NCBI GenBank assembly: GCA_016874735.1
Contig: VGTI01000008.1
Location: 18,636 to 82,635 of the forward strand
Reading direction: 5' to 3'
DNA: 64,000 bases
Source: Deltaproteobacteria bacterium
GTDB taxonomy: Bacteria > Bdellovibrionota_B > Oligoflexia > Oligoflexales > CAIYRB01
Positions within the stretch are counted from its first letter, which is position 1; each line of letters starts with the position of its first letter. This document shows positions 1 through 64,000 of this stretch, one piece after another. The translations under genes and the position numbers were made by a program. Under the pieces are notes generated by a model. It searched no databases. It was not told the origin of the DNA and saw only the letters and a list, made by a program, of their open reading frames with translations.

Positions 1-1182
1 GTGCGCTACCGGTGCGACTGCACAGCATTACTGCAAGTAGCTAGACAGGAACCATGGACGGCGCGCGTCAGCAAGGAAGTATGGGCGATGCGCCTCCTTA
101 GCTCACAAACTCTCGATCAGAGTGGTGTGTGGGGATTTCGCGAAGCCGTGGTGAGCCTCCCCGTTAACGACATCGTGACACACCCCGAGGGTCGTACGCG
201 GCTATACACACGGACCGCGCTTGCGGCATTTGCAGGTGTCGAGCGCTTGGCCTTTAAACATGAGGGAGAAAATCCTACCGGATCGTTCAAAGATCGCGGG
301 ATGACAGTAGCCGTATCACAGGCGAAACACCTAGGTGTCCAAGCCGTCGCCTGCGCGTCGACCGGCAACACCAGCGCCTCACTGGCCGCCTACGCAGCGC
401 ATGCTGGCCTCAAAGCCATCGTATTTTTGCCATCAGGCAAAATCTCGACTGGTAAATTGGCCCAAGCAATAGGCTACGGTGCTACCTGCCTTGCTATCGA
501 TGGTGACTTCGATGCAGCCATGAGTTTGGTGCAAGAGTCAGCAGCCAAACTAGGTCTATACCTAGTCAATTCGCTCAACCCCATGCGTCTCGAGGGTCAG
601 AAGACTATTATTTTCGAACTGCTGATGCAGCGTGACTGGCAAGCTCCAGATTGGCTAGTTGTTCCGGCAGGCAATCTCGGGAATACCAGCGCTTTTGGTA
701 AAGCTCTCATCGAAGCTCACGCAGCCGGATGGATCAGTAAATTGCCGCGTATCGTCTCGGTACAAGCTGCGGGAGCAAACCCCTTTTATCTGAGCTACCG
801 CGATCAGTTTCGTCAGCAGCACCAAGTCAAAGCCTTAACGGTGGCAACGGCAATTCAGATCGGCGCACCAGTCAATTACGCCAAGGCCGTGAACGTGATG
901 CGCGCCACAAACGGTATAGTTACCGAGGTTAGTGACGGCGAAATCATGTGTGCCAAGGCTGCGATCGATAGCGCTGGCATTGGGTGTGAACCAGCCAGTG
1001 CTGCTAGCCTGGCAGGAGTTACGAAACTTCGGGAGCAAGGCATCATCAAGCCTCACGATGATGTCGTATGTATCCTCACGGGGAATATGCTCAAGGACCC
1101 CGAGGCAACACTCAAAGCCGCGACAAATGAGGTGCGGACCATTGCACCTACCCTCAGCGCCGTCGCCGCAGCGATCCGCTGA
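1..1182 (+). CDS. thrC: threonine synthase (5' end probably outside the window)
   Basis: PLP-enzyme motifs ENPTGSFKDRGMT and ACASTGNTSAS. Colinear by eye with short bacterial ThrC through to the C-terminal LTGNMLKDP. The ORF is open to base 1, and the N-terminal RYRCDC looks like the tail of a Cys-rich N-terminal extension. Confidence 0.85.
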   Translation: MRYRCDCTALLQVARQEPWTARVSKEVWAMRLLSSQTLDQSGVWGFREAVVSLPVNDIVTHPEGRTRLYTRTALAAFAGVERLAFKHEGENPTGSFKDRGMTVAVSQAKHLGVQAVACASTGNTSASLAAYAAHAGLKAIVFLPSGKISTGKLAQAIGYGATCLAIDGDFDAAMSLVQESAAKLGLYLVNSLNPMRLEGQKTIIFELLMQRDWQAPDWLVVPAGNLGNTSAFGKALIEAHAAGWISKLPRIVSVQAAGANPFYLSYRDQFRQQHQVKALTVATAIQIGAPVNYAKAVNVMRATNGIVTEVSDGEIMCAKAAIDSAGIGCEPASAASLAGVTKLREQGIIKPHDDVVCILTGNMLKDPEATLKAATNEVRTIAPTLSAVAAAIR

Positions 1183-1317
1183 AGGACCGGGCGCAAATTT
1201 GTAAGTGGCGGAAAATTGGGTCTATTTGACCGCTACATGCCAGGTGACCATGGACCTAAATTTAGCTCTGGTTCAACCTAGGCCGATGGTCTAACGTACG
1301 CAAATTTATAACCTAAT

Positions 1318-2610
1318 TTGAAAATTTCGACCATGTCTTGCTGGCTCACCTGTCTCCTTCGGTCTCGTAGGATCCACCTGTGGATCTTGCCTACCCTAAG
1401 TTTTTGTCTGAGTTTCCTCATGACAGGGCTGGCTCATGCTAATCTCGACAAGAAGCTGATGTCCGTAACCATTCACGGACATACAAGAACGCATACCAGT
1501 TACCTTGAAAAACTTGTCCGTGATTGCCTAGACGGTGCCGCCTATCCGCAGCAGCCAGGGTATCTAGATAGCTACCTGACGCAGTGCATGATCAATACAA
1601 AGCTGTTTGAAAAGATCAAAATTGATTTCACCAATAACAGTATCGATGTTGAGGTGCAGGAACGTTGGACTCTGATTCCGATCCCCTATCTGCAAGTGAA
1701 TACCGGTAATTCACGTCAGGTTGGCCTGATCGTGCTCGAGTCAAATTTTGGTGGCGAGGGCAAGATTCTCGCTGGAGGAGCATCACTATCCAACGTCGGC
1801 GCAAGCTTTTTTGGCTACTACCAAGATCCCGCCATCTACTTCGGTAACTGGCGCGGTGATATCCTAGCCGACCATGTGAACCAGCAACTGCGTCTTTACC
1901 AAGGGCGTAAGATTGTCGACAGTTTCATTGAATCAACTAGCGGTGTCCTCGGCGGCTTTGGCTACAGATGGAGTAACCTAGTCACTAACGCCCACCTAGG
2001 TGCGCGGCAACGCGGGTTTGTCCAGGATAGCCAATTTACGCCTCCGACCAATCAAACATTCACTTATCTAAACGCATTGGCGGAATACTCAGACAAGGAT
2101 TTCCACTTCTACGGCAATCACGGCATGTCTTTAAAAGTGAATGCTACCCATCAACTCACACGCAGTGACGGAGTGGAACGCGCCGCTAATGCCGACTACC
2201 TATTTAGCTTTGAGCGCATTGTCATAAAACATGCCCTACAAGTCCAGGTTGCCGGCGGTACAGTGGTTGGCGGTGCTAAAGAGGACGCCTACAGGCTAGG
2301 CGGCAACAAAGGATTCCGCGGCGTCGAACGTTACGGCGTCTGGGCCGATCACTACCAAGTCGTAGCGATGGACTATCAAGTGCCCGTAGAGTCATTTGAC
2401 GATGGCACCGTGACCATCGGTCTATTTAATGATTTTGGCGTACTCCATCAGTCCGGTGCCAATGGGTACGCCACTCATTTTGATTCCTTTGGGGTCGCTA
2501 CTTACTTTTACCTGACGGCCATCGCTCTACCCGGGGTTGGGATAGAGTTTGGGTTGAACAGACAGTTCCAAGGACCTTTCGCCAATCTGACCATCGGGCT
2601 TTCCATCTAA
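1318..2610 (+). CDS. Omp85/BamA-family outer-membrane protein (short, single POTRA-like N-terminus)
   Basis: N-terminal hydrophobic signal ending HANL. POTRA-like segment (VTIHGHTRTHTSYLEKLV...IDVEVQERW). Gly/aromatic-rich alternating beta-strand C-terminal half typical of surface-antigen D15 barrels. Confidence 0.5.
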   Translation: MKISTMSCWLTCLLRSRRIHLWILPTLSFCLSFLMTGLAHANLDKKLMSVTIHGHTRTHTSYLEKLVRDCLDGAAYPQQPGYLDSYLTQCMINTKLFEKIKIDFTNNSIDVEVQERWTLIPIPYLQVNTGNSRQVGLIVLESNFGGEGKILAGGASLSNVGASFFGYYQDPAIYFGNWRGDILADHVNQQLRLYQGRKIVDSFIESTSGVLGGFGYRWSNLVTNAHLGARQRGFVQDSQFTPPTNQTFTYLNALAEYSDKDFHFYGNHGMSLKVNATHQLTRSDGVERAANADYLFSFERIVIKHALQVQVAGGTVVGGAKEDAYRLGGNKGFRGVERYGVWADHYQVVAMDYQVPVESFDDGTVTIGLFNDFGVLHQSGANGYATHFDSFGVATYFYLTAIALPGVGIEFGLNRQFQGPFANLTIGLSI

Positions 2611-2614
2611 CTAC

Positions 2615-4546
2615 CTAGCCGGTAACTTTGGTCGCTCCCTCAGGTGCTGCCGCCCTGTAAGCGTCGAGCCGTGCCTGCAAAACTGGGTCGTCGGCCTCAA
2701 TCTCGAGCTTCAATTGATTGAGGCGCGGCCAAGATTTGTTGAGAAAGCGCTCGGCGTAAGAGGCCCGCGACGGATCATCTTCCGCGTCCCAAACTAAACA
2801 CTGAGCTAAAGTGACCAAAGATTTGATCTCACAAATGCGCTCAGCATGAAGTAGTGCTGGGCCCACGTTCTCCATCTTGATCAAGTCGCGACTGAGCAAC
2901 TTAACCATGCGTAGTAAATCGGTAGGCTTAACCTCTGAGATGGTCTCGCGCACATTGGTCTTCAAAAGGCGCAGCAGTAGAGACATGATCGCTCCACTCT
3001 CGAGTTGTTTAGCCCGATAGAGCTTCTTGCGCAAGGGATCGCCTGGTTTAAAGGCCTGAACCCTAAGACCCAGCGAAGTTTCGATGAATTTTGTCGGATT
3101 ACGGATCACGTCCTTAAGCGTATCCTTGACACACATAAGTGCCTGGATGTGCGATGTACCCTCGTAAATGGCCAAAATTGGCGTCTCGCGTACCCACCAC
3201 TCGGCACGGTACTCACGGGTGTATCCATAGCCACCGTGCAGCGCTAAGCCTTCTTGCGCCATCTTGATCGCCCGCTCAGCGCCGTACCATTTTATCAGCG
3301 GAGTCATCTTACGTACACGCTTGCGCGCGACGCCGGCTTTACGCTCAATCTCATGACGCCGCTCGTCGCTGAGGCTTTTATCCTCGAGCAAACTCTCGCA
3401 TTGATACATCACGGACTGATTGTAGGCAGCCTGGTAACACACGCTGCGTAATGCCTGAATATCAACTTCCATGTCGAGCAGCTTCTCAGCTACCATCTCG
3501 TGGTGGGCGATGGGTACGCCCCAGGCCTTGCGTTGCTCACAGTATTCTTTGGCCAGTCGGTAGATGGATTCCATGTTACCTAACGCCTGAAAGCCCACCA
3601 CGATACGAGCATCGTTCATGAGGTGAAGCATGTGCTGGAAGCCCTTGCCGTTCTCACCCAAAAGGTAGGCCACCGAGCCATCGAAGTTGAGCTCGCAGGT
3701 TGCAGATCCATGGAGCCCTAGCTTGTCCTCAATCTTATTGACCGTGTAGTTGAACTTGACCTTGGGATCCTCCTGTCCGTCGAGGCGGAAAGGCGGCTTG
3801 CGCAAACACATGAACAAATTAAGGTTGTTAAGCCCCTTAGCACCCTTGGCATTCATGGCCAAAACGAGACAGACCTGGCTATTACCGTTGGAGATAAAGC
3901 GCTTAGAACCATAGAGGCGCCAAGTGCCATCGGGCTGTTGCTCCCCGTAGGTACGCACATTACCGAGATCACTACCAGCATCTGGCTCGGTCAAGGCCAT
4001 GCTGCCGGACCATTCGCCCGATACAATGCGATTCATGACGAAGTCTTTGATCTCTTCACTGGCAAACTTTTCTACAATCGCAGAAATACCACCGAACCAA
4101 ACGATATTGAGACCTGTCGAGGGACAGGCGCGCATGATCAACTCGTTGGCACAGGCCTCAACTAAGAATGGCAAATTCATCCCGCCAAACTTGGGTGCAG
4201 CGCTGAGGCTGGAGGCACCAAGCTGCAGCAGTTTCTGCACATTATCGACCACCGTTGGGGGCAGAACGACATCGCCGTCCTTGAGGTAAATGGGTTCCTT
4301 CTCCACCTGGGCTGCCCTGGGAGCAAGCTCCGTGCCGCACAACTCACCGAGCGAATCTAACGAGGTCAAAATAAGATCACGATACTCTTCAGCCGTGCTG
4401 CATCCAGATACCTCGCGCGCCTCTGCCGTCAGCCCCGCAAACAGTTCCTCGAAATTAATACGGCGCGTCAATTGATACTTGATATCGGGAGTGTCGGTGA
4501 AAAAATTGGCTTTCATTTGCATGGCCGGATTTCCCCATTTTTCCAT
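2615..4546 (-). CDS. long-form acyl-CoA dehydrogenase (FadE-like)
   Basis: ACAD signatures GSMALTEPDAGSDLG, FISNG and HGGYGYTREY, plus a C-terminal helical extension. Start uncertain; alternative ATGs at 4522 and 4516. Confidence 0.85.
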   Translation of the reverse strand: MEKWGNPAMQMKANFFTDTPDIKYQLTRRINFEELFAGLTAEAREVSGCSTAEEYRDLILTSLDSLGELCGTELAPRAAQVEKEPIYLKDGDVVLPPTVVDNVQKLLQLGASSLSAAPKFGGMNLPFLVEACANELIMRACPSTGLNIVWFGGISAIVEKFASEEIKDFVMNRIVSGEWSGSMALTEPDAGSDLGNVRTYGEQQPDGTWRLYGSKRFISNGNSQVCLVLAMNAKGAKGLNNLNLFMCLRKPPFRLDGQEDPKVKFNYTVNKIEDKLGLHGSATCELNFDGSVAYLLGENGKGFQHMLHLMNDARIVVGFQALGNMESIYRLAKEYCEQRKAWGVPIAHHEMVAEKLLDMEVDIQALRSVCYQAAYNQSVMYQCESLLEDKSLSDERRHEIERKAGVARKRVRKMTPLIKWYGAERAIKMAQEGLALHGGYGYTREYRAEWWVRETPILAIYEGTSHIQALMCVKDTLKDVIRNPTKFIETSLGLRVQAFKPGDPLRKKLYRAKQLESGAIMSLLLRLLKTNVRETISEVKPTDLLRMVKLLSRDLIKMENVGPALLHAERICEIKSLVTLAQCLVWDAEDDPSRASYAERFLNKSWPRLNQLKLEIEADDPVLQARLDAYRAAAPEGATKVTG

Positions 4547-4601
4547 GTGAAATGGCTAATCGCGTAAAAAAATTAGCCCTTAAGAGAAGCATACGCTCCT
4601 C

Positions 4602-5267
4602 ATGTCAAAATTATTACTTTTTTCTTTGCCGTCAGACCACAGATTGCGGTTTAATTCTTACATGATCATGCTAAACGCAATATGGTTATGGCTAGTAAGT
4701 ACAGCGTCCGGGGTGCCTGTCGAATATCAGGTCAACGCCCGCGAAGGCTGTCGGCAAATAGTCGCTGGAGCCTACGTCCAGGCCTATGACGAGCGCGAGC
4801 GGACACTGGCCTACGTCGCGACTCTAAAAGAGCAACTCAGTGCACTGAAAACGGCTAGCATCAAAGCTAAACAGGAACTCAGCACCATCGAGTCGGCTCT
4901 CGCTAAGCAAAACTACGATATCGATAAAGCCAGTAAACTCGACATGGCCGCTGCTAACGCCCGCGCCGTGTTAGATCAAACAGTGGAGTATCAGAAGATG
5001 CTCAACGAGGCCGAGAAGGCCGTCATTCCGGCACGGCAGCGCGAGCAAGACATCAAGCGTCAGTTCGGGAAGGTTTTTGAGATCGAGATGGTTAAGGATA
5101 ACGGCAAGGGTGGTTATCCTTTTCGCGTTGTCTACCGCACAGCTTGCCCTAAATACCGGGCGCTCTGTCCTTTACCCGCCGATCAGCAGGACGAGCTGCA
5201 GGCGCTCCGTATTGACGGAACACTTCCTGAGCCCTGCCGTAAATACGTAGGTCAGTCGAAGATTTGA
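4602..5267 (+). CDS. hypothetical secreted coiled-coil protein
   Basis: Long ORF with a signal-like MIMLNAIWLWLVSTASG (probable true start ATG 4662), a central heptad-like Ala/Lys/Glu-rich region and 4 Cys. No recognisable family. Confidence 0.4.
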   Translation: MSKLLLFSLPSDHRLRFNSYMIMLNAIWLWLVSTASGVPVEYQVNAREGCRQIVAGAYVQAYDERERTLAYVATLKEQLSALKTASIKAKQELSTIESALAKQNYDIDKASKLDMAAANARAVLDQTVEYQKMLNEAEKAVIPARQREQDIKRQFGKVFEIEMVKDNGKGGYPFRVVYRTACPKYRALCPLPADQQDELQALRIDGTLPEPCRKYVGQSKI

Positions 5268-5285
5268 TTTTCAGAAGTCCAAGGC

Positions 5286-5942
5286 TCAAAAGTCGATGGC
5301 AAAACTCATAGCCACTTCCCGCTCAAAGGGCTCGATCTTAGGGAATGCATAGTGGAACGTGTTGTACTCGGCCATGACGTAAAATTTTGGCGAAAAGCGT
5401 AAACCTAGGCCAGCACCGGCATGAGGCTTATAGGTCGGGCCAAAGATTTTATTAACCGGTTCCTTACCGGTCTCCTCGGTATCGATAATCCTTTGCGTCG
5501 CCGTCACTCCAGCCTTGGCACGCAAAATAAAAATCCAAAACCCGGGATCAATCGCCAATGAGAGACGCGCATTGCGCTGCGTTTCGGTGACCTTTAGGTC
5601 GTTATCAGGGTTATCACCGGACACACTCATGTCCTCGGCAAAATCAATTTCGCCGTATTCGTCTTTGGCATCCTGGACTTTTGACGTGGTCGTTAGTTTG
5701 CTCTGTCCTACACTTGCCTGCAGACTAAACAGGCGCCAAAAAGAAATCGCTCCGCGTAGACCGGCCTCTTGTCGCTGCTTGGACGTTGCTGTTTCTTTGC
5801 TCTTATCAGTGGTCTGCGGCTTAATTGAGGAGGTCGACCGGATACTGACATAGGGCGACAACTGCACTCTGGCCTGCGCCGATGACGCACTGAGAAATGC
5901 GACTGCGCCCAAAAACCAGGGTAAAAAACAAGTGGATTTCAT
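5286..5942 (-). CDS. small outer-membrane beta-barrel protein
   Basis: Signal peptide ...LSASSAQA. Alternating amphipathic strands. C-terminal aromatic residue (SFAIDF) typical of OMP barrels. Confidence 0.5.
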   Translation of the reverse strand: MKSTCFLPWFLGAVAFLSASSAQARVQLSPYVSIRSTSSIKPQTTDKSKETATSKQRQEAGLRGAISFWRLFSLQASVGQSKLTTTSKVQDAKDEYGEIDFAEDMSVSGDNPDNDLKVTETQRNARLSLAIDPGFWIFILRAKAGVTATQRIIDTEETGKEPVNKIFGPTYKPHAGAGLGLRFSPKFYVMAEYNTFHYAFPKIEPFEREVAMSFAIDF

Positions 5943-6095
5943 CGCTGGGTCCTCCCACCCGAACGATCGGCAGATTTGTCCCTCTCCTTAAACCAGAGTG
6001 CTCATCTATGGCATTTAAGTCATTGCTTATCTCAGTTTTTCACGGCGATCTGCCGATAGTATTGTGTGTGATTTGGTTTTGGGAGCAAAGTTAAG

Positions 6096-7499
6096 TTGAT
6101 CACAAAAACCACCAAATACATCAAAGAAATTAGATCCTGGATTGACAGGCTCTACGGCGAGGCGCCTGATGAGCTGCCGGATATCCGCAGCCGCATCTAT
6201 CAACATAGGCGGCAAACTGTCGACAGGATGGAGCCACACGTAAATCGGTTTGCTGTGTTTGGTTGTCCCGTCATCGGTACCCTGTGTTACCTTTTCGCAT
6301 CCCATCCAGCCAATCTGACTTTGGCTTTGACCTTTTTTAGCGCGGTTCCACTCGGTGTCTATATGCAGCGATTTCGTGGCATGGATCAGGTACAAAGTAG
6401 ATTTGTCACCTTCGTGATCGCGCCGCTCTTTATGATCGGTACGGCTATAGCCTTCTACCAAGTTTGGCAGGACTCGGTCGGGACCTGGTACAAAATGATG
6501 GGATCTTCTATCTATCTCCTCACTGGCGGTATCCTCATTCTGTTCAATTTTTCCTACCACGGTGAAGTTATCTTCAATCTCAGTATGCACCTCCTGCTGG
6601 GTGCCGTCGCGTGGCAGGGCGAGGGCTGGGCCCAATGGATGATCGTTCTGCTCATTGCTGACTTAGTGAATGCTGGCAGTAACTGTCTCTTCTTCCATAC
6701 CTTAGCCAAGCAATCTAAATATGAATTTTTCACTCAGAAGATGATGGCTGAGAATGATCGGCTGAAATTCGAAGCTTTCGAGCGCGAGGTCTCACTCGCC
6801 CAGCAAGTCCAGGAATCTTTAGGCTCCAAGATCGATAGTATCCGCTTTCGCGGCATGCAGGTGAATATGTATCAAGAGCGACACCAATCACTTAGTGGTG
6901 ACTGGATGGGTGCCCGCGTCCTGGCCAACGGTGACTTGGTTCTTGCCGTCGCTGATGTCACGGGCAAAGGGATCGCGGCGGCGATGGTAGCTCGCGCGAT
7001 CCATGCGCTCTGGGCGCGCGCCGAGTCTAGCACTCAATTCAAGCCTGAAATATGGCTGGAAGAAGTTAATAGCACCCTCAGATCGATGGTGGTCGATCAT
7101 CCTCAAACCGCTACGATTGGCGTTGCCGTAGTTAGCATTGGTAAGTTGAGTTACTACTCCTGCGGCCACATCCCTCTCTATTACAAATGCGCCAAGCTTA
7201 CCGATGGTCGGTTCCGCGGTGTCATGAAGCCGGGTGGCATCATTGGCATCGATCGCAACATGGTGATTCGGCCGGTCGAAGTGCAATTTACACCCAACGA
7301 TCTCTTATCAGTCATCATTGGCACGGACGGCGTGTTTCACCGAGGTACGCGCACCAGCCCGCGCGACCTTGAAGCATTCATCGCTGATCTCGGCGAAAAC
7401 GGTGTCAGAGCCATCCATAGAATCCCGTCCAATGACGACAAGATGCTCATTTGGGTGAATCGCGATAACAATGAAACTTCACTACCGGTCGCATCCTAA
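6096..7499 (+). CDS. membrane-anchored PP2C/SpoIIE-family serine phosphatase (RsbU-like)
   Basis: About 200 aa of multi-TM N-terminus, then the PP2C block LSGDWMGARV...LAVADVTGKGIAAAM...IGTDGV. TTG start at 6096; the true start may be internal. Confidence 0.8.
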   Translation: MITKTTKYIKEIRSWIDRLYGEAPDELPDIRSRIYQHRRQTVDRMEPHVNRFAVFGCPVIGTLCYLFASHPANLTLALTFFSAVPLGVYMQRFRGMDQVQSRFVTFVIAPLFMIGTAIAFYQVWQDSVGTWYKMMGSSIYLLTGGILILFNFSYHGEVIFNLSMHLLLGAVAWQGEGWAQWMIVLLIADLVNAGSNCLFFHTLAKQSKYEFFTQKMMAENDRLKFEAFEREVSLAQQVQESLGSKIDSIRFRGMQVNMYQERHQSLSGDWMGARVLANGDLVLAVADVTGKGIAAAMVARAIHALWARAESSTQFKPEIWLEEVNSTLRSMVVDHPQTATIGVAVVSIGKLSYYSCGHIPLYYKCAKLTDGRFRGVMKPGGIIGIDRNMVIRPVEVQFTPNDLLSVIIGTDGVFHRGTRTSPRDLEAFIADLGENGVRAIHRIPSNDDKMLIWVNRDNNETSLPVAS

Positions 7500-7500
7500 G

Positions 7501-7535
7501 TAAAAAGCCCACACAGCACCTATGTCTGCGTGGGC
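7501..7535 (-). terminator. rho-independent terminator downstream of the glutamate dehydrogenase gene
   Basis: Read on the minus strand: GCCCACGC ... GTGTGGGC stem with one mismatch, followed by TTTTTA. It sits between convergent genes. Confidence 0.5.
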
Positions 7536-7556
7536 CTCTGGTCCATTAGTTTGAGA

Positions 7557-10500
7557 TCAGTGTTGGCCGGACTTTGCTGCGCCTGACTTTTCCATCTCGA
7601 TAATGGTCAAATCCCTGGTGGCACTCATGCGCAGGATAGCGGCAATCTTATCTCTGTCTGGCAAGTGTGACTCTTCCACACTACTCAGCAATGTGCTGGT
7701 GACATGGTCCTGCATCATGTACGTCCGGGCAGCCTCAAATCTAGCCTCTGGCGGTACACCGTCCAACCAACCTAGCCCCTCGCGGTATACAATGTAGCTT
7801 GCGATATAAGCCGAAAGGATGGCGATTTGATGGGCTGCCGGTAGCCGTTTAAGCAGCCGATCCTTATATCGCTCAACCAGCACCTTGGGAACATGGCGGT
7901 ATATGAGCCCGTGATAAAAATGATCCGCCAGGACTTTATCTTGCTCCTTAGTCAGATTCTCAAGAATGATATCTGTGACGTCGTTAATTTGGCGGGAAAT
8001 CGCCATCGATAGCTCTACCAAAGTCTTACGACCGCCGTTCAGCGCATACTCCTTGAAGAGCAATTTGGCTTCCTGGTCTGCCTTCTGACGCAGAATTTCA
8101 ATCACCTGCTGGACGTAGATGTCTTTGATCGCCAAAAACTCTTCAGTCGATAGCGTCAAGCTAGCGATGATCTCGTAGGACGAGCAAATAACCCCAGTTT
8201 TGTTGGCGCTTGAATCTTTGATGTTCAAGATCCCCTTCTTTTGCAGCTCTTGTCGCGCATCGCTGCTAAAGAAGATGTTAGCGCCTTCGACCACAGCCCG
8301 GCAGGTAGGTTTACCTTCCTTATCGATAAAGTTGGTCCAGTTTTTCTCGTTCACCGTATAGGGACGTCCGCCTGCGGGGATGAAGACGTCGGCCTTGACG
8401 TTGAAGTGAAGATTGTTGCGCGTTCTGATGTTATCAGGAGTGTCGGCCTTGATGACAAAGGCTCCCTTGGCTGCGCTCAGCAGTGACGAACTGAAGTCAG
8501 CTGCTGATTTACCCTGCTTAAAGAGTCTTAGGAGCTCCGACCAGGCGAGTCCTTCCGGATCATGAGCGGCACCGAAACCATCGGCGATCGCAACGACTCT
8601 GGCATTCTCGCCGTATTCACGGTGGAGAATTTTGAGCTCGTTGCCAGCCACGTCACCGTCTGGACCACCAGTCATCTTAACTGTGAAACGCTGCTCACGA
8701 GGATTGATACCAAGGTACTTAAGCATGTTCTCCAGGAACACATTTAGCCCCTCAGAAGTTACACCATACTCTTTGTGGTTGATCCCTGCTCCCGGCTTGG
8801 ATGACATGAAGGCCGCAGCATACCTGTAGCCACGACGGGCCGCCTGCACCGGAATCCATTCGATCAAATCATTCGTGATATTCTCGTCCGGACCGAGGTA
8901 GATGATCTCCTCTTTGTCGTAGTAGCTAATACTGGCCGCTGTAGGCTCATCTGACTCGCCGCGAGCCACTAGCAGATCAAGTAGCGCATTCACTGCACCA
9001 CGTACCGCCTGCTGCCTATGACCACCTGGCTTGAGCACCAGCACCGCTTTTGATCCACCCTCGGGGATGTCTTTATTCTTGAGCTGCTGCGCATGACTGA
9101 GCCCATAAACCTCATCAAACATGCCGGCCAGAGCGAAGTCAAAATCAGAGCCGTTGCGTGGCATGACTACCCGGAGACCACCACGCGAAATATCCTTCCA
9201 CCTCACGTGGAACAAGCGGTAGTCCTTGCCGACGATGAAAAAGATACCAAAGGGCCGCATCGGATAAAACTTGCTACTCAACACCTCGGGTGCGATGCGG
9301 AAGGCTAGACCCGTTTTAGTGGGCAGAAAGTAATTGGTCTTGAGCGTGTGATCCAGGAGATTGATCGCCTCGAGCAAGATGGTCTTTTCAACCTCGTCAA
9401 TGACTTCCTTAGTCATCTCAAGTAGTAGCACCCGCTTGTCAGCATAGCCGCCAGCGTTACGTTCTTGCTCCTTAAGGGGATCAAACTTCAGCCGGAAGAG
9501 CTGGACTAATTCGCGCGTAAAATCACTATATTTAAAGAACGTCGTCCTGACCTTGTACTGCGAGTAGTAGTACGGATTCTCCTTACCAAGCATGACATGC
9601 GCCCAGGTGGCGATACTGCGTATCAGGTTGGTTGCGTTGATAGAAAATCCGTACGGCGCCTTAGTTAACTCGCCGTAATCATCGACATCCACCCAGCCCA
9701 ACGTCCGCAAGGCCTTATTCAGCCTCATCACCGGTACGGCGTTGAAATCTACGGGTTCCTCGTCCATCCTGCCGACGATGATGTGGAACACCGAAATCGG
9801 CTCGTCATAGCCCTGCGTAAACCGCACCATGAACGCCCGCACGACGTTAAATTCGTAGCGATTGATCAAATCGAGAATGGCCTCGAGCACCTGGGATGGA
9901 TTGACATTCTTCATGCCTAGCGTCAGCCGTGCGTTAGGGCTGTTGTCCACAGGCTCGAAGAAGGTGTGAGCACCCTCGTGGTCAATCATGTAGCGGACCA
10001 TACGGTAAAGGATCTGTATCCTTCCTGCCGTCGCGTACATGACAAAGTCGTTATCCAAGTTCTTGAGATAAGCATCGATCCGCGTCAGGTCATCGGGGAA
10101 TTCCTCAACCAGCATGCTACGCGCAATTTTCACCTTCTCCATGATGCGGCGATTTTCGCGATCGAGCGGCTTGTGGTCCTTGCAGTGGAAGGTCGAGAGG
10201 AATAGCAATTTATCGCGCGAAAAATACAGCGATCCCATCTTGAGCGGATTCGGCGCGAGGCGCCGCGCCATATCGATCAAAATCGCGCGGTCCCCACCGG
10301 GACCGATGTAAGTCACTTTGGCCCGATCTCGGTCCCAAAGCTCGACGGTTTGTTTGGTCTCGAAAACATGGCCCGTGATAACGGCCGAAAGATGGCGCAC
10401 CTTTTCCGGTCGCGGCGTAGTCTGATAATAGGCACGTGGCATATTGTTAAAAAACCACGGCGTTAAGATGGCAATACTCTGATCAAGCCCTATCCGGACT

Positions 10501-10661
10501 GTGTCCGCAATGTCCTCGATGTAATTCTCAAGCTCGTCGCCGGTTTTGATCTCCTCCCAGGAGGCGTGCTGACCCTCGCTAGCCGGCTCTTGGGGCTCCA
10601 TCTCTTCATCGACATCGAGGGGAATCACTTTTTTTTGCGCGTTTTTTGGTGCCATCGGCAA
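7557..10661 (-). CDS. large (~1030 aa) NAD-specific glutamate dehydrogenase
   Basis: Catalytic core GGLRVV...HAQQLKNKDIPEGGSKAV and dinucleotide fold KMTGGPDGDVAGN, embedded in long N- and C-terminal extensions as in the large GDH classes. Confidence 0.85.
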   Translation of the reverse strand: MPMAPKNAQKKVIPLDVDEEMEPQEPASEGQHASWEEIKTGDELENYIEDIADTVRIGLDQSIAILTPWFFNNMPRAYYQTTPRPEKVRHLSAVITGHVFETKQTVELWDRDRAKVTYIGPGGDRAILIDMARRLAPNPLKMGSLYFSRDKLLFLSTFHCKDHKPLDRENRRIMEKVKIARSMLVEEFPDDLTRIDAYLKNLDNDFVMYATAGRIQILYRMVRYMIDHEGAHTFFEPVDNSPNARLTLGMKNVNPSQVLEAILDLINRYEFNVVRAFMVRFTQGYDEPISVFHIIVGRMDEEPVDFNAVPVMRLNKALRTLGWVDVDDYGELTKAPYGFSINATNLIRSIATWAHVMLGKENPYYYSQYKVRTTFFKYSDFTRELVQLFRLKFDPLKEQERNAGGYADKRVLLLEMTKEVIDEVEKTILLEAINLLDHTLKTNYFLPTKTGLAFRIAPEVLSSKFYPMRPFGIFFIVGKDYRLFHVRWKDISRGGLRVVMPRNGSDFDFALAGMFDEVYGLSHAQQLKNKDIPEGGSKAVLVLKPGGHRQQAVRGAVNALLDLLVARGESDEPTAASISYYDKEEIIYLGPDENITNDLIEWIPVQAARRGYRYAAAFMSSKPGAGINHKEYGVTSEGLNVFLENMLKYLGINPREQRFTVKMTGGPDGDVAGNELKILHREYGENARVVAIADGFGAAHDPEGLAWSELLRLFKQGKSAADFSSSLLSAAKGAFVIKADTPDNIRTRNNLHFNVKADVFIPAGGRPYTVNEKNWTNFIDKEGKPTCRAVVEGANIFFSSDARQELQKKGILNIKDSSANKTGVICSSYEIIASLTLSTEEFLAIKDIYVQQVIEILRQKADQEAKLLFKEYALNGGRKTLVELSMAISRQINDVTDIILENLTKEQDKVLADHFYHGLIYRHVPKVLVERYKDRLLKRLPAAHQIAILSAYIASYIVYREGLGWLDGVPPEARFEAARTYMMQDHVTSTLLSSVEESHLPDRDKIAAILRMSATRDLTIIEMEKSGAAKSGQH

Positions 10662-10676
10662 TCCTTCAAGTCGTCT

Positions 10677-12206
10677 TTATGTAACTAGTTTAGCCCACTC
10701 CCCCGCCAAGGCTTGATAGCCGGCGAACGATGGGAACGCCGCATTCTCGCGCCGCAATAGGTCGAGCACATCATCGGCCGGCGTACGCCCCCGGGCCGTG
10801 AAATGTCCGACATAAGCTTGGAGTTCGCGCTCAACACCATCCGACTTGAAACAAGGAGGTAAAGCAGAAAAGCCGGACTGCGCTAGCTCGGCAACTGCCT
10901 GAGCAAGCGTTCTTAGCGCCGGATGCGCCAAGCCATCTTCGGCCTTAATGAGCAACTCGCTGAGACGCTGGCGCTCGGGCAAGAGCAGCGCCAACAGAGC
11001 ATCTAAGGTCTTATCGTCGTACAGCAGACCAGTCCAGTAGGCCGGCGGCACGCCTTGAAAAGCCCGCGGCTGGCAGTCTACCGATCTCAACTCCAAGAAT
11101 CCGCGCGGCCGCACTTCCGGAAACAACAGCGTCAGATGAGTGATGAAATCGTTAAGCGTAGGACTTACACCGTCAATCGGTTGGTCCAGCCACTGACCGA
11201 AGCTAAGATTTGGACATCGGTAGTCAAGATCCGCAATGAAGACGACCTGGGCTCGCAGCGCAAACTCAAGATATTCATCAATCAAGACATCCCGCTTAAA
11301 ATAACGATCAAGCTTGTCGTCGCTAACATCGGACAAAGTGGCGACCGTCGGTATCCCCGTATGCGTTGGGTCCGTGTGACGCCAAATCCGTGTCCGGTAA
11401 CCACGGATGCCAGCTGGCTGCCGATTAACGACCGGGGACAACGCAAAAGTCGCCGCGGCAATCGGGGCCAGAAGTTGACTGGCAATGTAACGCCTGACCA
11501 TGGTGGATTCATCGTGACCAAAGTCGAGATTCACCTGGAGGGTGCAGCTCTGGCGCATCATCTGCTGCCCGTAGGGACCGATCGCCGCATAGTAGCGATC
11601 CATCGCGCGGTAACGCGGCTTGGGCATCTGCAGACCTAAGTCAGCCAGAGTATGCCACGGATTAACGCCTACCTGCACGAGCCTAATCCCCGCGGCGCCA
11701 AATAGCGTATCGAGCTCATCCTGCACGGCCGTCATGCGGCGCATCGCATCGGCCAAACATGGATAGGGTCGCGACGAGAACTCGACCTGTCCGCCGGGTT
11801 CAAACGTGATCTGATCGCCATCGTCCAAAGCCACGCGCAGAAGTAGTGACTCACCCTTATCGCCGTCGGTATCTTCGAGGATCCACGGGCGCCTGCCAGC
11901 CGACCCACGGAAGACCGAAGCGATGGAAGTGCCCGGACCTTGCAGGGGTACCGGCGCCGGAACTGGCGCCCCCCCGCGATCAAGCACCGGTAGCATCTCA
12001 ATCTCTAGCCCGACTTGGCCAGGCCACTGCGGATACTTGTCTCCGTACTCTGTGCTACGTAGGCGGAAAGCATGATCGGCTAAATGACGCCGACAATCAT
12101 GGCGCGTCAATCGCGATCTACCGCCGGATCCTCCGGACGCCGACTGCTGCGACTGCGCTGCGACTAATTTCAAACGACGATGCTCCCATATGTGACATCC
12201 CCCCAT
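10677..12206 (-). CDS. glutamate--cysteine ligase family (GCS2-type carboxylate-amine ligase) protein
   Basis: GLEIEMLPV start of the catalytic barrel, CTLQVNLDF, and EVRPRGFLELRSVD, which resemble plant/proteobacterial-type GCS. N-terminal start uncertain. Confidence 0.6.
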   Translation of the reverse strand: MGGCHIWEHRRLKLVAAQSQQSASGGSGGRSRLTRHDCRRHLADHAFRLRSTEYGDKYPQWPGQVGLEIEMLPVLDRGGAPVPAPVPLQGPGTSIASVFRGSAGRRPWILEDTDGDKGESLLLRVALDDGDQITFEPGGQVEFSSRPYPCLADAMRRMTAVQDELDTLFGAAGIRLVQVGVNPWHTLADLGLQMPKPRYRAMDRYYAAIGPYGQQMMRQSCTLQVNLDFGHDESTMVRRYIASQLLAPIAAATFALSPVVNRQPAGIRGYRTRIWRHTDPTHTGIPTVATLSDVSDDKLDRYFKRDVLIDEYLEFALRAQVVFIADLDYRCPNLSFGQWLDQPIDGVSPTLNDFITHLTLLFPEVRPRGFLELRSVDCQPRAFQGVPPAYWTGLLYDDKTLDALLALLLPERQRLSELLIKAEDGLAHPALRTLAQAVAELAQSGFSALPPCFKSDGVERELQAYVGHFTARGRTPADDVLDLLRRENAAFPSFAGYQALAGEWAKLVT

Positions 12207-12277
12207 CGCCGCTAGTCAGCTCACTACAGTAGGGCCTGGGGGTACGCGATGCCGCGTCTACGTTGCCAGTGGCCTGA

Positions 12278-12703
12278 TCAGGACCCACCGGCGCTAGTTT
12301 CGACGTTAATTGCGAAGTCGGTTATACCGTGTTTTCTTACCGTATCAATCAATTTAATTACGACCCCGTGCGGCGTCTCCTTGTCGGCAGAAATCAGCGC
12401 ATTCAGCGGACCAGCCCCGGTTTTAGCCTGCTGCTCTTTGATGAGTCCGGGCACCTGCTCGAACGAGATTGATTTGCCGTCTAAATAGAGCTGGCTCTTG
12501 CCGTCGAGGACAAAGGCCAGATTCTTCGTTTTCTCGCTGTTTTCGCCCGTATCGGCCTTAGGTAAGTTGACGTTGATGGAGCGGTTGACAATGTAAGTCG
12601 CCGTCACCATGAAAATAATCAGTAGCACCAGCATCACGTCTACAAGAGGCGTCACGTTGATCCCTGTGATCTCGTCATCACTGTCGCTAACACTACCAGC
12701 CAT
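12278..12703 (-). CDS. exbD: ExbD/TolR-family biopolymer transport protein
   Basis: INVTPLVDVMLVLLIIFMV TM helix with the conserved Asp, then a periplasmic domain. 141 aa. Confidence 0.85.
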   Translation of the reverse strand: MAGSVSDSDDEITGINVTPLVDVMLVLLIIFMVTATYIVNRSINVNLPKADTGENSEKTKNLAFVLDGKSQLYLDGKSISFEQVPGLIKEQQAKTGAGPLNALISADKETPHGVVIKLIDTVRKHGITDFAINVETSAGGS

Positions 12704-12724
12704 GGTGGCTCCAACTCTGGCCTT

Positions 12725-13354
12725 TCAGCCGTGTTCGTAGGACGAAAGTACCATCTTCATGACAGCTTCAGCATTGGCTAGGCGCCTCTTGACGACGCGG
12801 TTGAAGGCGTTAAAGGCAATCACAGCGGGTATCGCCACCATGAGACCAATAGCAGTGGCAACCAAAGCCTCGGATATCCCCGCCATGACCACGGACGGCC
12901 CGCCGGCGGGGTTTTCCGACAACTCTTTAAATGACATGATAATTCCGATAACAGTCCCAAATAGACCGATAAATGGTGCGTTGTTACCAAGCGTACCAAG
13001 CACCACCAAGCCGCGATCCAATACCTGCCGATTGCCGACCAGGAATCCTTCCATGCTCTCACGCATCGCCGTGACCCCACGCGCACTGTAGTCGATGCCG
13101 CGGAGTACCACCTGGGCCTCGATAGCGCCGCGATTGGCGCACAGCCGCCTGATCCCCTCGCTGTCCCTTTCAATGAGCAGCTTAGACAGATCATTGGTGA
13201 ACGCGGGGAAGTCAATCCGCATGCGACTGAAGAACAAGAGACGCTCCAGCATCACCGTGACCGATATGACACTGAGCGCCACGAGCAGCCAAAGAATCCA
13301 TTCCGTTCCCAGGAGGGTGATACCAAGGAGCTTGTCGACGATATTGAATTCCAT
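12725..13354 (-). CDS. exbB: MotA/TolQ/ExbB-family proton channel
   Basis: Three TM helices and the signature GNNAPFIGLFGTVIGIIMSF...EALVATAIGLMVAIPA. Confidence 0.85.
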   Translation of the reverse strand: MEFNIVDKLLGITLLGTEWILWLLVALSVISVTVMLERLLFFSRMRIDFPAFTNDLSKLLIERDSEGIRRLCANRGAIEAQVVLRGIDYSARGVTAMRESMEGFLVGNRQVLDRGLVVLGTLGNNAPFIGLFGTVIGIIMSFKELSENPAGGPSVVMAGISEALVATAIGLMVAIPAVIAFNAFNRVVKRRLANAEAVMKMVLSSYEHG

Positions 13355-13442
13355 GATCTAGTCACCCCATGTCGGCGCGGGCCAAACCTGCGCCCTTATC
13401 CTGCTAATTGCCTGTTAACGGTAGGATACTCGACTTTGCCGG

Positions 13443-14006
13443 TCAAAAAAAGGCTAGCTGCTTTCTTAACTTCTGCTCGTAAACGGCCATGGCCAGGAGA
13501 TCTTGTCCCAGGGACTGGCTGCGGACCCGCGGCATGGCGACTCGATCCTTGGCTACGAAGAGCTCCACCGCATCGACAGGCTCTTCGTCACGGAGAAAGA
13601 GATTGCGGCCTATGATCTTCTCGGCCCTGGTGATCACCCAGCCGGCCCCCTGGCGTTCCCAGAGCCACCCCTTCTCACCGGCAGGCTTCAGGTAAAAGTA
13701 AGGACGCCCGGGCGCCACACGCCCACTCTCACGAAAGACGGTGCGGCCACCCTCCTGCGCATCGAGAGCGGCATAGAGATTCTGCTTCAGACGCAAAAAG
13801 ATCTCGTCGGCCTGCAAACTACTTTCGAGTGTCGTGTAGCGTTGCTCAAGGGATACCGGCCGATCTTTCACGACCGCCTGACGCCGCTCCCGCTGGGTCT
13901 CGGACCTAGTGGACGCCACGCTCCTCGGCACGCCAGGAACTGCCGTGATTACGGCATTTTTGGTCTCGCGGTAACGTCGCCACCAATTTATCCAACTTCC
14001 TTGCAT
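13443..14006 (-). CDS. hypothetical protein (first gene of the exbB-exbD string)
   Basis: Balanced charged/hydrophobic composition and co-directional with exbB. The opposite-strand ORF 13503..14018 is Pro/Gly/Arg-rich, like an antisense artefact. No family recognised. Confidence 0.35.
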   Translation of the reverse strand: MQGSWINWWRRYRETKNAVITAVPGVPRSVASTRSETQRERRQAVVKDRPVSLEQRYTTLESSLQADEIFLRLKQNLYAALDAQEGGRTVFRESGRVAPGRPYFYLKPAGEKGWLWERQGAGWVITRAEKIIGRNLFLRDEEPVDAVELFVAKDRVAMPRVRSQSLGQDLLAMAVYEQKLRKQLAFF

Positions 14007-14058
14007 TTAATACCTTGACATATCGGGGCAAGATCTCTAATTAAACACCTACCTTGTT

Positions 14059-14135
14059 GCGGGAATAGCTCAGCTGGCTAGAGCGTCGCGTTGCCATCGC
14101 GAAGGTCGGGGGTTCGAATCCCCTTTCCCGCTCCA
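14059..14135 (+). tRNA. tRNA-Gly (anticodon GCC)
   Basis: Cloverleaf read directly. Acceptor GCGGGAA/TTCCCGC. D-arm GCTC-AGCTGGCTA-GAGC. Anticodon stem TCGCG/CGCGA with loop TTGCCAT. T-arm GGGGG-TTCGAAT-CCCCT. Encoded CCA. Near-identical 5' half to E. coli tRNA-Gly(GCC). Confidence 0.95.
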
Positions 14136-14304
14136 ACAACTCTCCTGAAGATTCACATCTCCCTCTATAGAATATCTATGTTATCTAAGTTGGTCAGTAG
14201 GCAATTATTGCTCAGGATTTAATCTCACGGCAATATCTCACCCTAATATCTCAAGTCAGTTTTGATCATTGGGCTTCATCGACCACAATCGCTAGGGCAT
14301 CATC

Positions 14305-14946
14305 ATGCTGCATCTGCTGCCACATCTCGAAGGTAAACAGCACATCATCTGGGACTGGAATGGGACGCTCCTTGATGACGTCGACTTTTGCATCGAAATC
14401 ATTGCAGCCATGCTTAGTCACCATGGGTTACCGGAGCTAGATAAGAACGCGTATCTAAAGCGTTTTCGGTTTCCTATCGTCGACTACTACGCCGAGCTTG
14501 GCTTTCGCTATGATGTGGTGCCGTTTGCGGAATTAAGCAAGCACTTCATTTCGCGCTACAAAGAGGGCATGGCCACCCGCACGCAACTATACGACGGGGT
14601 GCGCGATATTCTCGGCGCTTTAGCAGATCGCGGAGTGAGTTGCTCCATGCTCTCGGCTAATCACGAGGGCGATTTGCTTAAGCTACTCGACAACCACGGC
14701 ATCCGGAATCACTTCGTCCACGTTTATGGCCTAGGCGATCATCATGCCGTGTCAAAACTGCAACGGGGGAAAGAGCTCATGCAGGTGATCTCTCATCCTC
14801 CAGAATCTGTACTGCTGATTGGTGACACCGATCACGACCTCGAGGTGGGCGCAGCGATGGGCATAGACGTCATGCTACTTAGCGGAGGTCACCAGTGCCA
14901 CGATCGCCTGAGCGCGCTGCATCCTAGAGTAGCGCGACGTTCTTAA
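14305..14946 (+). CDS. HAD-superfamily hydrolase (phosphoglycolate-phosphatase-like fold)
   Basis: Motif I IIWDWNGTLLDD, motif II SMLSAN, motif IV IGDTDHD. Motif I reads D-x-N rather than D-x-D. Confidence 0.75.
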   Translation: MLHLLPHLEGKQHIIWDWNGTLLDDVDFCIEIIAAMLSHHGLPELDKNAYLKRFRFPIVDYYAELGFRYDVVPFAELSKHFISRYKEGMATRTQLYDGVRDILGALADRGVSCSMLSANHEGDLLKLLDNHGIRNHFVHVYGLGDHHAVSKLQRGKELMQVISHPPESVLLIGDTDHDLEVGAAMGIDVMLLSGGHQCHDRLSALHPRVARRS

Positions 14947-14956
14947 GACTCGAAGC

Positions 14957-15304
14957 TCAGCCTGGAGGCCAGGTGAGACCACGCCCACCGAGGATATGGG
15001 CGTGAAGATAATCGACCGTCTGCTGACCATCGCGACCGTTGTTTATAACGATCCGGTAGCCGTTCTTATCGAGGCCGAGGTGCGCAGCCACCTTGGCCAC
15101 ACCAGTGAAAAAAGCCCCGACATCTTGCACCGGGAGTGCGCCCAACTCGCTAAACCTGGCCACCTTCTTTTTAGGGATGACAAGCACATGGGTTGGCGCC
15201 TGGGGCTGAATGTCACGAAAAGCCAACACGGATTCGTCCTCGTAAACGATAGTGGCTGGAATTTCTCGACTTAGAATTTTATCGAAGATAGTGATGTCTG
15301 CCAT
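14957..15304 (-). CDS. HIT-family (Hint-like) nucleotide hydrolase
   Basis: CIF-like [12 protein letters not shown] and the histidine triad [14 protein letters not shown] 15304 is preferred because GGAGG lies 5 nt upstream; the ORF opens at 15316. Confidence 0.85.
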
Positions 15305-15411
15305 ATTTGCCTCCACGCTATGCTAAACTTTTAGCATATAGGCCAACGAACCAAAATCGAAACCCACACGACTCACTATCCAAACGGCCCGCCCATCATA
15401 GGAGCTCGGCT

Positions 15412-16374
15412 ATGTTGATCAAGATCCGTGACAAGTCGCATGCCAGCGAGCAAGATGTCACACCTAAAGGACTTTATCTCAATCGCCGCAGGATCATGGC
15501 AGGGCTGGCTCAAGGCACGGTCGCAGCTGGAGCAGCTGGCTTAACACTCCCGTTTTGGAGTGACCAGGCTCAAGCGGCGAAGACTTTTGAGGGTGTGACG
15601 CGTAACAACGCTTTCGCCATTAATGAAAAACTAACCCCGCTCAAGGATGTCACGAGCTACAACAATTTTTACGAATTTGGTACCGATAAAGAAGACCCCA
15701 AGAGATTCAGCGCTGGCTTTCGCACTAAACCATGGAAACTAGTGCTCGACGGCGAGTGCGAAAAACCCGGCACCTATGAACTCGAAGATTTCCTCAAACC
15801 GCAAAAACTTGAGGAGCGCATCTATCGGCTGCGCTGCGTCGAAGCCTGGTCGATGGTGATTCCGTGGATCGGTTTTCCTTTGGCGGATGTCATAAAGGCC
15901 GCTAAACCGCGCAGCAAAGCCAAATTTGTCGCCTTCACGACGCTACAGAATCCCGAGCAAATGCCGGGCCAAAAGCGCCCAATTTTGGATTGGCCTTACC
16001 GCGAGGGTCTCCGCCTCGATGAAGCCATGCACCCATTAACCATTCTGGCCGTCGGCCTGTACGGCGAAGTACTCCCCAACCAAAACGGTGCGCCGTTGCG
16101 TCTTGTCGTTCCGTGGAAGTATGGATTCAAAAGTATAAAATCCATCGTCAGAATCACTTTCACGACTGCGCAGCCCGTAACCTCCTGGAACATGATGGCG
16201 CCCGAAGAGTATGGCTTTTACTCCAACGTAAATCCTAAAGTTGACCACCCACGATGGTCACAGGCCAAAGAGCGCCGTATCGGTGAGCTATTTAAACGCG
16301 AGACACTCATGTTTAATGGCTACGACCAAGTCTCCGGCCTTTACCAAGGTATGGATCTCAAAAAAGATTATTGA
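15412..16374 (+). CDS. msrP: protein-methionine-sulfoxide reductase catalytic subunit MsrP (YedY)
   Basis: Tat-like [25 protein letters not shown] and CVEAWSM motifs. ATG 15412 is preceded by GGAG; the longer ORF from 15307 overlaps the HIT gene. Confidence 0.85.
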
Positions 16375-17003
16375 TGCGTCCCAACATAAAACAAAAATTA
16401 CTGTTGATGAAAACAGTGCTGCTATCAGTACTTTTGTTGCCACTAGTTCATTTGGCACTAGCTTTTATGAACGATGATCTCGGCGCCAACCCCGTTGAGA
16501 GAATGACTCACGTCACTGGTGATTGGGCCTTACGGATCCTGCTCCTGTCACTATGCATGACACCCGTGCAACTCCTCCTCAAATGGCGCAAAGCTATACT
16601 GATGCGACGCCTCATTGGACTTACAGCCTTTGGTTATGCGGCCCTGCACTTCGGTGTTTATCTAGTTTTTGACCAAGAACTAAGCCTTGTCGGTACCATG
16701 ATCGATGTCAAAAAAAGACCGTACATCACGGCGGGATTTGCCGCACTCTGCCTGATGGTGCCGCTTGCCATTACCTCAACTGATCGCCAGATCAAGAAAA
16801 TGGGGAGCAAGAGGTGGCAGATGTTACACAAATCCGTGTACTTGGTTACCACGTTGGCGATTGTTCATTATTGGTGGCTAGTCAAGGCAGACATCACCAA
16901 ACCGCTCATATATGGGTTTATCTTTGCCGCATTGATGTTCCTGCGTCTTGGCAAACATAGCCTTAAGATGCGTATGCCTCTTCTTAAGAGGCCACCTCAG
17001 TAA
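16374..17003 (+). CDS. msrQ: MsrQ (YedZ) heme-binding membrane subunit
   Basis: Ferric-reductase-like 6-TM protein with conserved His residues (HFGVY, VHYWW). TGATG overlap with the msrP stop; the ORF opens at TTG 16371. Confidence 0.8.
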   Translation: MRPNIKQKLLLMKTVLLSVLLLPLVHLALAFMNDDLGANPVERMTHVTGDWALRILLLSLCMTPVQLLLKWRKAILMRRLIGLTAFGYAALHFGVYLVFDQELSLVGTMIDVKKRPYITAGFAALCLMVPLAITSTDRQIKKMGSKRWQMLHKSVYLVTTLAIVHYWWLVKADITKPLIYGFIFAALMFLRLGKHSLKMRMPLLKRPPQ

Positions 17004-19278
17004 CTACCTCATCAACCGCCTGATGTATCTCATGTCCGGCTAGTGCTGCGCTAAGAGATCTAAATATAAAATCGCACTGCCTGGATCCACCACCGTGGAT
17101 CTTGAAGCCGTGCTCGTTGCCGCTGTCAGACCGTTTACTCCACCGCACTTCCAAAGCGAATTCCGCCAGTAAAGCTTCTGCTAACAATGCATTTACCGCC
17201 GGATCTGAGGTCTCAATACGCGTTGAAATAATGGTTTGACGACCCAGGAGCCGGTCACCGATCGCGCGGAATCCATAACGCGAAAAATCCTGGACAACAA
17301 ATTCACCCACGTCGCTCTTGAGCCTGATTGCGCCACCGGATCTGAGCCTAAACCTCTGGTCTAGCGAGCGCATACCAATACGGTCCAAAAACACAGTCTC
17401 GGCGCGCTGCAGTAAATCCCTCGCCTCGCTAAAGGGATTAAATTCAAATGCCTGTAGTAACTTGGTCTGATGCTTGACGGCAATGGAGATGGGTGTAAAC
17501 ATGGACACATCTACCTCGGCGAGTTGGAGCTGCTCAGCTACGGCTGCGCTTACCATGATTTTGTAGGGACTGCAGGCCTCTTTTAAGCGGCTAGCGAAAT
17601 TAACACCAGCGCCGATCACTGTGAAATCAAGACGGTCTTGGTCACCGAGATTACCTACCGTCACCCTTGCCGTGTGTATGCCAATGCGCAGCGGCATGAT
17701 CATCTTACTGTCGCCGCAATCGAGAGCTCGTTTCACATTCATTTCCTGAATCCGCGATGCCGCCTTAAAAGCATCCAAAGACGGATCGAATGACTTACCT
17801 ACCCTCTTGTACCCGAATAAAGCCAAAACCCCAGCACCCATCGAACGATCAATCGAACCATTGTGCTCCTCAATGATTTTGAAAACATCATCCATGACAA
17901 GGGCTAGCTCTTGATAAATTCTCTCTTGTGACTGACCAACAGCAATTTCAGAAAAAGAGGCAATATCGATGAATATCATCGAAATATCCAATTGACTTGT
18001 ATTAAAATGCCCCGAAAACGACTCGTTGAGCAGTGCATTGAGTCGCACAAGATCACCATCTTTGCGGAACGCATTGATGATCTGCTTGTGGCGATTCTCC
18101 ATGTATCTAAGACGCAAACTCATTGACAACGAAAATGTGGCAGCACTTAATATAGCCCCAAAATGCAGCGCGCACTCCCGCACCTGAGTCGACTCCAAGA
18201 TTCCAACTTCAGCGAGAAGAAAGACCACGCCACCAACTAAGTAAAACGATATCGCTGTAGCAAAAAGAAAGACGAAACTCTTATTCATGTACCCCTGGTA
18301 TATGATTAAGTTGCGCGCAATTGCACCACCGGTGGCAAGCAGACCGATTTTAAAAATGATATCTGGACTGGCAAAGGCAAAACTCGCTGCCACAGCAATA
18401 GAAACATAAAGATGGATTTTTAAGTAACGATGGAGGCGGGGGAAGTTACGTCTATAGTCAAAAAATCTCCCCGCAAAAAGATAGATGAATACAAAGAAAA
18501 GACCAAACGCGACCGCAGCCATACGAAATTCGAACCCGCGCCCGATCGCTAGCTGCGGCAGTACTACTTTTGTAAAATGGGTAAAATATAGTGTGATAAT
18601 TACATTAGACGATAACCACATTGCCAAATAGGCAAAAGATAAATCTCTCAAAATAAAGAACAGGACTAATACATAAATGGTAAATCCAATGAGACAGCCA
18701 TTAAGAATTGCCCACTGAATTGTTAATTTCCGGACATAGACTCGATAATCACTCTCACGATAGACTTTGGGGACCACCGCCACATCGCCCTGAGACTCCG
18801 TTTTCACATAAAGCGTCGACGCAGCGGTCTTAGAACCAAACTGAAAATGATACCCATGGTCCGACTGACTCGCGAATGTTTCCGGGTAATCATCTCCCAC
18901 AGTGATATGGCGTTCGATATCCGCATTGGATACGAGATAAAAATCGATACGTGAAAAATCGAGGATTTTCGCCCCATGTAAACTCGCGATCCAATCCCCC
19001 TCTTGCTCAGGGAGTTCATCCAAGTCCAGTCGATACCAGTGGATCACCTTACCACCGTCAGGCTTCATTTTGCTTTTGCCATCAGTCGATTCCCAGGCCG
19101 AGGCGGGAAGTCTGATGACCTGCGCGATGTCTGTCGTTGTACCATCTAAGACCAAGTGATTAACAGGAACTGATTGATGTATGTCACTCCGAAAATCGGG
19201 TACCAGCAGTAACAACCCCAAAAAAAATACTGCTGGCAGACGCGACCATATTCCCAACATTGATGACTTAAGTCCCAT
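16984..19278 (-). CDS. 7TMR-DISM sensor / class III nucleotidyl cyclase / PilZ fusion protein (paralog retaining Asn-Arg but lacking the second metal Asp)
   Basis: Periplasmic N-domain with HWYRLDL, then 7 TM helices. Cyclase block IFIDIASFS...SMGAGVLALFG...RIGIHTARV...DFTVIGAGVNFASRLK. C-terminal PilZ motifs RFRLR and DFSRYG. Confidence 0.8.
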   Translation of the reverse strand: MGLKSSMLGIWSRLPAVFFLGLLLLVPDFRSDIHQSVPVNHLVLDGTTTDIAQVIRLPASAWESTDGKSKMKPDGGKVIHWYRLDLDELPEQEGDWIASLHGAKILDFSRIDFYLVSNADIERHITVGDDYPETFASQSDHGYHFQFGSKTAASTLYVKTESQGDVAVVPKVYRESDYRVYVRKLTIQWAILNGCLIGFTIYVLVLFFILRDLSFAYLAMWLSSNVIITLYFTHFTKVVLPQLAIGRGFEFRMAAVAFGLFFVFIYLFAGRFFDYRRNFPRLHRYLKIHLYVSIAVAASFAFASPDIIFKIGLLATGGAIARNLIIYQGYMNKSFVFLFATAISFYLVGGVVFLLAEVGILESTQVRECALHFGAILSAATFSLSMSLRLRYMENRHKQIINAFRKDGDLVRLNALLNESFSGHFNTSQLDISMIFIDIASFSEIAVGQSQERIYQELALVMDDVFKIIEEHNGSIDRSMGAGVLALFGYKRVGKSFDPSLDAFKAASRIQEMNVKRALDCGDSKMIMPLRIGIHTARVTVGNLGDQDRLDFTVIGAGVNFASRLKEACSPYKIMVSAAVAEQLQLAEVDVSMFTPISIAVKHQTKLLQAFEFNPFSEARDLLQRAETVFLDRIGMRSLDQRFRLRSGGAIRLKSDVGEFVVQDFSRYGFRAIGDRLLGRQTIISTRIETSDPAVNALLAEALLAEFALEVRWSKRSDSGNEHGFKIHGGGSRQCDFIFRSLSAALAGHEIHQAVDEVVTEVAS

Positions 19279-21568
19279 AATTCCCCCTTAACGGGGCGTC
19301 ACGGACGACTTTCATGTGCGTGGAAAAAACATGAATGAGAAGATCTACTTGCTTACTATTGCCGCCAAGTAATTTTATGCCATGCTCATATCCAGCCTCG
19401 GTCTTACGACTCCATCGGACCTCGACCACTAACTGATCCATGTATTTTTGTCGGAGTTTTTGATTAAGAATCTCTACACCCGTATCAATCTCGAGTTCCA
19501 TAATCACTTTTTGGGCAAAATAATGCTCGGAAATGACTCGCATGCCACTTGCGGAAAAATCTAACACCTGAAACTTCGCATGCGGCGCCTTGAGTGTGAT
19601 GACCTGTGTGCTAACAAGCGCATGGCGCGCCTCACGAGGAAAAACCCCAACCTGCGAAAAATACACTGATATGGCAGTCCTTAGATCCTCAGGCCGTGTC
19701 TTTTCCAAGCTAAACTCATAAGCTAGTGCCAGATTTTTTTGGTGTTTCAGGGAAACATTGACCGGAGAAAAAACGTCAGATTCAAGTCCACTTGCAACCA
19801 GTTTTTCGAAGCACATTGCGCTTATCATTACATTAAAAGGACTGCAGGCTTGCTCAAGATTACTGACAAAATTGACGCCATGGCCGACCATGGTAAAGTC
19901 AACGCGAAGGCCTCCACCTAGGTTAGCAAGTAACACTGTATCCGAATGGATGCCTATGCGCACTGGCAGCAACCAATCCTTTTCGTACTGTCCTTGTTTT
20001 TTTATCCGCAGTGCCTCATCTATCAGCATATTTTGAATGGCTACAGCGGCATGAAAGGCATCGCGGGCATGACCGGCACTGCTTTCATTTTTGCCCGTAA
20101 AAAAACAAAGTAATCCGTCACCCAACGAGCGATCGATAACCCCATGGTTGGCGACAATCAGACGCGTCAGTGAATTAAGTCGTCGGGACAGGTCGGCAAA
20201 TATATCAGAAGAAGCATCACGGTCTGCAACTAGCGAGAACGCCATGATATCGATATACATGATCGTGACATCAATTTCGCGACTGCTAATCGGTGCCAGA
20301 TTAAGCTCTGATTCGGTCAACGACTCCGTTAATTTGTTGCTTTCGCCGCGCAGTGACCGAACGATGCCACGATGCTTAAGCTCGAGCTGTCGAATGCGAT
20401 GCGTGGCTGCGGCTGACAGGAAGATGAAACCAAAGATGACGCCAGCATCGGCAAAATAATGGGCAAAATAACTAGCTGGGATGAAGCCTAACCAGGAACC
20501 CATCGAGATCACTACCGCCGGTAGAAATCCGCTCAGAAACATTCTGTAGTAAACCAGACTTCTGATCGGCCAGCGCATGATATCAACTATGGCTGTTGTA
20601 CAAACAGCGACATTAGTTACCGTGACCATCACGATCAGAATCGGCGACGCTCTAAAAATGGGGGCAAGCACAACCTCCAAAGCCGTGAAGGCTATGACAA
20701 ACTTTGCCCACGAGCTGAGATGATGACGGCCGAGGTCTCTAACGACATAACTGTGGTTCAGGAACATCAGTAGAAGTTGAGGGATCAGAATGATCTCCGC
20801 GATGATCAGGACGTGCACCGAAATATCGCGACTGAAATCGGGCCAAATGTAAAAAATCTGGCCACTAAAAAACAGTGGGAAGAATGCGTTGCCAATCTGT
20901 GAGGCTACCAACAACGCGTAGATCAGTTTACGTACGGTGAAGAGTAGGAGTAGGTTGTACATACAAAAGCTTAGATAAATCCCCGCCATAGCAGCGTGGA
21001 CCCAACTCCGAAGGGTCATCAGGGCGCGATGGTTCGCTTCCACGCCTATGAAAAGAGGCGCCACTATTGCCACGTCTGTCTCGAGACGCAGGTACAAAGT
21101 ACGATCTTGAGTGGTACTAGGGAGGAATTTGATGGTAGCAAATGGCGACTCGGTTTGACCCGGACGCTCTAAGCCACCGAAAGCCGACGCAACCACGGCT
21201 TGGGCCTCAACCAAATAAAAATCAACTTTACGGATCAGATGGTAACCAATTTCCGCGATGATTGGCTTTGGATCCGCCTGGGAGCGGACTTGGATCCGGT
21301 ACCAAACAGGCCGCACACTGCCCATAACTCCGAAGTGATGCTTGGCTTCTTTAGCCTCCCACGCCGACTCCGGTTGGTTTTTTATGTCGTCAATCGAGCT
21401 GATGTCCGTGTCTAACGGCCCAACGAAGCGCGCTGCACGGTAGTAAGTACCATCAAAACCGGCCGGATCAGGAGCAACCAGTGCAATGGTCAGAAAAACC
21501 AACGCGGGCGAGATCGCCATCAGTCGGTATGCCCAATCGGGAGGATTTCTGAACCAAGTCCGTATCAC
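19268..21568 (-). CDS. 7TMR-DISM sensor / class III nucleotidyl cyclase / PilZ-like fusion protein (paralog retaining both metal Asp but lacking the transition-state Arg)
   Basis: Same architecture as the downstream paralog. VWYRIQV, 7 TM, MYIDIMAFS...SLGDGLLCFF...RIGIHSDTV...DFTMVGHGVNFVSNLE. C-terminal REARH...DFSASG. The stop overlaps the downstream gene's start by 11 nt. Confidence 0.8.
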   Translation of the reverse strand: MIRTWFRNPPDWAYRLMAISPALVFLTIALVAPDPAGFDGTYYRAARFVGPLDTDISSIDDIKNQPESAWEAKEAKHHFGVMGSVRPVWYRIQVRSQADPKPIIAEIGYHLIRKVDFYLVEAQAVVASAFGGLERPGQTESPFATIKFLPSTTQDRTLYLRLETDVAIVAPLFIGVEANHRALMTLRSWVHAAMAGIYLSFCMYNLLLLFTVRKLIYALLVASQIGNAFFPLFFSGQIFYIWPDFSRDISVHVLIIAEIILIPQLLLMFLNHSYVVRDLGRHHLSSWAKFVIAFTALEVVLAPIFRASPILIVMVTVTNVAVCTTAIVDIMRWPIRSLVYYRMFLSGFLPAVVISMGSWLGFIPASYFAHYFADAGVIFGFIFLSAAATHRIRQLELKHRGIVRSLRGESNKLTESLTESELNLAPISSREIDVTIMYIDIMAFSLVADRDASSDIFADLSRRLNSLTRLIVANHGVIDRSLGDGLLCFFTGKNESSAGHARDAFHAAVAIQNMLIDEALRIKKQGQYEKDWLLPVRIGIHSDTVLLANLGGGLRVDFTMVGHGVNFVSNLEQACSPFNVMISAMCFEKLVASGLESDVFSPVNVSLKHQKNLALAYEFSLEKTRPEDLRTAISVYFSQVGVFPREARHALVSTQVITLKAPHAKFQVLDFSASGMRVISEHYFAQKVIMELEIDTGVEILNQKLRQKYMDQLVVEVRWSRKTEAGYEHGIKLLGGNSKQVDLLIHVFSTHMKVVRDAPLRGNYGT

Positions 21569-21624
21569 GCTGCACTCCTCCTACTCCGTATCGGAGGGGT
21601 GGTCGGCGGAACTTAGGTGGAGAC

Positions 21625-22128
21625 CTAGCCTTGGGAGTTGGCTAATTCATATTTAGCTGCGCTATCTCCGCGAATCTTGTAGGAAATCTTGCCATATTGG
21701 CTGTCCGTCGTACTGATATAGAGCCGCCCCCTGATCCACACTGGACCCCAAGAACGCTTGGGTGCCTGACCACTGCTCATCCGCACCATGACCATTTGAT
21801 TGGGCGGAGGAGGAGGCACATGGATGCAGGCCTGAGGACTAGGTACCAATAGAAATTCTGAAAGCCCCTGATCATCGTCTTCAAGCGGCACGACGAATCC
21901 CGGTACCTTGACCGGTTGACCATCAAGTTTAGCTAAGGCTGCTGGGATCTTTCCCGTCACTAAATCAAGCTCACGCAGCTGCAGCCAGTCGACTTCTTGG
22001 TAGGCATCATCGGCCAGTACTGGCTCTGACTCCGCGCTCAGTATATGCCAAGTCCAGTAGCCAGCTAGCACCAACACCGGAATCACGGCTAGTAAACAAA
22101 GAACCATTTTTTTGCGCAAAGGAATCAT
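21625..22128 (-). CDS. DUF3299-like periplasmic protein (ABC-exporter accessory)
   Basis: N-terminal TM anchor and the characteristic FLLVPSPQACIHVPPPPPNQMVMV block. 4-nt overlap with the upstream permease gene. Confidence 0.7.
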   Translation of the reverse strand: MIPLRKKMVLCLLAVIPVLVLAGYWTWHILSAESEPVLADDAYQEVDWLQLRELDLVTGKIPAALAKLDGQPVKVPGFVVPLEDDDQGLSEFLLVPSPQACIHVPPPPPNQMVMVRMSSGQAPKRSWGPVWIRGRLYISTTDSQYGKISYKIRGDSAAKYELANSQG

Positions 22129-23402
22129 AAGCGAATCACCAGTCCGTCACTTAAACTGTGGCGATAGGCACGCCAGGCGGGAATCGCACCAAGAATGAGT
22201 CCGCACATCATTATGGCGCCAAAATAAAAAATCTCGACGGACGAGAACGATTCAACCGCAAGATGAAACCCGAAATGATTAGCCACAACGGGCTGCATCA
22301 CCCATAGTAAAACCCGCGTGAGTATGATCCCTAGCACTGCGCCAGAACCGACCAGTATCCCAGCTTCAGTGACAAGGAGGCCGAAAATGAGTCCGGGCGT
22401 GGCGCCTAAACTTCGGAGAATAGCCATCTCCCGACGCCTTTCGCTTAAGGAATTGTAAACGGATACCAGCATCCCGGTGAGACCGACTAAGACCACAAAT
22501 ACAGCAACTAGCCTTAGAGCATCCTCGCCGTAAGCTAACCCCTGCCAAAGCTCGTCCAACGCCACACCAGGCATCACTGCCGTGAGTGGCTCAGTTTTGA
22601 AGTCATTCCAAAAACGCTGCATCGTCAAAATATCCATTTTTGATTTAGCACCAACAAAGACGGCCGAAATCTCTTCGATAGCAAAATTCTTTGCCGCCAA
22701 CTCAGACGTCCTTAGTGCTTGATCACGTCGCGGAGGCGCTCCGTCTTCCCAACCATGATGAATGGCCTCGAGTCCCGCTAAAGGTATGAAGATTGTTCGG
22801 TCAACCGGACTACCCGTCGGCTGCAAAATACCGGTCACATGGAACGGATGATCCTCGTGTTTGTGGAAAGAAACCTCACCCACGCCGTGACTGAGCGCTA
22901 GCTTTTCACCAAGTCCGTAATCTAGGCGGCGCGCAACAGCACTGCCAATGACCGCGGCGAAGAGATCGCCACTCCCGGCATCGGCACTAAATCCCCCCGC
23001 GGCAAACTCAAGTTTTTGCTGACGTCGCGTCTGAAAATGTTTGAAAAAATCAGACGTCGTTGCCACAACACGGTAGCTTCGGTGACTGTCCCCCATCGTG
23101 ATCGGCACCGCCCAGGCCGTTTTCGGATCGGCTTGAATCGCTTTAAAAGTAGCAAATTTCATGTTAGCCGTCGGACTGCCGATATGAAAAACAGCATTGA
23201 GCAGCAGCGGCAAAGTGCCCCCGCGCGAGCCCACGATCAAATCAGTCTGACTGATAGCGCCGGTGAAACTTGCATGGGCACCGACGCGAATCCGTTCTAC
23301 AAGCATCAAAAGCGCCGTCGAGAGCCCAATCGACAGGATCGTCAAGCTGGTGACTAGGCGCCGCATGGCCAAGGATTTCCATGCAAGTTTGCACAATATC
23401 AC
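22125..23402 (-). CDS. FtsX/MacB-type ABC transporter permease
   Basis: N-terminal TM, a large periplasmic domain, and a C-terminal FtsX-like 3-TM bundle (RRREMAILRSLGA...). Confidence 0.8.
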   Translation of the reverse strand: MILCKLAWKSLAMRRLVTSLTILSIGLSTALLMLVERIRVGAHASFTGAISQTDLIVGSRGGTLPLLLNAVFHIGSPTANMKFATFKAIQADPKTAWAVPITMGDSHRSYRVVATTSDFFKHFQTRRQQKLEFAAGGFSADAGSGDLFAAVIGSAVARRLDYGLGEKLALSHGVGEVSFHKHEDHPFHVTGILQPTGSPVDRTIFIPLAGLEAIHHGWEDGAPPRRDQALRTSELAAKNFAIEEISAVFVGAKSKMDILTMQRFWNDFKTEPLTAVMPGVALDELWQGLAYGEDALRLVAVFVVLVGLTGMLVSVYNSLSERRREMAILRSLGATPGLIFGLLVTEAGILVGSGAVLGIILTRVLLWVMQPVVANHFGFHLAVESFSSVEIFYFGAIMMCGLILGAIPAWRAYRHSLSDGLVIRL

Positions 23403-24142
23403 GGACGTTGCTCCCTAAAACGCTGCGCTATCCGGTTCAGGGCAGGAAGCGAGCACTTGCGATGAAAATGGCGCCCTAGACTTTGGTCATGGCTGACAAA
23501 AATCACCGTCGCCTGGGAGTCATCGGCAATCGAACTGAGGAGCGCGATAAACTCATCACGGTGATCGACATCTAATGCTGAAGTAGGTTCATCCGCAATG
23601 AGTAGTCGCGGAGCTCCGATAAGAGCGCGGGCAGCTGCTACGCGCTGTTGCTCACCGACACTAAGCTCAGTTACCGACTTATGCAGGAGATGTTTGATAT
23701 CGAGTCGTACTGCTAGTGCCGTGGCAGCTGCAGTGGGCGAGGCTCCTGCAAGATTAGCCTGGCGTGCTCTGCTGATCGTACACGGCAGGATGATATTATC
23801 CATGACATCAAGATAAGGAATCAGATTGAACATCTGAAATATGTAACCGATATGATCGCCGCGAAATAGATCTCTCGATCGCGCACTCATGCCGCCCAGT
23901 GCGACACCATCGACGGCGACTTGGCCACTGTCTGGGCTAATGATGCCAGACAGAAGCCCAAGCAAGGTGGTCTTGCCACTGCCGCTTGGGCCGTGAATAA
24001 AGACTCGCTCGCCCCGACTCACCTTGAAGGCGGGAATATCAAGAATCTCCCGCCCTGCTTTGTAGGAGTACTTAAGCGAGCTGATTTCGATTGCCGGAAT
24101 CGCTTGGTTCAAATGCGCCTCGAAGCTGAGGATTTTGGTCAC
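23399..24142 (-). CDS. ABC transporter ATP-binding protein (LolD/MacB-type)
   Basis: Walker A GPSGSGKTTLL, signature LSVGEQQRV, Walker B LLIADEPTSALD. 4-nt overlap with the permease gene. Confidence 0.9.
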   Translation of the reverse strand: MTKILSFEAHLNQAIPAIEISSLKYSYKAGREILDIPAFKVSRGERVFIHGPSGSGKTTLLGLLSGIISPDSGQVAVDGVALGGMSARSRDLFRGDHIGYIFQMFNLIPYLDVMDNIILPCTISRARQANLAGASPTAAATALAVRLDIKHLLHKSVTELSVGEQQRVAAARALIGAPRLLIADEPTSALDVDHRDEFIALLSSIADDSQATVIFVSHDQSLGRHFHRKCSLPALNRIAQRFREQRP

Positions 24143-24175
24143 CCTAATGGCTAGCCCCGTAGGCCTGTCACTAAT

Positions 24176-24226
24176 GCACAGTCCGAAAAAAATCTACGAA
24201 ATTAGTTTGCTTCGGTACAACTGTGC
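24176..24226. repeat. extended inverted repeat in the fliG-ABC spacer
   Basis: GCACAGT-CCGAA ... TTCGG-(TACA)-ACTGTGC. 12 bp of pairing with a 4-nt bulge and a 23-nt A/T-rich loop. Confidence 0.3.
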
Positions 24227-24237
24227 TCCGCCACAGA

Positions 24238-25233
24238 CTAAACGTAGACTTCGTCCTTACTCATAATGGTAATCTTGCCGTCAGCCGCTAGAGCCTGAGC
24301 TAAATCGGCGAGTTGTTGCTGGGCGGCTTGAACCTCTTGCAGGCGCACTTTAGGTAGAGCTGCGACATCGTCGCGTAGTAATTTTGCGGCACGCTCGGAG
24401 AGGTTCTTATAGATGTGCCGACTGGTAGCGTCGTCTGCCTGTTTCAGGGCCAGGCGCAAAGTCGCCGCGGGCACCTGGGCCAGCAGAGCCTGCATGTCGC
24501 GATCACTGAGGCGGGTTAGATCGGCGAAAGTGAAGAGTTGCCTGCGGAGTTGCGCCGCCATTGTGGGGTCACGCCCCTCTATATCTACGATAAGTTTTTC
24601 AGCCTGAGCCTGTGGCATGACATGCAGCAGCCCAACCAGCTTGGCTGGACCCCCGACCGCGTGTGCGGCGATCTGAGAACGGCTGCGACTCTCCTTCAGA
24701 GCCTCAGCGACAGCTCTTAAACTTGCCAAATCGACATCACCAAGCTTGGCCAACCGATGGACTGCCTCCGTTTGCAGGGCTGGCGGCAGTAAACCGATCG
24801 CTTTGGCTGCCTGCTGGGGTAGACAGTGCGCGAGCACCACAGCCATGGTTTGAGGAGCCTCAGCCTGTAACCATTTGGCCATCGCCTCTGGTGCCATTTC
24901 ACCAACTAGTTCAGCTAACTCCTGAGATGCGACCGCTGCCTCACTCACTAAGGTAGCAGCCTCACGCGACCGCCCGGCTAGCTGCAGAATACGCTGCGCG
25001 GCTTCCGGCGTGCCGGTCAGCTGCGGCCGGTAATTGACTAATGTCTGGTAAAACTCCCCCGACACCATTTGGACGACCGAGCCGTCAACCTGTCCCAGCC
25101 GACTCATGGCTGCCGCGATGCGGCTTACCTCGGCCGGCTGCAGGTGCCCGATAATCTGACTGGCTACGTCCTCCCCTAAACTCAGGAGCAGGATAGCCGC
25201 CTTCTCAGCACTAGACAGTTTGACTTCGGTCAT
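24238..25233 (-). CDS. fliG: flagellar motor switch protein FliG (orphan copy in this window)
   Basis: 331 aa, colinear by eye with E. coli FliG. Matching blocks: AAILLLSLGED, EAPQTMAVVLAH (EHPQ block), LFTFADL, NLSERAAKLLRDD (torque-helix R/DD), KVRLQEV, and C-terminal DEVYV. Confidence 0.85.
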   Translation of the reverse strand: MTEVKLSSAEKAAILLLSLGEDVASQIIGHLQPAEVSRIAAAMSRLGQVDGSVVQMVSGEFYQTLVNYRPQLTGTPEAAQRILQLAGRSREAATLVSEAAVASQELAELVGEMAPEAMAKWLQAEAPQTMAVVLAHCLPQQAAKAIGLLPPALQTEAVHRLAKLGDVDLASLRAVAEALKESRSRSQIAAHAVGGPAKLVGLLHVMPQAQAEKLIVDIEGRDPTMAAQLRRQLFTFADLTRLSDRDMQALLAQVPAATLRLALKQADDATSRHIYKNLSERAAKLLRDDVAALPKVRLQEVQAAQQQLADLAQALAADGKITIMSKDEVYV

Positions 25234-25328
25234 GACCTGCCGCCCCCCCTAAAGGAGGCATCGGCTAAACTCAGATTTCACTTGAGTCAACCAATTGAAT
25301 CAGCGACTTACGCCAAAAGCAGCGAAGT

Positions 25329-25529
25329 TCAGTGACAGCATTTTTTGGATTTTTTACCCGATCCACAGGGACAAGGATCGTTGCGGCCGACCTTGGGTTC
25401 GGCACGCACGTAGGTCTCGACCTGGTGATGGTTGTGATGGTGGTGGCGGCAGCCGGGACCGTGCACATGGTCATCGGGGGAGGCTTCCACAAATTTCACC
25501 GGCTCTGTCGCTTGGTTTTCTGCCGTCAT
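25329..25529 (-). CDS. small His-rich SEC-C-motif metal-binding protein
   Basis: C-terminal [19 protein letters not shown] (SEC-C zinc motif) preceded by [15 protein letters not shown]. Overlapping ORFs in other frames have skewed composition. Confidence 0.6.
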
Positions 25530-25643
25530 AACCGTCTAACTCCTGTTGACCTAACATCTATAAAAAACTAGACCTTTTTTGTACCGTACTAGGCCGCAAA
25601 CCTCGAGACGCCGCACGCGCCGTCTCTTGCAAAGGAGTGTGCC

Positions 25644-27212
25644 ATGAATCGAAGTCGACTAGTGACCACAACGACCAAGTGGTTCGTCGCGTTAATCGCC
25701 GCTCATATAGCACTGGTGTCGGGGGCCCATGCAAGTTCAGAAAATGCCGCGTCCCCAACGCATCAAATACCCGGGTCACCCTGGTATGGCGGAAGTCTGA
25801 CCGCGGCACTAGCCGAGGCCAAGGCTAAACATAAACACGTATTACTCTACTGGGGAGCTGTCTGGTGTCCTCCGTGCAATGAACTAAAAAGCCAAGTATT
25901 CAGCCAAGAAAAATTTGCGACGCTCATGCGTCCCATGATTGCCGTTGCCCTCGACGGGGATAGCGAAGAGGCTCAGGCGTGGGGCGAGAAACTTCGTGTG
26001 CAAGGTTATCCCACGGTGTTGCTCTTGGCACCCGATGGTCAGGAGCTGATGCGACTACCCACGGCCGTCAACATGGACGAATTTGAGGCTGCTCTCGTCA
26101 ACGCTCTCAAGCACCCAGGCGGCTTGCAAGCCGCACTCGAACGAGGCCTTGCCGGCACGGCGACGCCAGATGATTGGAAACTGCTCGCCAATGTCCCATG
26201 GCACGAGGAAAGCGACGCTTCGCGTAGCGGTGACCTCATCTCTAAACTCAGGATTCTGGTCATCAACATCCCGCGCGCCCTAACTGAGGAACGAGCAAAG
26301 CTAGTTGCTTTACTACTGACGACTTTGACTGGCACGCATCCGCAAGATGCGGGCGCATCTGAGGCGCCTAAGCTTGCAGCGCAAGAACTGAAGTGGCTAC
26401 TTAGCGATCCGGTTGCAACGATCGCGGCTCGTAGTCTATTCGCCTACTCAACTGATGTTCTGGTTTGGACCTACCCAACTAATGACAGCCACGAGATAGA
26501 TGCCGATCAGCTTTGGCTTAAGGCGGCCACTTTGGTAGCAGGTGCCAAAGAAAGCTCCCTGGACACGCGCCTTTGGGCCAGCGTCGCACCCATGCAAGTA
26601 TACCGCGCGCGGCATCCAGGCGAGAAGATGCCAAGTGAGCTGCGCGCCCTCGTCATGCGTGAAGTGGCACGGAGTGACGAGGCCGCTAAAACGTCCTACG
26701 AAAGAAAAGCCGTGATCACCGGAGCCGCCACCTTGCTGCGGGATATTGGCGATTTAGATGGTGCAAGAGCGCTACTAGCCAATGAACTCAAACACACGGA
26801 TACACCTTGGTACCTCCTAGCATCCGCGGCGCACCTTGAAAAAGCAGCCGGAAATGACACGGCAGCCCTCGCACTGATTGCGAAAGCTCGTAAGGCGGCA
26901 AAAGGCCGCGCGAGCAAACTTCAGTGGACTCAGGCCGACATCACCATGACGGCCAGTATTCAAAATCCCAAGCAACTGGCCCGACTCACGCAACTTGTCA
27001 AAGATTTTTATCGGAACGCAACCACCTTGGAGGATGGATTCCAAGGCCGCAATGCACGCACTGCCGCTAAAGTTGCCAGTGCGATCCAGCCCTTTCTTGG
27101 TCAGCGACCCATCAAAAAGGCCATAGAAAATGCGTCGAAACGGTGCGCCAGACAGAAGCAGCCTGGACCTTGTCGTGACCATTTCTCGGGACTTGGACAG
27201 TTTTTGCAATAG
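25644..27212 (+). CDS. secreted thioredoxin-fold protein with a helical C-terminal domain
   Basis: Signal peptide ...SGAHA. Thioredoxin motif LLYWGAVWCPPCNELK. About 350 aa of Ala/Leu-rich helical repeats. Confidence 0.7.
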   Translation: MNRSRLVTTTTKWFVALIAAHIALVSGAHASSENAASPTHQIPGSPWYGGSLTAALAEAKAKHKHVLLYWGAVWCPPCNELKSQVFSQEKFATLMRPMIAVALDGDSEEAQAWGEKLRVQGYPTVLLLAPDGQELMRLPTAVNMDEFEAALVNALKHPGGLQAALERGLAGTATPDDWKLLANVPWHEESDASRSGDLISKLRILVINIPRALTEERAKLVALLLTTLTGTHPQDAGASEAPKLAAQELKWLLSDPVATIAARSLFAYSTDVLVWTYPTNDSHEIDADQLWLKAATLVAGAKESSLDTRLWASVAPMQVYRARHPGEKMPSELRALVMREVARSDEAAKTSYERKAVITGAATLLRDIGDLDGARALLANELKHTDTPWYLLASAAHLEKAAGNDTAALALIAKARKAAKGRASKLQWTQADITMTASIQNPKQLARLTQLVKDFYRNATTLEDGFQGRNARTAAKVASAIQPFLGQRPIKKAIENASKRCARQKQPGPCRDHFSGLGQFLQ

Positions 27213-27268
27213 GTCTTACCATAGCATTTACCATAGGCATTGAGAGAACTATCAAAGGGGAGACGCTC

Positions 27269-27940
27269 GTGGACTTGATACATACTCTGATCGACTTTGT
27301 CTTACACTTGGACGCCCATCTGACGACTCTCCTCGCTAGTGTTGGTATCTGGTTTTATGTGGTGCTCTTTGCCATCATTTTTGCAGAAACAGGGCTGGTG
27401 GTGATGCCATTTTTACCAGGTGACTCGCTGCTGTTTGCAGTCGGCGCCCTTGCCTCGCTACAGGATTCACCGCTGCAGCTGCCGCTTTTAGCTCTTACCT
27501 GTTTTGTCGCTGCACTTCTTGGCGACCTGACAAACTACACGGTTGGCAAAAATTTTGGTGCCAAGCTCTTCAATAACAATACGGCCAAGATACTCAACCG
27601 CCGCTACCTCGATCAAACAGAGGCTTTTTACCGCAAGCATGGCGGCAAAACGATTATCATTGCGAGATTCGTGCCCATCATAAGAACCTTTGCCCCATTT
27701 GTCGCCGGCGTGGGTCAGATGCGATTTGCCAGGTTCTTATCTTTTAGCCTGATCGGCGCCGGTCTTTGGATCGTGCCATTTCTAAGCTTAGGCTTTATTT
27801 TTGGTAACAACCCCGTGATTAAATCGAATTTTCATTACGTGGTCGTCGCCATTATTTTGCTTTCGGTGACCCCGGCCATGATACAGATTTTAAAGGCTAG
27901 GCGTGCAACACGGCTGGTCACCGAAACAGCTCAGCGATGA
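27269..27940 (+). CDS. DedA/VTT-family membrane protein
   Basis: Motifs ETGLVVMPFLPGDSLLF, IIARFVPIIRTFAPFVAG. GTG start. Confidence 0.8.
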   Translation: MDLIHTLIDFVLHLDAHLTTLLASVGIWFYVVLFAIIFAETGLVVMPFLPGDSLLFAVGALASLQDSPLQLPLLALTCFVAALLGDLTNYTVGKNFGAKLFNNNTAKILNRRYLDQTEAFYRKHGGKTIIIARFVPIIRTFAPFVAGVGQMRFARFLSFSLIGAGLWIVPFLSLGFIFGNNPVIKSNFHYVVVAIILLSVTPAMIQILKARRATRLVTETAQR

Positions 27941-29238
27941 TGCCTCTGGTGTGATGAGTTAGAAACACCAGCTGAAGTCACAAAGGCGATGCATGAGGCG
28001 ATGAGTCCAGGGACGACCATGGCAGGACTCCCCGTCGCCTCTGCGACAAAAACAGCCGCAAAAAGTAGGCTGTTATAACTAGCTCCCGTGAAGGCAGCTA
28101 CGCCTACCATCGTGTACAACCCAGGTTGACTCGTCGGGAACAACACATCAAACATGGCGCCAAGAGCTGCTCCAATAGTGGCTGAGGGTACAAACAGTCC
28201 ACCGACCCCACCGCAGCCAAAGGTCACTGCCGTCGCAATAAGTTTGGTGACGAAGATGACGAGACAAACGAGAAGTGGATAGTTGCCGTAAAGTAAGCGT
28301 CTCGCCACCGGCAATCCTGCCTGCAGCGTTAGCGGTTCGCCCGTAGTGACATAGGTCAGTCCCGCTAGGAAGCTCAGGACGATCCCGCCCACCAGATAAT
28401 GGAGCCACTTGGGCCGCGACGAATCTTTAGTTGCCGCTTTGATGCGACTCAAAAGACCTAAAAATAAATGTGAAGCGAGCCCAGCCGTAAGGCCAAGCGG
28501 GATACAGACAAGTAGATCGCGCCAGTTCAGCACGTAGCTGACCTTAATCGGGAAGTACGGCGTCGCCGTGCCGAGTGCCGTAAACGTTACATAACTTGTC
28601 GCTGCGGCAACTAAACCGTGCAGCAGTGCTTCGTGCGCTAAGTCATGTTTGTACGGTGATTCAATCCCCATGATAGCGCCTGTGAGCGGCGCCCTAAAGA
28701 TGGCGCTAATACCTGCGGCTGCACCCGCTAACATCGTCACTTCCTCGCGCGCATGGAGTAACTTGAGGCGACCGACGCGATTGATCAGACTCTGGACGGC
28801 GCCGCCAATCACAGCTCCCAGCCATTTACTAGCGCCCTCCATCCCGGCACTGCCCCCAAAACCCATAGTCGCAACGGAAGCCGCCAGCTTTGCCCCCGCG
28901 CGCCGGTAGTCTAATCCGTGCTTGGGACTATGATAGGCTCTTACGACTTCATCAGCCATACTGGTGTAGACCACGCGCCCCAGGGCGACGATGGCGTAGG
29001 TAAGCATCATAGCTACGACAGGCATCAAGCATAGGACGCCAGGCGAGAGATGCTCACTCAGCCGCTCCCAAATTAAGGTATTAACGATCCAGTCGTAGCC
29101 TGCTATGGCGGCACCCACTACCATACCCATCGGGGCTGAGACCATGAGCAATTGCAGTCCTAGGCCCCAATGATCCGCGATATTAAAATTTGGCAGACGA
29201 CGACCAAAAATCGCCTTACTAGCGCTATCTAGACTCAC
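27931..29238 (-). CDS. ClC-family anion channel/antiporter (short, no CBS domains)
   Basis: GFGGSAGMEGA (GxEG gating-Glu block), GGVGGLFVPSATIGAALG (GxFxP block), and a multi-TM profile. Confidence 0.8.
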   Translation of the reverse strand: MSLDSASKAIFGRRLPNFNIADHWGLGLQLLMVSAPMGMVVGAAIAGYDWIVNTLIWERLSEHLSPGVLCLMPVVAMMLTYAIVALGRVVYTSMADEVVRAYHSPKHGLDYRRAGAKLAASVATMGFGGSAGMEGASKWLGAVIGGAVQSLINRVGRLKLLHAREEVTMLAGAAAGISAIFRAPLTGAIMGIESPYKHDLAHEALLHGLVAAATSYVTFTALGTATPYFPIKVSYVLNWRDLLVCIPLGLTAGLASHLFLGLLSRIKAATKDSSRPKWLHYLVGGIVLSFLAGLTYVTTGEPLTLQAGLPVARRLLYGNYPLLVCLVIFVTKLIATAVTFGCGGVGGLFVPSATIGAALGAMFDVLFPTSQPGLYTMVGVAAFTGASYNSLLFAAVFVAEATGSPAMVVPGLIASCIAFVTSAGVSNSSHQRHHR

Positions 29239-29251
29239 TGAATATCTCCAC

Positions 29252-29875
29252 TTAATGACGGCTTGAAAGTAACTGCCTTCCGTCCATCACAGCAAGTGGA
29301 TCTATGGAATCACCGTTTGAGTCGCGCACTTCGAAATGCAGGTGTGGGCCGGTGACGCGACCACTGCGTCCGGAGGCGCCAATCTCTTCGAGTCGTTGCA
29401 CCTGGTCACCACTTGCAACGAAGATACGGCGTAGATGAGCATAGAGCGTCTTAAGCCTAGCATGCTTGATAATCACTACGTTGCCGTAACCGTGCTGCCA
29501 ACCAGCAAACTCAACAACTCCTGGGGCAGCGGACCTTACCGCGCTACCAGTCGTCGCACGAATATCGATGCCGTGATGAAATTTAAAACCACGTCGGCCG
29601 TAGCCGGAGCTAATGGCTCCACCGAGGGGCCAAGCCAGACTTTCCTGGGCATCGTATCCGTCACCAAAGAGTAGTCCTCGACGTGGCCGACTTTCGCTAG
29701 ACCTTTCGTCGATGCCTTCCTCCGCCTCGTCGAAACCGTCAGTGAATATCCCAGGCGTATGCTGCACCCGGTGGTGACGGCGGGCTGCAGCCGTTTGGCA
29801 TCCGCCTAGTAGATGCAGCAGTCCAGCACAAGTCATAAACAATACGACATTGTTAAGTAAACTTCGCAGAGGCAA
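29252..29875 (-). CDS. M23 (LytM-type) metallopeptidase lipoprotein
   Basis: Lipobox LLGGC. HHGIDI ... GPHLHFEV zinc-ligand motifs. Confidence 0.85.
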   Translation of the reverse strand: MPLRSLLNNVVLFMTCAGLLHLLGGCQTAAARRHHRVQHTPGIFTDGFDEAEEGIDERSSESRPRRGLLFGDGYDAQESLAWPLGGAISSGYGRRGFKFHHGIDIRATTGSAVRSAAPGVVEFAGWQHGYGNVVIIKHARLKTLYAHLRRIFVASGDQVQRLEEIGASGRSGRVTGPHLHFEVRDSNGDSIDPLAVMDGRQLLSSRH

Positions 29876-29937
29876 CTCTCAAGTGGGATTCACAATGGTA
29901 AAGCGGGGGCTGAAGCCCCCGCTCATCGCATTGCAAA

Positions 29938-32079
29938 TTAGAGTGGATTGAAGACGAAAGGATAGTTGACTGATACTGACTGGCCACCACGAGGCTTGGG
30001 GAACGCCCATCGCCTCATCTTATCGGTGACACATCCTCTCATGACCGCGTCATTGATGGTGTCCTGCGACACTGTGACGGAAGATACGCGGCCAGAGGTA
30101 TCGATCACGAATGAGGTTCCCATCTTACCTGAAGCGCTGGGCGATCTCTGCAGAAGCTGCTCATAGCAGTGGCGGATCTGGTTTAAGTTGGCCCGGATCA
30201 CCGCCATAATTTCCTGCGAGGTCAATCCACCCGATACCACCGGGTCACCTGCTGGTACCGATACGTTCGCTCTGCCGTGACCACCAGCACCACCAGCACC
30301 ACCGGCACCGCCACCGTTACCAAACCCGGGTCCAAGTCCCGAGCCTCCGCGACCACCGGTGCCGCCCTGACCGCTCAGTAAACCTCCCGAGCCGGAGCCG
30401 AAGTTGTTAACTGCGCCACCGGCACCAGCTAAACCCAGGGACTTGCCAGAACCCAAGCCGCCCAGACCGTAAGTCTTGGCTCCGGATCCCATACCACCAC
30501 CGGCACCACCGGCCGAGTCCTTGAAGTTCGAGGAAATCGCACCTGCTCCCGTCTTGCTCATGATCTTACCGACGCCTAAACCGAGTTTAGACAGGTTCAC
30601 GCCCGACGGCTTGTCGTTGTTCGCTCCCTCGACACCCATGACACTGGCTTTGTTGTTGCCTTTGATGGCGCCACCAGCCTGGTTCATGCCTGACCCCACC
30701 GCACCACCAGACTTGCCGATAGCAGTGTTCGGCAACGTTGGACCTGCGGCTTTGAAGTTTGGATCCTTCGCACCAGTTGAGGGCATACCAGCCGACAGCT
30801 TATTGAGGTTCGGTTTAGTCGACGGTGGTCCCGCCGGCTTCGCCTCCGCTGGTTTGGGCTCCGGAGTAGGTTTGTTCTCTGTTAAGACCTCTGTTGGCTT
30901 TTTCTGCTCAACGGGCTTCTCAACAGGTTTGGTTTGAACTGGCTTCTCCGTCTCCGTCGGCTTGGCCGGTTTCACCTCCGGTTTTGGCTTCGGTGGTGGT
31001 GGCTTCTTCGGAGGCGTTTTGACTTCAGCTATCTTGACCTCGGGTTTTGGCTTCTCTGGTGGCTTGGGTTTTTCTTTTTCAGGCTCTTTTTCAGGGACTG
31101 AAACCACCTGCCAGATGTCTTCTTTCTCGTCTTTCTTCTCTGCAGGGACGTGAATCCATGCGATAGGGATCAAGATCATGTAGAAAAGCATCGCAACAGA
31201 CATCAGCCCGAAGAAGAATGGGTCTCGAAGTCCGCGTTTCGGGAAATCTAGTGGCGGTGGCTTCACAAACATCAGGAAGTAGCTCACCGCGCCGTACTTG
31301 ATATGCGCGATGTCACGGCTGCCTAGGGAAATATCGCCAGGCTTTGTCACTTTGTCGACTTTGCCGCCTTTACGTAACCTGGCCGTCATACCGTCGACGA
31401 GCGAGATTTTATAGCCGCTGCTACTAAATCTGGCTAAGGGATGTACTTCTATGTCGGAACTGCCTGCAGCGATCAAGTGAGACTTTGTAGGATTACCGAT
31501 CGTGACACGGTCGTAACCCTTGGTCGATGGATGGAATAGTTCCACATCGAGTACGGTGTCGCCCCAGTAGGCCACGACTTCGAGCACGTCTCCACTGGGC
31601 TTAGCTTTACGTGGAGAGAATAGCAAGTCCAGTTGGCGTTCGGATGCTTCGACGCGCGCTTCACTTGGTTCGGGACTACGACTAGGGACCGAGTCCTCGC
31701 GTCGTTCGCGGTCCTCAGGAGCCTTCACGGTGGCACCGTGGCGCTGCCCGTCAGTGGTGTCTACGTGGGGCACGGCCGCAGCCGCATGGCCCACCACTTG
31801 AATCTGAATGGTTCCGACGGTGAGAACATCACCGGCCCTTAGCGGTGATTCAACCTCGACAAGCTGATCGTTGACCTTGATGCCTGATACCGAACCCAAG
31901 TCGGTGACTACATATTCACCTGGATTGGGCTCTTCTATCAAAGCGTGAATGGGGTCGACACCAGGTGCCCGAAGTACAACTTGGTTCGACAGCAATGCTC
32001 CAATTTTCATTGGAGGCTGATCGACAGGTACCTGCCGCTCAACTTGACCTGGAATCGTGAATCGCAACTCAAGAGACAT
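29938..32079 (-). CDS. FHA-domain / single-TM / Pro-Lys-rich / Gly-rich TonB-like protein with an AgmX/PglI-type C-terminal domain (GltG/PglI-like)
   Basis: N-terminal FHA (IGALLSNQVVL...HALIE...YVVTDLGSVSGIKVND). TM FFFGLMSVAMLFYMILIPIAWI. PEKEKPKPPEKPKPEVK spacer. GGxGG tract. C-terminal IRHCYEQLL...GCV...WAFPKP...VNYPFVFNPL. Confidence 0.75.
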   Translation of the reverse strand: MSLELRFTIPGQVERQVPVDQPPMKIGALLSNQVVLRAPGVDPIHALIEEPNPGEYVVTDLGSVSGIKVNDQLVEVESPLRAGDVLTVGTIQIQVVGHAAAAVPHVDTTDGQRHGATVKAPEDRERREDSVPSRSPEPSEARVEASERQLDLLFSPRKAKPSGDVLEVVAYWGDTVLDVELFHPSTKGYDRVTIGNPTKSHLIAAGSSDIEVHPLARFSSSGYKISLVDGMTARLRKGGKVDKVTKPGDISLGSRDIAHIKYGAVSYFLMFVKPPPLDFPKRGLRDPFFFGLMSVAMLFYMILIPIAWIHVPAEKKDEKEDIWQVVSVPEKEPEKEKPKPPEKPKPEVKIAEVKTPPKKPPPPKPKPEVKPAKPTETEKPVQTKPVEKPVEQKKPTEVLTENKPTPEPKPAEAKPAGPPSTKPNLNKLSAGMPSTGAKDPNFKAAGPTLPNTAIGKSGGAVGSGMNQAGGAIKGNNKASVMGVEGANNDKPSGVNLSKLGLGVGKIMSKTGAGAISSNFKDSAGGAGGGMGSGAKTYGLGGLGSGKSLGLAGAGGAVNNFGSGSGGLLSGQGGTGGRGGSGLGPGFGNGGGAGGAGGAGGHGRANVSVPAGDPVVSGGLTSQEIMAVIRANLNQIRHCYEQLLQRSPSASGKMGTSFVIDTSGRVSSVTVSQDTINDAVMRGCVTDKMRRWAFPKPRGGQSVSVNYPFVFNPL

Positions 32080-32218
32080 GGGAATCCTTCCCGCGCTATG
32101 AACCGGAACTTAGACGGTCAGATCGGTCAACTTCAATGGGTAGTTGGAGGTAATCACTTTCATTATCCCGCTTGCCGCAACAAATGAAAAGACTCAAAAC
32201 TAAACTGATGCATTCTTA

Positions 32219-33403
32219 TTATTTTTCGTCACCACCGGACTCTTCGTCGGCACCGTCACCACCACCGTCTTCAGCCTTCGAAGCCGGAGCTTTGGGCTTG
32301 TCGCCAGGAGGTGCCGCCCCAGCTCCCTTAGCCTTTTCATTCGCGGCCTTTTCGGCCGCGGCTTTATCTGCGGCTGCCTTATGTGCAGCAGCTTTGGCTG
32401 CCTTCGCTTGCATTTCTTCGCGCTTGGCCAGGGCTTCCTCAGCGTCAATCTGAGCGATCATGAGAAAGGCCTTTTCGTTCCAACCCTCAGCCGTCAACTT
32501 CGCTTTACCGGCTTTGGTAAAGTACTCTTTCGCTTTGGCTAAATTCCGTTTGTTTTGATATTCGACCAAACCACAGTTGAACAATGCAGCGCTGTGCTCA
32601 GGCTGCTTTTTCAAGACTCGGTCGCAGTTCTCAATCGCTCCCCCAACGTCGCCATCGAGGCGCTGCAGGGTAATGAGGCCGTACGAGACGAACCAATCGT
32701 TTTCAATTTTACCAAGTAGTTGCTTGGCCATGCCAAGCTCGCCACCTTTGAGAGCTATAAAACCAAGATTTAGATGAGCCGGCTTGTAACTTGGGACTGC
32801 CTTTAATGCCTCTTTAAAATACAGCACAGCCTCTGGCACCCGATCATCTTTAAGGGCCACCACACCCATCGCATTGTAGGCGCCAGCCTTTACATGCACA
32901 TTTTTGGACTCGGTCAGATCTTGTAGTAGATACTCGGCAAAAGAAAAATTACGTGCCTGCAGCGCAGCTAACGCGATCTCAAGCTTTACTTCACCGCTTA
33001 GCTGACGCGACGCGCCTTTTTCCATTTGGGTCTCGGCAAGCTTCTTGGCTGTAGCAAGCACTTCACCAAGATTTTTGCGTGCTAAGCGTTGCGTCGATAT
33101 GACACCTTGCAGAGCGAGCTCTCCCTTGCCAGCCTTGAATCGCGCAATTTCAGCATCTGCCTTGGCGACCGCGATGGTTTGTGACGTTAGTGGATTGTTT
33201 CCAAGGCTATTGGTGAGAGTGACCCGGTTGGCTGAAGCTTTTTCCGGCCCTTCATCTTCTTTGTCCTTATCAGCACTCACCGGTTCTTGCTCGCCCTTAG
33301 TGGGAGCATCTTTTTTTTCAGCACTGGTACAAGCCGACAGCCAACTCATGACTGCTGCTGATATAGCCACATAGACAGATTGTGCTCTGATCACTGGCAT
33401 CAA
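32219..33403 (-). CDS. TPR-repeat lipoprotein (GltE/AglT-like)
   Basis: Lipobox WLSAC. Several TPR-like A-x-x-x-Y/F...P helices. Low-complexity Ala/Lys/Glu tail. 4-nt overlap with the upstream TPR gene. Confidence 0.6.
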   Translation of the reverse strand: MMPVIRAQSVYVAISAAVMSWLSACTSAEKKDAPTKGEQEPVSADKDKEDEGPEKASANRVTLTNSLGNNPLTSQTIAVAKADAEIARFKAGKGELALQGVISTQRLARKNLGEVLATAKKLAETQMEKGASRQLSGEVKLEIALAALQARNFSFAEYLLQDLTESKNVHVKAGAYNAMGVVALKDDRVPEAVLYFKEALKAVPSYKPAHLNLGFIALKGGELGMAKQLLGKIENDWFVSYGLITLQRLDGDVGGAIENCDRVLKKQPEHSAALFNCGLVEYQNKRNLAKAKEYFTKAGKAKLTAEGWNEKAFLMIAQIDAEEALAKREEMQAKAAKAAAHKAAADKAAAEKAANEKAKGAGAAPPGDKPKAPASKAEDGGGDGADEESGGDEK

Positions 33404-36400
33404 TCCCCCTTACCTTTGACTTCTTGGGCGACATTTTCGGGGACCTCAGCACCAACAAAGTCAGGGCGGACTATCAGGTCGTCAAAGCTGATCTTCTTAC
33501 CTTGAATTCGTGCCACACCGCTCAGCGCCTTGGCAGCCCATTCATTGTACACCAGATACTTACCCACCGCCTCTAGCGCTTTGTTATAGAAGGCCAAGGC
33601 CTCCTTACGCGCGGCCTGTGCATCGCCCGAGAGTTGCTTCACCACATCAGCATGGGGCGCACCCTTGATTTCAGGAGGATTCTCGAGGTCACGCGCAATC
33701 AACTCGCGTGCATAACCGAGTTGGTAAAAGGCGGCCACGCCCCAGTAAGCATCTTTCGTAGCTAGCACCTGGTCGTAGGCGGCTTGAATTTTTGCTAGAG
33801 CACCCACCTTTTGTTGAATCGAGCCCGCCAGGGCATCGACGGTACCGCCCTTAAGACGCAGGCTTTGGAAAGGTCCGATCACATTGTTGACGCGTCGGAA
33901 TACTAGACCGCCTACAGCACGCAGGGCCTCTCCCGAAACGTTACCGCCCGACTTCTGGAAGGTCGTGATGATTTCCTTGGCGGCAGCTTCAGACGCACTA
34001 CCGCGTGTATTCATGACAACGGCGTAGGCTTGAATGCGCTCCTCAGGCGTCAACTTAAACTTACCGTCCAGGATCTTAGCCATCTGAGCCACGCGGCCTT
34101 CTTCGCCCGCCGAGAACGCGGTCCTGAGCATACGGAAGAAGATGATCTTAGCACTTGCCTGATCGGCCTGAGCAAACTCAAGACAGCTGGGCACTGCAGC
34201 TTCAGCCCCCAGCGCCGCTTCAACCTCGCAGGTATAAGCCAATGCCGTCGTCGTCTCTTTTTCCTTCGGATAACGACGAGCAAAGTCGTGGAAAAGTTTT
34301 GCAGCAGATCCGAGCTCAAAGCGGTTCTGATGAAGTACAGCGAGTCTTAGGAGCGCTGGCTTAGCTCCCTCAGATTTCGGGAATTTTTCGAGCACTATCG
34401 AGTAGTCACGAATCGCGTCGGTAGCTTTGTTACACTTTTCCCAATCGAGTGCAGCATTGTAAATCAGCGCATCGCTATCCTTCGCGGTTGGACGCTTTTT
34501 AAAGAGATCCTCGGCTTTCTTCGCACGCGAGCAGGCGTTTTTATCCGACTTGATTGCGTCAACTGCTAGGCCACGATCGAGATTGTCGAGTTTTTCGCCA
34601 ATTTTACCCTTTTGGTATGCCGGGATTTTGCGCAACTCCGTGATCACAGCAGCTAGGGCCTTCTCGTCCTTGGCGTAAAGAGGGATGAGGTTTTCTACCG
34701 CTTCCTGACCCTCACGCTCATTCGGATACTTTTTGGCCAACATGACGAGATATTTCTCGGCCATCTTGCGATCGTTACTGCGATAAAAAATCTCTGTCAG
34801 ATAAGTATCGCAAGACTTTACGTTCTTTTTGTCGTTCGGATAGGCTTTGGTGTAGTACTCACATGCTTTAACAAAATTACGCCCGTTTTCCGTAATTGGT
34901 CGCGCTGGTTTCGAGAAGTCGGCCTTTTGCTTGACCAGAACTTTGAGCTCCGGTTCGAAGTTTCGATAATAAGACTCAAGCATGTATTCAGCAGCTTGCT
35001 TGTGGATGTTGGTCGATTTATTGGTCTTGGGATCCACGATCAGGGCGCGGTCATTGCCCATGAGACATATGTCTAGATAAAGCTTCCCAGCCTCACGGTA
35101 CTGCTTGGTGAAGTAGTAAATGTCGGCCATGTTGTACTTGATTTCGGCAACTTCACGGGCTTTGGGATAATTCTTGAGGAATAAAGCATAACCACGCAGC
35201 GCCTCGGCATAACCGCGCTTGTTGTCGTCTTTCTGCGCATTCTTGTGCGTCAGTTTAGAGTAGTAGACGATCTGATCTTTGATCGTTTGTTGTGTTTCAT
35301 CAAATAGTTTTTTGTCGTCTTTATGCTTGTCTCCCCAGGGACTATTGGGACCGAAGAGTCTGGGGTAACGATCCAGCTCCACCCAAACTTCATTGAATCG
35401 CCCAAGCTCGTAAAAGAGAGCGATGATGCTCTTCTGGGTGTCCGGCACATCTTCAGCCAGGGGTGCTACCTGCTGATAGCGTCTCAATACCTTGATCGCT
35501 TCGGCAAACTGGCCTTGATCGGAGAACGTGTCAGACAATAGCAAAAGGAATTTGCCAATGAATTTATCGCCACCATTGGCCTTGTAGTAGGCGATGGCAG
35601 GTTCGATTTCGCGCAATTCGGCAAAGGCATAAACCATGTCGCGTAGCGCTTCGTCGTGTAGAGCGATTCCGGCTTTGCCGTTGCGATTAGCCTCAGTCAC
35701 GGTCTGCTTCCAGTAGGCTAATGCTTGTTTGTGCTGGCCAAGGTTGTAGCTACACCAACCTAATTTGAACAGTGACCAGGCGTACGACTTTGCCTGTTTA
35801 AAACGCAGAGCATTCTTATAGTTGCTCATGGCATTACTGTACTGAATATCCTCGAAGTAATAGTCACCCAGGGCGTAGTAGGCATCGCCAGCCTTTTGCG
35901 AATTTGGGAACTTTGTAATGAGCTGGCTGAAGATCTTGGCCGCCTCCGTACCTTTATTGAGTACGTTATAGGCAAGACCCATGTTGAACATGGTTACGTC
36001 CGCATTTTTAGCCGTCGGAAACTCTGCCAATAGGTTCTTGGCATCTTTGGCCAGCGTCTGCCACTGAGTTTTAGATTCAGACTCGTCAAGCTTGGGTTCG
36101 CGCCCTTTGCGCCCCCCGCGATCCCAAGCGTCCCAGGCCTTTTCGTATTTGCGCATCTCTTGGTTGGTGTAATAAACCGCAGCCTCGAGCCGCAGGTTGA
36201 CCAAGCGTTCCTTCATGTCGAGACGGGTCTGACTCTTCTTAGGCATCCGCTCGGACTGACTGGCAAGATAATTGGTCGCTTTATTGATCTCGCCGATGAG
36301 TTTTGATTCGGTGGCCACCATGAAGGCTTCGTTGGCGGACAGCTTACTTGATGCCGCCTTTTCTGGGCCCTTCTTCTTGATTTTCTCTTGTTTGACGTCA

Positions 36401-36549
36401 TTGAGATTAACTTGAGCTGTCTTTTGACTAATGGCCAAGACCGTACCCGACAGCGCCAAGAATAGCGGCGCAACTGCCGTAATGCGGATCAATTTCGTTA
36501 GCCATAATCTTTTCAAGATCACTTCCTCACAATTTAATCGTCGCAACAT
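33400..36549 (-). CDS. large TPR-repeat protein (GltD/AgmU-like)
   Basis: 1049 aa with an N-terminal hydrophobic anchor and many TPR-like repeats (e.g. AMSNYKNALRF, ALAYWKQTV, GDAYYALGDYYF). Confidence 0.6.
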   Translation of the reverse strand: MLRRLNCEEVILKRLWLTKLIRITAVAPLFLALSGTVLAISQKTAQVNLNDVKQEKIKKKGPEKAASSKLSANEAFMVATESKLIGEINKATNYLASQSERMPKKSQTRLDMKERLVNLRLEAAVYYTNQEMRKYEKAWDAWDRGGRKGREPKLDESESKTQWQTLAKDAKNLLAEFPTAKNADVTMFNMGLAYNVLNKGTEAAKIFSQLITKFPNSQKAGDAYYALGDYYFEDIQYSNAMSNYKNALRFKQAKSYAWSLFKLGWCSYNLGQHKQALAYWKQTVTEANRNGKAGIALHDEALRDMVYAFAELREIEPAIAYYKANGGDKFIGKFLLLLSDTFSDQGQFAEAIKVLRRYQQVAPLAEDVPDTQKSIIALFYELGRFNEVWVELDRYPRLFGPNSPWGDKHKDDKKLFDETQQTIKDQIVYYSKLTHKNAQKDDNKRGYAEALRGYALFLKNYPKAREVAEIKYNMADIYYFTKQYREAGKLYLDICLMGNDRALIVDPKTNKSTNIHKQAAEYMLESYYRNFEPELKVLVKQKADFSKPARPITENGRNFVKACEYYTKAYPNDKKNVKSCDTYLTEIFYRSNDRKMAEKYLVMLAKKYPNEREGQEAVENLIPLYAKDEKALAAVITELRKIPAYQKGKIGEKLDNLDRGLAVDAIKSDKNACSRAKKAEDLFKKRPTAKDSDALIYNAALDWEKCNKATDAIRDYSIVLEKFPKSEGAKPALLRLAVLHQNRFELGSAAKLFHDFARRYPKEKETTTALAYTCEVEAALGAEAAVPSCLEFAQADQASAKIIFFRMLRTAFSAGEEGRVAQMAKILDGKFKLTPEERIQAYAVVMNTRGSASEAAAKEIITTFQKSGGNVSGEALRAVGGLVFRRVNNVIGPFQSLRLKGGTVDALAGSIQQKVGALAKIQAAYDQVLATKDAYWGVAAFYQLGYARELIARDLENPPEIKGAPHADVVKQLSGDAQAARKEALAFYNKALEAVGKYLVYNEWAAKALSGVARIQGKKISFDDLIVRPDFVGAEVPENVAQEVKGKGD

Positions 36550-36565
36550 CTAAACAAATCTATTG

Positions 36566-38122
36566 CTACTTTGTAGGCGCTGCGCCTTCCTCTCCCTTGC
36601 CACACTTACTGTCGAGGTTGTAAACGTAGCCGCCCAATTCATCTTCCCAGTACTCACCTTCAAAGGGCCAATACTCCAGGTCCTGTGACACATTGAGCTC
36701 TTGCAGGCCGCCGATGAAGTTAGCTTTTTTATCAGCCGTACCGACCTTTAGTTGCGCCCTCAGAGTGTCGACACGTCCTAAGACCATTTCGGTGTTGATA
36801 CCGATGGTCTGGTCCGAGAGTTCTTTCAGGTAAGCGTAGTAGCCGGTTGCCTTGTCAAAGAGACGCCGTCCTGCGTCTTTCACGGCAGCCTGTTTCTTAT
36901 TGCGCAGGAAGCCGCTGATATCATCCTGAAGGCCCGTGCGCCCCCATACCGAGCTGTAGCGCGACAACCGTGCAAGTTCATTATCAGCAAAGCGAATCGT
37001 TTGTCCGGCTTCTTTGTAAACATCTGTGCGCGATAAGGCGTCAAGGATAGCCCACGCCCGTCTGTACTCGTTTAAAGAACCCGTACGGTAGTCGTAAACA
37101 AGTTTAAAGAATCCCTTGGAGTCGGCTTTGTTTTTTTCAATCATCCGCGCCAGGTCATCGAAGACGCCTTTGTAGCGCGTTTTGAATTTGGCGAGCGAAT
37201 CCTTTACCGCTGGGTAGCGGCACAGCCGTAAAAAGGTAATCGCCTGGAGGATGTAGCTTTCCGGAAAGAAGCGATTTTCGAAAAACGGAGAATGCAGCGT
37301 GTGAATCGTACCTAGGGTATTGTTGTGCTTCTGCATCATAAAAAATGCCCAGGCCGCCTCGAACAGCGCCTCTAGCCAATTATCTGAGTTACGTGGAATT
37401 TGAGCATAATACTCAATAGAATCACGGTATCGCTTCACCTCGTAGTGGACGCGAGCAAGGTTGAGGTTAGCCTGCTCTCTGATCCATGCACCGTCCTCGT
37501 CCCGATCTGCACTTGCTCTGACGCGCTCGAAATACGAAATAGCCTTACTGTGTGCGCCTCTTAAGTTAGAGACCACTCCCATGTGGAACTGCGCTTTAAT
37601 TAGATAAGGCCCACTCGGCACCTTTTGAAAGTAAGCAAACGCTTGCTCGTATTTGCGCTGATTAAACGCCTCGATTCCGAGATAGTAGAAGTAAAATCCT
37701 GCGGCCTGCTGCGGCACAAGGGCCGGATCAATCCGGGTTTTAAACAGCTGAACGATGTGTGACTGCCCAAGGTTGATCGTTGAGTTAATACGCCCTAACT
37801 CTTCCAATGCCTTGACGAAATAGACATTATTCTGGGTAGGTCCGCGTCTAACGATGACCGAGTAGTATTTTGAAGCAGAGTAGTAAAACCCAAGGCGCGT
37901 CAGACTTTGGGCTAAGCCCCACTCTGAGCGTTCCTTCTCACCTGGGGCTTTGGGGTAACCGGATGCCTGAAAGTAAGCATTGGCGGCTGAAATGTAATCG
38001 CGTCGCGCATAATAAGCAGTAGCTGCGCGATAATCGGCAAAAACTGGGCCAGCGCCAAGCGACACAGCTAGGAGGGAACAAGTGATGTATTTAAACACAT
38101 GTCGCACTGTGGCGCTCTCCAC
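36566..38122 (-). CDS. secreted TPR-repeat protein (GltC-like candidate)
   Basis: Signal peptide ...GAGPVFA. TPR-like repeats throughout. Confidence 0.5.
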   Translation of the reverse strand: MESATVRHVFKYITCSLLAVSLGAGPVFADYRAATAYYARRDYISAANAYFQASGYPKAPGEKERSEWGLAQSLTRLGFYYSASKYYSVIVRRGPTQNNVYFVKALEELGRINSTINLGQSHIVQLFKTRIDPALVPQQAAGFYFYYLGIEAFNQRKYEQAFAYFQKVPSGPYLIKAQFHMGVVSNLRGAHSKAISYFERVRASADRDEDGAWIREQANLNLARVHYEVKRYRDSIEYYAQIPRNSDNWLEALFEAAWAFFMMQKHNNTLGTIHTLHSPFFENRFFPESYILQAITFLRLCRYPAVKDSLAKFKTRYKGVFDDLARMIEKNKADSKGFFKLVYDYRTGSLNEYRRAWAILDALSRTDVYKEAGQTIRFADNELARLSRYSSVWGRTGLQDDISGFLRNKKQAAVKDAGRRLFDKATGYYAYLKELSDQTIGINTEMVLGRVDTLRAQLKVGTADKKANFIGGLQELNVSQDLEYWPFEGEYWEDELGGYVYNLDSKCGKGEEGAAPTK

Positions 38123-38146
38123 TATCCGTTCTGATGACCATACACT

Positions 38147-38896
38147 TTAGAAAAAAGTCGACATCCCGAACTGCAACGTCACGTTTTGTTGAAAATCTGT
38201 TCCAGTCGATACACCCGGATTACAGGATCCATCGGCAACCTGATAAACAAAGAAATTGTCGCGAACGTCCCATCGAATCGCAGTATCTTCGCTAAGGAAA
38301 TATTTCTGGCCAAACCCGATAATCGCACCTGGGTAACTCTTAGTGGTGGGAGCCGGCTTCTCCACATCTGGCGCCACACACTGAGCGTAATCATAGGCGA
38401 TACCTGTCATGCCGGCTTCGAATGTCAGGAAAGAATCGAAATAAACCACATCCCCGGTCGGTAGCTGAGTCTTGCCGTAAATCGGTGTCCATAAGAATCC
38501 TCCCGCTGCCATGTAGGAGGTGCGTAGAATCTGGGTTGTGATCTGAAAGTCGCGCTTCAGGAGGGTCTTGTCTTGCTTATCGAAGGACAGTCCGAAGGCG
38601 CCGTTGATCTCAAAGGCCAAAGATTCGCTGAAATGATAATCAAGCAGGCCCGAGGCCATGAGCGAATAGATGAACGATTGGTTCAAAATGAAGACACCTT
38701 GACCGCCAAGCTCGAGGCGATTGGATTTGGTCATGAAGCGTGGGCGAATGACCCTAATTTCGTACCCTGAGAAGCGATCATCGTTTGCCATAGCATCGGG
38801 TGTAAAAGCACCAAAAGCCATAACAGAGGCTAAGAGCAGACCGCGCGCCAGGACGCCAGCATTAGATTTTTTTTGTGTCAGTTGGGTCAAAGCCAA
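38147..38896 (-). CDS. small outer-membrane beta-barrel protein (GltA/GltB/GltK-type)
   Basis: Signal peptide ...PDAMA. Alternating beta-strand pattern. C-terminal FGMSTFF. Size and RxELGGQG...YHFSESLAFE pattern resemble the myxobacterial OM barrel family. Confidence 0.6.
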   Translation of the reverse strand: MALTQLTQKKSNAGVLARGLLLASVMAFGAFTPDAMANDDRFSGYEIRVIRPRFMTKSNRLELGGQGVFILNQSFIYSLMASGLLDYHFSESLAFEINGAFGLSFDKQDKTLLKRDFQITTQILRTSYMAAGGFLWTPIYGKTQLPTGDVVYFDSFLTFEAGMTGIAYDYAQCVAPDVEKPAPTTKSYPGAIIGFGQKYFLSEDTAIRWDVRDNFFVYQVADGSCNPGVSTGTDFQQNVTLQFGMSTFF

Positions 38897-38918
38897 TCCA
38901 CTCCGCTGCTCGCAGCCT

Positions 38919-39419
38919 TTAGTCGCCCTGTCTTGCTACCATTAACTTAAATGTGATGTATTCTGCCTGCTGCGCTGCAAGCATGATGCGCTTCATGAGT
39001 TTAAAGTTATGCCCTTGGTCCATCTCCATCGTCAGAGTGGAAAGCCTAGCCTTATCAGCCTCCGATAGGCGGCCACCGATGACCTTTTTAGTGGCCTCGG
39101 CTAATTTCTGTAGCTCCTGAAAGACCGGGAAAACAGCACCCTGACTTCGGGCCGCTTCCTCAACATCGCCAGCCACAATCGACGCCACTTTTTTGTCATT
39201 AATGATGACGTCGGTTTTAGTAACTTTGATGGTTGGCATCTCATCGAGCGTGGAAACAGTCATCGACTCAGGCAATTCAACGCCGTTATTAACGTCGTAA
39301 CTCACAGGATCAGTCGAATAACTCATCAGCAGGAAGGTGATGAGAATACTGAAAATATCCAACATCGGCATCAGGTTTAAACTGAGCGACTCGCCAGAAT
39401 CTGTGGAAACTCCTGCCAT
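38919..39419 (-). CDS. ExbD/TolR-like motor subunit (AglQ/AglS-like)
   Basis: LNLMPMLDIFSILITFLLMS TM helix with the conserved Asp. Confidence 0.75.
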   Translation of the reverse strand: MAGVSTDSGESLSLNLMPMLDIFSILITFLLMSYSTDPVSYDVNNGVELPESMTVSTLDEMPTIKVTKTDVIINDKKVASIVAGDVEEAARSQGAVFPVFQELQKLAEATKKVIGGRLSEADKARLSTLTMEMDQGHNFKLMKRIMLAAQQAEYITFKLMVARQGD

Positions 39420-39457
39420 GCCTTCACCCCGTAGCGATCTGATGCTTTAGATAAAAA

Positions 39458-40003
39458 CTATCTGAGCATGACGCTTGCCATGACCACCTTTGGATAGAGA
39501 AATTCTGCTGCTAATCTTTTATCGAGCTCTGAAGCCCCTGCAGGAACGATGACCGGATCGTTCGGTGCCCGCACTTTGACGGCATCAAGAACCATCGCGA
39601 TATCTTTCCAGACTACGTCATCCTCAGTAAAAAACTGAACCTTATCGGTTTCAGGATTGCTGCGACGCAATTCCAGAAGAAACTTGTGGAGATTCGCCAT
39701 ATCGGCCTTATCCACTTTAAATTCACGTTTTTGCTCATTGATCGGCGGCTTGTTATAAGCAGCTGTCACTTCGATTTTGGCCTTTTCCATATCGACCTTA
39801 ATCTCAAGTGATCGGCTTTCCTCTTTCTTTTCCGGGGGGGCTGACGTGAGAAAAGGTATCTGAACCTCGAGGATACCAATCGACAGGAAGACTGCTGACA
39901 TCAGCAGGAAGGTGTTGAGCAGCGAGAATACATCGATGAACGGCATGATGTTCAATTCGATGTCGCGATACTTAACCTTCCGTACTTTTTTCTTTCTAGA
40001 CAT
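39458..40003 (-). CDS. ExbD/TolR-like motor subunit (AglQ/AglS-like)
   Basis: LNIMPFIDVFSLLNTFLLMS TM helix with the conserved Asp. Basic N-terminus. Confidence 0.75.
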   Translation of the reverse strand: MSRKKKVRKVKYRDIELNIMPFIDVFSLLNTFLLMSAVFLSIGILEVQIPFLTSAPPEKKEESRSLEIKVDMEKAKIEVTAAYNKPPINEQKREFKVDKADMANLHKFLLELRRSNPETDKVQFFTEDDVVWKDIAMVLDAVKVRAPNDPVIVPAGASELDKRLAAEFLYPKVVMASVMLR

Positions 40004-40056
40004 AGACGTCCTTTAGCAACTTCCTTTGAGCGAATGACACCATCCGGAGCAATCCG

Positions 40057-40734
40057 TTATTCAGCGCTAACAGACGATGAACTACCGCCACGCTTAATCT
40101 TCATTTTGCGCGTGTAGAGCAGGTCCACGAGGCGAGCTGAATTACGGTTAATGTCATCAACGATGCCTGACTGCTTCAGCATAAGTACACCGTAGGCCAG
40201 AAGACACATAAGAGCGGTACCTAGACCAAACGACGTTGCGGTCAAGGCTTCGGAGATACCTGCTGCTAGAGCCGTTTGTTTCGCTGATCCAGTTAATTTT
40301 GCAGCGGCACCGAACGACTTCATCAGACCGAAGAGCGTTCCAAGCAGTCCTAGCAGCGTCGCAACGTTGGCCGTCGTACCAAGGAACGGCAATCTTTCGG
40401 TTAATTTCGGCATCGCTGTGAGCGTTGCCGTGTTCAGCGCGTTTTCGATTTCTTCAGTTGAGTCATTGGCGCGCTTCAAGCCCTCAGCCATGACAAAGGG
40501 AAGGAGTTTAGGACGAGCTTTTTTGCAGAGTCGGATGGCGTTTTCGATTGAGTTATTCATCACCATCTTCTGCACGGCAGCCATAAAGCCGGAACTGTTA
40601 GCCAAGTCGTACTCTAGCCAGTAGCGGTAGGCACGCTCAATGATGAGGCCGATTGAGATGAAGGCCACGAGAGTAATGGAGGACATGATTTCCATGCCGC
40701 CCTGCTCGAACTTTTCAGCTATAAAATCCAACAT
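40057..40734 (-). CDS. MotA/TolQ/ExbB-like proton channel (AglR-like)
   Basis: Three TM helices and the LLGLLGTLFGLMKSF...SEALTATSFGLGTALMCL signature. AGGGAGG RBS upstream of ATG 40734. Confidence 0.8.
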   Translation of the reverse strand: MLDFIAEKFEQGGMEIMSSITLVAFISIGLIIERAYRYWLEYDLANSSGFMAAVQKMVMNNSIENAIRLCKKARPKLLPFVMAEGLKRANDSTEEIENALNTATLTAMPKLTERLPFLGTTANVATLLGLLGTLFGLMKSFGAAAKLTGSAKQTALAAGISEALTATSFGLGTALMCLLAYGVLMLKQSGIVDDINRNSARLVDLLYTRKMKIKRGGSSSSVSAE

Positions 40735-40881
40735 CGCTTCGCCTCCCTATAGCCCGGGGACATTCCCGGTCCTTGCCCCAAACACCCCACCTCTCTTCAG
40801 TTCTGTGCCCGCTCGACTATCGTTCGCCGATCGCTCATAGTTGCTGCTGATAGGCTGGGGTTATTATTTTGGTTTTATTAA

Positions 40882-40911
40882 ATTTTAGGGAGCGACGGCG
40901 TTGGCTGTCAA
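40882..40911 (-). promoter_or_regulatory. near-consensus sigma70-type promoter for the ExbB-like...M23 operon
   Basis: Minus strand reads TTGACA-N18-TAAAAT, about 150 nt upstream of ATG 40734, inside a 270-nt A/T-rich divergent intergenic region. Confidence 0.4.
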
Positions 40912-41049
40912 CCCACCGGCCATTTTTTCAGCTAAGTAGCTTTCCTTTTCCAACTAGTTTAAAATCTATGTTTATAAACAGAGAGATTAAGACTTTGGGG
41001 CGATTTGGGACTGCCTAGGACCGTCGGAATAGGTGGGGGGCAAGACTTA

Positions 41050-42099
41050 ATGAGTGCGCATGTGGTCTATATAGACGTGGCTGGCCGCAAGCCCCTACCC
41101 GACGTCGCCGTGCTGCGTGTCGCGGCAAATAATGCCCTGGTGACCTGCGTCAGCGATGCCCATGCTGCCCATGCGGTGATCAATGCCGAGCTGCCCATCT
41201 CCGTGCTGGTCATCAACTATCCCGATCCAACCATTCTACGACTTGCTCGGAAACGTTATCCAACAGTCCACACTATCCTCGTTACCGAGGAAACCATGGA
41301 ACAGTACAGCGTTGCTCTGGAGGGCGCTGAGGGTGAATTGGTCGATCATTTGGTAGCCAATCGGTCGCCGGCAGAATGGACGATCAATGAACTGAGGATC
41401 ACGGTCCAAAAATTATTGCGGAACGACCTCTTTGGCATCGCCAAATACCTATCTCCAGCCACCACCGTCCATGAATTGACGGTACACGGTTCCGCTGATC
41501 GCGAGCCCTACAACTGCCAAGTGATGGCCTATGCCGAGGACTACCGCCTTGGGCAGTACATGTCTAAGCTGGTCTTTGGTATCACCGAAGAGTTGATGAT
41601 GAACGCCATCTACGATGCGCCCATCGCCGGCGGCAAACTCCATTATGCAGAGCGTCCGCGGACGGCGCCGGTAGAACTCGAGCCATCTGAATACGCGACA
41701 TTATCGTACGGCTGCGATGGTATGCTCTTTGCGATTGGTATGGCGGACCCCTTTGGCGCCCTTACGCGGGAGAAACTTTTCCAGTACCTAAAAAAAGTGT
41801 TGCGCCGCACCGACAGTAGCAATCTCATTGACACCAAGAAGAGCGGTGCTGGACTCGGTCTCTTCAAAATTCTCTACAGCAGCCATGCCCTCGTCTGTAA
41901 CATCGACCCTAAGGTTTGTACCGAAGTGATTGCACTGATCGATTTGCAGCACCAGGTGCGCGACTTCTCTAAAATGCCCAGGTCGGTGCATTATTTTGAG
42001 GTAGCGGCGGCTGGCCTTTGTGCTACCCTGCCAGAGCCAAATGCTTTGCAAGGGAGTAGACGGAATGAAAAAGATCAAAGTGGTCAGGCCGGTAGTTGA
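41050..42099 (+). CDS. hypothetical regulator: receiver-like N-terminus + GHKL (RsbW/SpoIIAB-like) ATPase-like C-terminus
   Basis: ATG 41050 follows AGGTGGGGGG. C-terminal half has an N-box-like [12 protein letters not shown] and a G2-like [12 protein letters not shown]. The N-terminal ~100 aa has an alternating beta/alpha receiver-like pattern without a clear phospho-Asp pocket. The 3' end overlaps icd by 35 nt. Confidence 0.4.
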
Positions 42100-43294
42100 A
42101 CTAGACGGTGACGAGATGACCCGGATCATCTGGCAGATGATCAAAGACAAGCTCATCCTACCTCATTTAGATATCGATCTAAAGTACTTCGACCTCAGCA
42201 TTGAGAGTCGTGACAAGACTAACGACCAGATCACTATCGATGCCGCTAAGGCCATCCAGCAGTACGATGTCGGCATCAAGTGCGCGACGATCACGCCCGA
42301 TGAGGCCCGCGTCAAGGAATTCGGTCTCAAAAAGATGTGGAAGAGCCCCAACGGCACGATCCGCAACATCTTGGGCGGCACCGTCTTCCGGGCGCCAATT
42401 ATCTGCAAAAACGTGCCACGTCTGGTCAAAAACTGGAGCCGCCCCATCGTCATTGGTCGCCATGCCTACGGTGATCAGTACCGCGCTACCGACGTCAAGA
42501 TACCAGGCGCCGGCAAGCTGAAGATGGTCTTCGAGCCCCAAGGGGGCGGCGCTGCCACCACTTGGGAAATAAACGACTTCAGTGGCTCGGGTATTGCTAT
42601 GGGGATGTTCAACACTGACGAGTCCATTGAGGGCTTTGCTCGCGCCTGCTTCGAGTACGGCCTGATGGTGAAGTATCCCGTTTACTTGTCGACCAAGAAC
42701 ACCATCCTCAAGACTTACGACGGCCGTTTTAAGGATGTCTTCCAGGACCTCTTTGACCGCGAATATGCAGCACGCTACAAGCAACTCGGCTTGACCTACG
42801 AGCACCGCCTGATCGACGACATGGTGGCACAAGTCCTGAAATGGGACGGCGGTATCGTCTGGGCGTGTAAAAACTACGACGGCGACGTGCAATCAGACAC
42901 GGTGGCTCAAGGCTTCGGTTCCCTCGGCATGATGACTTCGGTGCTCATGTGCCCGAACGGCCGCACCATTGAGACTGAAGCTGCGCACGGGACTGTGACG
43001 CGCCACTACCGGGACCACCAGGCCGGCAAGGCGACCAGCACTAACCCGATCGCAAGCATTTTCGCCTGGACGCAAGGCTTGGCTCACCGCGGCAAGCTTG
43101 ACGAGACCCCAGCCCTCACCAAGTTTGCACAAACATTGGAAAAGGTCTGTGTCCAAACAGTCGAAAGCGGCAAGATGACGAAGGACTTGGCCGTGTCGAT
43201 TTACGGCAACAACCTACCTGCCGGCTCGTACCAAAATACGGCCGACTTTTTGGATTCGCTGGCTGCGAATCTTGAGAAGGCGCTCAGCAACTAA
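42065..43294 (+). CDS. icd: NADP-dependent isocitrate dehydrogenase, homodimeric eukaryote-like (type II) form
   Basis: Very high similarity by eye to IDH1/IDH2. Matching blocks: [57 protein letters not shown]. Confidence 0.92.
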
Positions 43295-43300
43295 AACGAA

Positions 43301-43325
43301 GGGGGCCAAACGGCCCCCTTTTTTT
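43301..43325 (+). terminator. rho-independent terminator after icd
   Basis: GGGGGCC-AAAC-GGCCCCC perfect 7-bp GC stem followed by seven T. Confidence 0.8.
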
Positions 43326-43343
43326 CACTCAAAGTTGTCCTAC

Positions 43344-44021
43344 TCACCCACCCGGGGCTTTTTTAGTCAGATACTTAGCCTTGACCCACTGGCCTTTGCC
43401 TATACGTGCCCACTGGCCCTTAATGTGCGCTTGCACTTCGTCGCCAGCCTTTAATTTCTTGACGACGCGCGCGTTGGCGCTCGGTTTGCTGCGGACATTA
43501 AGCGTGCCAACAGCAACGTAGCGTACGGCTTTACCCTTGTTTTTACCGTGCATTTTGTGTTTGCCGCGCTTACCGGAAGCGCTGCGGCCGTGGTGGGCCC
43601 GCGCGCCTTTTGCCTTACCTTCCGCCGGCAAGTAGCTTGCCGCATCATCCCCAGCGGCGCCAAGGGCCCCTTCTTCAAAAGTAGGCGGTGTTTCTGACGG
43701 AGCCTGGGCCGCGTGGTCACCGTCCATGGTCTTCACGTCGGCGCTGTCCAGGGCCACAGGCTCCCCAGTATCGCTCTCAATTGGTGCCGGTGGGGGCTCG
43801 ACGGCATCTGGGACGGCCTCAGGGTTAGTGGGCGCTGCAGATTCTTGTGCATGGGTGCTTGTGGCAAAATCGCTAGTCGGCACTTTGGCCTCACCCACTT
43901 CGGGCTCCACCAGCACAGGATCCGAAGGCGCCGCTTGATCACTACCGCTACACGCGGCCATCACATGCAGCGCGGCCCCCAACCAAAGCACATTGCTCCA
44001 TCGACGCCATCTCGTCGTCAT
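43344..44021 (-). CDS. lipoprotein with a C-terminal bacterial SH3 domain
   Basis: Lipobox VMAAC. Acidic/Pro-rich linker. C-terminal YVAVGTLNVRSKPSANARVVKKLKAGDEV...GQWVKAKYL (SH3b). Confidence 0.65.
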   Translation of the reverse strand: MTTRWRRWSNVLWLGAALHVMAACSGSDQAAPSDPVLVEPEVGEAKVPTSDFATSTHAQESAAPTNPEAVPDAVEPPPAPIESDTGEPVALDSADVKTMDGDHAAQAPSETPPTFEEGALGAAGDDAASYLPAEGKAKGARAHHGRSASGKRGKHKMHGKNKGKAVRYVAVGTLNVRSKPSANARVVKKLKAGDEVQAHIKGQWARIGKGQWVKAKYLTKKAPGG

Positions 44022-44067
44022 AACCGTAGTCCTCCTGCAGTGTTAATGCATGGACTCATACTAACGG

Positions 44068-44382
44068 CTAGTGGGTGGCCTTGTCGATCAGCTCTTGCAA
44101 TGATTTTATCCCTTTAAAGCCGACCTGTTGGGCAGCAAGCCCTCGGTCCTTAAAGACAAAAAAAGCCGGCAGCACATCAGTCTCAGCGATCTCAAGGATG
44201 TCCGGGTGCTCGTCGGTGGAAATCTGGCCGAAGCGCATACCGAGGGTGTCAGCCGCGACGATGCGTTCCAGCGCTGGTTCGGACAGTTTGCATGCCCCAC
44301 AGCCGCGCTTCCACAACTTGAGGAAGACGAGAGCCCCACTTTCGATCGCCTGCTGCAGCTGGTCAGGAGTCCAATTTTCCAA
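44068..44382 (-). CDS. thioredoxin-like protein
   Basis: 104 aa with a WKRGCGACK CxxC motif in a thioredoxin-fold context. Confidence 0.7.
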   Translation of the reverse strand: MENWTPDQLQQAIESGALVFLKLWKRGCGACKLSEPALERIVAADTLGMRFGQISTDEHPDILEIAETDVLPAFFVFKDRGLAAQQVGFKGIKSLQELIDKATH

Positions 44383-44506
44383 TTTTGTCCGCTCCTTATA
44401 AAAGCTACTTGCACCTCAAGCCGAGGGAAGTAAAATGCGCGCGCGTGCCACACAACCATACCGCTCAAGGGCTGAGACGCAAAGCCCATAACTGCAGGGT
44501 TCCATC

Positions 44507-45796
44507 ATGAAACATCTGATCACCGCCTGGTTAGCCTTTTGTACCACGACCGCGGCTCTCGCCAATGACCAGCTTGTGATTCTGTCGCCCCATCGCAAAT
44601 CGATGCAGGACGAGTTCATCCCCAAGTTTAAAGAGCACTATCAAAAAACCTACGGCACGGCCGTTGATGTCGCGTGGCTGGACAACGGCGGGACGGCCGA
44701 CGCCGTAAGACTCCTGCGGACTCGTTTTGGCAAAAATGCGCAATCCGCGAGTGTGGACATCTTCTGGGGCGGCGGCACCAGTGCCTTTCTCGACCTCAGT
44801 AAAGACGGACACCTAGCCAAGTCGCCCGTCCCTAAGGGCCTCACCGCGACGATTGCCGGTGTGCCCATGTACGATAAATCGGAGACCTGGTACGCCACCG
44901 CACTGTCCTCCTTTGGTATCTTCGCCAACAAGAAAGTACTGAAGCTCGAGGGGCTAGGTACACCAAGCCGCTGGAGTGACTTGGCCGACCCTAAGTTTCG
45001 CGGCCAGATCACGCTTGCCGATCCGCGCCACTCTGGCACGGCACTAACGATGGCCATGATTGTGCTGCAGGCCCAAGGTTGGGACAAAGGGTGGGCGACC
45101 TTAACACGTATCGCCGCCAACACGCGCTCGTTCACCCAGTCGAGCTCTGACCCCATCAAAGCCGTGGTTGCCGGCGACGCCGCGGCCTCGATGGCCATCG
45201 ACTTTTATGCCCAGCCCAAAGTCGATGAACTCGGCGCGGACAAGCTGATGTTTACCTTACCCGCCGATGAAACCGTGCTGGACCCGGATCCCATCGGTGT
45301 CGTCAAAGGCGCCCCACACGCCAAGGTGGCCGAGCGCTTCATCACCTTCCTCCTGAGCGATGATGCCCAAAAACTCCTAGTTTTGCCGAAGGGTGCGGCC
45401 GACGGCCCCCGCTTGAGTACGTTAGGCCGTATGGCGGTGACGCAGGCGGCCTACGCGGCGACGGAGGGCCGCCGTGTTAACGCATTCAATCCTTTCAAAG
45501 TGAAGAAGTTTGTCTCTCTCGACCCGGCCAAGACGGTCAAACTTGAGCACATTCTCGGTGACCTTTTAGGCGCGACCCAGGTTGATCTGCAAAGGGATCT
45601 CGCGGCGGCTTGGGCCGCAGCTACCCGGGGCGCAAAAAAGGTTGAAGACGTGGATGCGCTCACGAAAGCACCGGTGACCGAGGCTGAGCTCCTAAGTCTT
45701 TCCAGCAAATGGGATGACAATGTGGTGCGCAACCAGACCATCAACACGTGGACTAGCAACGCGCGAGCCACCTATAAAAAGATTGCTGGCAAATAA
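44507..45796 (+). CDS. ABC transporter periplasmic substrate-binding protein (Fe3+/family-1 type)
   Basis: Signal peptide ...TTAALA. Family-1 SBP-like blocks (VDIFWGGG, ADPRHSGT). Confidence 0.7.
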   Translation: MKHLITAWLAFCTTTAALANDQLVILSPHRKSMQDEFIPKFKEHYQKTYGTAVDVAWLDNGGTADAVRLLRTRFGKNAQSASVDIFWGGGTSAFLDLSKDGHLAKSPVPKGLTATIAGVPMYDKSETWYATALSSFGIFANKKVLKLEGLGTPSRWSDLADPKFRGQITLADPRHSGTALTMAMIVLQAQGWDKGWATLTRIAANTRSFTQSSSDPIKAVVAGDAAASMAIDFYAQPKVDELGADKLMFTLPADETVLDPDPIGVVKGAPHAKVAERFITFLLSDDAQKLLVLPKGAADGPRLSTLGRMAVTQAAYAATEGRRVNAFNPFKVKKFVSLDPAKTVKLEHILGDLLGATQVDLQRDLAAAWAAATRGAKKVEDVDALTKAPVTEAELLSLSSKWDDNVVRNQTINTWTSNARATYKKIAGK

Positions 45797-46893
45797 TGGA
45801 AGTCGTTTTTGAACGCATCGTGAAGAAGTACGGCGACGTCACCGCGGTCGGTGGCGTTGATTTAACTATTAAGAGCGGTGCTCTGCATTTTTTGCTCGGG
45901 CCTTCGGGTTGCGGCAAGACCACCATGCTCCGCATGCTCGCCGGACTGGAGGCTCCTAGTTCCGGACGGCTCCTTTTCAACGGCAAGGACGTCACCAATC
46001 TGCCGGCGGCAGCACGCGGTATTGGCATGGTTTTTCAGAACTACGCCCTATGGCCGCACATGACTGTCCGCAAAAACATTGAATACGGTCTCACCGTACA
46101 GAAGATGTCCTCCGACCAGATCCGGCAGAGGACTGACGAGGCGCTCGCAATCACGCAGCTATCGCGTTACGGAGATCGTCTCCCTGGTCAACTATCTGGT
46201 GGGCAGCAGCAACGCGTGGCCCTAGCGCGCGCCATTGCGGTACGTCCTACGGTCCTGCTTCTCGACGAACCGCTCAGTAACCTCGATGCGCAGCTGCGCC
46301 TCGAAATGCGCGACAATCTGAGTCGGATTCACAAGCAACTCGGTATCACCACGGTATACGTGACCCACGATCAAAAAGAGGCCCTATCGATGGGCACCGA
46401 TGTGAGCGTGTTCCGCGCGGGACAACTCATTCAAACTGATCCTCCACGGCAACTTTACCATGCCCCTAAATCAGCATTTGTGGCACGTTTTGTCGGTGAA
46501 ACTAATTTACTGACTGCCACCTATCTTGGACACAAAGACGGCTTACATAGCGTCAAGACGACTATCGGTGCAATCGATGCGTCGCGGAGCATGACCAGTG
46601 CCAAGGTAGGCGATCCGGTGACGGTCTCCTTCCGCCCTGAGGCGGTCAAATTAAACCTTGGTGGTGGTGACATTGCCTCGGATAATCGTCTGACGCTGAA
46701 GTTGGATCACCTGACGTACCTTGGTGAATCAGAGCAGTTCCAACTGATGGGCCAAGATGGGACCCTGGTAAGAGCTAGCGTCTTTAATCCCCCGGATCAC
46801 ACCCTAGCCGTCGGAGATACCGTTGCGGCCTGGGTCGCTGCTGAAGACGTCCTAGTGTTGCCTACCGAAACCGATCAACCCGCGAGCACTTAA
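45796..46893 (+). CDS. ABC transporter ATP-binding protein (FbpC/PotA-type with a TOBE-like C-terminus)
   Basis: Walker A GPSGCGKTT, LSGGQQQRVALAR, Walker B LLLDEPLSNLD. TAATG overlap with the SBP gene. Confidence 0.9.
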   Translation: MEVVFERIVKKYGDVTAVGGVDLTIKSGALHFLLGPSGCGKTTMLRMLAGLEAPSSGRLLFNGKDVTNLPAAARGIGMVFQNYALWPHMTVRKNIEYGLTVQKMSSDQIRQRTDEALAITQLSRYGDRLPGQLSGGQQQRVALARAIAVRPTVLLLDEPLSNLDAQLRLEMRDNLSRIHKQLGITTVYVTHDQKEALSMGTDVSVFRAGQLIQTDPPRQLYHAPKSAFVARFVGETNLLTATYLGHKDGLHSVKTTIGAIDASRSMTSAKVGDPVTVSFRPEAVKLNLGGGDIASDNRLTLKLDHLTYLGESEQFQLMGQDGTLVRASVFNPPDHTLAVGDTVAAWVAAEDVLVLPTETDQPAST

Positions 46894-46895
46894 AC

Positions 46896-48611
46896 ATGAC
46901 GGCAGCTACTGGTGCGCGACGGCATTTTGCCCTGACAGAAAATCTGATCGGCTACGGTACGATACTTTTGATCTTGGGCGTCCTTGTGGCGTTCTTGATC
47001 GCACCAGTGGCGGTGATTCTGGTCAAAGCGTTCCGTGGTCCGGACGGTTTCACGCTCGAGTACTTCCAACTCCTCTTTCAAAATGAACTGCACATGGAGG
47101 CAACGGTTAATAGCCTCGCCTTGGGTCTGGTGACAGTTCTGGCAACAACGGTGATTGCGCTACCCCTCGCCTTGGTAAACGCCAAACTGGAGTTTCCAGG
47201 TAAAACGCTATTAACTGGTCTCCTCCTGATGCCGATGGTCATGCCGCCTTTTGTTGGCGCTATTGGCATTCAACGTTTTTTTGCCCGCCGCGGAGTCGTC
47301 AACCTGTTCCTGATGGAGTTTGGACTCACCGATGCGCCTATTGAGTGGCTTGAGGGCTCGAGAATCTTTTGGGCGGTAGCACTTTTAGAGGCTCTTCACC
47401 TCTATCCCATTCTGTATCTCAACTTAACAAGCGCTCTCGCCAACATCGATCCCAGTCTGGATGATGTCGCCGATACTCTCGGTGTCAGTAAATGGAAGCG
47501 GCTCAAGGACATCACCTGGCCACTTGCGCGACCTGGTTATTTTGCTGGTGCGATCATCGTCTTCATCTGGGCCTTCACCGATCTAGGGACGCCGCTCTTG
47601 GTCGGATACCAGCAAGCTTTGCCTGTGCGCATCTTCAACATGATCAGTGACGTCAACGAGAACCCCATGGGCTTTGCCTTGGTGGTCCTAGTCATTGTGA
47701 TGACTTTGGTGATCTTCTTTGTCTCGAAGCTGGCGCTGTCTGGCCGCAAGTACGAAATGATGGCGCGCGGTCACGTGACCAATCGGGTGCAGAAACTTAA
47801 TTTCGTTGGCGCCCTACCATGCTACTTACTACTTGGTTTTGTGATCCTACTAGCTGTGACACCGCACCTCAGCGTGGCGCTTACAAGCTTTAGCGACAAC
47901 TGGTTTATGACTATCCTGCCCGAACACTATACCCTTGAGCACTACCATCAAGTTCTAGCCACTGAACTACCCATGATTGGGATCAAAAACAGCCTCCTGT
48001 TCTCTGGCCTATCGACACTCGTGGATTTGTTCTTGGGCGTTCTGGTTGCCTATGTGATCGCCCGCAAGATTGTGCCGTTCACAGGATTGCTTGAGGGCGT
48101 GACCATGATGCCTCTAGCTCTGCCTGGCATTGTCCTCGCCTTTGGTTATGTAGTCACGTTCACGGGCACACCGCTTGATCCCTTTATAAACCCGATGACC
48201 CTACTCATCATTGCCTACGCTATCCGGCGCCTGCCCTACATGGTGCGCGCGGCGACAGCTGGACTCATGCAAACCAGTCGCAGCCTGGAAGAGGCCTCGA
48301 TGGTGTTCGGCGCCAGCCGCTTCATGACGCTACGCCGCATCACGGTGCCGCTGATTGCTGCTAACTTGGTGGCAGGGTGCCTCCTATGTTTTGCCTATGC
48401 CATGCTCGATGTGAGCGATAGCTTGATCTTGGCCATGAAGGATCAGTACTATCCCTTAACCAAGGCAATTTACGCCCTATTTCTAGAGCAGGGCAGCGGC
48501 GAACTCACGGCTTCGGCGCTGGGTGTCCTGGGTATGATCCTACTGGCAATTTGCCTTTTAGGGGCTTCACGGGTCCTCGGCAAGAAGATGGGTGAGCTCT
48601 TTCGCAGTTAA
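46896..48611 (+). CDS. ABC transporter permease, duplicated (two MetI-like domains, FbpB-type)
   Basis: 571 aa, about 12 TM, with two EAA-like loops (LDDVADTLGVSKW..., LEEASMVFGASRF...). Confidence 0.85.
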   Translation: MTAATGARRHFALTENLIGYGTILLILGVLVAFLIAPVAVILVKAFRGPDGFTLEYFQLLFQNELHMEATVNSLALGLVTVLATTVIALPLALVNAKLEFPGKTLLTGLLLMPMVMPPFVGAIGIQRFFARRGVVNLFLMEFGLTDAPIEWLEGSRIFWAVALLEALHLYPILYLNLTSALANIDPSLDDVADTLGVSKWKRLKDITWPLARPGYFAGAIIVFIWAFTDLGTPLLVGYQQALPVRIFNMISDVNENPMGFALVVLVIVMTLVIFFVSKLALSGRKYEMMARGHVTNRVQKLNFVGALPCYLLLGFVILLAVTPHLSVALTSFSDNWFMTILPEHYTLEHYHQVLATELPMIGIKNSLLFSGLSTLVDLFLGVLVAYVIARKIVPFTGLLEGVTMMPLALPGIVLAFGYVVTFTGTPLDPFINPMTLLIIAYAIRRLPYMVRAATAGLMQTSRSLEEASMVFGASRFMTLRRITVPLIAANLVAGCLLCFAYAMLDVSDSLILAMKDQYYPLTKAIYALFLEQGSGELTASALGVLGMILLAICLLGASRVLGKKMGELFRS

Positions 48612-49580
48612 GTGACCAGAGAGGGGCCGAACTTGAGTCAGGTTCGCTATCAGCGCTACACGTGGGCGGTACTGGGTTACACGATCCTAGTGATCATGTG
48701 GGGCGCTTTTGTCCGTGCCACCGGATCCGGTGCTGGCTGCGGCGAGCATTGGCCGCTATGTAACGGCGTCGTTGTTCCCCGCACGCCAGCGCTTGAAACG
48801 ATCATTGAACTGAGCCACCGCCTCACCAGTGGCCTCACGCTGCTTGCGGTTGGCTTTTTGGTCGTTTGGAGCTTTCGGCGCTTTCCACGCGGCCACGCGC
48901 TGCGTCAGGGTAGCGTCTTAAGCGCGGTTTTTTTGGTACTAGAAGCGGCAGTTGGTGCTGGCTTAGTGCTTGCCGCATTGGTTAAGGACAATGCATCGCT
49001 CCTACGGGCTGTTGTGATCAGCTTGCACTTGCTAAACACGTTTCTCCTCGTTGGCTGTCTGACTTATGTCAGTTGGTATGCAACCAGCGGGCGCCGCGAG
49101 CGGTTCAGGATCACGGTGCGTGACTGGCGACGCCCCGCGGTTCTCGGCGGTCTCGTACTTTTTGTCGTCGTGGGATCGTCCGGCGCGGTTGTCGCCCTCG
49201 GTGACACCCTGTTTCCTGCCACATCCTTGAGCGCCGGGTTGCAACAGGACTTCGACCCCACCGCGCATTTCCTGCTGCGGCTTCGCGTCGTCCACCCACT
49301 GCTCGCCATGGCCACCAGTGTGTACTGGATCGTGACCTGTCAGGTGCTGCGCGCTCAGGGCCTTGCCGGCCGCGTGGAAACGCTCACGAGACTTGCTAGT
49401 TTGGCTGTGACCGTTCAGATCATCATTGGCGGTCTTAACTTAGTTCTCCTGGCGCCGACAGCCATGCAGCTAATCCACCTGATTTTGGCCGACATCACCT
49501 GGGTCGTTCTGGTGATCCTCGCCATCGAAGTACTCGCTCCCCGCAGCGCGGACAGTGATCACGCATTTGTGGTAAATTGA
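48612..49580 (+). CDS. ctaA: COX15/CtaA-family protein (heme A synthase-like)
   Basis: GAFVRATGSGAGCGEHWPLCNG, ELSHRL, and four TM-embedded His (HRL, LHLLN, VHPLL, IHLIL). GTG start immediately after the permease stop. Confidence 0.7.
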   Translation: MTREGPNLSQVRYQRYTWAVLGYTILVIMWGAFVRATGSGAGCGEHWPLCNGVVVPRTPALETIIELSHRLTSGLTLLAVGFLVVWSFRRFPRGHALRQGSVLSAVFLVLEAAVGAGLVLAALVKDNASLLRAVVISLHLLNTFLLVGCLTYVSWYATSGRRERFRITVRDWRRPAVLGGLVLFVVVGSSGAVVALGDTLFPATSLSAGLQQDFDPTAHFLLRLRVVHPLLAMATSVYWIVTCQVLRAQGLAGRVETLTRLASLAVTVQIIIGGLNLVLLAPTAMQLIHLILADITWVVLVILAIEVLAPRSADSDHAFVVN

Positions 49581-49658
49581 TCCAAACACGCAAAGTGGAT
49601 GCCTAGAATTTCCCCCAGCTCTGAGGCTAGGCTCTTTTGCTTACTTGAGGGGATCATC

Positions 49659-51281
49659 ATGAACCGTTGGACTTTGCTATCGGCGGCGACCATCACGCTG
49701 GCACTTTCGGCCTGCAAGACGACGAGGCCCGCCGGCGCCTCTAGTACCGCTAGCGTCAGTGGACCTGAAAATCCCTACTGCAAATCTCTAGGGCTACCGA
49801 CAAAACCTCTGGTGACGGTCTCAGAAAATGCTGCCCTTGGTGCTATTGCGGCCGACTTTCAGCTGCCAACGACCACGGGGGATTTTGTGTTCTCTAAGGC
49901 CTATACGGGCTGCGACAACTATCTGATCGTCCAGGACTTGCCGCGGCAGACGCGCGAATTCAAAACGCCGCTTTGGTTACGCGATGGACCGGCACTGTTA
50001 AAATCTTTGCCGAAAAACACGCATGTATTTTTTATTTCGATGGCGCGAGAGGACGAGCTGCGCCAACTATCCCTGCAATCGATCATGGATAATGTCAACG
50101 GCGCATTAAATGGCATGACAGCTGCCGATGCCGATCACTGGCGCTCCCATCTACACTATGTCACGGTGCCCATAGCCTCAGTGAAAGGCTGGCTAGGCGA
50201 GGCGCTTGCAAATCCAGGTTGGGGCATAGGAATTGATAGGTTCCAAAAAATTCGTTATGTCGGCAACTACAGCGACCCGCATCGGTTTGAACCAAGCCTG
50301 GATGATTTCGGTCCCAATCTCGCTATGCTGGCGAACGAATCGATCTACTACAACTTTGAAGCCAAACGAGAGGCCGCCCTCGCGGCTGAGGATGCTCTCG
50401 TGGTCCCTGTATTCAAGGGTGAATCCGTCGTGGAAAAACAAGACCGCATCTACGCTGACATCGAACTCCCCGATGCCAGCAAGATGGCAAGTTTCGACGG
50501 CCTAGAGCTAGACTTAACGGCTGAATGTAAGGGTAGCGCCGAGGTCGGAGAATGCCCGGCTTGGGACGAGGCTCTCGTCTTTTACGTTTGCGACAAAGAC
50601 AAGCCGGACAATTGCAACACAGAAATCGGGCGCTGGATTTCGACTTATCACCGGATCGGGCGTTGGGTGCATGATGTCACACCATTTTTACCGCTGCTCA
50701 AAGACGGGGGTAAAAGACGCTTCTCCTTTAAGTTTGGCCAGCCGTACGAAATGCACCTGAACCTGCGTTTGGTCAAAAAAGCAGAGGCGATTAAGCCGGT
50801 TGCGACGACCATCCTCTTTCAAGAGACCTTCGGCGCCAACTTTGATCAAAACTACAACAAGAAACGCCCAGCCGTGAAGGCACTCATACCAGCCAGCGCC
50901 AAACGCGTCGAACTTGTCACCGTGATCACCGGACACGGCATGCAGGAGCCCGGCAACTGTGCTGAGTTTTGTGACACAACCCACCGGTTTTACGTCAATG
51001 GCTCAAAGATCGAGCGTAGTTTTCCCGAAACCGCCGACGAATACAACTGCATGAAAGAAGTGAAAAACGGCACCGTACCCAATCAATTCGGTACCTGGTG
51101 GTACGGGCGTAGCGGCTGGTGTCCGGGACGCGAAGTCCAAGCAGTGCGCCACGACGTGACTAGTTTGGCTCAACTAGGGCGCGAAAACGAATTTCGCTAT
51201 GAGGGACTCTTTCACGGGGAGCCTTACCCCGCAGCCGGGGCGGGATTTCTGCTAACGGCAGCCGTGGTCGTATACGAGTGA
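49659..51281 (+). CDS. lipoprotein with a PNGase F-like (peptide-N-glycanase) C-terminal double beta-sandwich
   Basis: Lipobox ALSAC after ATG 49659 (GAGGGG RBS). CPAWDE...EIGRWISTY and ITGHG...CAEFC..TH...RSGWCPGREV parallel CDEWD...EIGRFITPY and SGWGH...CAEWC..TH...RAGWCPGMAV of Elizabethkingia PNGase F, as I recall it. Confidence 0.55.
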   Translation: MNRWTLLSAATITLALSACKTTRPAGASSTASVSGPENPYCKSLGLPTKPLVTVSENAALGAIAADFQLPTTTGDFVFSKAYTGCDNYLIVQDLPRQTREFKTPLWLRDGPALLKSLPKNTHVFFISMAREDELRQLSLQSIMDNVNGALNGMTAADADHWRSHLHYVTVPIASVKGWLGEALANPGWGIGIDRFQKIRYVGNYSDPHRFEPSLDDFGPNLAMLANESIYYNFEAKREAALAAEDALVVPVFKGESVVEKQDRIYADIELPDASKMASFDGLELDLTAECKGSAEVGECPAWDEALVFYVCDKDKPDNCNTEIGRWISTYHRIGRWVHDVTPFLPLLKDGGKRRFSFKFGQPYEMHLNLRLVKKAEAIKPVATTILFQETFGANFDQNYNKKRPAVKALIPASAKRVELVTVITGHGMQEPGNCAEFCDTTHRFYVNGSKIERSFPETADEYNCMKEVKNGTVPNQFGTWWYGRSGWCPGREVQAVRHDVTSLAQLGRENEFRYEGLFHGEPYPAAGAGFLLTAAVVVYE

Positions 51282-51338
51282 ATGTGGCAAGAAAAATAAC
51301 CCACCGACATAATTGAATAAAACCCATCATGACAGCGT

Positions 51339-51370
51339 CCTCTTGACCGGCCACGGGGTCAGAGGTTATT
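51339..51370 (+). terminator. candidate terminator after the PNGase F-like gene
   Basis: CCTCT(T)GACC ... GGTCAGAGG 9-bp stem with a 1-nt bulge, followed by TTATT. Confidence 0.3.
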
Positions 51371-51515
51371 AACTAAGTGATACACTAGTTTCGGTTTAGA
51401 GGATGCTGTAGTCGTCCCCCCAAGTTGTAAATTCCGCTCGGTTGCTAACAACTAAACAGGTACTAATGCGTATCGTTCGTTTGAGTCAACAGCACAACAC
51501 CGATGAGATTACTCT

Positions 51516-53273
51516 ATGCTATCTAAGCTCATGCTTAAGACATTGCTCCTTTCTCAGCAGCTTTTTGCAGGTGAGCCTGCACTATCTCCTGAGAGACTAA
51601 AGCTGGAGCTGCAAGAGGCCAATTACTTCTCGAACGATCCTGCGACGTTTGTTACCGTTTGTGACGGAGCGGAATGCCAATCTGCTGCCGAGGGTTACAC
51701 GCGTATCGATCGTCAAGAGCAAGTGACCTTAGACAACCTAGTCACGGTCGGCAGCAATTCGAAATACATCACTGCAGTCATGATTTTGAAGTTAGTGGAT
51801 CAAGGCTTAGTCAAGCTCAGCGACAAGCTGACCGATTTCTTCCCCGAATATTCCCAATGGGGCGCGGTTACGGTTCGTGATTTGCTGAATCAGTCGTCTG
51901 GGATTCCCGAGTATGTCTTCAGCAAAGAGGGCGTAAACCGCATCCTCCGCAGTGCTTTCAACTGGCACTCACGCAAGTGGAAGCCACGGGACATTGTGCA
52001 CGCCGTCGCTAAGATGCCCTCGCTATTCCCAGTGGGCACCAAGGTCGAGTACAACAATACCAACTACGTGCTTCTCGGCATGATCGCTGAAAAAGTCAGC
52101 GGTATGCCACTGGACGAACTACTAAGGACGCAGCTGTTTGAACCACTGGGCATGCAGTCTACTTATCTTTCCCTGCCCCAAGACCTGAAGAAACTGCGCG
52201 TGTCAGGATACATGGTGGCGAACCTTCCGTTTCCCGGTTGGTTCATCAATGCATTTTCGCGCAAGATTAAAAAAATCGGTCCCTATCTCGATACCACCAA
52301 TTTATTCGACAGCTCTTTTGTTTGGGCAGCCGGTGGCATCGTCTCTAATACCAGCGATCTGGCACGTTTGACTTACGCCCTGTTTCACGGAGATATCTTA
52401 AGTCCAGAAACACTCGCTGCTATGAAGACGACCCGCCTAGGCACAGTGCTTGGTATGCCACTACAGTATGGCCTTGGGTTGATGAAAACTCCGTCCAGCA
52501 TCGGCGATGGGTACGGTCACGGCGGCCTGACACCCGGCTACCAAACAATCACCAATTTTTATCCTGAAAAAAATCTGACCATCAGCATGTCCCGCAATAT
52601 GGGACCCTCACAACTTTACTCTGTGTACTATGACTTCCTGTCACGCCTGTATACACCTGACGATAACAAGCCGTTCGTAGAACTCGACGCGGTCAATAAG
52701 AACAATCTGGGAGACAACGGCGTCCACGTGCGTCTCAAGGGACATATCGCCGAGGACGGCGCCGCCAACATCATGATCCGTGATGCTTACGGTTATGCGG
52801 AATTGAAAGAGCACGGCAAATCATCACTGCCGTACTCTAGTTTCGATGCTGTAGCGACTAGGTCCACTGGTGGTCGTGAACTGGAGCTGAGGTTGAAGGG
52901 CAGTCTCTCCTTTCTCGATAGACAGGCTGAGGAGGCAGTTAAGCTACCGTTCCTTACGGTCGTGATCAATCAAGACGATCTACCCAGCGGTACCGCTCCC
53001 CTCATGGAGACAACGACCACGACGAGTGTTTTCGCCTTTAAGGGCACGGCGACGGTAATGCCTAACGGGGCTGAAGAGGTGTGTGTGACCGATGTCATCG
53101 ACGAAACAGTGACGACGGCTCTGCAAATCGAAGGTGCTGGAGACCAGGGATTTGTAACGCGCGATAGCATCAAACTGGTCGGTAACATCCCCCTGCGCAA
53201 GGTGGGTAAAGACGAGATCGTATCAGAATTGGAGAGGCGCCACTTGCGGCTCTGCTCTAACGCATCACGCTAG
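51516..53273 (+). CDS. beta-lactamase-fold serine hydrolase (class C/DD-peptidase family) with a ~200-aa C-terminal extension
   Basis: SxxK (GSNSKYIT), YxN (EYNNTNY), HGG (GYGHGG) motifs in the canonical order. Confidence 0.75.
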   Translation: MLSKLMLKTLLLSQQLFAGEPALSPERLKLELQEANYFSNDPATFVTVCDGAECQSAAEGYTRIDRQEQVTLDNLVTVGSNSKYITAVMILKLVDQGLVKLSDKLTDFFPEYSQWGAVTVRDLLNQSSGIPEYVFSKEGVNRILRSAFNWHSRKWKPRDIVHAVAKMPSLFPVGTKVEYNNTNYVLLGMIAEKVSGMPLDELLRTQLFEPLGMQSTYLSLPQDLKKLRVSGYMVANLPFPGWFINAFSRKIKKIGPYLDTTNLFDSSFVWAAGGIVSNTSDLARLTYALFHGDILSPETLAAMKTTRLGTVLGMPLQYGLGLMKTPSSIGDGYGHGGLTPGYQTITNFYPEKNLTISMSRNMGPSQLYSVYYDFLSRLYTPDDNKPFVELDAVNKNNLGDNGVHVRLKGHIAEDGAANIMIRDAYGYAELKEHGKSSLPYSSFDAVATRSTGGRELELRLKGSLSFLDRQAEEAVKLPFLTVVINQDDLPSGTAPLMETTTTTSVFAFKGTATVMPNGAEEVCVTDVIDETVTTALQIEGAGDQGFVTRDSIKLVGNIPLRKVGKDEIVSELERRHLRLCSNASR

Positions 53274-54030
53274 CAAGAGACTTCATCATCAAACGACTGG
53301 GCACCATCTTGCCGGCGATCGTGCCCAGTTTATTGACACCTCCGGTGATGCACACTTCGCGACGGTCAAACATCGCTGCAATTCCAAGTCGGGCAACGGC
53401 ATCAGCAGACATGAAGAGCTTCTTTAAATCTTCTGTCGTCACCGACGCTTTGTTATCGAAAAAGTTTGTTGCCGTTGGTCCGGGACACACCGCCGTCGAG
53501 CTTACACCGTGGGTACTGTACTCAAAGTTCAACGTTTTAGAAAAACTGACGACTAGACTCTTGGTCCCGGCATAAAGCCCATAGAAAGGCAGAGGCTGAA
53601 AGGCCGCTGTCGATGCCACTTGCATGATATAACCGTGCTTACGTTCAACCATGCGCTGACCGTAGAGGTAGGACAGCTGCACCAGAGCCTCGACATTCAG
53701 CCGCAGCATTTTAATTTGCGCGGCTAAATCAGTTTCGAGAAAGCGACCATGGCAGCCAATGCCCGCATTATTGACCAGAACCTCAGGAACAATGCCTTGC
53801 TCATCGGTGAATCTCGCTAGCTGCTCAGGTGCAGCCTCGAGGCTCAAATCAAGCGGCATCACCTGGACCTCAATGCCGGACTTTTCCCAGGCGTTCTTTA
53901 AGGAACTCAGCGCCGTTTCCGAACGCGCCACCAAGACCAAATTGTAGCTATGTTGTTCAGCAAGCTGCTGCGCAATGGCGCGTCCGATTCCTGCGGTTGC
54001 CCCGGTGACGATAGCCCACTTCTTGGTCAT
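53257..54030 (-). CDS. short-chain dehydrogenase/reductase (SDR)
   Basis: TGATAGIGRA cofactor motif, NNAG, YAGTK catalytic motif. ATG 54030 is preceded by GGAG; the ORF opens at 54063. Confidence 0.85.
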   Translation of the reverse strand: MTKKWAIVTGATAGIGRAIAQQLAEQHSYNLVLVARSETALSSLKNAWEKSGIEVQVMPLDLSLEAAPEQLARFTDEQGIVPEVLVNNAGIGCHGRFLETDLAAQIKMLRLNVEALVQLSYLYGQRMVERKHGYIMQVASTAAFQPLPFYGLYAGTKSLVVSFSKTLNFEYSTHGVSSTAVCPGPTATNFFDNKASVTTEDLKKLFMSADAVARLGIAAMFDRREVCITGGVNKLGTIAGKMVPSRLMMKSLASVMR

Positions 54031-54218
54031 GGATGGCTCCATTAGCTGCATGTTATAACCCACCTAAAGAATACAAACCACTGTAATCCATGTAACTTTA
54101 ACATAAGATGGGACCTTTTTTAAGGCGCGTTCTCAAGTTAACCAAAGTTAAGCCGATGACAAGGTCGAGCAAAGGCAACCCCCAACCTGGACCCCCTTCG
54201 CTCAAAGCGAGTTAGTGG

Positions 54219-55373
54219 ATGGGCAGCAAAAAGAAAAATACTGGTCTGATCCTCACCGGTGGCGGCGCTCGCGGCGCCTACCAGGCCGGTGTGCTCCAAG
54301 GCATAGCCGAAATAGCCAAGGCGCGGACGCAGACACTCCCTTGCGACATTATTTCCGGTGCCAGTGCTGGAGCCCTGAATGTGGGATTTATCTCTGCTAC
54401 TGCTGATAATTTTAGTCGGGCAGCACGGCAACTTTCCGCTTTTTGGAGTACTCTTAAGGCCGAAAGCGTCTTTCGTACGGACGTCCGCTCCCTAGGCCGC
54501 ATCGGTGTCAACTGGGCAACCGACCTCACACTCGGCAATGTGCGAAAGCGCAAACAAGCGGTATCGCTTGTGGATACGACACCGCTCAAGGCCCTTATCG
54601 CCAGTCGCGTTCCGTTTAACGGTATCACCAAACATCTGAGTAGTGGGATCTTAAACGCCGTCGAAGTGTCCGCCCTCGATTACACAACCTCCGAGAATGT
54701 CTCTTTTATCATGTCGCGCCAGCCGCGCGCTGCCTGGGTGCACCCAAGGCGAAGGTCTGCATTCACGAAAATCAAAGCCGACCACCTTATAGCTTCGGCA
54801 TCCATTCCCCTACTATTTCCACCCATCGAGGTAGAATCCCGCTTTTATGGTGACGGCTGCGTGCGTAACCCCGCACCTTTAAGCCCGGCCATTCGGCTTG
54901 GAGCCCGGCGCCTGCTGATTGTTGGGGTACGTCACGGGCGCAATCACCACATCGACCGTACCGATCTCGGCGCAACCGACCGGCCAACCATCGCGCGTAT
55001 CCTAGGGGTCGTACTGAATGCCCTCGTGATGGACACGGTCGAATACGACATCGACCGCCTGACCCGCATGAATAAAATGGTGGAGAGTGTACCGCCGGAA
55101 CTACGTGAGCAGTTGCCACTGAAACAAATCGATTGCCTCGCTATACAGCCGTCGGCCGACGTGGGCGAAATTGCTGGTCAGCATTTCAAGCGGCTTCCGA
55201 CCATACTGCAGTATCTGATTGGCGGTATGGGTAACGCCGTCGAGGCTGCCGAGCTCGCTAGCTATCTCCTGTTTGAGCCAGCATTCTGCTCCTATCTTAC
55301 AGAGTTAGGACGCCAGGATGCACATAACCGTAAAGACGAGATTGAGGACTATCTGTTTGGTGGCGCGCGCTGA
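54219..55373 (+). CDS. patatin-like phospholipase
   Basis: GGGARGAYQAGV oxyanion motif, GASAGA nucleophile elbow, DGC-type Asp (YGDGCV). Confidence 0.85.
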   Translation: MGSKKKNTGLILTGGGARGAYQAGVLQGIAEIAKARTQTLPCDIISGASAGALNVGFISATADNFSRAARQLSAFWSTLKAESVFRTDVRSLGRIGVNWATDLTLGNVRKRKQAVSLVDTTPLKALIASRVPFNGITKHLSSGILNAVEVSALDYTTSENVSFIMSRQPRAAWVHPRRRSAFTKIKADHLIASASIPLLFPPIEVESRFYGDGCVRNPAPLSPAIRLGARRLLIVGVRHGRNHHIDRTDLGATDRPTIARILGVVLNALVMDTVEYDIDRLTRMNKMVESVPPELREQLPLKQIDCLAIQPSADVGEIAGQHFKRLPTILQYLIGGMGNAVEAAELASYLLFEPAFCSYLTELGRQDAHNRKDEIEDYLFGGAR

Positions 55374-55446
55374 TTTTTGGTTGCACAGGTAGCCCAGCTA
55401 GCGTAGGTACCGCAGAGCCATCATTACGGCCAATGAGGATACCACT

Positions 55447-57327
55447 ATGCACCACGACGAGGCGCGAGCCTGGCTTCGCGATGTTTATCAGGGCGACCAG
55501 GTACGCCAATTATCAGTCAGATCCGTAGTTAGCGGCATGCTTATCGGCGCCATTATGTCGATTTCCAACTTATACGTCGGGCTTAAGACAGGCTGGGGAC
55601 TAGGCGTCACCATCACGGCTTGCATCATTGCTTACGGTGTCTTCCGCGCATTGGAAGCCGTGGTGCCCCATTATCGGCGCAATCCTTTTTCCATTCTAGA
55701 AAACAACACCATGTCCAGCGCTGCCAGCGCAGCAGGTTATATCGCCTCGGCTGGCCTAACCTCCGCCTTCCCGGCGCTCTATTTGACAACTGGGCGCCTG
55801 CTGACCTGGTGGGAGATGATTGGCTGGCTACTCTCCATCTCGATTCTTGGCGTATTCATGGCGGTGCCACTTAAGCGGCAGTTGATCAACATCGACAAGC
55901 TACCCTTTCCGTCGGGGATTGCCACGGCGGAGACGCTGCGGTCTATGCACTCAGCGGGCGCAGAATCTCTGGGCAAGGCACGCTCACTCGTTTGGGGTGC
56001 CGGCATCGGTGCCATCGTCGCGTTCTGGCGCGACGGCCTCGGACAATTTGGCGCTTGGCTCGCCACCAAACTTGATCGTCCCTCACTCAAGGAGACGCTC
56101 GAAAACGCTGCGTTCCCCGAGCATGTGCCGCTCTTTCCTGGCGGCGGTACTCTCCTCGAACGCTACTCGATCGGCCTTGAGGGCTCGTTGATTATGATTG
56201 CGGCAGGAGCCATCATGGGAATCCGCGTCGGCGTCTCCCTGCTGCTTGGATCGGCACTGTGCTACTGCGTCATTGCTCCCATGCTACTCGCCGACAACAT
56301 CGTCGAGCCTGGCTACAAGGGCATAGTCTCGTGGACTCTGTGGCCATCGACAGCGTTGATGGTGACCTCCAGTATGGTATCTTTGGGCCTTAAATGGCGC
56401 ACAATCCTGCGCGCACTCTCGGGACTGAAGGCAGCTTTTAACAAAGACTCGGGTCCGGTCGATCCCTTGGCACACATCGAAGTGCCGACGTCCTGGTTTG
56501 TGTGGGGCACCCTGATTGCAGGAGGTGCCTCCGTCTATCTGGGCCATGCGTGGTTTGGTATCGCGTGGTGGATGGGTATTCTAGCCGTTGTGATGACCTT
56601 TTTTCTAGCTATCGTGGCGGCGCGTGCAACTGGTGAGACGGATGTTACGCCGATTGGCGCGATGGGTAAAATCACCCAGTTATCCTACGGCATCATCGCT
56701 CCCTCGAACATGAGCACCAACCTCATGACGGCATCGATCACTGCGGGAGCGTCATCACACGCTGCCGACCTGCTGACCGATCTCAAATCAGGCTATTTGC
56801 TGGGTGCGAACCCGCGGCAGCAAACGATCGCTCAGCTCTTTGGTGTCGTTGCTGGTAGCTTACTGGCAGTGCCGGTCTATACCATCGTCGTTAAGCCCGA
56901 GCTGCTGGGTACCGCGGCTATGCCGGCCCCATCCGCAAAAGTTTGGGCTGGTGTTGCCGAAATGCTGGCTAAGGGCGTTAGCTCTCTGCCGGCTGGGGCG
57001 CTGGCCGCCATGATCGTTGGCGCTTTGCTTGGCGTGTTCCTGGCTCTTGGCGAAGCCTACCTGCCAGAGCGTTACCGCAAGTGGCTACCTTCGGCAACTG
57101 GACTAGGTATCGCTGGCGTCATCCCTGCCTTTAACTGCCTTTCGATGTTTATCGGCAGCTTCCTAGCCTGGCGTCTGATGAAGAAGAAACCAGAGACAGC
57201 GGATCGTTACTTAGTCACCGTATCGTCTGGTCTCATCGCAGGCGAATCGCTTATGGGTGTCGCCATCATTCTGGCAGCTCAGGGTGGCGGCATGATCCAA
57301 GAGATCATGAAGGCAATCAACGGCTGA
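55447..57327 (+). CDS. OPT-family oligopeptide transporter
   Basis: 626 aa with about 16 TM. Blocks LPFPSGIATAETL and RATGETDVTPIGAMGK are typical of bacterial OPT proteins. Confidence 0.8.
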   Translation: MHHDEARAWLRDVYQGDQVRQLSVRSVVSGMLIGAIMSISNLYVGLKTGWGLGVTITACIIAYGVFRALEAVVPHYRRNPFSILENNTMSSAASAAGYIASAGLTSAFPALYLTTGRLLTWWEMIGWLLSISILGVFMAVPLKRQLINIDKLPFPSGIATAETLRSMHSAGAESLGKARSLVWGAGIGAIVAFWRDGLGQFGAWLATKLDRPSLKETLENAAFPEHVPLFPGGGTLLERYSIGLEGSLIMIAAGAIMGIRVGVSLLLGSALCYCVIAPMLLADNIVEPGYKGIVSWTLWPSTALMVTSSMVSLGLKWRTILRALSGLKAAFNKDSGPVDPLAHIEVPTSWFVWGTLIAGGASVYLGHAWFGIAWWMGILAVVMTFFLAIVAARATGETDVTPIGAMGKITQLSYGIIAPSNMSTNLMTASITAGASSHAADLLTDLKSGYLLGANPRQQTIAQLFGVVAGSLLAVPVYTIVVKPELLGTAAMPAPSAKVWAGVAEMLAKGVSSLPAGALAAMIVGALLGVFLALGEAYLPERYRKWLPSATGLGIAGVIPAFNCLSMFIGSFLAWRLMKKKPETADRYLVTVSSGLIAGESLMGVAIILAAQGGGMIQEIMKAING

Positions 57328-57352
57328 GTCACTGCACCAGTGCTGGCTAACT

Positions 57353-58372
57353 TCAGCCGGCACGACGTGTGCAGGTGAGATTTTTACTGTTCCACTGCCC
57401 ACCGCGCGGACAGGCACAGCTCTGGCGTTTTTGATTCCAGGTGCCGCGGTTCCACTCACTCTCGCATACATTGCGACTGGGTAGCGCGTGGGGATCGAGA
57501 CAGCTCTGATTGAGCCACATCCTGCCCTTGGGACACTGACATCTTTTCTGCACACCGTCCCAACTGCCACCGTGAAATTCACTTTCGCAAATTTTTGACG
57601 AACTCAAACGCGACATTAAAGCACAAGACTCGTGCCACCAAATGCGACCCGATGGGCAGTTGCACCGATTTTTACTATCGTCCCATTTGCCACTGTTGAG
57701 ACCGTTCTCGCAGGTGAATTTGAGCGTGTTCCCTGCAACACTCTTGGCTGCCACACATCCGCCGCGCTCGGGTATAAAAGTTTCGCCGCCACTGCAGCGA
57801 CAGTCACCTTTGCTCCAGCGTCCGGGACGCACCGCGCTCGTGCACGCCGCATCAGAGACCTGATTGCGTATGGCCTGGCATTTAGCGCCTACCAAGACTT
57901 TATGTTCGGGGCACAAGCAGTAGGATTCACCACCCATCCACTTTGCGTGAGCTTTCTCACAGTTAGTTTTAAGCGCGGCCAATTGATGCGGCGTGAGTGA
58001 CTGGACTTGCGCATCAGCTTTGTCCGTTTTTGCTATGCCACTCCTGCGCCCATCTTTGGCCTTATTTTCAGGCAACAGTGTAGCTGGCGTGACTTCACGC
58101 AGTGTTGATACCTGCGGCGCGAGTGTCGCTGGTTGGGCCTCGGTGAGTTGCGCTTTGTCCTTGCTACCAGCCTCACTGTCGCAGCGACTACCCGTCCACT
58201 TGGAGCCGCCGGCACATTCGCACTCATTGGTGGTCGCACTAAGAGTTGCACCTGCGGCGACGCAAACTTTACTCTTCTCATTCACATCCGCATCTTTACC
58301 ACTCGGATCGTTATGACAAGCAAAGGCAACAAACAGCGCAAACATGGGGGCAAAACGGCGCATGTAGCCCAT
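57353..58372 (-). CDS. Cys-rich repeat lipoprotein (six C-x8-9-W-x5-6-C-x-C-x10-11-C modules)
   Basis: Lipobox VAFAC. Modules include TCENGLNSGKWDDSKNRCNCPSGRIWWHESC, ICESEFHGGSWDGVQKRCQCPKGRMWLNQSC and VCESEWNRGTWNQKRQSCACPRGGQWNSKNLTC. Confidence 0.6.
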   Translation of the reverse strand: MGYMRRFAPMFALFVAFACHNDPSGKDADVNEKSKVCVAAGATLSATTNECECAGGSKWTGSRCDSEAGSKDKAQLTEAQPATLAPQVSTLREVTPATLLPENKAKDGRRSGIAKTDKADAQVQSLTPHQLAALKTNCEKAHAKWMGGESYCLCPEHKVLVGAKCQAIRNQVSDAACTSAVRPGRWSKGDCRCSGGETFIPERGGCVAAKSVAGNTLKFTCENGLNSGKWDDSKNRCNCPSGRIWWHESCALMSRLSSSKICESEFHGGSWDGVQKRCQCPKGRMWLNQSCLDPHALPSRNVCESEWNRGTWNQKRQSCACPRGGQWNSKNLTCTRRAG

Positions 58373-58405
58373 CGGAAAGAATCCTCCACTAAACCAATTT
58401 ATAAT

Positions 58406-58846
58406 CTAATTATACAGCAGTTTAGATACGGCGTCCCATGGCAGGAGCACGCAAGTCATGCGCGTTGGATATCTTTGCAAATCAAAAATAGCCCGCAAAT
58501 CGCCTTGAAATTTCGTCGCTTGCTCAGGATCCATGCTCTGATAGGACGTCTGAAAGAGCGCAACCAGCTTCTGCGCATCGACTTTGGTCTTACCCGCGAG
58601 GCTACTGACCATGATGGAGGCACTGGACTTACAGAGGAGACAGGAGCGGCAGTGAAAACCGAGCTGCAGCTTGCCCCCTGCGTCCCAGCGCCCCATGACA
58701 GTGACCTCGTCGCCACAGAGAGGATTGGTGACTGTGCGTGATGCTGCGCCATCCAGAGACTCGGTATACCCAACCGGTTGGCGCGCATGGGCAAGAACAC
58801 GGTCCTGATAAACTGCGGACGCATTTTTCGAGTTAGGAGGGTTCAC
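58406..58846 (-). CDS. sufU: SufU/NifU-N-terminal-type Fe-S scaffold-like protein
   Basis: Colinear by eye with B. subtilis SufU. Matching blocks: YQDRVLAHARQP, NPLCGD, CLLCKSSAS, YPTRMTCVLLPW. The GTG start overlaps the upstream gene's stop (GTGA). Confidence 0.7.
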   Translation of the reverse strand: MNPPNSKNASAVYQDRVLAHARQPVGYTESLDGAASRTVTNPLCGDEVTVMGRWDAGGKLQLGFHCRSCLLCKSSASIMVSSLAGKTKVDAQKLVALFQTSYQSMDPEQATKFQGDLRAIFDLQRYPTRMTCVLLPWDAVSKLLYN

Positions 58847-59835
58847 GCCTCAACTCTTGCCGTCAGTCTATTATAGGCATTGACTAACAGCTTGAAGCCT
58901 TGGTCATCACCACCCTGGAGATCGGGATGCAGCTTTTTAGCCATGGCGATATAGCGCTGCCGCAGATCACCTGGAGCAGGTAATGCAGCGAACCCCATGA
59001 AGCGCAATGCTTCAAGATCAGCCGGTGCGAGCAAAGGCGCGGCGGTAGACGCCTGTGAACGTCGCCGCCTAAACTCGTCACGAATATCCTGCGCCCCGCG
59101 CTGCGAGCGCTGGCGGCGCACGTCTTGCTCCATGGCCTCGCGCCTCTGGACTAACCAAAGACGTAGACTGCACTCGCGCAGCTGCTGATAGCAATTGCTG
59201 AGTCGCTCACGTGCCGCTATCAGCTCACCGCGGACGTTGGTGAGAAAGGAACATACCGAGCGACATTGTAGTTCCGTCGGTAAGCCGTCGGGTAACTCAT
59301 CAAGCCGCAAACCGACGAACGGCACCGGTAACTTACAAATCTGCTCTAAACGCGCGTTGTGTCTAAGTAAGGTTGTCCATAGGCAAGGTTGATCCTCAGC
59401 GAATGGTAAGCTGCTCGCGTCCCGCATCTGCCAGGATTTGACTAAAGCTTGTTCAACCTGCGAGACAAGTGCTCCGTCGTAGGGAGCAAACACCGGTTCA
59501 CTAAGCAAGGCCGCCTGAAAGGGACCCGTGGTCGTCGCAGCTGGCGCCCTGAACCACGCACTAGGACGCTCCACCGTCAGCATTGGGAGTCTAAATCTCA
59601 GTGTATTTTCGAGTGCACGGATCCTTTGACTGAGATCAGTCACTGCATCAACTTGCAGAGTCTCGCCGCTAAGTGACTTGCGTATCGTATCGACAAACAT
59701 ACGGCGACTATCGAGCTCGGCAATGACAGCATCCAAGCATGAAGCGACTGGGCCGTCATGGACGATAGCCGTCAGAAACCAGTCGTTGACTAGCCGATCG
59801 GCGGATTCACTTTTGGACTCAGAGGTCTTGGCCAT
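58843..59835 (-). CDS. protein with a C-terminal J domain (DnaJ-like co-chaperone), N-terminal ~260 aa unknown
   Basis: C-terminal LRQRYIAMAKKLHPDLQGGDDQGFKLLVNAYNRL with an HPD tripeptide. Confidence 0.6.
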   Translation of the reverse strand: MAKTSESKSESADRLVNDWFLTAIVHDGPVASCLDAVIAELDSRRMFVDTIRKSLSGETLQVDAVTDLSQRIRALENTLRFRLPMLTVERPSAWFRAPAATTTGPFQAALLSEPVFAPYDGALVSQVEQALVKSWQMRDASSLPFAEDQPCLWTTLLRHNARLEQICKLPVPFVGLRLDELPDGLPTELQCRSVCSFLTNVRGELIAARERLSNCYQQLRECSLRLWLVQRREAMEQDVRRQRSQRGAQDIRDEFRRRRSQASTAAPLLAPADLEALRFMGFAALPAPGDLRQRYIAMAKKLHPDLQGGDDQGFKLLVNAYNRLTARVEA

Positions 59836-59854
59836 AGGCGGGCTTTAACTAAAC

Positions 59855-60406
59855 TTAATCTTTTTTTGGTTCTTTGTTGTAGCTGCGCTCTAGTTGCTCG
59901 GATAAACGATTGAGCTCATGAGCAACCTCGGAAAAAGCGTCACCTTTACGCAAATAAGTCCGCGAGTTGAATCGCCCCTCGCGCAGAGCTCTGAGATGAC
60001 GTTTAAACGCAATCGTCGGCCCCACCAACTTGTGCGTATACAGAATCGACAGCGTCACAGTCGATACGATATACAAAAAGAACGACCCGTACACCCAAAT
60101 CTGTGTCCCTCGCCAATAGTCCATGAATAGCTCTCTGACTTCGTCCTCTGCGTCCGTCAGGAGTACCACTGAGTTCACCAGGCCGGCAAAGTTGTAGTAC
60201 ACAATCCACGCTAGTGCCGCGGCAAAAAGCAGCGACAAGATGATGGAATAAAGGCCAATCTTAATTTGCTGCAAGGGCTGCAGGACAAAGTTACGAACCC
60301 TGCGCTTAGCCTTGCCCCCAGGTGTCATCTCTGACAGCGGCTGGCTGAGAGGCTGGGATAACGGCTGCGGCTCTCTTTGCCCCAGATTAGGTTGTTGATT
60401 GGTCAC
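59855..60406 (-). CDS. two-TM protein with a HAMP domain and no output domain
   Basis: Two hydrophobic helices, then GPTIAFKRHLRALREGRF...GDAFSEVAHELNRLSEQLE (HAMP-like). N-terminal PLSQPLSQPLS micro-repeat. Confidence 0.5.
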   Translation of the reverse strand: MTNQQPNLGQREPQPLSQPLSQPLSEMTPGGKAKRRVRNFVLQPLQQIKIGLYSIILSLLFAAALAWIVYYNFAGLVNSVVLLTDAEDEVRELFMDYWRGTQIWVYGSFFLYIVSTVTLSILYTHKLVGPTIAFKRHLRALREGRFNSRTYLRKGDAFSEVAHELNRLSEQLERSYNKEPKKD

Positions 60407-60459
60407 CGCCTTGCCCCCCTTATGAAGTGCCTGCCTCTGCAGTAGCTCAGTAATTATAA

Positions 60460-62211
60460 CTATTTTACGTCGTAAGTATAAACCAACTCGCCCACCATAT
60501 TATCCGGAACAGGAAACTGCATACTGGAGAGCGCTAGATAGACACATTCCGCTAACTTCGGATCGTTTGCCGAGCCGCCCGTGTGCTTAAGCTTGGCCAT
60601 AGTCCCTGATTGTTTAGACAGAAGAAAGGTAAAGCTCAAAGTACCTCGCAAATTATCATTGAAATCGAGTCGATCCGTGTAGCACCGACGCACCGACGCA
60701 TCGTTGGCGTTAAGGATCGCGGCAATAGATTTGGCATGGTAGTTGTGACGCATGAGGTCTAGCTTATAAAACATGGAAATCTGACGCGTAAACGTGATGC
60801 TGCGGCGCAATTCGTTCGTCGTGGAGTTGTCAGATTCGGCGTTATTGATCGCCTTTTTGCCGGCAAAAACCTCTTGCACGAGTCCAGTCTTACCATCGAT
60901 CACGGCTGCCACCGAGCTATCCTTGCGATCTTTGCCCTGCTCTTTGAAGGGATTGGCAATGGGCTCAAAGGTAAGTGCTAGTCCGTCCGCACCTTGGGGC
61001 CTAACAATCCATCTTCCTAGGTTTGAGAGGCACTGCTTTTTCACGGAGTAGCGCTGTTGATCGGCGTCGCCCATCCAGGTTCTCTTAGCCCCAGTGCCAT
61101 CGACGAGCTCAATCTTATCGAGGCGGTATTTGCCCGTCGCCGCGATCCAAATCTGGCCAGCAACGGATGTTGGCTGACGACTCGGATCTAAGCTAACCAT
61201 GACCGGATTGTTGTGCAAAAGGTCGGTCATATAGACCTGGACTTCGCTGGTAAAACCACCGCGAAAGTTTTGGAGGCTCAGGCTGATAAAAAACGCCCCC
61301 CGACTCTTTTCGAAGTACTCACCGTGCCATTCATTAAGACGTAAACCTGCCAGCTGGCCAGATGCAGATACGTCCTGCCGCGCGCCGGCGCCACTCGGGG
61401 CTCCCTTACCATCGGTGGCAGAGGTCGCGCCAAAGAGTGCTTTTTTGCCAGCAAAGATCGCCTGCACCGCTCCGGAGGTACCATCAATGACGGCGGCTAC
61501 ACTGTTGTCCTCGCGACTCCGCCCCAGTTCCTTGAAGGTGTTGGGAGTGGACTCAAAAGTCACCGCAAGGCCATTGGCACCCTGGGGCGTAAAGGTCCAC
61601 CGTCCTAGGTTAGAAAGGCAGTAGCTCTTGACGGCAAACTTGAAGCTATCGTCACCACCGCTCCAGCTACGTTTAATACCGCTACCGTCGATCACTTCAA
61701 TGCGCTTAATCGCGTACTTACCTGTTGCGGCAATGAACATCTGTCCCGGTGCGGCTGCACTCAGGCGACTCGGATCCAGACGCAGAAGATGCGTCTCTCT
61801 CTGCTGGATGTCGGTGACGATGACGCGGACCTCCGGGATCCGGCCTTTGCCACCGGCTAGTTGCTGCAGGGACAGACCAACAAAAAGGCCGCCGTGTTTT
61901 TTAGCAAAGCGCTCGCCACGCCACTCACGTGCCTCGGTTTCATCCTGACCAGGCGCCGTCCATGATGCCGGAGCTACAGGCGCCGGAGCATTTACCGGCT
62001 TGGGTGCGACTGCTGGGGCCTGTGCCTGAGGCACTGCCGTTGCACCTTTGCCCCTTGGACGCCCCGCCCATGTCTTAGTGCTCACACCCGTCTTGGTCGC
62101 CTTGGCCTGGGACTGGGCCTTGGCAGCGGCAACCGCAACAAAATCACCAGAGGCTAAGCCACCTGCGCTCAGCAGTATTGATAGCGATAGCAGCCGTGAC
62201 AACGTGAGCAA
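60460..62211 (-). CDS. secreted protein: Ala/Pro linker, two tandem ~160-aa modules, AgmX/PglI-type C-terminal domain
   Basis: Signal peptide. Duplicated modules aa 96-258 and 294-454. C-terminal VRRCYTDRL...GTLSFTFLL...AECVYLALSSMQFPVP...LVYTYDVK parallels the tail of the FHA-TonB-like protein. Confidence 0.65.
   Translation of the reverse strand: MLTLSRLLSLSILLSAGGLASGDFVAVAAAKAQSQAKATKTGVSTKTWAGRPRGKGATAVPQAQAPAVAPKPVNAPAPVAPASWTAPGQDETEAREWRGERFAKKHGGLFVGLSLQQLAGGKGRIPEVRVIVTDIQQRETHLLRLDPSRLSAAAPGQMFIAATGKYAIKRIEVIDGSGIKRSWSGGDDSFKFAVKSYCLSNLGRWTFTPQGANGLAVTFESTPNTFKELGRSREDNSVAAVIDGTSGAVQAIFAGKKALFGATSATDGKGAPSGAGARQDVSASGQLAGLRLNEWHGEYFEKSRGAFFISLSLQNFRGGFTSEVQVYMTDLLHNNPVMVSLDPSRQPTSVAGQIWIAATGKYRLDKIELVDGTGAKRTWMGDADQQRYSVKKQCLSNLGRWIVRPQGADGLALTFEPIANPFKEQGKDRKDSSVAAVIDGKTGLVQEVFAGKKAINNAESDNSTTNELRRSITFTRQISMFYKLDLMRHNYHAKSIAAILNANDASVRRCYTDRLDFNDNLRGTLSFTFLLSKQSGTMAKLKHTGGSANDPKLAECVYLALSSMQFPVPDNMVGELVYTYDVK
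60850..61926 (-). repeat. intragenic tandem duplication (units 61438..61926 and 60850..61332)
   Basis: The protein-level repeat EW(R/H)GE.F.K..G.F...SLQ...EV.V..TD...LDPSR...GQ..IAATGKY....IE..DG.G.KR.W.G......VK..CLSNLGRW...PQGA.GLA.TFE...N.FKE.G....D.SVAAVIDG..G.VQ..FAGKKA occurs twice. Confidence 0.85.
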
Positions 62212-62325
62212 GGTCGGGTGGTTCCATGGTTGAATGGGACTGGATGTGAGGATGGATCATTTCATTCTACCCCATCTCCCCCAACTTACCGCACTGTCTG
62301 GCCTCCGGTCTCAAGCACAGGGGCG

Positions 62326-62353
62326 TTGCCTTTTGGCCAAGTCACGCTAGAAT
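62326..62353 (+). promoter_or_regulatory. candidate sigma70-type promoter for the P5C dehydrogenase gene
   Basis: TTGCCT-N16-TAGAAT, 34 nt upstream of ATG 62387. Confidence 0.35.
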
Positions 62354-62386
62354 GCGCCCAGGTCTTAACTGCTTGCGAGGATGAAC

Positions 62387-64000
62387 ATGGCCAACGGGCT
62401 TTTCACAGTTCCCCCCCCAGTCAACGAACCGGTTCTCAATTATGCCCCTGGTAGTCCAGAGCGTGCCGCGCTCAAGACCGAACTCAAGAGGCAATCGTCG
62501 GATCAGGTCGATATCCCGCTGGTCATCAAAGGCAAAGAGGTCCGCTCACAGGCCGCAGGCCAGGTCACGATGCCGCACAAGCATCAGCATGTGATCGCTA
62601 AGTTCCACAATGCGACGTCCTCGGATGTGGACGCGGCCATCAACGCAGCCGTTACCGTACAAAAAGAGTGGTCACGCTTAGCTTGGCAAGACCGAGCGGC
62701 CGTATTTCTTAAAGCTGCCGATCTCTTGAGTGGTAAATACCGGCAGGTCATGAATGCCGCAACCATGCTCGGCCAGAGCAAGACTTGTTATCAGGCTGAA
62801 ATTGACGCTGCCTGTGAGCTCGCAGATTTCTGGCGCTTCAACGTGCATTTCATGACGGAACTCTACCGTGATCAGCCAATTTCGCCAGCCGGTGTGTGGA
62901 ACCGCACAGTGGGGCGTGGGCTTGAGGGCTTTGTCTTTGCTGTTAGCCCCTTCAACTTCACGTCGATTGCGCTCAACTTGCCAACGGCCCCAGCCCTCAT
63001 GGGCTGCGGCGTGGTGTGGAAGCCAGCGGCCACCGGACTTGCTGGCGCCTGGGTTGGGATGCAGATACTGCGTGAGGCCGGGCTACCAGACGGCGTCGTC
63101 AACATGATTAGCGGAGATCCCGTCGCTATTAGTGCACAGGCGCTTGCCAATCAGCACTTAGCTGGCGTTCATTTCACGGGATCCACAGCGGTGTTCAATA
63201 GCATGTGGCAGACCGTCGGCCAGAACATCAACAACTACCGCACCTATCCGCGCCTGGTAGGCGAGACTGGCGGCAAGGACTTTGTCTTTGCCCATCCGTC
63301 GGCCGACGCTCAGGCCTTGGTCACCGCGCTCGTGCGCGGCGCCTTTGAGTATCAGGGGCAAAAATGCAGTGCGGCGTCGCGCGCTTACGTGCCACGCAGT
63401 CTCTGGGCCAAAGTTAAGGACGACTTGGTGAGCCAGGTCAGCAGTCTCAAGATGGGAGATCCTGCCGACTTCACGAATTTCCTAGCCGCAGTGATCGATA
63501 GCCGTGCCTTTGCGCGGCTCAAAGGCGCCGTCGATTACGCTAAGCAGTCGACTGCAGCGAAGATCCTCGTTGGTGGAGAGACAGACGACTCTGTTGGCTA
63601 CTTCATCAAGCCGACCGTCGTTGTGACGGAAGATCCCAAATTCCGTACCATGAGCGAGGAGCTCTTTGGTCCGGTGCTGACGATTTACGTCTACGACGAC
63701 CAGCAATTGGACGAGACGCTGAAACTCGCCGACGAGACCTCTCCCTATGCTCTAACGGGTGCCATCTTTGCCCAAGATCGCCAGGCGATTGTCAAACTGA
63801 CGACGGCACTAGAGCAGACTGCAGGTAACTTCTACATCAATGATAAACCTACGGGTGCCGTCGTTGGGCAGCAGCCATTTGGTGGGGCCCGCGCCTCCGG
63901 CACTAATGATAAAGCTGGCAGCAAACTTAACCTGGTGCGCTGGATGAGTCAGCGTACGATCAAGGAAACGTTCGTTCCACCCACGCAATATGCATATCCC
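62387..64000 (+). CDS. pruA: L-glutamate gamma-semialdehyde (1-pyrroline-5-carboxylate) dehydrogenase, 3' end just beyond the window
   Basis: I translated this frame by hand: it is open for 538 codons with no stop to base 64000. ALDH motifs FNFTSIA, VGETGGKDF, EYQGQKCSAASR (catalytic Cys), EELFGPV. ALDH4-type ends NEPVLNYAPGSPER...RWMSQRTIKETFVPP. GAGG lies 6 nt upstream. Absent from the supplied ORF track. Confidence 0.9.
   Translation, partial: MANGLFTVPPPVNEPVLNYAPGSPERAALKTELKRQSSDQVDIPLVIKGKEVRSQAAGQVTMPHKHQHVIAKFHNATSSDVDAAINAAVTVQKEWSRLAWQDRAAVFLKAADLLSGKYRQVMNAATMLGQSKTCYQAEIDAACELADFWRFNVHFMTELYRDQPISPAGVWNRTVGRGLEGFVFAVSPFNFTSIALNLPTAPALMGCGVVWKPAATGLAGAWVGMQILREAGLPDGVVNMISGDPVAISAQALANQHLAGVHFTGSTAVFNSMWQTVGQNINNYRTYPRLVGETGGKDFVFAHPSADAQALVTALVRGAFEYQGQKCSAASRAYVPRSLWAKVKDDLVSQVSSLKMGDPADFTNFLAAVIDSRAFARLKGAVDYAKQSTAAKILVGGETDDSVGYFIKPTVVVTEDPKFRTMSEELFGPVLTIYVYDDQQLDETLKLADETSPYALTGAIFAQDRQAIVKLTTALEQTAGNFYINDKPTGAVVGQQPFGGARASGTNDKAGSKLNLVRWMSQRTIKETFVPPTQYAYP

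Follow-up and report, generated by a model that had tools for sequence, protein, structure and literature searches.

In the mammalian membrane adenylyl cyclases (C1/C2) and the soluble guanylyl cyclase (sGC, alpha/beta), two class III cyclase domains form a head-to-tail dimer with one competent and one degenerate site (PMC2576301, PMC8815786). The two metal-binding Asp residues and the beta4 Arg are supplied by one monomer, the Asn, the transition-state Arg and the beta7-beta8 Lys by the other, and each monomer of the mammalian cyclase is without the residues supplied by its partner (PMC2576301). One-site heterodimers of this kind are considered characteristic of higher eukaryotes (PMC8815786). 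The class IIIb adenylate cyclases Spirulina CyaC and P. aeruginosa CyaB are homodimers with two complete sites, with Lys at the first and Thr at the second substrate-specifying position and with no PilZ domain. The fusion partners of PilZ domains surveyed by Galperin and Chou are REC, GGDEF, EAL, HD-GYP, MCP, CheC, HlyD and GT2, and nucleotide cyclases are absent from the survey (10.1101/814665). Direct cross-talk between cAMP and c-di-GMP within a single protein is found in Bd1971 of Bdellovibrio bacteriovorus, an experimentally characterised EAL c-di-GMP phosphodiesterase that is activated by cAMP (PMC6717892).

The pair of genes analysed here, A and B, lies in a stretch of 64,000 nucleotides (the window) from the same phylum as Bd1971. 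The features of the pair, all on the minus strand, are as follows.

19268..21568, minus strand: gene A (upstream), 766 aa, GTG start with AGGAGG 8 nt 5' of the start; "C1-like" subunit with both metal Asp present and the transition-state Arg absent
21050..21397, minus strand: A periplasmic 7TMR-DISMED2, residues 58-173 (Pfam 47.9 bits, cut-off 22)
20402..21004, minus strand: A 7TMR-DISM 7TM, residues 189-389 (Pfam 44.7 bits, cut-off 29)
19754..20272, minus strand: A class III cyclase domain, residues 433-605 (Pfam Guanylate_cyc)
19334..19633, minus strand: A PilZ domain, residues 646-745; loop P-R645-E-A-R648 (RxxR), D670-F-S-A-S-G675 22 residues past R648
19268..19289, minus strand: A/B junction, with the A stop TAA (19268..19270) within the opening codons of B (ATG 19276..19278)
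16984..19278, minus strand: gene B (downstream), 764 aa, ATG start; "C2-like" subunit with Asn, Arg and beta7-beta8 Lys present and the second metal Asp absent
18775..19131, minus strand: B periplasmic 7TMR-DISMED2, residues 50-168 (Pfam 30.3 bits, cut-off 22)
18118..18714, minus strand: B 7TMR-DISM 7TM, residues 189-387 (Pfam 47.7 bits, cut-off 29)
17476..17988, minus strand: B class III cyclase domain, residues 431-601 (Pfam Guanylate_cyc)
17044..17370, minus strand: B PilZ-fold domain with its N-terminal loop R637-S-L-D-Q-R642 (RxxxxR), F-R-L at hxh, D664-F-S-R-Y-G669 22 residues past R642

Both reading frames, which had been described from the sequence alone as adjacent genes of 766 and 764 aa, were found at these coordinates, and the 11-nt overlap between them was verified from the positions of the TAA and the ATG. 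A purine-rich AAGGGGGA (19282..19289) stands immediately 5' of the ATG of B. Tight junctions are common to the tandem pairs: the overlap recurs in related pairs, being an identical 11 nt in pair L002, or gives way to gaps of 0 to 127 nt, so that every pair falls between -11 and +127 nt according to the gene calls of the contigs. Scans for promoters and terminators around A and B gave results at the background of shuffled sequence and were uninformative on operon structure. The two proteins are paralogs that align over their full length with 26% identity (E 4e-75).

The four-part architecture proposed by the sequence-only reading (7TMR-DISMED2, 7TM, class III cyclase and C-terminal PilZ fold) is borne out in both paralogs by Pfam together with AlphaFold and Foldseek. 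In A and B alike DISMED2 is followed by 7TM, with both models above their gathering thresholds, as in 7TMR-DISM receptors, and the cyclase domains score 35.0 bits (A) and 46.6 bits (B) against PF00211 (Guanylate_cyc, cut-off 21.9). Of the four Pfam models that had been suggested as a check, 7TMR-DISMED2, 7TMR-DISM_7TM and Guanylate_cyc are thus above threshold in both proteins, but PilZ is borderline in A and absent in B. NCBIfam models gave nothing useful for either protein.

Among solved structures, A and B match those of CyaC and CyaB best, with E values of 7e-17 to 1e-12, and the best solved relative of the A cyclase is Spirulina CyaC (1WC0/1WC1). They share with these homodimers the catalytic scaffold and the Thr at the second specificity position. 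The alignment with CyaC reveals one lesion in each protein. A keeps GDG but has VSNL (GVNFVSNL) for AARL, by which the transition-state Arg is gone; B keeps the N...R motif but has GAG for GDA (DRSMGAG vs DKFVGDA), by which the second metal Asp is gone. The two substituted codons are the following.

19859..19861, minus strand: A Asn570, at the position of the transition-state Arg
17833..17835, minus strand: B Ala482, at the position of the second metal-binding Asp

The metal Asp pair is present in A (D440 and D484) and incomplete in B (D438, Ala482), and the ribose Asn and transition-state Arg are present in B (N560 and R564) and incomplete in A (N566, Asn570), so a complete set is available only to the A/B pair. 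Treated as two parallel paralogs in the sequence-only reading, the proteins therefore carry complementary catalytic lesions that had been overlooked and that point to a single heterodimeric enzyme. The substrate-specifying pair is Arg and Thr in both (DRS.G and DFT); cyclases specific for ATP have Lys with Asp or Thr here, those specific for GTP Glu with Cys or Ser.

The pattern was assessed in 16 non-redundant tandem pairs, each scored at 8 catalytic positions (128 per site), where site alpha comprises D, D and R of the upstream protein with K/R, T, N, R and K of the downstream one and site beta is the reciprocal. Site alpha has no lesions (0/128). Site beta has 19/128, distributed over half of the pairs (8/16), although these lesions share ancestry and correspond to perhaps 7-9 events rather than 19. 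The window's own pair has none in site alpha and two in site beta, and pairs L004 and L027 have lost five of the eight site-beta residues. Where residues have been lost, site alpha stays complete and site beta alone is affected, as in asymmetric C1/C2-type cyclases. If the split-ORF pair L019 is included, the 17 non-redundant pairs form a graded series in which 9 are intact, 3 have lost the upstream Arg alone and 5 have lost both the upstream Arg and the downstream Asp; the opposite polarity of lesions was seen in 0/17. L019 had itself been a candidate for a pair with a lost upstream Asp and was rejected, being a split ORF with no real lesion.

In a neighbour-joining tree the upstream genes form one clade and the downstream genes another, and the internal topology of the two matches. 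The sub-clades common to both halves have 98-100% bootstrap support in each, the deep split between upstream and downstream genes only moderate support (74% and 62%). Among the upstream genes, 2-3 lineages lost the Arg separately (to Q, N and N/S). The 7TMR-DISM group separates from the CHASE2 members within one family with 100% bootstrap support.

Since the lesions spare site alpha and the two clades mirror each other, we regard A and B as most likely an obligate heterodimer of the C1/C2 type with a single active site. On these comparisons of sequence it is likely that each is one of two subunits of a single membrane-bound class III nucleotide cyclase, co-made from overlapping genes, with PilZ domains that probably respond to c-di-GMP. 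A physical A-B heterodimer is predicted, with indirect support from the conserved adjacency of the genes, the tight or overlapping junctions and the mirror-image phylogeny. The usual description of bacterial class III cyclases is as homodimers with two productive sites (PMC9552081), and A and B could accordingly be two independent homodimeric sensor cyclases, each with its own ligand and each under its own control by c-di-GMP via the PilZ domain. Unpaired 7TMR-DISM-cyclase-PilZ genes with every catalytic residue do exist (L010, L013, L017), and in the 9 of 17 pairs in which both genes keep all catalytic residues the products could in principle homodimerise. For the window's pair, however, neither site of an A-A dimer would have the transition-state Arg, and each site of a B-B dimer would be short of a metal Asp; moreover, the 19 lesions are all confined to the same heterodimer site, the other being free of them, the clades of upstream and downstream genes diversify together, and the gene order is never broken. 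We consider separate homodimers unlikely.

Weak activity persists in some class III cyclases that are without the Arg or the Asp, which counts against the heterodimer reading. On another reading the pair consists of catalytically dead pseudo-cyclases whose sole role is that of a receptor or scaffold, such as a membrane protein that binds c-di-GMP. One essential catalytic residue is missing from each protein, and Arg stands in place of the specificity Lys. Against this, all eight site-alpha residues are kept in 16/16 pairs, in subunits that are only about 25-30% identical overall, which is not expected without selection for catalysis, and the decay is limited to site beta. Loss of catalysis in the pair is thus very improbable.

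In the heterodimer that we favour, each subunit has its own 7TMR-DISMED2 sensor in the periplasm, seven TM helices, a cyclase domain and, at the C-terminus, a PilZ fold. The cyclase domains would pair head to tail, A contributing the two metal Asp and the beta4 Arg, as mammalian C1 does, and B contributing, as C2, the base-specifying Arg/Thr, the ribose Asn, the transition-state Arg and the beta7-beta8 Lys, which would complete one active site. The reciprocal site, made from the Asps of B and the Asn/Arg position of A, is crippled from both sides and would be non-catalytic and possibly regulatory, perhaps binding a regulator in the manner of the forskolin site. The product would most likely be cAMP, because CyaC, the nearest relative with a solved structure, is an adenylate cyclase of the Lys/Thr type and because Lys and Arg can replace each other at the specificity position; the two alternate there across the cyclase-PilZ family. 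The product is not certain, since the base-specifying Lys is Arg in all 7TMR-DISM members. The PilZ domains would probably allow c-di-GMP, or a related ligand, to modulate the cyclase.

This predicted A/B dimer would resemble mammalian C1/C2 and sGC in its head-to-tail arrangement, its one competent and one degenerate site (PMC2576301, PMC8815786) and the division of metal Asps on one partner and Asn/Arg/Lys on the other (PMC2576301). As in sGC, A and B are separate polypeptides. Unlike both C1/C2 and sGC, the pair is bacterial, carries 7TMR-DISM sensors and C-terminal PilZ domains and has relatives that retain intermediates, namely fully symmetric pairs and single-lesion pairs; in place of the single fused chain of C1/C2 it has two overlapping genes.

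For the C-terminal domains, Pfam PilZ (PF07238) scores 22.4 bits in the whole A protein and 26.6 bits in its isolated C-terminus (cut-off 22.5), does not match B even at E<=10, and is matched by 5 of 14 family C-termini. When PDB sequences were searched with an initial profile of the C-terminal module (A2), no PilZ came up, and a broader profile of 31 sequences (A3) found only VCA0042, at a marginal E of 0.03-0.13; polyubiquitin entries ranked above VCA0042 in the latter search were discarded as an artefact of summing sub-threshold repeats. The fold is clear from predicted structures. As modelled by AlphaFold, the C-termini of A and B (pLDDT 79.8 and 81.9, cores above 90) consist of a six-stranded beta-barrel followed by a C-terminal helix, and in Foldseek searches of the PDB the top 44 matches for A and the top 41 for B are all PilZ domains (probability 0.97-1.00).

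The register of the motifs was taken from the wider family and V. cholerae VCA0042. It places the family-invariant Arg (R648 in A, R642 in B) as the last Arg of RRxxxR, that is, the second Arg of RxxxR, a position near-invariant across the family; this Arg precedes the Asp of DxSxxG by 22 residues in A, B and VCA0042. Both proteins have [D/N]hSxxG (DFSASG in A, DFSRYG in B), with the Asp near-invariant and the Ser and Gly invariant in the alignment of 14 family sequences, and the Ser near-invariant and the Gly invariant in that of 31. The canonical first Arg is absent from both: A has an Arg at -3, and B has Ser at -4 and an Arg at -5. Conservation extends to the displaced Arg, found as RxxR in 16/17 upstream genes and as R at -5 in all downstream genes of the window's clade, which argues for a maintained ligand site.

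This register alters the motif assignments made from the sequence alone. In B, the strings read as a canonical RFRLR...DFSRYG are there (first Arg codon 17353..17355, DFSRYG 17 aa further on), but the initial R of RFRLR is the canonical second Arg, and the rest of the string continues into beta1. In A, REARH is likewise there (Arg codon 19634..19636), as is DFSASG, but the second Arg that was supposed to be lost is kept as R648. B had been taken for the canonical PilZ domain; because the first Arg is missing at its canonical position in A and B, neither is canonical, and it is A that Pfam recognises and B that it misses. We also considered RFRLR as a shifted functional RxxxR and rejected it as a canonical motif: it is unconserved, its second Arg varying in B orthologs (RFRLK, RFSIK, RYRIK), it lies in a modelled beta-strand, and its F and L are at the hxh positions. 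The tail of B is Arg-rich, with 5 RxxxR strings in its last 364 aa where 2.1 are expected, and the chance of one being suitably spaced is ~9%.

In the beta-barrel and C-terminal helix, the [D/N]hSxxG motif and the second Arg, the domains of A and B resemble those of BcsA, Alg44 and VCA0042/PlzD, the 22-residue spacing being that of VCA0042, and the position of PilZ at the C-terminus of a membrane enzyme is as in BcsA cellulose synthase. They differ from these canonical receptors in the displaced first Arg of RxxxR and in their fusion to a nucleotide cyclase.

Word-indexed protein searches, with 21 and 16 matches (that for B missing A), gave the impression of a tiny family. The combination of cyclase and PilZ is in fact not rare: an exhaustive profile search gives about 417 clusters at 50% identity, largely in Oligoflexia/Bdellovibrionota, and a genome scan gives 408 stretches with the module. 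Most members are CHASE2-cyclase-PilZ proteins with canonical motifs. These share with A and B the cyclase+PilZ module, with matching EVRW and HG motifs and PilZ directly after the cyclase, and occur in Oligoflexia/Bdellovibrionota such as Oligoflexus tunisiensis Shr3 (L032, L035) and Bdellovibrio sp. HCB337 (L045); the sampled proteins from these two cultured organisms score above the Pfam PilZ threshold. They differ from A and B in being single genes with all eight catalytic residues and mostly the specificity Lys, in having, in the sampled members, a CHASE2 rather than a 7TMR-DISM sensor, and in their mostly canonical RxxxR...[D/N]xSxxG. Among 47 single-gene relatives, 37 have the canonical RxxxR, 33 of these with [D/N]xS too. 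It is most likely that the PilZ domains of A and B descend from a canonical c-di-GMP-binding PilZ of this cyclase-PilZ family, which is largely confined to Bdellovibrionota. In the accessible literature we found no paper describing the cyclase-PilZ module and no characterisation of the CHASE2-cyclase-PilZ proteins, in agreement with the earlier impression that no such fusion has been characterised.

Whether the A/B pair binds c-di-GMP is uncertain because the first Arg is missing in register and B fails the Pfam PilZ model; judged from these motifs, we put binding as evenly balanced. The heterodimeric cyclase could be real and the PilZ folds of A and B no longer bind c-di-GMP, serving instead as structural or dimerisation modules or binding another ligand, and we would place this only a little below an even chance. 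The displacement of the first Arg (to -3 in A; to -5, with Ser at -4, in B) and the lack of a Pfam match in B speak for it, as does the finding of Galperin and Chou that PilZ domains losing these motifs lose c-di-GMP binding (10.1101/814665). Set against it are the second Arg, the hxh residues, D-h-S-x-x-G and the 22-residue spacing, all of which are kept, the conservation of the displaced Arg noted above, and the fully canonical motifs of close relatives.

If A and B do form a one-site heterodimer, a bacterial lineage appears to have evolved this asymmetry independently, with living intermediates in the form of intact, one-lesion and five-lesion pairs. By comparing these natural pairs one can test directly how one of the sites came to be given up, and for what reason, and also what role the degenerate site takes on afterwards. 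More tentatively, and somewhat short of an even chance, the pair would be a natural, bacterial, split-gene equivalent of C1/C2, with relatives that keep every step from symmetric two-site dimer to one-site heterodimer whose second site has decayed completely, and with PilZ domains through which c-di-GMP would act directly on cAMP synthesis. In the tandem pairs one catalytic centre is joined to two periplasmic sensor domains that differ from each other, which suggests combinatorial sensing. A cyclase-PilZ fusion would provide a one-protein route from c-di-GMP to cAMP synthesis, a link missing from published surveys of PilZ architectures and encoded in hundreds of protein clusters from predatory and related bacteria, of which the canonical CHASE2 versions, from cultured Oligoflexus and Bdellovibrio, can be studied straight away. 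The direction of regulation would be opposite to that in Bd1971, where cAMP controls the breakdown of c-di-GMP through unrelated domains (cNMP-binding and EAL). If this is true, then, taken with Bd1971, the Bdellovibrionota would hard-wire their cAMP and c-di-GMP systems to each other in both directions.

The adjacent genes A (upstream) and B (downstream) are paralogs with 26% identity over their full length (E 4e-75) and appear in NCBI records, under an uncultured 'Deltaproteobacteria bacterium' MAG, as FJ146_06515 and FJ146_06510. An ORF check confirmed both minus-strand reading frames and the overlap that places the A stop within the first codons of B; the purine-rich AAGGGGGA lies directly 5' of the B start. 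Both are lower in GC (A 0.489, B 0.469) than the window as a whole (mean 0.532). The genes and their neighbours are as follows.

16371..17003, plus strand: MsrQ-like gene
16984..19278, minus strand: gene B, ORF of 764 aa with ATG start
19268..19270 (A stop, TAA) and 19276..19278 (B start, ATG), minus strand: A/B junction, 11-nt overlap
19268..21568, minus strand: gene A, ORF of 766 aa with GTG start and AGGAGG ahead of it
21625..22128, minus strand: DUF3299 protein, upstream of A
22125..23402, minus strand: MacB/FtsX-type permease, upstream of A
23399..24142, minus strand: ABC ATPase, upstream of A
24238..25233, minus strand: FliG-like stand-alone gene, 331 aa

The ABC ATPase, permease and DUF3299 genes have mutual 4-nt overlaps and end 56 nt ahead of the A start, and together with A and B could form a five-gene operon. 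Their association with A and B is kept in the window clade only and is absent from L006 and L007, two other loci with tandem pairs. The FliG-like gene adjoins this cluster and is kept at the same place in L001 and L004/L005. The MsrQ-like gene is convergent with B, the 3' ends overlapping by 20 nt (16984..17003) as they do in L001, L002 and L004.

In each protein, 7TMR-DISMED2, 7TMR-DISM_7TM and Guanylate_cyc pass the Pfam thresholds, in line with the sequence-only reading; the PilZ domain it also proposed is borderline in A (22.4 bits for the whole protein and 26.6 bits for the isolated tail, at a cut-off of 22.5 bits) and is not detected by Pfam in B. Individual Pfam PilZ matches were obtained for 5 of 14 family tails. 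AlphaFold models both tails as a beta-barrel that leads into a C-terminal helix (pLDDT 79.8 for A and 81.9 for B overall, >90 through the barrel), and the top 44 (A) and top 41 (B) Foldseek matches to the PDB are PilZ domains only, including Alg44, PP4397, YcgR, BcsA, VCA0042, MotI, MrkH and MapZ. Thus, from the Pfam domains and the modelled PilZ folds together, the four-part architecture is real in both paralogs. Nearly all upstream and downstream proteins of the window pair (C-termini at 19271..19312 for A, 16987..17028 for B) and of the L001–L027 pairs finish with a small hydrophobic tail (...EVA, ...DIA, ...DAA, ...VAS; VVTEVAS in the window-clade B orthologs); it may be a recognition or degradation tag.

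The sequence-only reading missed one feature: the two cyclase domains carry complementary catalytic lesions. Each aligns best with Spirulina CyaC (1WC0/1WC1). In B, GAG replaces the GDA of CyaC, so that the second metal Asp is Ala482, and GVNFASRL is kept; in A, GDG is kept and GVNFVSNL places Asn570 at the position of the transition-state Arg. Each class III active site is shared between two monomers: both metal Asps and the beta4 Arg are on one, and the other carries the residues that specify the base, together with the ribose Asn, transition-state Arg and beta7–beta8 Lys (PMC2576301). With the residues divided in this way, homodimers of A or of B would be defective at both sites. The A·B heterodimer would have one complete site, formed by the Asps of A and the Asn, Arg and Lys of B, and one doubly defective site. 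The base-specifying Lys is Arg in both (B R478, 17842..17844; A R480, 20126..20128), as it is in every 7TMR-DISM member and in roughly one CHASE2 member in three (DRS.G against DKT.G).

Tandem pairs of the A/B type were found in many contigs, some sharing the window neighbourhood (FliG, ABC/MacB, DUF3299, A, B, MsrQ/MsrP, HIT, HAD) and others with quite different neighbours; by the gene calls of the contigs, the two genes of a pair overlap by up to 11 nt or stand up to 127 nt apart. Eight catalytic positions were scored in 16 non-redundant pairs. The site combining upstream D, D and R with downstream K/R, T, N, R and K shows no lesions (0/128), and the reciprocal site shows 19, spread over 8 of the 16 pairs and amounting to five of the eight residues in L004 and L027. 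The pairs can be ranged in a series: nine are intact (counting in L019, whose upstream gene is split), three have lost the upstream Arg only and five both the upstream Arg and the downstream Asp; no lesions of opposite polarity occur among the pairs scored. In L019 (1098..3397) the upstream gene forms two overlapping ORFs (frameshift, pseudogene or assembly error), and the apparent Asp loss there was a false call produced by this split. All eight residues are kept in the single-gene relatives, with two exceptions. Loci L008–L030 (MAGs AM_0764, Loclat_bin-10810, LacPavin SED2/SED3) represent a lineage-specific expansion, in which individual genomes hold several paralogous tandem pairs as well as CHASE2-type single genes from this family.

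In a neighbour-joining tree of the cyclase-PilZ module, the upstream genes form one clade and the downstream genes another, with matching internal branching. Shared sub-clades have 98–100% bootstrap in both halves and the deep split 74% and 62%. This topology fits one ancient tandem duplication followed by co-diversification, whole pairs being later duplicated within genomes. Two or three separate lineages of upstream genes have lost the Arg (to Q, N and N/S); the Asp was lost in downstream genes only, and only where the Arg of the partner had already gone. Because ancestry is shared, the 19 lesions represent perhaps 7–9 events; even so, the pattern is still one-sided.

A genome scan, with one genome per species, gave 408 related stretches, and an HMM of the module found 91 ORFs with the whole module in the fetched loci. 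The pattern xRxxxR then hxh (for example, ERVDQRWPV) is present in 37 of the 47 single-gene members, 33 of which also have [D/N]xS (no separate score for the G); across the family, the invariant Arg is the second one of this motif. A 31-sequence profile (erkdeRwpv...vvdFSrsG) aligns without gaps and with identical spacing, at a marginal E of 0.03–0.13, to V. cholerae VCA0042/PlzD (RRKEPRFEL...LRDLSRSG), whose structure in complex with c-di-GMP has been solved. Between the invariant Arg (R648 of A, R642 of B) and the motif Asp, both window proteins have the 22-residue spacing of VCA0042. On this alignment the loop of A is P-R-E-A-R, its other Arg being at -3, and that of B is R-S-L-D-Q-R, where Ser occupies the key position and an Arg is at -5, so neither is canonical. 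The motif strings and codon coordinates quoted in the sequence-only reading were all correct, but its contrast of a canonical B (RFRLR) with a degenerate A fails. RFRLR starts at the canonical second Arg and enters a modelled beta-strand, its F and L occupying the hxh positions; its last Arg is K in other B orthologs, and the Arg-rich B tail makes such a string unremarkable. We therefore rejected it as the canonical RxxxR. The displaced Arg is conserved: 16 of the 17 upstream genes have RxxR, and all window-clade downstream genes have Arg at -5. This suggests that a ligand site is maintained.

The architecture is not confined to the window. Clustered at 50% identity, the module accounts for ~417 clusters; the named loci that carry it in full are largely from Oligoflexia/Bdellovibrionota, and CHASE2, Guanylate_cyc and PilZ exceed the Pfam threshold together in the cultured Oligoflexus tunisiensis and Bdellovibrio sp. 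HCB337. As had been supposed, we found no cyclase-PilZ fusion described or tested in the accessible literature, and cyclases do not appear in the PilZ survey of Galperin and Chou (10.1101/814665). For eukaryotic cyclases, heterodimers with one active site are textbook knowledge (PMC2576301, PMC8815786), and bacterial class III cyclases are described as homodimers (PMC9552081); we found no bacterial one-site precedent in the literature searched, the coverage of which was incomplete.

We propose that two different periplasmic DISMED2 domains and their 7TM bundles would sense an external signal, and that the cyclase domains would pair in the C1/C2 manner, as a heterodimer with a single catalytic site, the gene overlap favouring equimolar synthesis of A and B. 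The product is probably cAMP, since adenylate cyclases of the Lys/Thr type are the nearest structures and the specificity position alternates between Lys and Arg within the family. The PilZ domains derive from canonical c-di-GMP-binding domains and would probably modulate the cyclase; the chances that the pair itself binds c-di-GMP seem about equal either way. Every part is known already. The combination, undescribed in the accessible literature, would be a bacterial heterodimer of the C1/C2 kind, split over two genes and bearing PilZ domains, whose evolutionary intermediates are preserved.

Follow-up and report, generated by a model that had tools for sequence, protein, structure and literature searches.

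Textbook examples of class III heterodimers with a live site beside a dead one come from animals (tmAC, sGC), and to our knowledge the class III cyclases of bacteria have been treated as homodimers. For the homodimeric Mycobacterium tuberculosis cyclase Rv1625c, Guo et al. in 2001 reportedly found that metal-Asp and transition-state-Arg mutants were each inactive and became active when mixed. In the mammalian C1/C2 enzymes two paralogous domains are arranged head-to-tail. C1 gives both metal Asp and a phosphate Arg, C2 gives the base-recognition residues with the Asn, Arg and Lys, and one active and one degenerate pseudo-symmetric pocket result; class III heterodimers with complementary residue losses are left with a single active site and a dead one (PMC2576301). 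Separately encoded paralogous subunits, as proposed here for a bacterial locus, are found in the eukaryotic guanylyl cyclases sGC (alpha/beta) and chytrid NeoR with RGC1/RGC2. The genes of the heterodimeric rhodopsin-guanylyl cyclase of the chytrid fungus are clustered, and RGC1 and RGC2 retain every cyclisation-relevant residue (PMC8815786), so that the requirement for a heterodimer in the fungus, unlike that proposed for the present pair, does not stem from complementary loss. The best sequence and structure matches of the present proteins are CyaC (Spirulina platensis, 1WC0) and CyaB (Pseudomonas aeruginosa, 3R5G), with the same motif spacing and specificity Thr. Each is a symmetric two-site homodimer with its catalytic residues complete, whereas the present proteins each lack one such residue and have Arg in place of Lys. 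The literature searched gave no account of a two-gene class III heterodimer occurring naturally in bacteria, an absence that is not proof.

The window (the whole stretch of DNA analysed, 64,000 nucleotides) carries two adjacent genes, here called A (upstream) and B (downstream), whose features are listed in Table 1. Both open reading frames and their overlap, claimed in a preliminary description, were borne out by the sequence. The products are 26% identical overall. The overlap is consistent with co-transcription and translational coupling. It recurs at the same length in the orthologous locus L001, and most pairs of the family have an intergenic spacing of -11 to about +15 nt (first in-frame start used). 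The ABC ATPase, MacB/FtsX permease and DUF3299 genes overlap one another by 4 nt, are separated from A by a gap of 56 nt, and are kept beside the pair in L001-L005; they possibly form a single operon with A and B. Promoter and terminator scans returned hits at chance level and were uninformative on the operon.

Table 1. Features of the A/B locus, in window positions. Residues are numbered in the protein named; live and dead refer to the two predicted sites of the mixed dimer.
Feature	Positions	Strand	Basis or remark
Gene A	19268..21568	(-)	766 aa, GTG start, AGGAGGAG upstream; identical to MAG protein FJ146_06515
Gene B	16984..19278	(-)	764 aa, ATG start; identical to FJ146_06510
A stop / B start overlap, 11 nt, ATGGGACTTAA	19268..19278	(-)	sequence
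Shine-Dalgarno-like AAGGGGGAA, inside A 3' end, 2 nt before B ATG	19281..19289	(-)	sequence read
ABC ATPase, MacB/FtsX permease, DUF3299	21625..24142	(-)	directly upstream of A
Cyclase homology domain of A, residues 433-605	19754..20272	(-)	PF00211, 35.0 bits; CyaC, E = 1.9e-14
Cyclase homology domain of B, residues 431-601	17476..17988	(-)	PF00211, 46.6 bits; CyaC, E = 5e-16
PilZ domain of A, residues 646-745	19334..19633	(-)	Pfam PF07238, 26.7 bits (cut-off 22.5)
PilZ-like domain of B, about residues 640-740	17059..17361	(-)	DFSRYG present
A Asp440 (GAT), metal Asp 1, live	20249..20251	(-)	alignment
A Asp484 (GAC), metal Asp 2, live	20117..20119	(-)	alignment
A Arg555 (CGC), basic residue before DFT, tentative phosphate-binding Arg	19904..19906	(-)	alignment
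A Asn570 (AAT), in transition-state Arg column, dead	19859..19861	(-)	alignment
B Ala482 (GCT), in metal Asp 2 column, dead	17833..17835	(-)	alignment
B Arg478 (CGT), Lys-equivalent base-recognition position, live	17845..17847	(-)	alignment
B Thr553 (ACA), class IIIb specificity position, live	17620..17622	(-)	alignment
B Asn560...Arg564 (AAT...CGC), transition-state pair, live	17587..17601	(-)	alignment
B Lys602 (AAG), tentative gamma-phosphate Lys, beta7-beta8 hairpin, live	17473..17475	(-)	family columns and AF2 model

A and B have the same layout: 7TMR-DISMED2, 7TMR-DISM_7TM, a class III cyclase domain and a C-terminal PilZ domain. PF07696 and PF07695 were over the Pfam cut-off in both proteins, identifying them as 7TMR-DISM receptors; an NCBIfam search assigned neither to any family. 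A family profile of 16 sequences also matched DISMED2 structures of RetS/histidine kinases (3jyb, 9jpe and 2xbz). The periplasmic sensors of A and B are only 17-20% identical.

The cyclase domains were detected with PF00211 (curated cut-off 21.9 bits) and matched CyaC and CyaB in the PDB at E = 1e-12 to 1e-16. An AF2 model of the B domain (pLDDT 80.5) had CyaC as its top structural match, with a target-normalised TM of 0.83-0.85. Catalytic columns were assigned by phmmer of each protein and of the 16-sequence profile against solved cyclases. In these alignments 'IDRSLGDG' of A and 'IDRSMGAG' of B fall on 'VDKFVGDA' of CyaC, 'IDKFVGDC' of CyaB and 'IDEFMGDG' of Cya2; 'GVNFVSNLE' of A and 'GVNFASRLK' of B fall on 'SVNIAARLQ' of CyaC and 'EVNLASRLE' of CyaB. 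The key residues are D440, R480, D484, R555, T559, N566, N570 and K608 in A, and D438, R478, A482, R549, T553, N560, R564 and K602 in B. The preliminary description had aligned the two domains by hand, and the solved cyclases CyaC, CyaB and Cya2 place its residues in the catalytic columns: metal Asp 1 is present in both proteins, metal Asp 2 is kept in A and replaced by Ala in B, and the transition-state Asn/Arg pair is intact in B and has Arg replaced by Asn in A, with the GCT and AAT codons of the two substitutions read exactly where it had put them. The full catalytic set of two metal Asp and transition-state Asn/Arg is absent from either chain alone and complete only across A and B. Two further assignments are more tentative. 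The column of A Arg555 is basic in every C1-like member, and its variation even in otherwise intact-looking pairs makes the phosphate-binding role less certain; the column of Lys602 (Lys608 in A) lies outside all alignments to solved structures.

The residues of substrate specificity were revised in part. The preliminary description had named an Arg at the Lys-equivalent position, which stands, and the Asp of DFT, which does not: alignment and spacing give the Thr of DFT (Thr559 in A, Thr553 in B) as the second specificity residue. This Thr aligns with that of 'DFTAIG' in CyaC, sits 7 residues before the Asn, and occupies a column invariant in the family; the spacings K+4=D, T+7=N and N+4=R agree with the CyaC alignment. 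We take the position to be that of CyaC Thr1139, a hallmark of the CyaC/CyaB-like and sAC-like class IIIb, and by this Thr both domains are classed, at the level of sequence, as class IIIb. The first specificity position is Arg in A and B (IDRS) and not the class IIIb Lys (VDKF/IDKF). The most likely product is cAMP. The class IIIb Thr is present, and close canonical single-gene relatives carry Arg or Lys at the base-recognition position.

A and B probably pair as a C1/C2-like heterodimer in which one site is active and the other dead, and which would probably make cAMP. The two would be co-expressed paralogous receptor cyclases, pairing head-to-tail around a single competent site. A, the C1-like partner, would give metal Asp440 and Asp484 and phosphate Arg555; B, the C2-like partner, would give Arg478, Thr553, Asn560, Arg564 and probably Lys602. 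The dead site would combine Asp438 and Ala482 of B with Arg480, Thr559, Asn566 and Asn570 of A. One active site would then be governed by two different periplasmic sensors, and c-di-GMP may exert further control through the two PilZ-type domains. That a mixed dimer rebuilds one complete site and leaves its reciprocal dead had been argued beforehand, and the comparative data support this logic: five syntenic lineages, a scan of conserved columns, independent complementary pairs, and mirrored gene trees all point the same way. The heterodimer had also been called obligate, which stands as a prediction; a homodimer of A, lacking the transition-state Arg alone, could retain residual or partial activity.

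The order of the genes is like that of mammalian C1/C2, with the upstream gene C1-like and the downstream gene C2-like. The pair differs in being two separate genes and not one fused chain, in belonging to class IIIb (nearest CyaC and CyaB) and not to class IIIa, and in its 7TMR-DISM anchors with periplasmic DISMED2 in place of the 2x6TM of mammalian tmAC. It also has a C-terminal PilZ domain and Arg for Lys, unlike mammalian C1/C2, and no evidence points to forskolin-like or G-protein control. Class IIIb enzymes give the best matches, with mammalian C1 reached only at E of about 0.04, and the duplication behind the pair falls inside an Oligoflexia-like family. The comparison with mammalian C1/C2 made in the preliminary description therefore holds for the proposed functional layout and does not extend to common descent, as class, anchors and a duplication within the pair's own family all differ; the likeness is read as convergent, of independent origin.

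Orthologous pairs were compared by an eight-residue signature (Asp1, Lys-equivalent, Asp2, phosphate Arg, Thr, Asn, transition-state Arg, gamma-phosphate Lys; upstream / downstream gene). All sequences compared were from uncultured organisms. The window pair reads DRDRTNNK / DRARTNRK; L001 and L002 (= L009) read DRDRTNSK / DRARTNRK, L003-5 read DRDRTYNN / DRAHTNRK, and L029 and L078 read DRDRTHSR / DRSHTNRK, L078 being the one new locus contributed by a metagenome scan. The syntenic A-B pair is thereby found in five lineages, with each loss confined to the same half-site. The column of A Asn570 is S, S, N and S in the orthologues and that of B Ala482 is A, A, A and S. Within each orthologue set the cyclase domains are 47-89% identical over the five pairs, and the complementary pattern, kept in all five, exceeds what chance would be expected to give. 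Live-site residues are invariant even where orthologous cyclase domains share only 47-54% identity, and the extra decay in the five lineages occurs only at dead-site residues (the Asn and Lys of A, the phosphate Arg of B). When columns with 90% or higher conservation among 40 canonical relatives were scanned without bias, the same division emerged: departures are limited to the Asn/Arg/Lys half (Asn-x-x-x-Arg helix, Lys-His hairpin) in A-type sequences and to the Asp-loop half (DRSxGDG loop) in B-type sequences. A mirror-tree of the upstream against the downstream genes gave r = 0.96, reached by 0/2000 permutations; the pairs are inherited as units. Unlike the Rv1625c complementation, a laboratory construct from one gene, the A/B arrangement occurs in nature, is split between two genes that have diverged, and has been conserved and has recurred in evolution.

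Oligoflexia-like bacteria carry a large family of tandem 7TMR-DISM–cyclase–PilZ genes (322 representatives at E <= 1e-30), of which the pair is a member, and one MAG alone has at least six of the tandem pairs along with single genes of the family. Tandem pairs form a graded series. Both members are intact in L007, L013, L018 and L025, only the upstream transition-state Arg is gone in L006, L010, L016, L022 and L023, and the window clade is the fully complementary step. Two further groups are complementary by other substitutions, with Asp 1 lost rather than Asp 2: L079 (DRDRTHRN / NRDTTNRK), L081 (DRDRTHQD / SRDLTNRK), L083 (DRDRGHLD / RRDTTNRK) and, with the gene order reversed, L082 (SRDRSNRK / DRDKGSRG). 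A rule that the transition-state Arg is always lost in the upstream gene was dropped on account of L082; what holds is complementarity and not polarity. For the nine complementary lineages in which both genes are sequenced, the Asp-deficient member retains Asn, Arg and Lys, and its partner retains both Asp and lacks at least one of Asn/Arg/Lys. These signatures argue that complementary degeneration evolved independently in other tandem pairs of the family, the separate duplications having support of only 54-62% in the NJ tree. Across the 150 best representatives, a rough count gave 2 cases in which Asp loss and Asn/Arg loss co-occurred, against about 3 expected by chance, and a test of their mutual exclusivity was uninformative. 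Convergent losses allow residues to be assigned to half-sites without mutagenesis; A Arg537 (PVRIGIH motif) and A Glu572 (SRLE motif) behave as partners of the metal-Asp half.

Tandem pairs in which neither member has lost a residue show that such a layout alone needs no heterodimer, and A retains all catalytic residues but the Arg. A and B might accordingly each be homodimers with weakened or altered chemistry, A a weak cyclase without the transition-state Arg and B a non-catalytic nucleotide-binding receptor or regulator, their adjacency reflecting only tandem duplication and shared regulation. We regard this as unlikely. It leaves unexplained why the Asn, Arg, Lys, Thr and Lys-equivalent Arg of B-type proteins are invariant after loss of the metal Asp, when these live half-site residues would be useless in a B homodimer, and why neighbouring genes suffered complementary losses in three separate lineages by different substitutions.

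A different question is whether A and B pair only with each other. The family is strongly expanded, as seen in the MAG with its many tandem pairs and single genes, and A-type and B-type cyclase domains are still 37-41% identical, which would suit heterodimers that form promiscuously among the 7TMR-DISM cyclase paralogues of one genome as a combinatorial receptor network. Such pairing is compatible with an A/B heterodimer and not opposed to it, and we give it slim odds, because the tree mirroring, the overlapping or abutting genes and the kept synteny point to cognate partners. That both are pseudo-enzymes, with cyclase domains serving as dead dimerisation or scaffold modules and output through PilZ or partner proteins, is very improbable: A and B each lack a residue held essential, and members degenerate in both halves do occur in the wider family (YREHTSAN, DNNRAKIK), but free decay should strike both half-sites, and the nine complementary lineages and the invariant live-site residues of diverged orthologues show otherwise.

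Canonical single genes and doubly intact, half-degenerate and fully complementary tandem pairs are all present among close relatives in the family. Taken with the heterodimer proposed for A and B, this permits a broader reading that we put forward only tentatively. The family may be a natural record of the passage from symmetric homodimer to obligate single-site heterodimer, with complementary loss at least three times; bacteria would independently have reached the C1/C2 solution at a stage before fusion, and the window pair would be a cAMP synthase with two sensors, possibly gated by c-di-GMP, in which the dead pocket may serve regulation. If so, it would be a tractable system for the evolution of catalytic asymmetry and of obligate heteromers after duplication, and a way into what a degenerate site serves for and how two sensor domains steer one active site.

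The fused PilZ domain suggests a direct link of c-di-GMP to cyclic mononucleotide synthesis; no report of a cyclase-PilZ fusion was found in the literature searched. The score for A was obtained with the isolated C-terminus as query, and PF07238 was matched at E <= 0.1 by 20 of the 29 family members. A profile of the C-terminal domain reached the PilZ protein VCA0042 among PDB sequences at a sub-threshold E = 0.7, so the assignment draws on the Pfam match. The DxSxxG motif is invariant in the PilZ domains of the family, including that of A. 'RFRLR' of B was considered as a canonical RxxxR and dropped, as the same sub-threshold VCA0042 alignment (E = 0.7) puts the family's invariant Arg at the second Arg of that motif. 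The first Arg is displaced, giving RxxR in A and RxxxxR in B.

Residues in the catalytic columns of A and B, the upstream and downstream members of the overlapping minus-strand receptor cyclase genes, were assigned by alignment to solved cyclases. Searches with phmmer against PDB sequences gave CyaC of Spirulina (1wc0/1wc1) and CyaB of P. aeruginosa (3r5g) as top matches for each protein, and a 16-sequence family profile returned the same two (E about 1e-28). 'IDRSLGDG' of A and 'IDRSMGAG' of B aligned on 'VDKFVGDA' of CyaC, 'IDKFVGDC' of CyaB and 'IDEFMGDG' of the guanylyl cyclase Cya2; 'GVNFVSNLE' of A and 'GVNFASRLK' of B aligned on 'SVNIAARLQ' and 'EVNLASRLE'. B residues 396-764 were modelled with AF2 (pLDDT 80.5, pTM 0.79), and the best structural match to the model was CyaC (target-normalised TM 0.83-0.85). 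Metal Asp 1, the transition-state Asn and an Arg at the Lys-equivalent (first specificity) position were found in both proteins. Metal Asp 2 was kept in A (D484) and was Ala in B (A482); the transition-state Arg was Asn in A (N570) and kept in B (R564). These assignments agree with the preliminary description, which had also placed the two codons exactly. Its second specificity residue, the Asp of DFT, was corrected to the Thr of DFT, 7 residues before the Asn; we take this Thr to be the class IIIb pattern, from motif spacing and CyaC Thr1139. The phosphate-Arg column was variable even among otherwise intact pairs, and the gamma-phosphate Lys column, which lies outside all alignments to solved structures, was assigned tentatively.

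The subunits of class III cyclases pair head to tail, and every catalytic site joins one subunit's Asp pair to the base and transition-state residues of its partner. The C1 and C2 monomers of the mammalian enzyme each lack residues supplied by the other, so that one of the two sites is active and the second is non-functional (PMC2576301). Read on this scheme, the Asp and Arg losses are complementary, so that a complete site would form in an A-B dimer and in neither homodimer. A would be C1-like (keeping the metal Asp pair), B would be C2-like (keeping Asn, Arg and Lys), and the second pocket would be dead. From sequence, we infer heterodimerisation, catalysis at a single site and regulation of the pair. 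An A homodimer, without only the transition-state Arg, may keep some activity, and cross-pairing of A or B with other paralogues is possible. An A-B heterodimer would receive two distinct inputs from the periplasm, since the sensor domains are only 17-20% identical. Its product is predicted to be cAMP because the class IIIb Thr is present and because the first specificity position is Arg or Lys in related canonical single genes and Glu in Cya2.

Features of the A-B locus and its surroundings (window coordinates)
Feature	Position	Strand	Remarks
Gene B	16984..19278	-	ORF, 764 aa; ATG start
PilZ domain of B	17059..17361		
B Ala482 codon	17833..17835	-	GCT
Gene A	19268..21568	-	ORF, 766 aa; GTG start, AGGAGGAG ahead of start
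PilZ domain of A	19334..19633		
A Glu572 (SRLE)	19853..19855	-	Lys566 in B at same column
A Asn570 codon	19859..19861	-	AAT
A Arg537 (PVRIGIH)	19958..19960	-	100% conserved column in canonical relatives
ABC ATPase, MacB/FtsX-type permease, DUF3299	21625..24142	-	Immediately 5' of A; mutual overlaps 4 nt
FliG	24238..25233	-	Complete (N, M, C domains); adjoins ABC genes; same position in L002-L005

The heterodimer interpretation proposed in the preliminary description was supported by comparison of orthologous loci. Gene order was kept in independent metagenome contigs (FliG, ABC ATPase, FtsX permease, DUF3299, A, B, then convergent MsrQ/MsrP, HIT and HAD), and cyclase-domain identity inside each orthologue set was 47-89%. 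The predicted live-site residues were invariant across orthologues (Asp, Asp and Arg in A; Arg, Thr, Asn, Arg and Lys in B). Dead-site positions drifted: in A, the transition-state position was N, S, S, N or S (in table order), with Asn to Tyr/His and Lys to Asn/Arg; in B, the Asp 2 position was A, A, A, A or S, with phosphate Arg to His. An unbiased scan also took in all cyclase-domain columns for which 40 canonical relatives showed conservation of 90% or more. A-type proteins deviated in the Asn-x-x-x-Arg helix and the Lys-His hairpin, and B-type proteins in the DRSxGDG loop.

Active-site signatures (Asp1, Lys-equivalent, Asp2, phosphate Arg, Thr, Asn, transition-state Arg, gamma-phosphate Lys)
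Locus or protein	Upstream gene	Downstream gene	Remarks
Window	DRDRTNNK	DRARTNRK	
L001	DRDRTNSK	DRARTNRK	
L002 (= L009)	DRDRTNSK	DRARTNRK	
L003-L005	DRDRTYNN	DRAHTNRK	
L029 and L078	DRDRTHSR	DRSHTNRK	
L079	DRDRTHRN	NRDTTNRK	
L081	DRDRTHQD	SRDLTNRK	
L083	DRDRGHLD	RRDTTNRK	
L082	SRDRSNRK	DRDKGSRG	Reversed order
P0062		DRARTNRK	Downstream gene of tandem pair

B was searched exhaustively with phmmer against 1.84 billion representatives, and 322 relatives had E values of 1e-30 or lower. Typing of the best 150 of these revealed further degenerate members, and genomic context was inspected for five. At L079, L081 and L083, the downstream gene was without metal Asp 1 (not Asp 2) and the upstream gene without Asn, in some cases also without Arg, Lys or Thr. 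At L082, Asp 1 was lost upstream, and Thr, Asn and Lys downstream. Each added complementary group formed its own upstream-downstream sister pair in neighbour-joining (NJ) analysis (support only 56-62%), which suggests separate duplications. Since the groups differ in their substitutions, the complementary degeneration is convergent however the duplications arose. In 9/9 complementary lineages with both genes sequenced, the Asp-deficient member kept Asn, Arg and Lys, and its partner kept both Asp. Two more columns, Arg in PVRIGIH and Glu in SRLE, showed 100% conservation among the 40 canonical relatives. All C1-like members retained both residues, and each of the three independent C2-like groups had lost them (Arg replaced by C/S/K, Glu by K/N/T). 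The two may act together with the metal-Asp half or govern partner specificity. Both half-sites were degenerate in a few family members (P0061 and P0107; YREHTSAN, DNNRAKIK); such members are probably true pseudo-cyclases.

A scan of representative genomes gave 68 loci, from which 102 cyclase-domain ORFs were typed; tandem same-strand pairs of the A/B architecture were common. The 7TMR-DISM–cyclase–PilZ family has expanded massively inside individual genomes; one MAG carried at least six tandem pairs. Loclat_bin-10810 contributed L010, L012, L018, L023, L027 and L029, and AM_0764 contributed L009, L014, L017, L021, L024-L026, L028, L030, L031 and L060; the tandem pairs of one MAG all differed in how far active-site asymmetry had progressed. 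Both members were essentially intact in L007, L013, L018, L025 and others; loss was confined to the upstream transition-state Arg in L006, L010 and L016 (Gln) and in L022 and L023 (Asn); the window clade was fully complementary. In an NJ tree, upstream and downstream genes formed two sister groups (bootstrap 46% and 74%) with mirrored internal topologies. Pairwise distances of partners correlated at r = 0.96, a value reached by 0/2000 partner permutations, which indicates that pairs were inherited as units. Intact L020 and L027 grouped with the L022 clade (99% bootstrap), implying at least three separate Arg-loss events. The upstream stop lay -11 to about +100 nt from the first in-frame downstream start, most pairs being within 15 nt (leaving aside one implausible upstream start candidate in L001).

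Proteins A and B are identical to FJ146_06515 and FJ146_06510, respectively, of a Deltaproteobacteria bacterium MAG, and have relatives in Oligoflexus, Pseudobacteriovorax, Bdellovibrio and related MAGs. The genes overlap by 11 nt (ATGGGACTTAA), with a Shine-Dalgarno-like AAGGGGGAA shortly 5' of the B ATG. Both proteins share the Pfam architecture 7TMR-DISMED2, 7TMR-DISM_7TM, Guanylate_cyc; their low identity (26% full length, 37% in the cyclase domain) points to an old duplication. G+C was 0.45 at 18001..20000, the B/A junction region, and 0.49-0.58 in the rest of the window. The 3' end of B overlaps that of a convergent MsrQ-like gene (16371..17003, +) by 20 nt (16984..17003), and the MsrP/MsrQ pair was syntenic with A-B in all orthologous loci. 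The ABC ATPase/FtsX permease/DUF3299 block accompanied only the fully complementary pair (window, L001-L005) and was absent beside other paralogous pairs; transporter and sensor cyclase may be functionally linked. Two ORFs just upstream of the window FliG were non-flagellar (stretch inspected, ~14-25 kb).

The C-terminal domains of the family were identified as PilZ. The match was borderline in a full-length Pfam scan of A, reached 26.7 bits with its isolated C-terminus (cut-off 22.5) and was found in 20/29 family members. Across the whole A/B family, class III cyclases carry a fused C-terminal PilZ domain, an architecture for which no description was found in the literature searched. Although DxSxxG was invariant, RxxxR was non-canonical, with its first Arg displaced, and c-di-GMP control of these cyclases is thus plausible at most.

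The A-B pair is predicted to work as mammalian C1/C2 and sGC alpha/beta do. It lies outside those lineages, being class IIIb with 7TMR-DISM anchors and PilZ domains, encoded in two genes, and the outcome of a duplication in a bacterial family. Heterodimeric class III cyclases have been ascribed 'in particular' to higher eukaryotes (PMC8815786), and the pseudo-heterodimer origin has been placed in an early eukaryote (PMC9552081). No natural two-gene bacterial class III heterodimer was found in the literature searched.

A frameshift seemingly splits the upstream partner of P0009 at L008 (3..1640 and 1621..2121) into a 545-aa fragment and a 166-aa ORF, through either misassembly or decay of that gene. 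L039 contained a divergent, head-to-head 7TMR-DISM cyclase pair (2095..4353, -, and 4678..6966, +), found at the same coordinates in L040, with signatures DKGRTVRK or DKDRTVRK versus DRDRTVKK. The Asn column was Val in both members; the Asp 2 column of one member was Gly in L039, and the other member carried Lys in place of the transition-state Arg. These genes may form a further asymmetric pair, arranged differently from A and B.

Follow-up and report, generated by a model that had tools for sequence, protein, structure and literature searches.

The open reading frame at 24238..25233 (minus strand) was analysed within a stretch of 64,000 nucleotides, which is called the window throughout. Judged from its sequence, it is a real FliG-family protein, and it is not the canonical fliG of its organism. 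As a rule, FliG is encoded by one gene per genome and belongs to the slowly evolving core of the flagellar motor. Related genomes carry this protein, here named FliG-B, together with a second and more conserved FliG (FliG-A) on another contig. With a probability of about 0.55, FliG-B would be a lineage-specific second FliG paralog that serves the flagellar motor as an accessory or alternative subunit of its rotor. The host is best read as an uncultured, flagellated freshwater bacterium of Oligoflexales/Bdellovibrionota-like affiliation; the matches of its isocitrate dehydrogenase bore broad names, "Proteobacteria" and in one case "Bdellovibrionota".

Results

The fliG-B coding sequence begins with ATG and encodes a divergent product of 331 aa with three domains, which corresponds to the length (~330 aa) and the layout of canonical FliG. 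The Pfam scores were 86.3 bits for FliG_N, 69.4 bits for FliG_M and 110.5 bits for FliG_C, each far over its cutoff, and the solved FliG structures of Salmonella, Vibrio and Aquifex aligned with FliG-B over the full length with E values of 1e-33 to 1e-37. E. coli FliG was colinear with it at 29% identity. The AF2 model had a pLDDT of 80, and its top PDB fold matches were all FliG (22/22), with TM values of 0.85-0.92 for the C domain, including the MotAB-bound FliG_C of 8ucs_H, and 0.76-0.82 for the M domain. The original prediction of a 331-aa FliG colinear with the E. coli protein is thus upheld by the ORF, the Pfam hits and the structure alignments. The word "canonical" in that prediction is contradicted by the score on TIGR00207, the FliG equivalog model, and by the presence of a better FliG in the same genomes: the window protein obtained 196.7 bits, under the cutoff of 226.7 bits, and the other members of the FliG-B clade obtained 204-209 bits, while FliG-A passed the model with 341 bits. 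A low TIGR00207 score was ruled out as proof of a non-flagellar role by the controls, the fliEF-linked FliGs of loci L016 and L017, which at 207 bits were also under the cutoff.

The residues on which FliG function depends were compared among the clade members. The torque-helix charges K264, R281, D288, D289 and R297 (E. coli numbering) were identical in 6/6 members, and the torque-helix charges named in the original prediction were thereby found in the window copy. The Gly-Gly linker (G194, G195) was invariant in FliG-B, and the M-C hinge (MFxF) read L/M-F-T-F, with the predicted LFTFADL present in the window. Only three near-invariant positions of the FliG family, L107, H126 and M278, were replaced. 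The EHPQ-like block had also been predicted; its E, P and Q are present in the window copy, but the histidine is swapped for alanine, giving E-A-P-Q. H126 was Ala or Val in every FliG-B member, with E (D in one member), P, Q and R retained and with P127, Q128 and R160 invariant. In Vibrio, replacing the histidine of EHPQR abolishes motility (PMC6290876). The loss of this histidine is nevertheless not diagnostic, because the fliEF-linked FliGs of L016 and L017 carry EQPQ, and its use as proof of lost FliM binding was downgraded since EQPQ occurs at genuine flagellar loci. The identity by domain, calculated for one genome pair, was 53% for N, 41% for M and 67% for C; the FliM-facing middle domain was the most diverged part and the stator-facing C domain the best conserved.

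Two FliGs were found in each of two related assemblies. In GCA_026390435.1, FliG-A (P0324) is located on JAPLFY010000037 and FliG-B (P0004) on JAPLFY010000120, and in GCA_900299215.1, FliG-A (P0330) is located on OMIY01000434 and FliG-B on OMIY01000234. The case of an only fliG in the genome, which the original prediction had named as the one that would speak against it, therefore does not apply. The fliG-A locus has the order SLT, small ORF, fliG-A, 205-aa ORF, tgt and arginase and is stand-alone, with fliG-A also unlinked to fliF in the genomes that carry fliG-B; in one assembly, 8.6 kb separate fliG-A from a flagellin gene. Because fliG-A is equally isolated, the isolation of fliG-B carries no information. 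For the MAG of the window, the accessions MBM4251609 and MBM4253164 are ~1,555 apart, FliG-A and FliG-B proteins were both found in run SRR7990526, and the SLT gene beside fliG-A had 66.9% identity to Pavin, compared with ~65% for the neighbour genes of the window itself. Resting on accession proximity, shared run and matching divergence, it is probable that this MAG also carries FliG-A. The contigs of FliG-A and FliG-B had a similar GC content (0.505-0.53). A second FliG can be found under the NCBI label "hypothetical".

The original prediction had offered two readings, a scattered flagellar gene or a paralog taken over by a different rotor or by signalling. The paralog part stood; recruitment elsewhere is unsupported, because nearly all family-invariant residues are kept, the promoter is of the FliA type and flagellin is present in the lineage.

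The evolutionary rates of the two proteins were compared in the same genome pair. FliG-A was 91.6% identical with a dN of 0.062, whereas FliG-B was 55% identical with a dN of 0.40, so that FliG-B protein evolution was ~6.5 times faster than that of the co-resident FliG-A. The dS was saturated for both pairs and no dN/dS value is given; at such a dS, the dN of 0.40 implies a dN/dS well under 1, which would place FliG-B under purifying selection. The reading frame was intact in all clade members, down to an identity of 52%. The distribution was narrow, with one representative at 50% clustering of 1.84 billion proteins. In the NJ tree, FliG-B is not placed relative to FliG-A, and a duplication of FliG-A and a transfer both fit. 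The narrow distribution and the tree suggest an origin independent of spirochete FliG1.

The gene order along the minus strand was SEC-C, fliG, ABC, FtsX, DUF3299, cyclase 2 and cyclase 1, and the ORFs and Pfam hits agreed with the predicted order and the all-minus orientation. Pfam scans of all large ORFs of the window and tblastn with E. coli FliE and FliF detected no other flagellar gene in the 64 kb, as had been foreseen; with the same tblastn, fliE-fliF was detected directly upstream at 7 ordinary FliG loci as control. At every locus of the FliG-B clade, no fliF or other flagellar gene was linked. The ABC ATPase, FtsX/MacB-type permease and DUF3299 genes (21625..24142, minus strand; Pfam) are conserved downstream neighbours that adjoin fliG-B at each clade locus, but an Fe-ADH gene on the opposite strand intervenes in L004/L007. 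The cyclase pair was present in L004/L007 and L008, and the cyclases and the SEC-C ORF were absent in L001. The whole 20-kb region is syntenic among related MAGs.

The spacer between fliG-B and the ABC ATPase gene (24143..24237, minus strand) could form a long imperfect hairpin, possibly the 3' end or a stabiliser of the transcript, with an MFE of -32.5 kcal/mol (z = -2.7) in the window; the spacers in L001 and L008 had no significant structure. The hairpin, significant in the window only, is weak evidence for a terminator after fliG-B, and a simple terminator scan was at background level; an Rfam scan of the window returned tRNA only. An operon of fliG-B with the ABC/DUF3299 genes and the cyclases was excluded by the separate promoters, the inserted opposite-strand gene, the losses in L001 and the plain synteny. 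The "string with PilZ-cyclases" of the original prediction is accordingly neither a transcription unit nor an obligate partnership.

A FliA (sigma-28)-type promoter, TCAAG-N16-CCGATG, was found at 25259..25285 (minus strand), ending 25 nt before the ATG of fliG-B. The reference motif forms were TAAA-N15-GCCGATAA and TTAAG-N16-CCGATA, the latter being the mapped FliA consensus of B. bacteriovorus (PMC3627812); the fliG-B promoter matches this consensus at 9/11 positions with equal spacing. Its -35 and -10 blocks were conserved in the window, L001, L004/L007 and L008 within flanking intergenic DNA that has diverged. The short 5' leader (25234..25258, minus strand) contains a G-rich RBS, GGGGGGG in the window and GGAGG in relatives, and this GGAGG-like block was kept across the alignment of these loci. 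Cyclase 2 is preceded by a second FliA-type promoter at 21589..21616 (minus strand), CTAAG-N17-CCGATA, located 21 nt before its start, and the CTAA..CCGAT blocks were conserved in L004 and L008. With conserved FliA-type promoters on both, it is probable that fliG-B and cyclase 2 are co-regulated.

The motif AAG-N15-GCCGAT occurred 3 times in the window (0.6 expected), and 6 FliA-type sites were in promoter position (0.22 expected), a number that was reached in 0/300 shuffles. Beyond fliG-B and cyclase 2, four window genes had a well-placed site and a fifth site overlapped the called GDH start; the genes with a site include OMP and patatin. The flagellin promoter of L024 matched the FliA consensus at 8/11 positions, and no FliA-type site was seen within 700 nt ahead of fliG-A at 9 loci. 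Since the motif precedes other genes as well, and since Bdellovibrio FliA also drives many non-flagellar genes (PMC3627812), a FliA-type site is proof neither of flagellar function nor of a specific link to the cyclases.

The two tandem genes at 16984..21568 (minus strand) encode, according to Pfam, 7TMR-DISM / class III nucleotidyl cyclase / PilZ-like receptors and are frequent but non-obligate neighbours of fliG-B. They had been predicted as PilZ-cyclases. D-x-S-x-x-G was present in both, but the PilZ assignment is marginal by score (cyclase 2, 22.4 bits against a cutoff of 22.5 bits; cyclase 1, no Pfam PilZ hit), and RxxxR was found in cyclase 1 alone, with a degenerate form in the L004 ortholog. 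FliG and MotA are known targets of PilZ proteins. A YcgR-type link of the cyclases to FliG, as proposed, did not hold: the YcgR N domain was not found by Pfam on either cyclase, and both cyclases are missing in L001. The genes are best read as co-regulated neighbours of fliG-B and not as its partners in one operon. The two ExbB-like sets of the window, announced as MotA/ExbB-type stators, are of the TolQ/TolR-ExbB/ExbD type with negligible MotA scores, which ruled them out as stators for FliG-B. A GltG/GltJ-like gliding-type cluster is also present in the window.

Discussion

We propose that FliG-A builds the rotor early and that FliG-B would be made together with the FliA-dependent genes of the motile phase. 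FliG-B would then act on the same flagellar motor as FliG-A, either as an accessory subunit of the rotor or as an alternative one. Its N domain may dock on FliF and its conserved C domain may contact MotA-type stators, with an altered coupling to FliM/CheY switching. In function, FliG-B would resemble spirochete FliG1 beside FliG2.

Three alternatives concern whether the second FliG is real and functional. The least probable of all explanations is that FliG-B is the sole fliG, an ordinary rotor gene that happens to lie at a distance from the remaining flagellar genes. Such dispersal does occur in the lineage, where fliG-A and flagellin are stand-alone, and the kept functional residues, the FliA-type promoter and the possibility that fliEF-linked FliGs also fall under the TIGR00207 cutoff would all agree with it; it is opposed by the occurrence, in two assemblies, of another FliG that is far better conserved and lies on a different contig, by the probable presence of FliG-A in the MAG of the window and by the 6.5 times faster evolution of FliG-B. 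Scarcely more credible is a binning artefact, in which FliG-A and FliG-B from two co-occurring organisms were merged into one MAG. The A+B pair recurs in GCA_026390435.1, GCA_900299215.1 and a Tanganyika sample, from different lakes and studies, the genes flanking both loci are equally diverged, and the contigs are alike in GC, although all genomes are MAGs and the link to the window MAG is indirect. A redundant duplicate that has no distinct function and drifts to loss is very unlikely too: the rate much above that of FliG-A and the narrow distribution would be expected of it, but not a reading frame intact in all clade members, an implied dN/dS well under 1, invariant functional residues, and a conserved promoter and RBS.

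Other alternatives concern where FliG-B acts. An unlikely one, although less so than those above, is a soluble regulator that is not a ring subunit, i.e. a late FliA product that binds MotA-type stators through the intact torque helix or caps FliF, thereby working as decoy, brake or clutch; the neighbouring cyclase/PilZ receptors might control it. It would account for a C domain that is best conserved and an M domain that is worst conserved and has lost the EHPQR histidine, for a late-type promoter unlike that of fliG-A, and for the conserved FliA-type promoter on cyclase 2, and it has the action of PilZ proteins on FliG and MotA as background. Selection still acts, however, on the N domain and on the ring-forming ARM elements, which a pure decoy could do without; P127, Q128 and R160 are invariant and E125 is kept (D in one member); and the cyclases have no YcgR-type N domain by Pfam and are missing in L001. 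We also know of no precedent for a FliG decoy, which counts against this alternative. Service in a non-flagellar machine, e.g. as a cytoplasmic adaptor of a TolQR/ExbBD/Agl-Glt-type 5:2 motor of the window, is decidedly unlikely. The gliding-type cluster and the two TolQR-type sets lie in the window, FliG-B evolves fast and flagellar neighbours are absent at all of its loci; but its neighbourhood is plain conserved synteny, fliG-A is equally isolated, the five retained charges pair with MotA and the local ExbB-like proteins are of the TolQ/ExbB type, just 3 family-invariant positions have changed, and a FliA-type promoter lies upstream. The same low probability is given to a rotor-derived regulator or adaptor which is made with the FliA programme and engages 5:2 stator-type motors off the C-ring via the torque helix; its role would be to sequester MotAB, to redirect it or to couple to TolQR/Agl-Glt-type motors of a gliding-capable lineage, under the co-regulated cyclase/PilZ receptors. 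If FliG-B works off the rotor, it would be the first FliG outside the flagellar rotor.

The preferred reading remains that of an accessory or alternative rotor subunit. Here an extra FliG keeps the charges for stator contact, the domain that faces the switch is evolving freely, and the extra and the main copy differ in promoter class. Should FliG-B be part of the motor, nature would have set up an experiment in rotor heterogeneity, one that could show torque uncoupled from CheY/FliM switching or a re-tuning of the motor after assembly. For annotation, an isolated fliG need not be an orphan, and genuine FliGs linked to fliEF are lost at the TIGR00207 cutoff.

Compared with canonical FliG, FliG-B has the same length, three domains, Gly-Gly linker, MFxF-type hinge, E/P/Q/R of EHPQR and five charges, but it is under the equivalog cutoff, has Ala or Val in place of the histidine, has no fliF neighbour and is neither the sole nor the best FliG of its genome. 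In cultured Bdellovibrio and Bacteriovorax, fliG is located inside a flgBC-fliEFGHIJ cluster (PMC12827227), whereas fliG-B is outside any flagellar cluster. As in the FliA attack-phase regulon of Bdellovibrio, the motif also stands before non-flagellar genes here (OMP, patatin, cyclase). The neighbouring cyclases recall the YcgR brake in ending with a PilZ-like domain with D-x-S-x-x-G and in their apparent co-regulation with fliG-B; they differ from YcgR as 7TM receptor/class III cyclase fusions that have no YcgR N domain and are missing from one FliG-B genome.

In a literature search for FliG paralogy, the spirochete FliG1/FliG2 pair was the sole case found. In Borrelia burgdorferi, FliG2 is needed to build the flagellum, while assembly can proceed without FliG1, whose gene lies elsewhere (PMC7225975). 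The arrangement here is similar, with two paralogs per genome, FliG-A as the conserved copy and FliG-B as a divergent extra copy at a non-flagellar locus. Unlike the spirochete pair, the two copies belong to an unrelated, Oligoflexales-like lineage, and are both stand-alone, and FliG-B, set beside spirochete FliG1, retains every torque-helix charge and is preceded by a promoter of the FliA type. FliG-B is apparently an independent second case of FliG paralogy, in Oligoflexales-like bacteria related to the predatory Bdellovibrio.

Identity and neighbourhood of FliG-B

The window gene fliG-B (24238..25233, minus strand, ATG start) encodes a genuine FliG-family protein of 331 aa; the name FliG-B is also used for its clade orthologs at loci L001, L004/L007 and L008 of related MAGs. 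The Pfam scores were 86.3 (FliG_N), 69.4 (FliG_M) and 110.5 bits (FliG_C), and the protein aligned end to end with the solved Salmonella, Vibrio and Aquifex FliG chains (E 1e-33 to 1e-37). The AlphaFold2 model (mean pLDDT 80.2) returned FliG for all of its best 22 PDB matches, with TM-scores of 0.85–0.92 for the C domain (including the MotAB-bound FliG_C of 8ucs) and 0.76–0.82 for the M domain. Coordinates, strand and length agreed with the original prediction, but its term "canonical" was wrong, as the protein scored 196.7 bits on the NCBI equivalog model TIGR00207, below the 226.7 cutoff, and related genomes hold a conserved primary FliG (FliG-A). NCBI labels the window protein as hypothetical (FJ146_06535, 'Deltaproteobacteria bacterium' MAG).

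Pfam scans of all large ORFs detected no flagellar domains in the window, and tblastn with E. coli FliE and FliF gave no match in the window or at any related locus. The same search is a valid positive control, since it recovered fliE-fliF immediately 5' of seven ordinary FliG loci; the reported absence of flagellar neighbours was thus confirmed. The two sets earlier taken for MotA/ExbB stators are TolQ/TolR-ExbB/ExbD-type with negligible MotA scores. GltG/GltJ-like and OMP_myx_plus components are present in the 29.9–40.7 kb cluster. Besides a TolQ-like protein and a pair of ExbD/TolR-like ones, this gliding-type (Agl/Glt-like) cluster (29938-40734, minus strand) encodes an OMP_myx_plus barrel, three TPR proteins, of which one has 1049 aa, and an FHA protein. 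The FHA protein carries a linker rich in Pro and Lys, and its C-terminal domain is of the AgmX/PglI (GltG/GltJ-like) type. Directly upstream of fliG-B lies a gene (25329-25529, minus strand) whose 66-aa product is rich in His (HHHHNHH) and has a SEC-C zinc-binding motif at its end. This protein is 74% identical in L004/L007 and missing from L001 and L008.

The gene order SEC-C, fliG, ABC, FtsX, DUF3299, cyclase 2 and cyclase 1 had been described correctly. A functional unit of fliG-B, the ABC genes and the cyclases was rejected on the basis of synteny, an inserted gene, missing cyclases and separate promoter-like elements. The related MAGs are colinear over ~20 kb (housekeeping neighbours 55–88% identical), so conserved gene order around fliG-B is expected from relatedness alone. 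In L004 (10968-12080, minus strand), and likewise in L007, fliG-B and the ABC gene are split by an inserted opposite-strand gene for an Fe-dependent alcohol dehydrogenase, which at its 3' end overlaps the fliG-B stop region by ~29 nt. L001 lacks both cyclases and the SEC-C ORF, separate promoter-like elements precede fliG-B and cyclase 2, and a hairpin in the fliG-ABC spacer was significant in the window only.

Cyclase 1 (16984-19278, minus strand) and cyclase 2 (19268-21568, minus strand) are tandem paralogous receptors with ~25–28% mutual identity, in each of which 7TMR-DISMED2 and a 7TM region are combined with a class III adenylate/guanylate cyclase and, at the C-terminus, a PilZ-like domain. 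This joining of a cNMP cyclase to a putative c-di-GMP-binding domain is unusual. D-x-S-x-x-G is found in both, while RxxxR is found in cyclase 1 only and is degenerate in its L004 ortholog.

FliA-type promoters

A bipartite element upstream of fliG-B was kept at every clade locus, with the remaining spacer diverged. It reads TCAAG-N16-CCGATG in the window (25259-25285, minus strand, ending 25 nt before the ATG) and in L004/L007, TAAAG-N16-CCGATC in L001 and TAAAG-N16-CCGAGG in L008. They match the FliA (sigma-28) consensus that was mapped by experiment in Bdellovibrio bacteriovorus, TTAAG-N16-CCGATA (PMC3627812), which has the same spacing. Judged from the sequence, fliG-B has its own conserved FliA-type promoter.

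A window-wide scan for TTAAG-N15-17-CCGATA-like sites gave ten, of which six were correctly oriented and ≤100 nt upstream of a gene start: 1261-1288(+), 5965-5991(-), 10653-10679(-), 21589-21616(-), 25259-25285(-) and 54133-54158(+). Only 0.22 were expected in such positions, and none of 300 shuffles reached six. Five of them lie 21–61 nt upstream of an unknown gene, an OMP beta-barrel, cyclase 2 (21589-21616, minus strand, conserved in L004 and L008), fliG-B and a patatin-like lipase. The site at 10653-10679 (minus strand, TAAAG-N16-CCGATG) overlaps the mechanically called TTG start (10661) of a 1034-aa NAD-glutamate dehydrogenase (GDH), whose true start is probably further downstream. Because patatin, OMP, cyclase and GDH genes carry sites, the motif marks more than flagellar genes, as it does in Bdellovibrio, and points to a wide FliA-driven programme resembling the attack-phase regulon of Bdellovibrio. 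L004/L007 have a further AAG-N15-GCCGA site (3073-3096, plus strand) ~47 nt upstream of a 1027-aa gene without family hits; compared with the window, this gene and the 346-aa ORF after it are insertions, located between the genes for the ClC channel and DedA.

No FliA-type site was found within 700 nt upstream at nine fliG-A loci. These share other conserved upstream blocks, including the palindrome GTCAAAAAAATGAC and GGCGTCAAG(A/T)TTCCGCCGTAGA (L024 9870-10000; L028 2520-2636; also L029 and L032). The flagellin gene of the Pavin MAG (GCA_026390435.1) has a weaker FliA-type version, CTAAA-N16-TCGATG, matching 8/11 positions.

A second FliG in the same genomes

Profile search revealed a large family of 328–333-aa FliGs, FliG-A, with members that NCBI names FliG in 'Oligoflexales', 'Deltaproteobacteria' and 'Proteobacteria' MAGs. 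By contig look-up, FliG-A and FliG-B reside together in GCA_026390435.1 (JAPLFY010000037 and JAPLFY010000120) and GCA_900299215.1 (OMIY01000434 and OMIY01000234). That the window gene might be the only fliG is thereby contradicted, with two copies on separate contigs in each of two related assemblies. Several indirect lines of evidence agree in pointing to both copies in the window's own MAG too: cluster look-up gave close accessions for FliG-A (MBM4253164) and the window protein (MBM4251609), ~1,555 apart, as for the Pavin pair (MCX6105413 and MCX6107464, respectively), sequencing run SRR7990526 holds both proteins, and the SLT gene beside fliG-A shares 66.9% identity with its Pavin counterpart, in line with the ~65% of the window's own neighbours.

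The fliG-A locus is stand-alone and conserved, in the order SLT(-), small ORF, fliG-A, 205-aa ORF, tgt(-) and arginase(-); the order fliG-tgt-arginase recurs at the Oligoflexales locus L010. In most genomes the flanking ORFs are a conserved one of 85–98 aa and the 205-aa one, which lacks family hits and could be a divergent FliH. In the Pavin MAG the flagellin gene is 8.6 kb from fliG-A. With FliG-A co-resident and stand-alone and flagellin nearby, the lineage is a flagellated one with dispersed flagellar genes, and the window gene is its second FliG copy. Cultured Bdellovibrio and Bacteriovorax keep fliG within the usual flgBC-fliEFGHIJ cluster (PMC12827227), so the dispersed arrangement and the extra FliG are traits of this lineage.

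Divergence and origin of FliG-B

FliG-A scores 341 bits on TIGR00207 and has EHPQ intact, whereas FliG-B of the window clade scores 197–209 bits and has E-A/V-PQ. Between the Tanganyika (window) and Pavin MAGs, FliG-A is 91.6% identical (dN 0.062) and FliG-B 55% (dN 0.40). Saturation of synonymous sites in both copies means that purifying selection still acts on FliG-B. Its domain identities are uneven (N 53%, M 41%, C 67%). Among positions ≥85% conserved in 35 other FliGs, only L107, H126 and M278 are replaced throughout, while the five torque-helix charges, the Gly-Gly linker, F234/F236 and E/P/Q/R of EHPQR are retained. FliG-B evolution is faster but constrained, concentrated in the FliM-facing domain with stator-contact residues kept. 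FliM binds at the EHPQR motif, and Vibrio H145E/H145W, at the H126 equivalent, abolished motility (PMC6290876). However, FliGs directly after fliE-fliF in a 'delta proteobacterium' and an Anaeromyxobacteraceae MAG (L016 9992-10963 and L017 5145-6128) have EQPQ and, at 207 bits, also score below the TIGR00207 cutoff, so neither trait is diagnostic alone and the equivalog cutoff misses genuine flagellar FliGs in some lineages.

FliG-B is present in only three GTDB species representatives, and clustering of 1.84 billion proteins at 50% leaves it with one representative, after which the score falls from 546 to 358 bits for the next match. The nearest outsiders are 45% identical and about as similar to FliG-A. 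In a bootstrapped NJ tree the clade had 100% support and grouped with the protein P0007 (94%) on a long branch, deeper placement being unsupported; by mean distance the nearest group is FliG-A. The copy is most simply explained by a duplication and later acceleration, with transfer a possible alternative. P0007 falls in a separate group with P0359, P0369, P0370 and P0379, in which D289 and R297 are lost. These proteins (including L005 2538-3536) are full-length FliG-like and 43–47% mutually identical, several having W for F234 and ending in ...EAV; flagellar genes are missing from the one neighbourhood observed, which has kdpA on one side and a phosphodiesterase on the other. They are candidate non-torque FliG derivatives.

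Discussion

The original prediction offered a scattered flagellar gene or a recruited paralog. Two FliGs per genome uphold the paralog; the specific link to PilZ-cyclases and stator-like proteins does not stand beyond probable co-regulation of fliG-B with the neighbouring cyclase. FliG-A would build the rotor, while FliG-B may be made with FliA-dependent motile-phase genes and serve the same motor, either as an accessory rotor subunit or as an alternative one, altering switch coupling.

Other explanations are less well supported. FliG-B as a soluble stator-binding regulator would fit the kept stator-contact residues. A non-flagellar adaptor agrees with the lack of flagellar neighbours, but fliG-A also stands alone. 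The fast divergence could be that of a decaying duplicate, set against purifying selection and a conserved promoter. A binning artefact would explain the FliG-A/FliG-B pairing on separate contigs, although it recurs in two assemblies.

FliG-B is an apparently independent FliG paralogy, of moderate interest for motor specialists; FliG paralogy itself is already known. The precedent for FliG-B beside FliG-A is Borrelia, where FliG2 is needed for flagellar assembly and FliG1 is dispensable for it and asymmetrically localised (PMC7225975).
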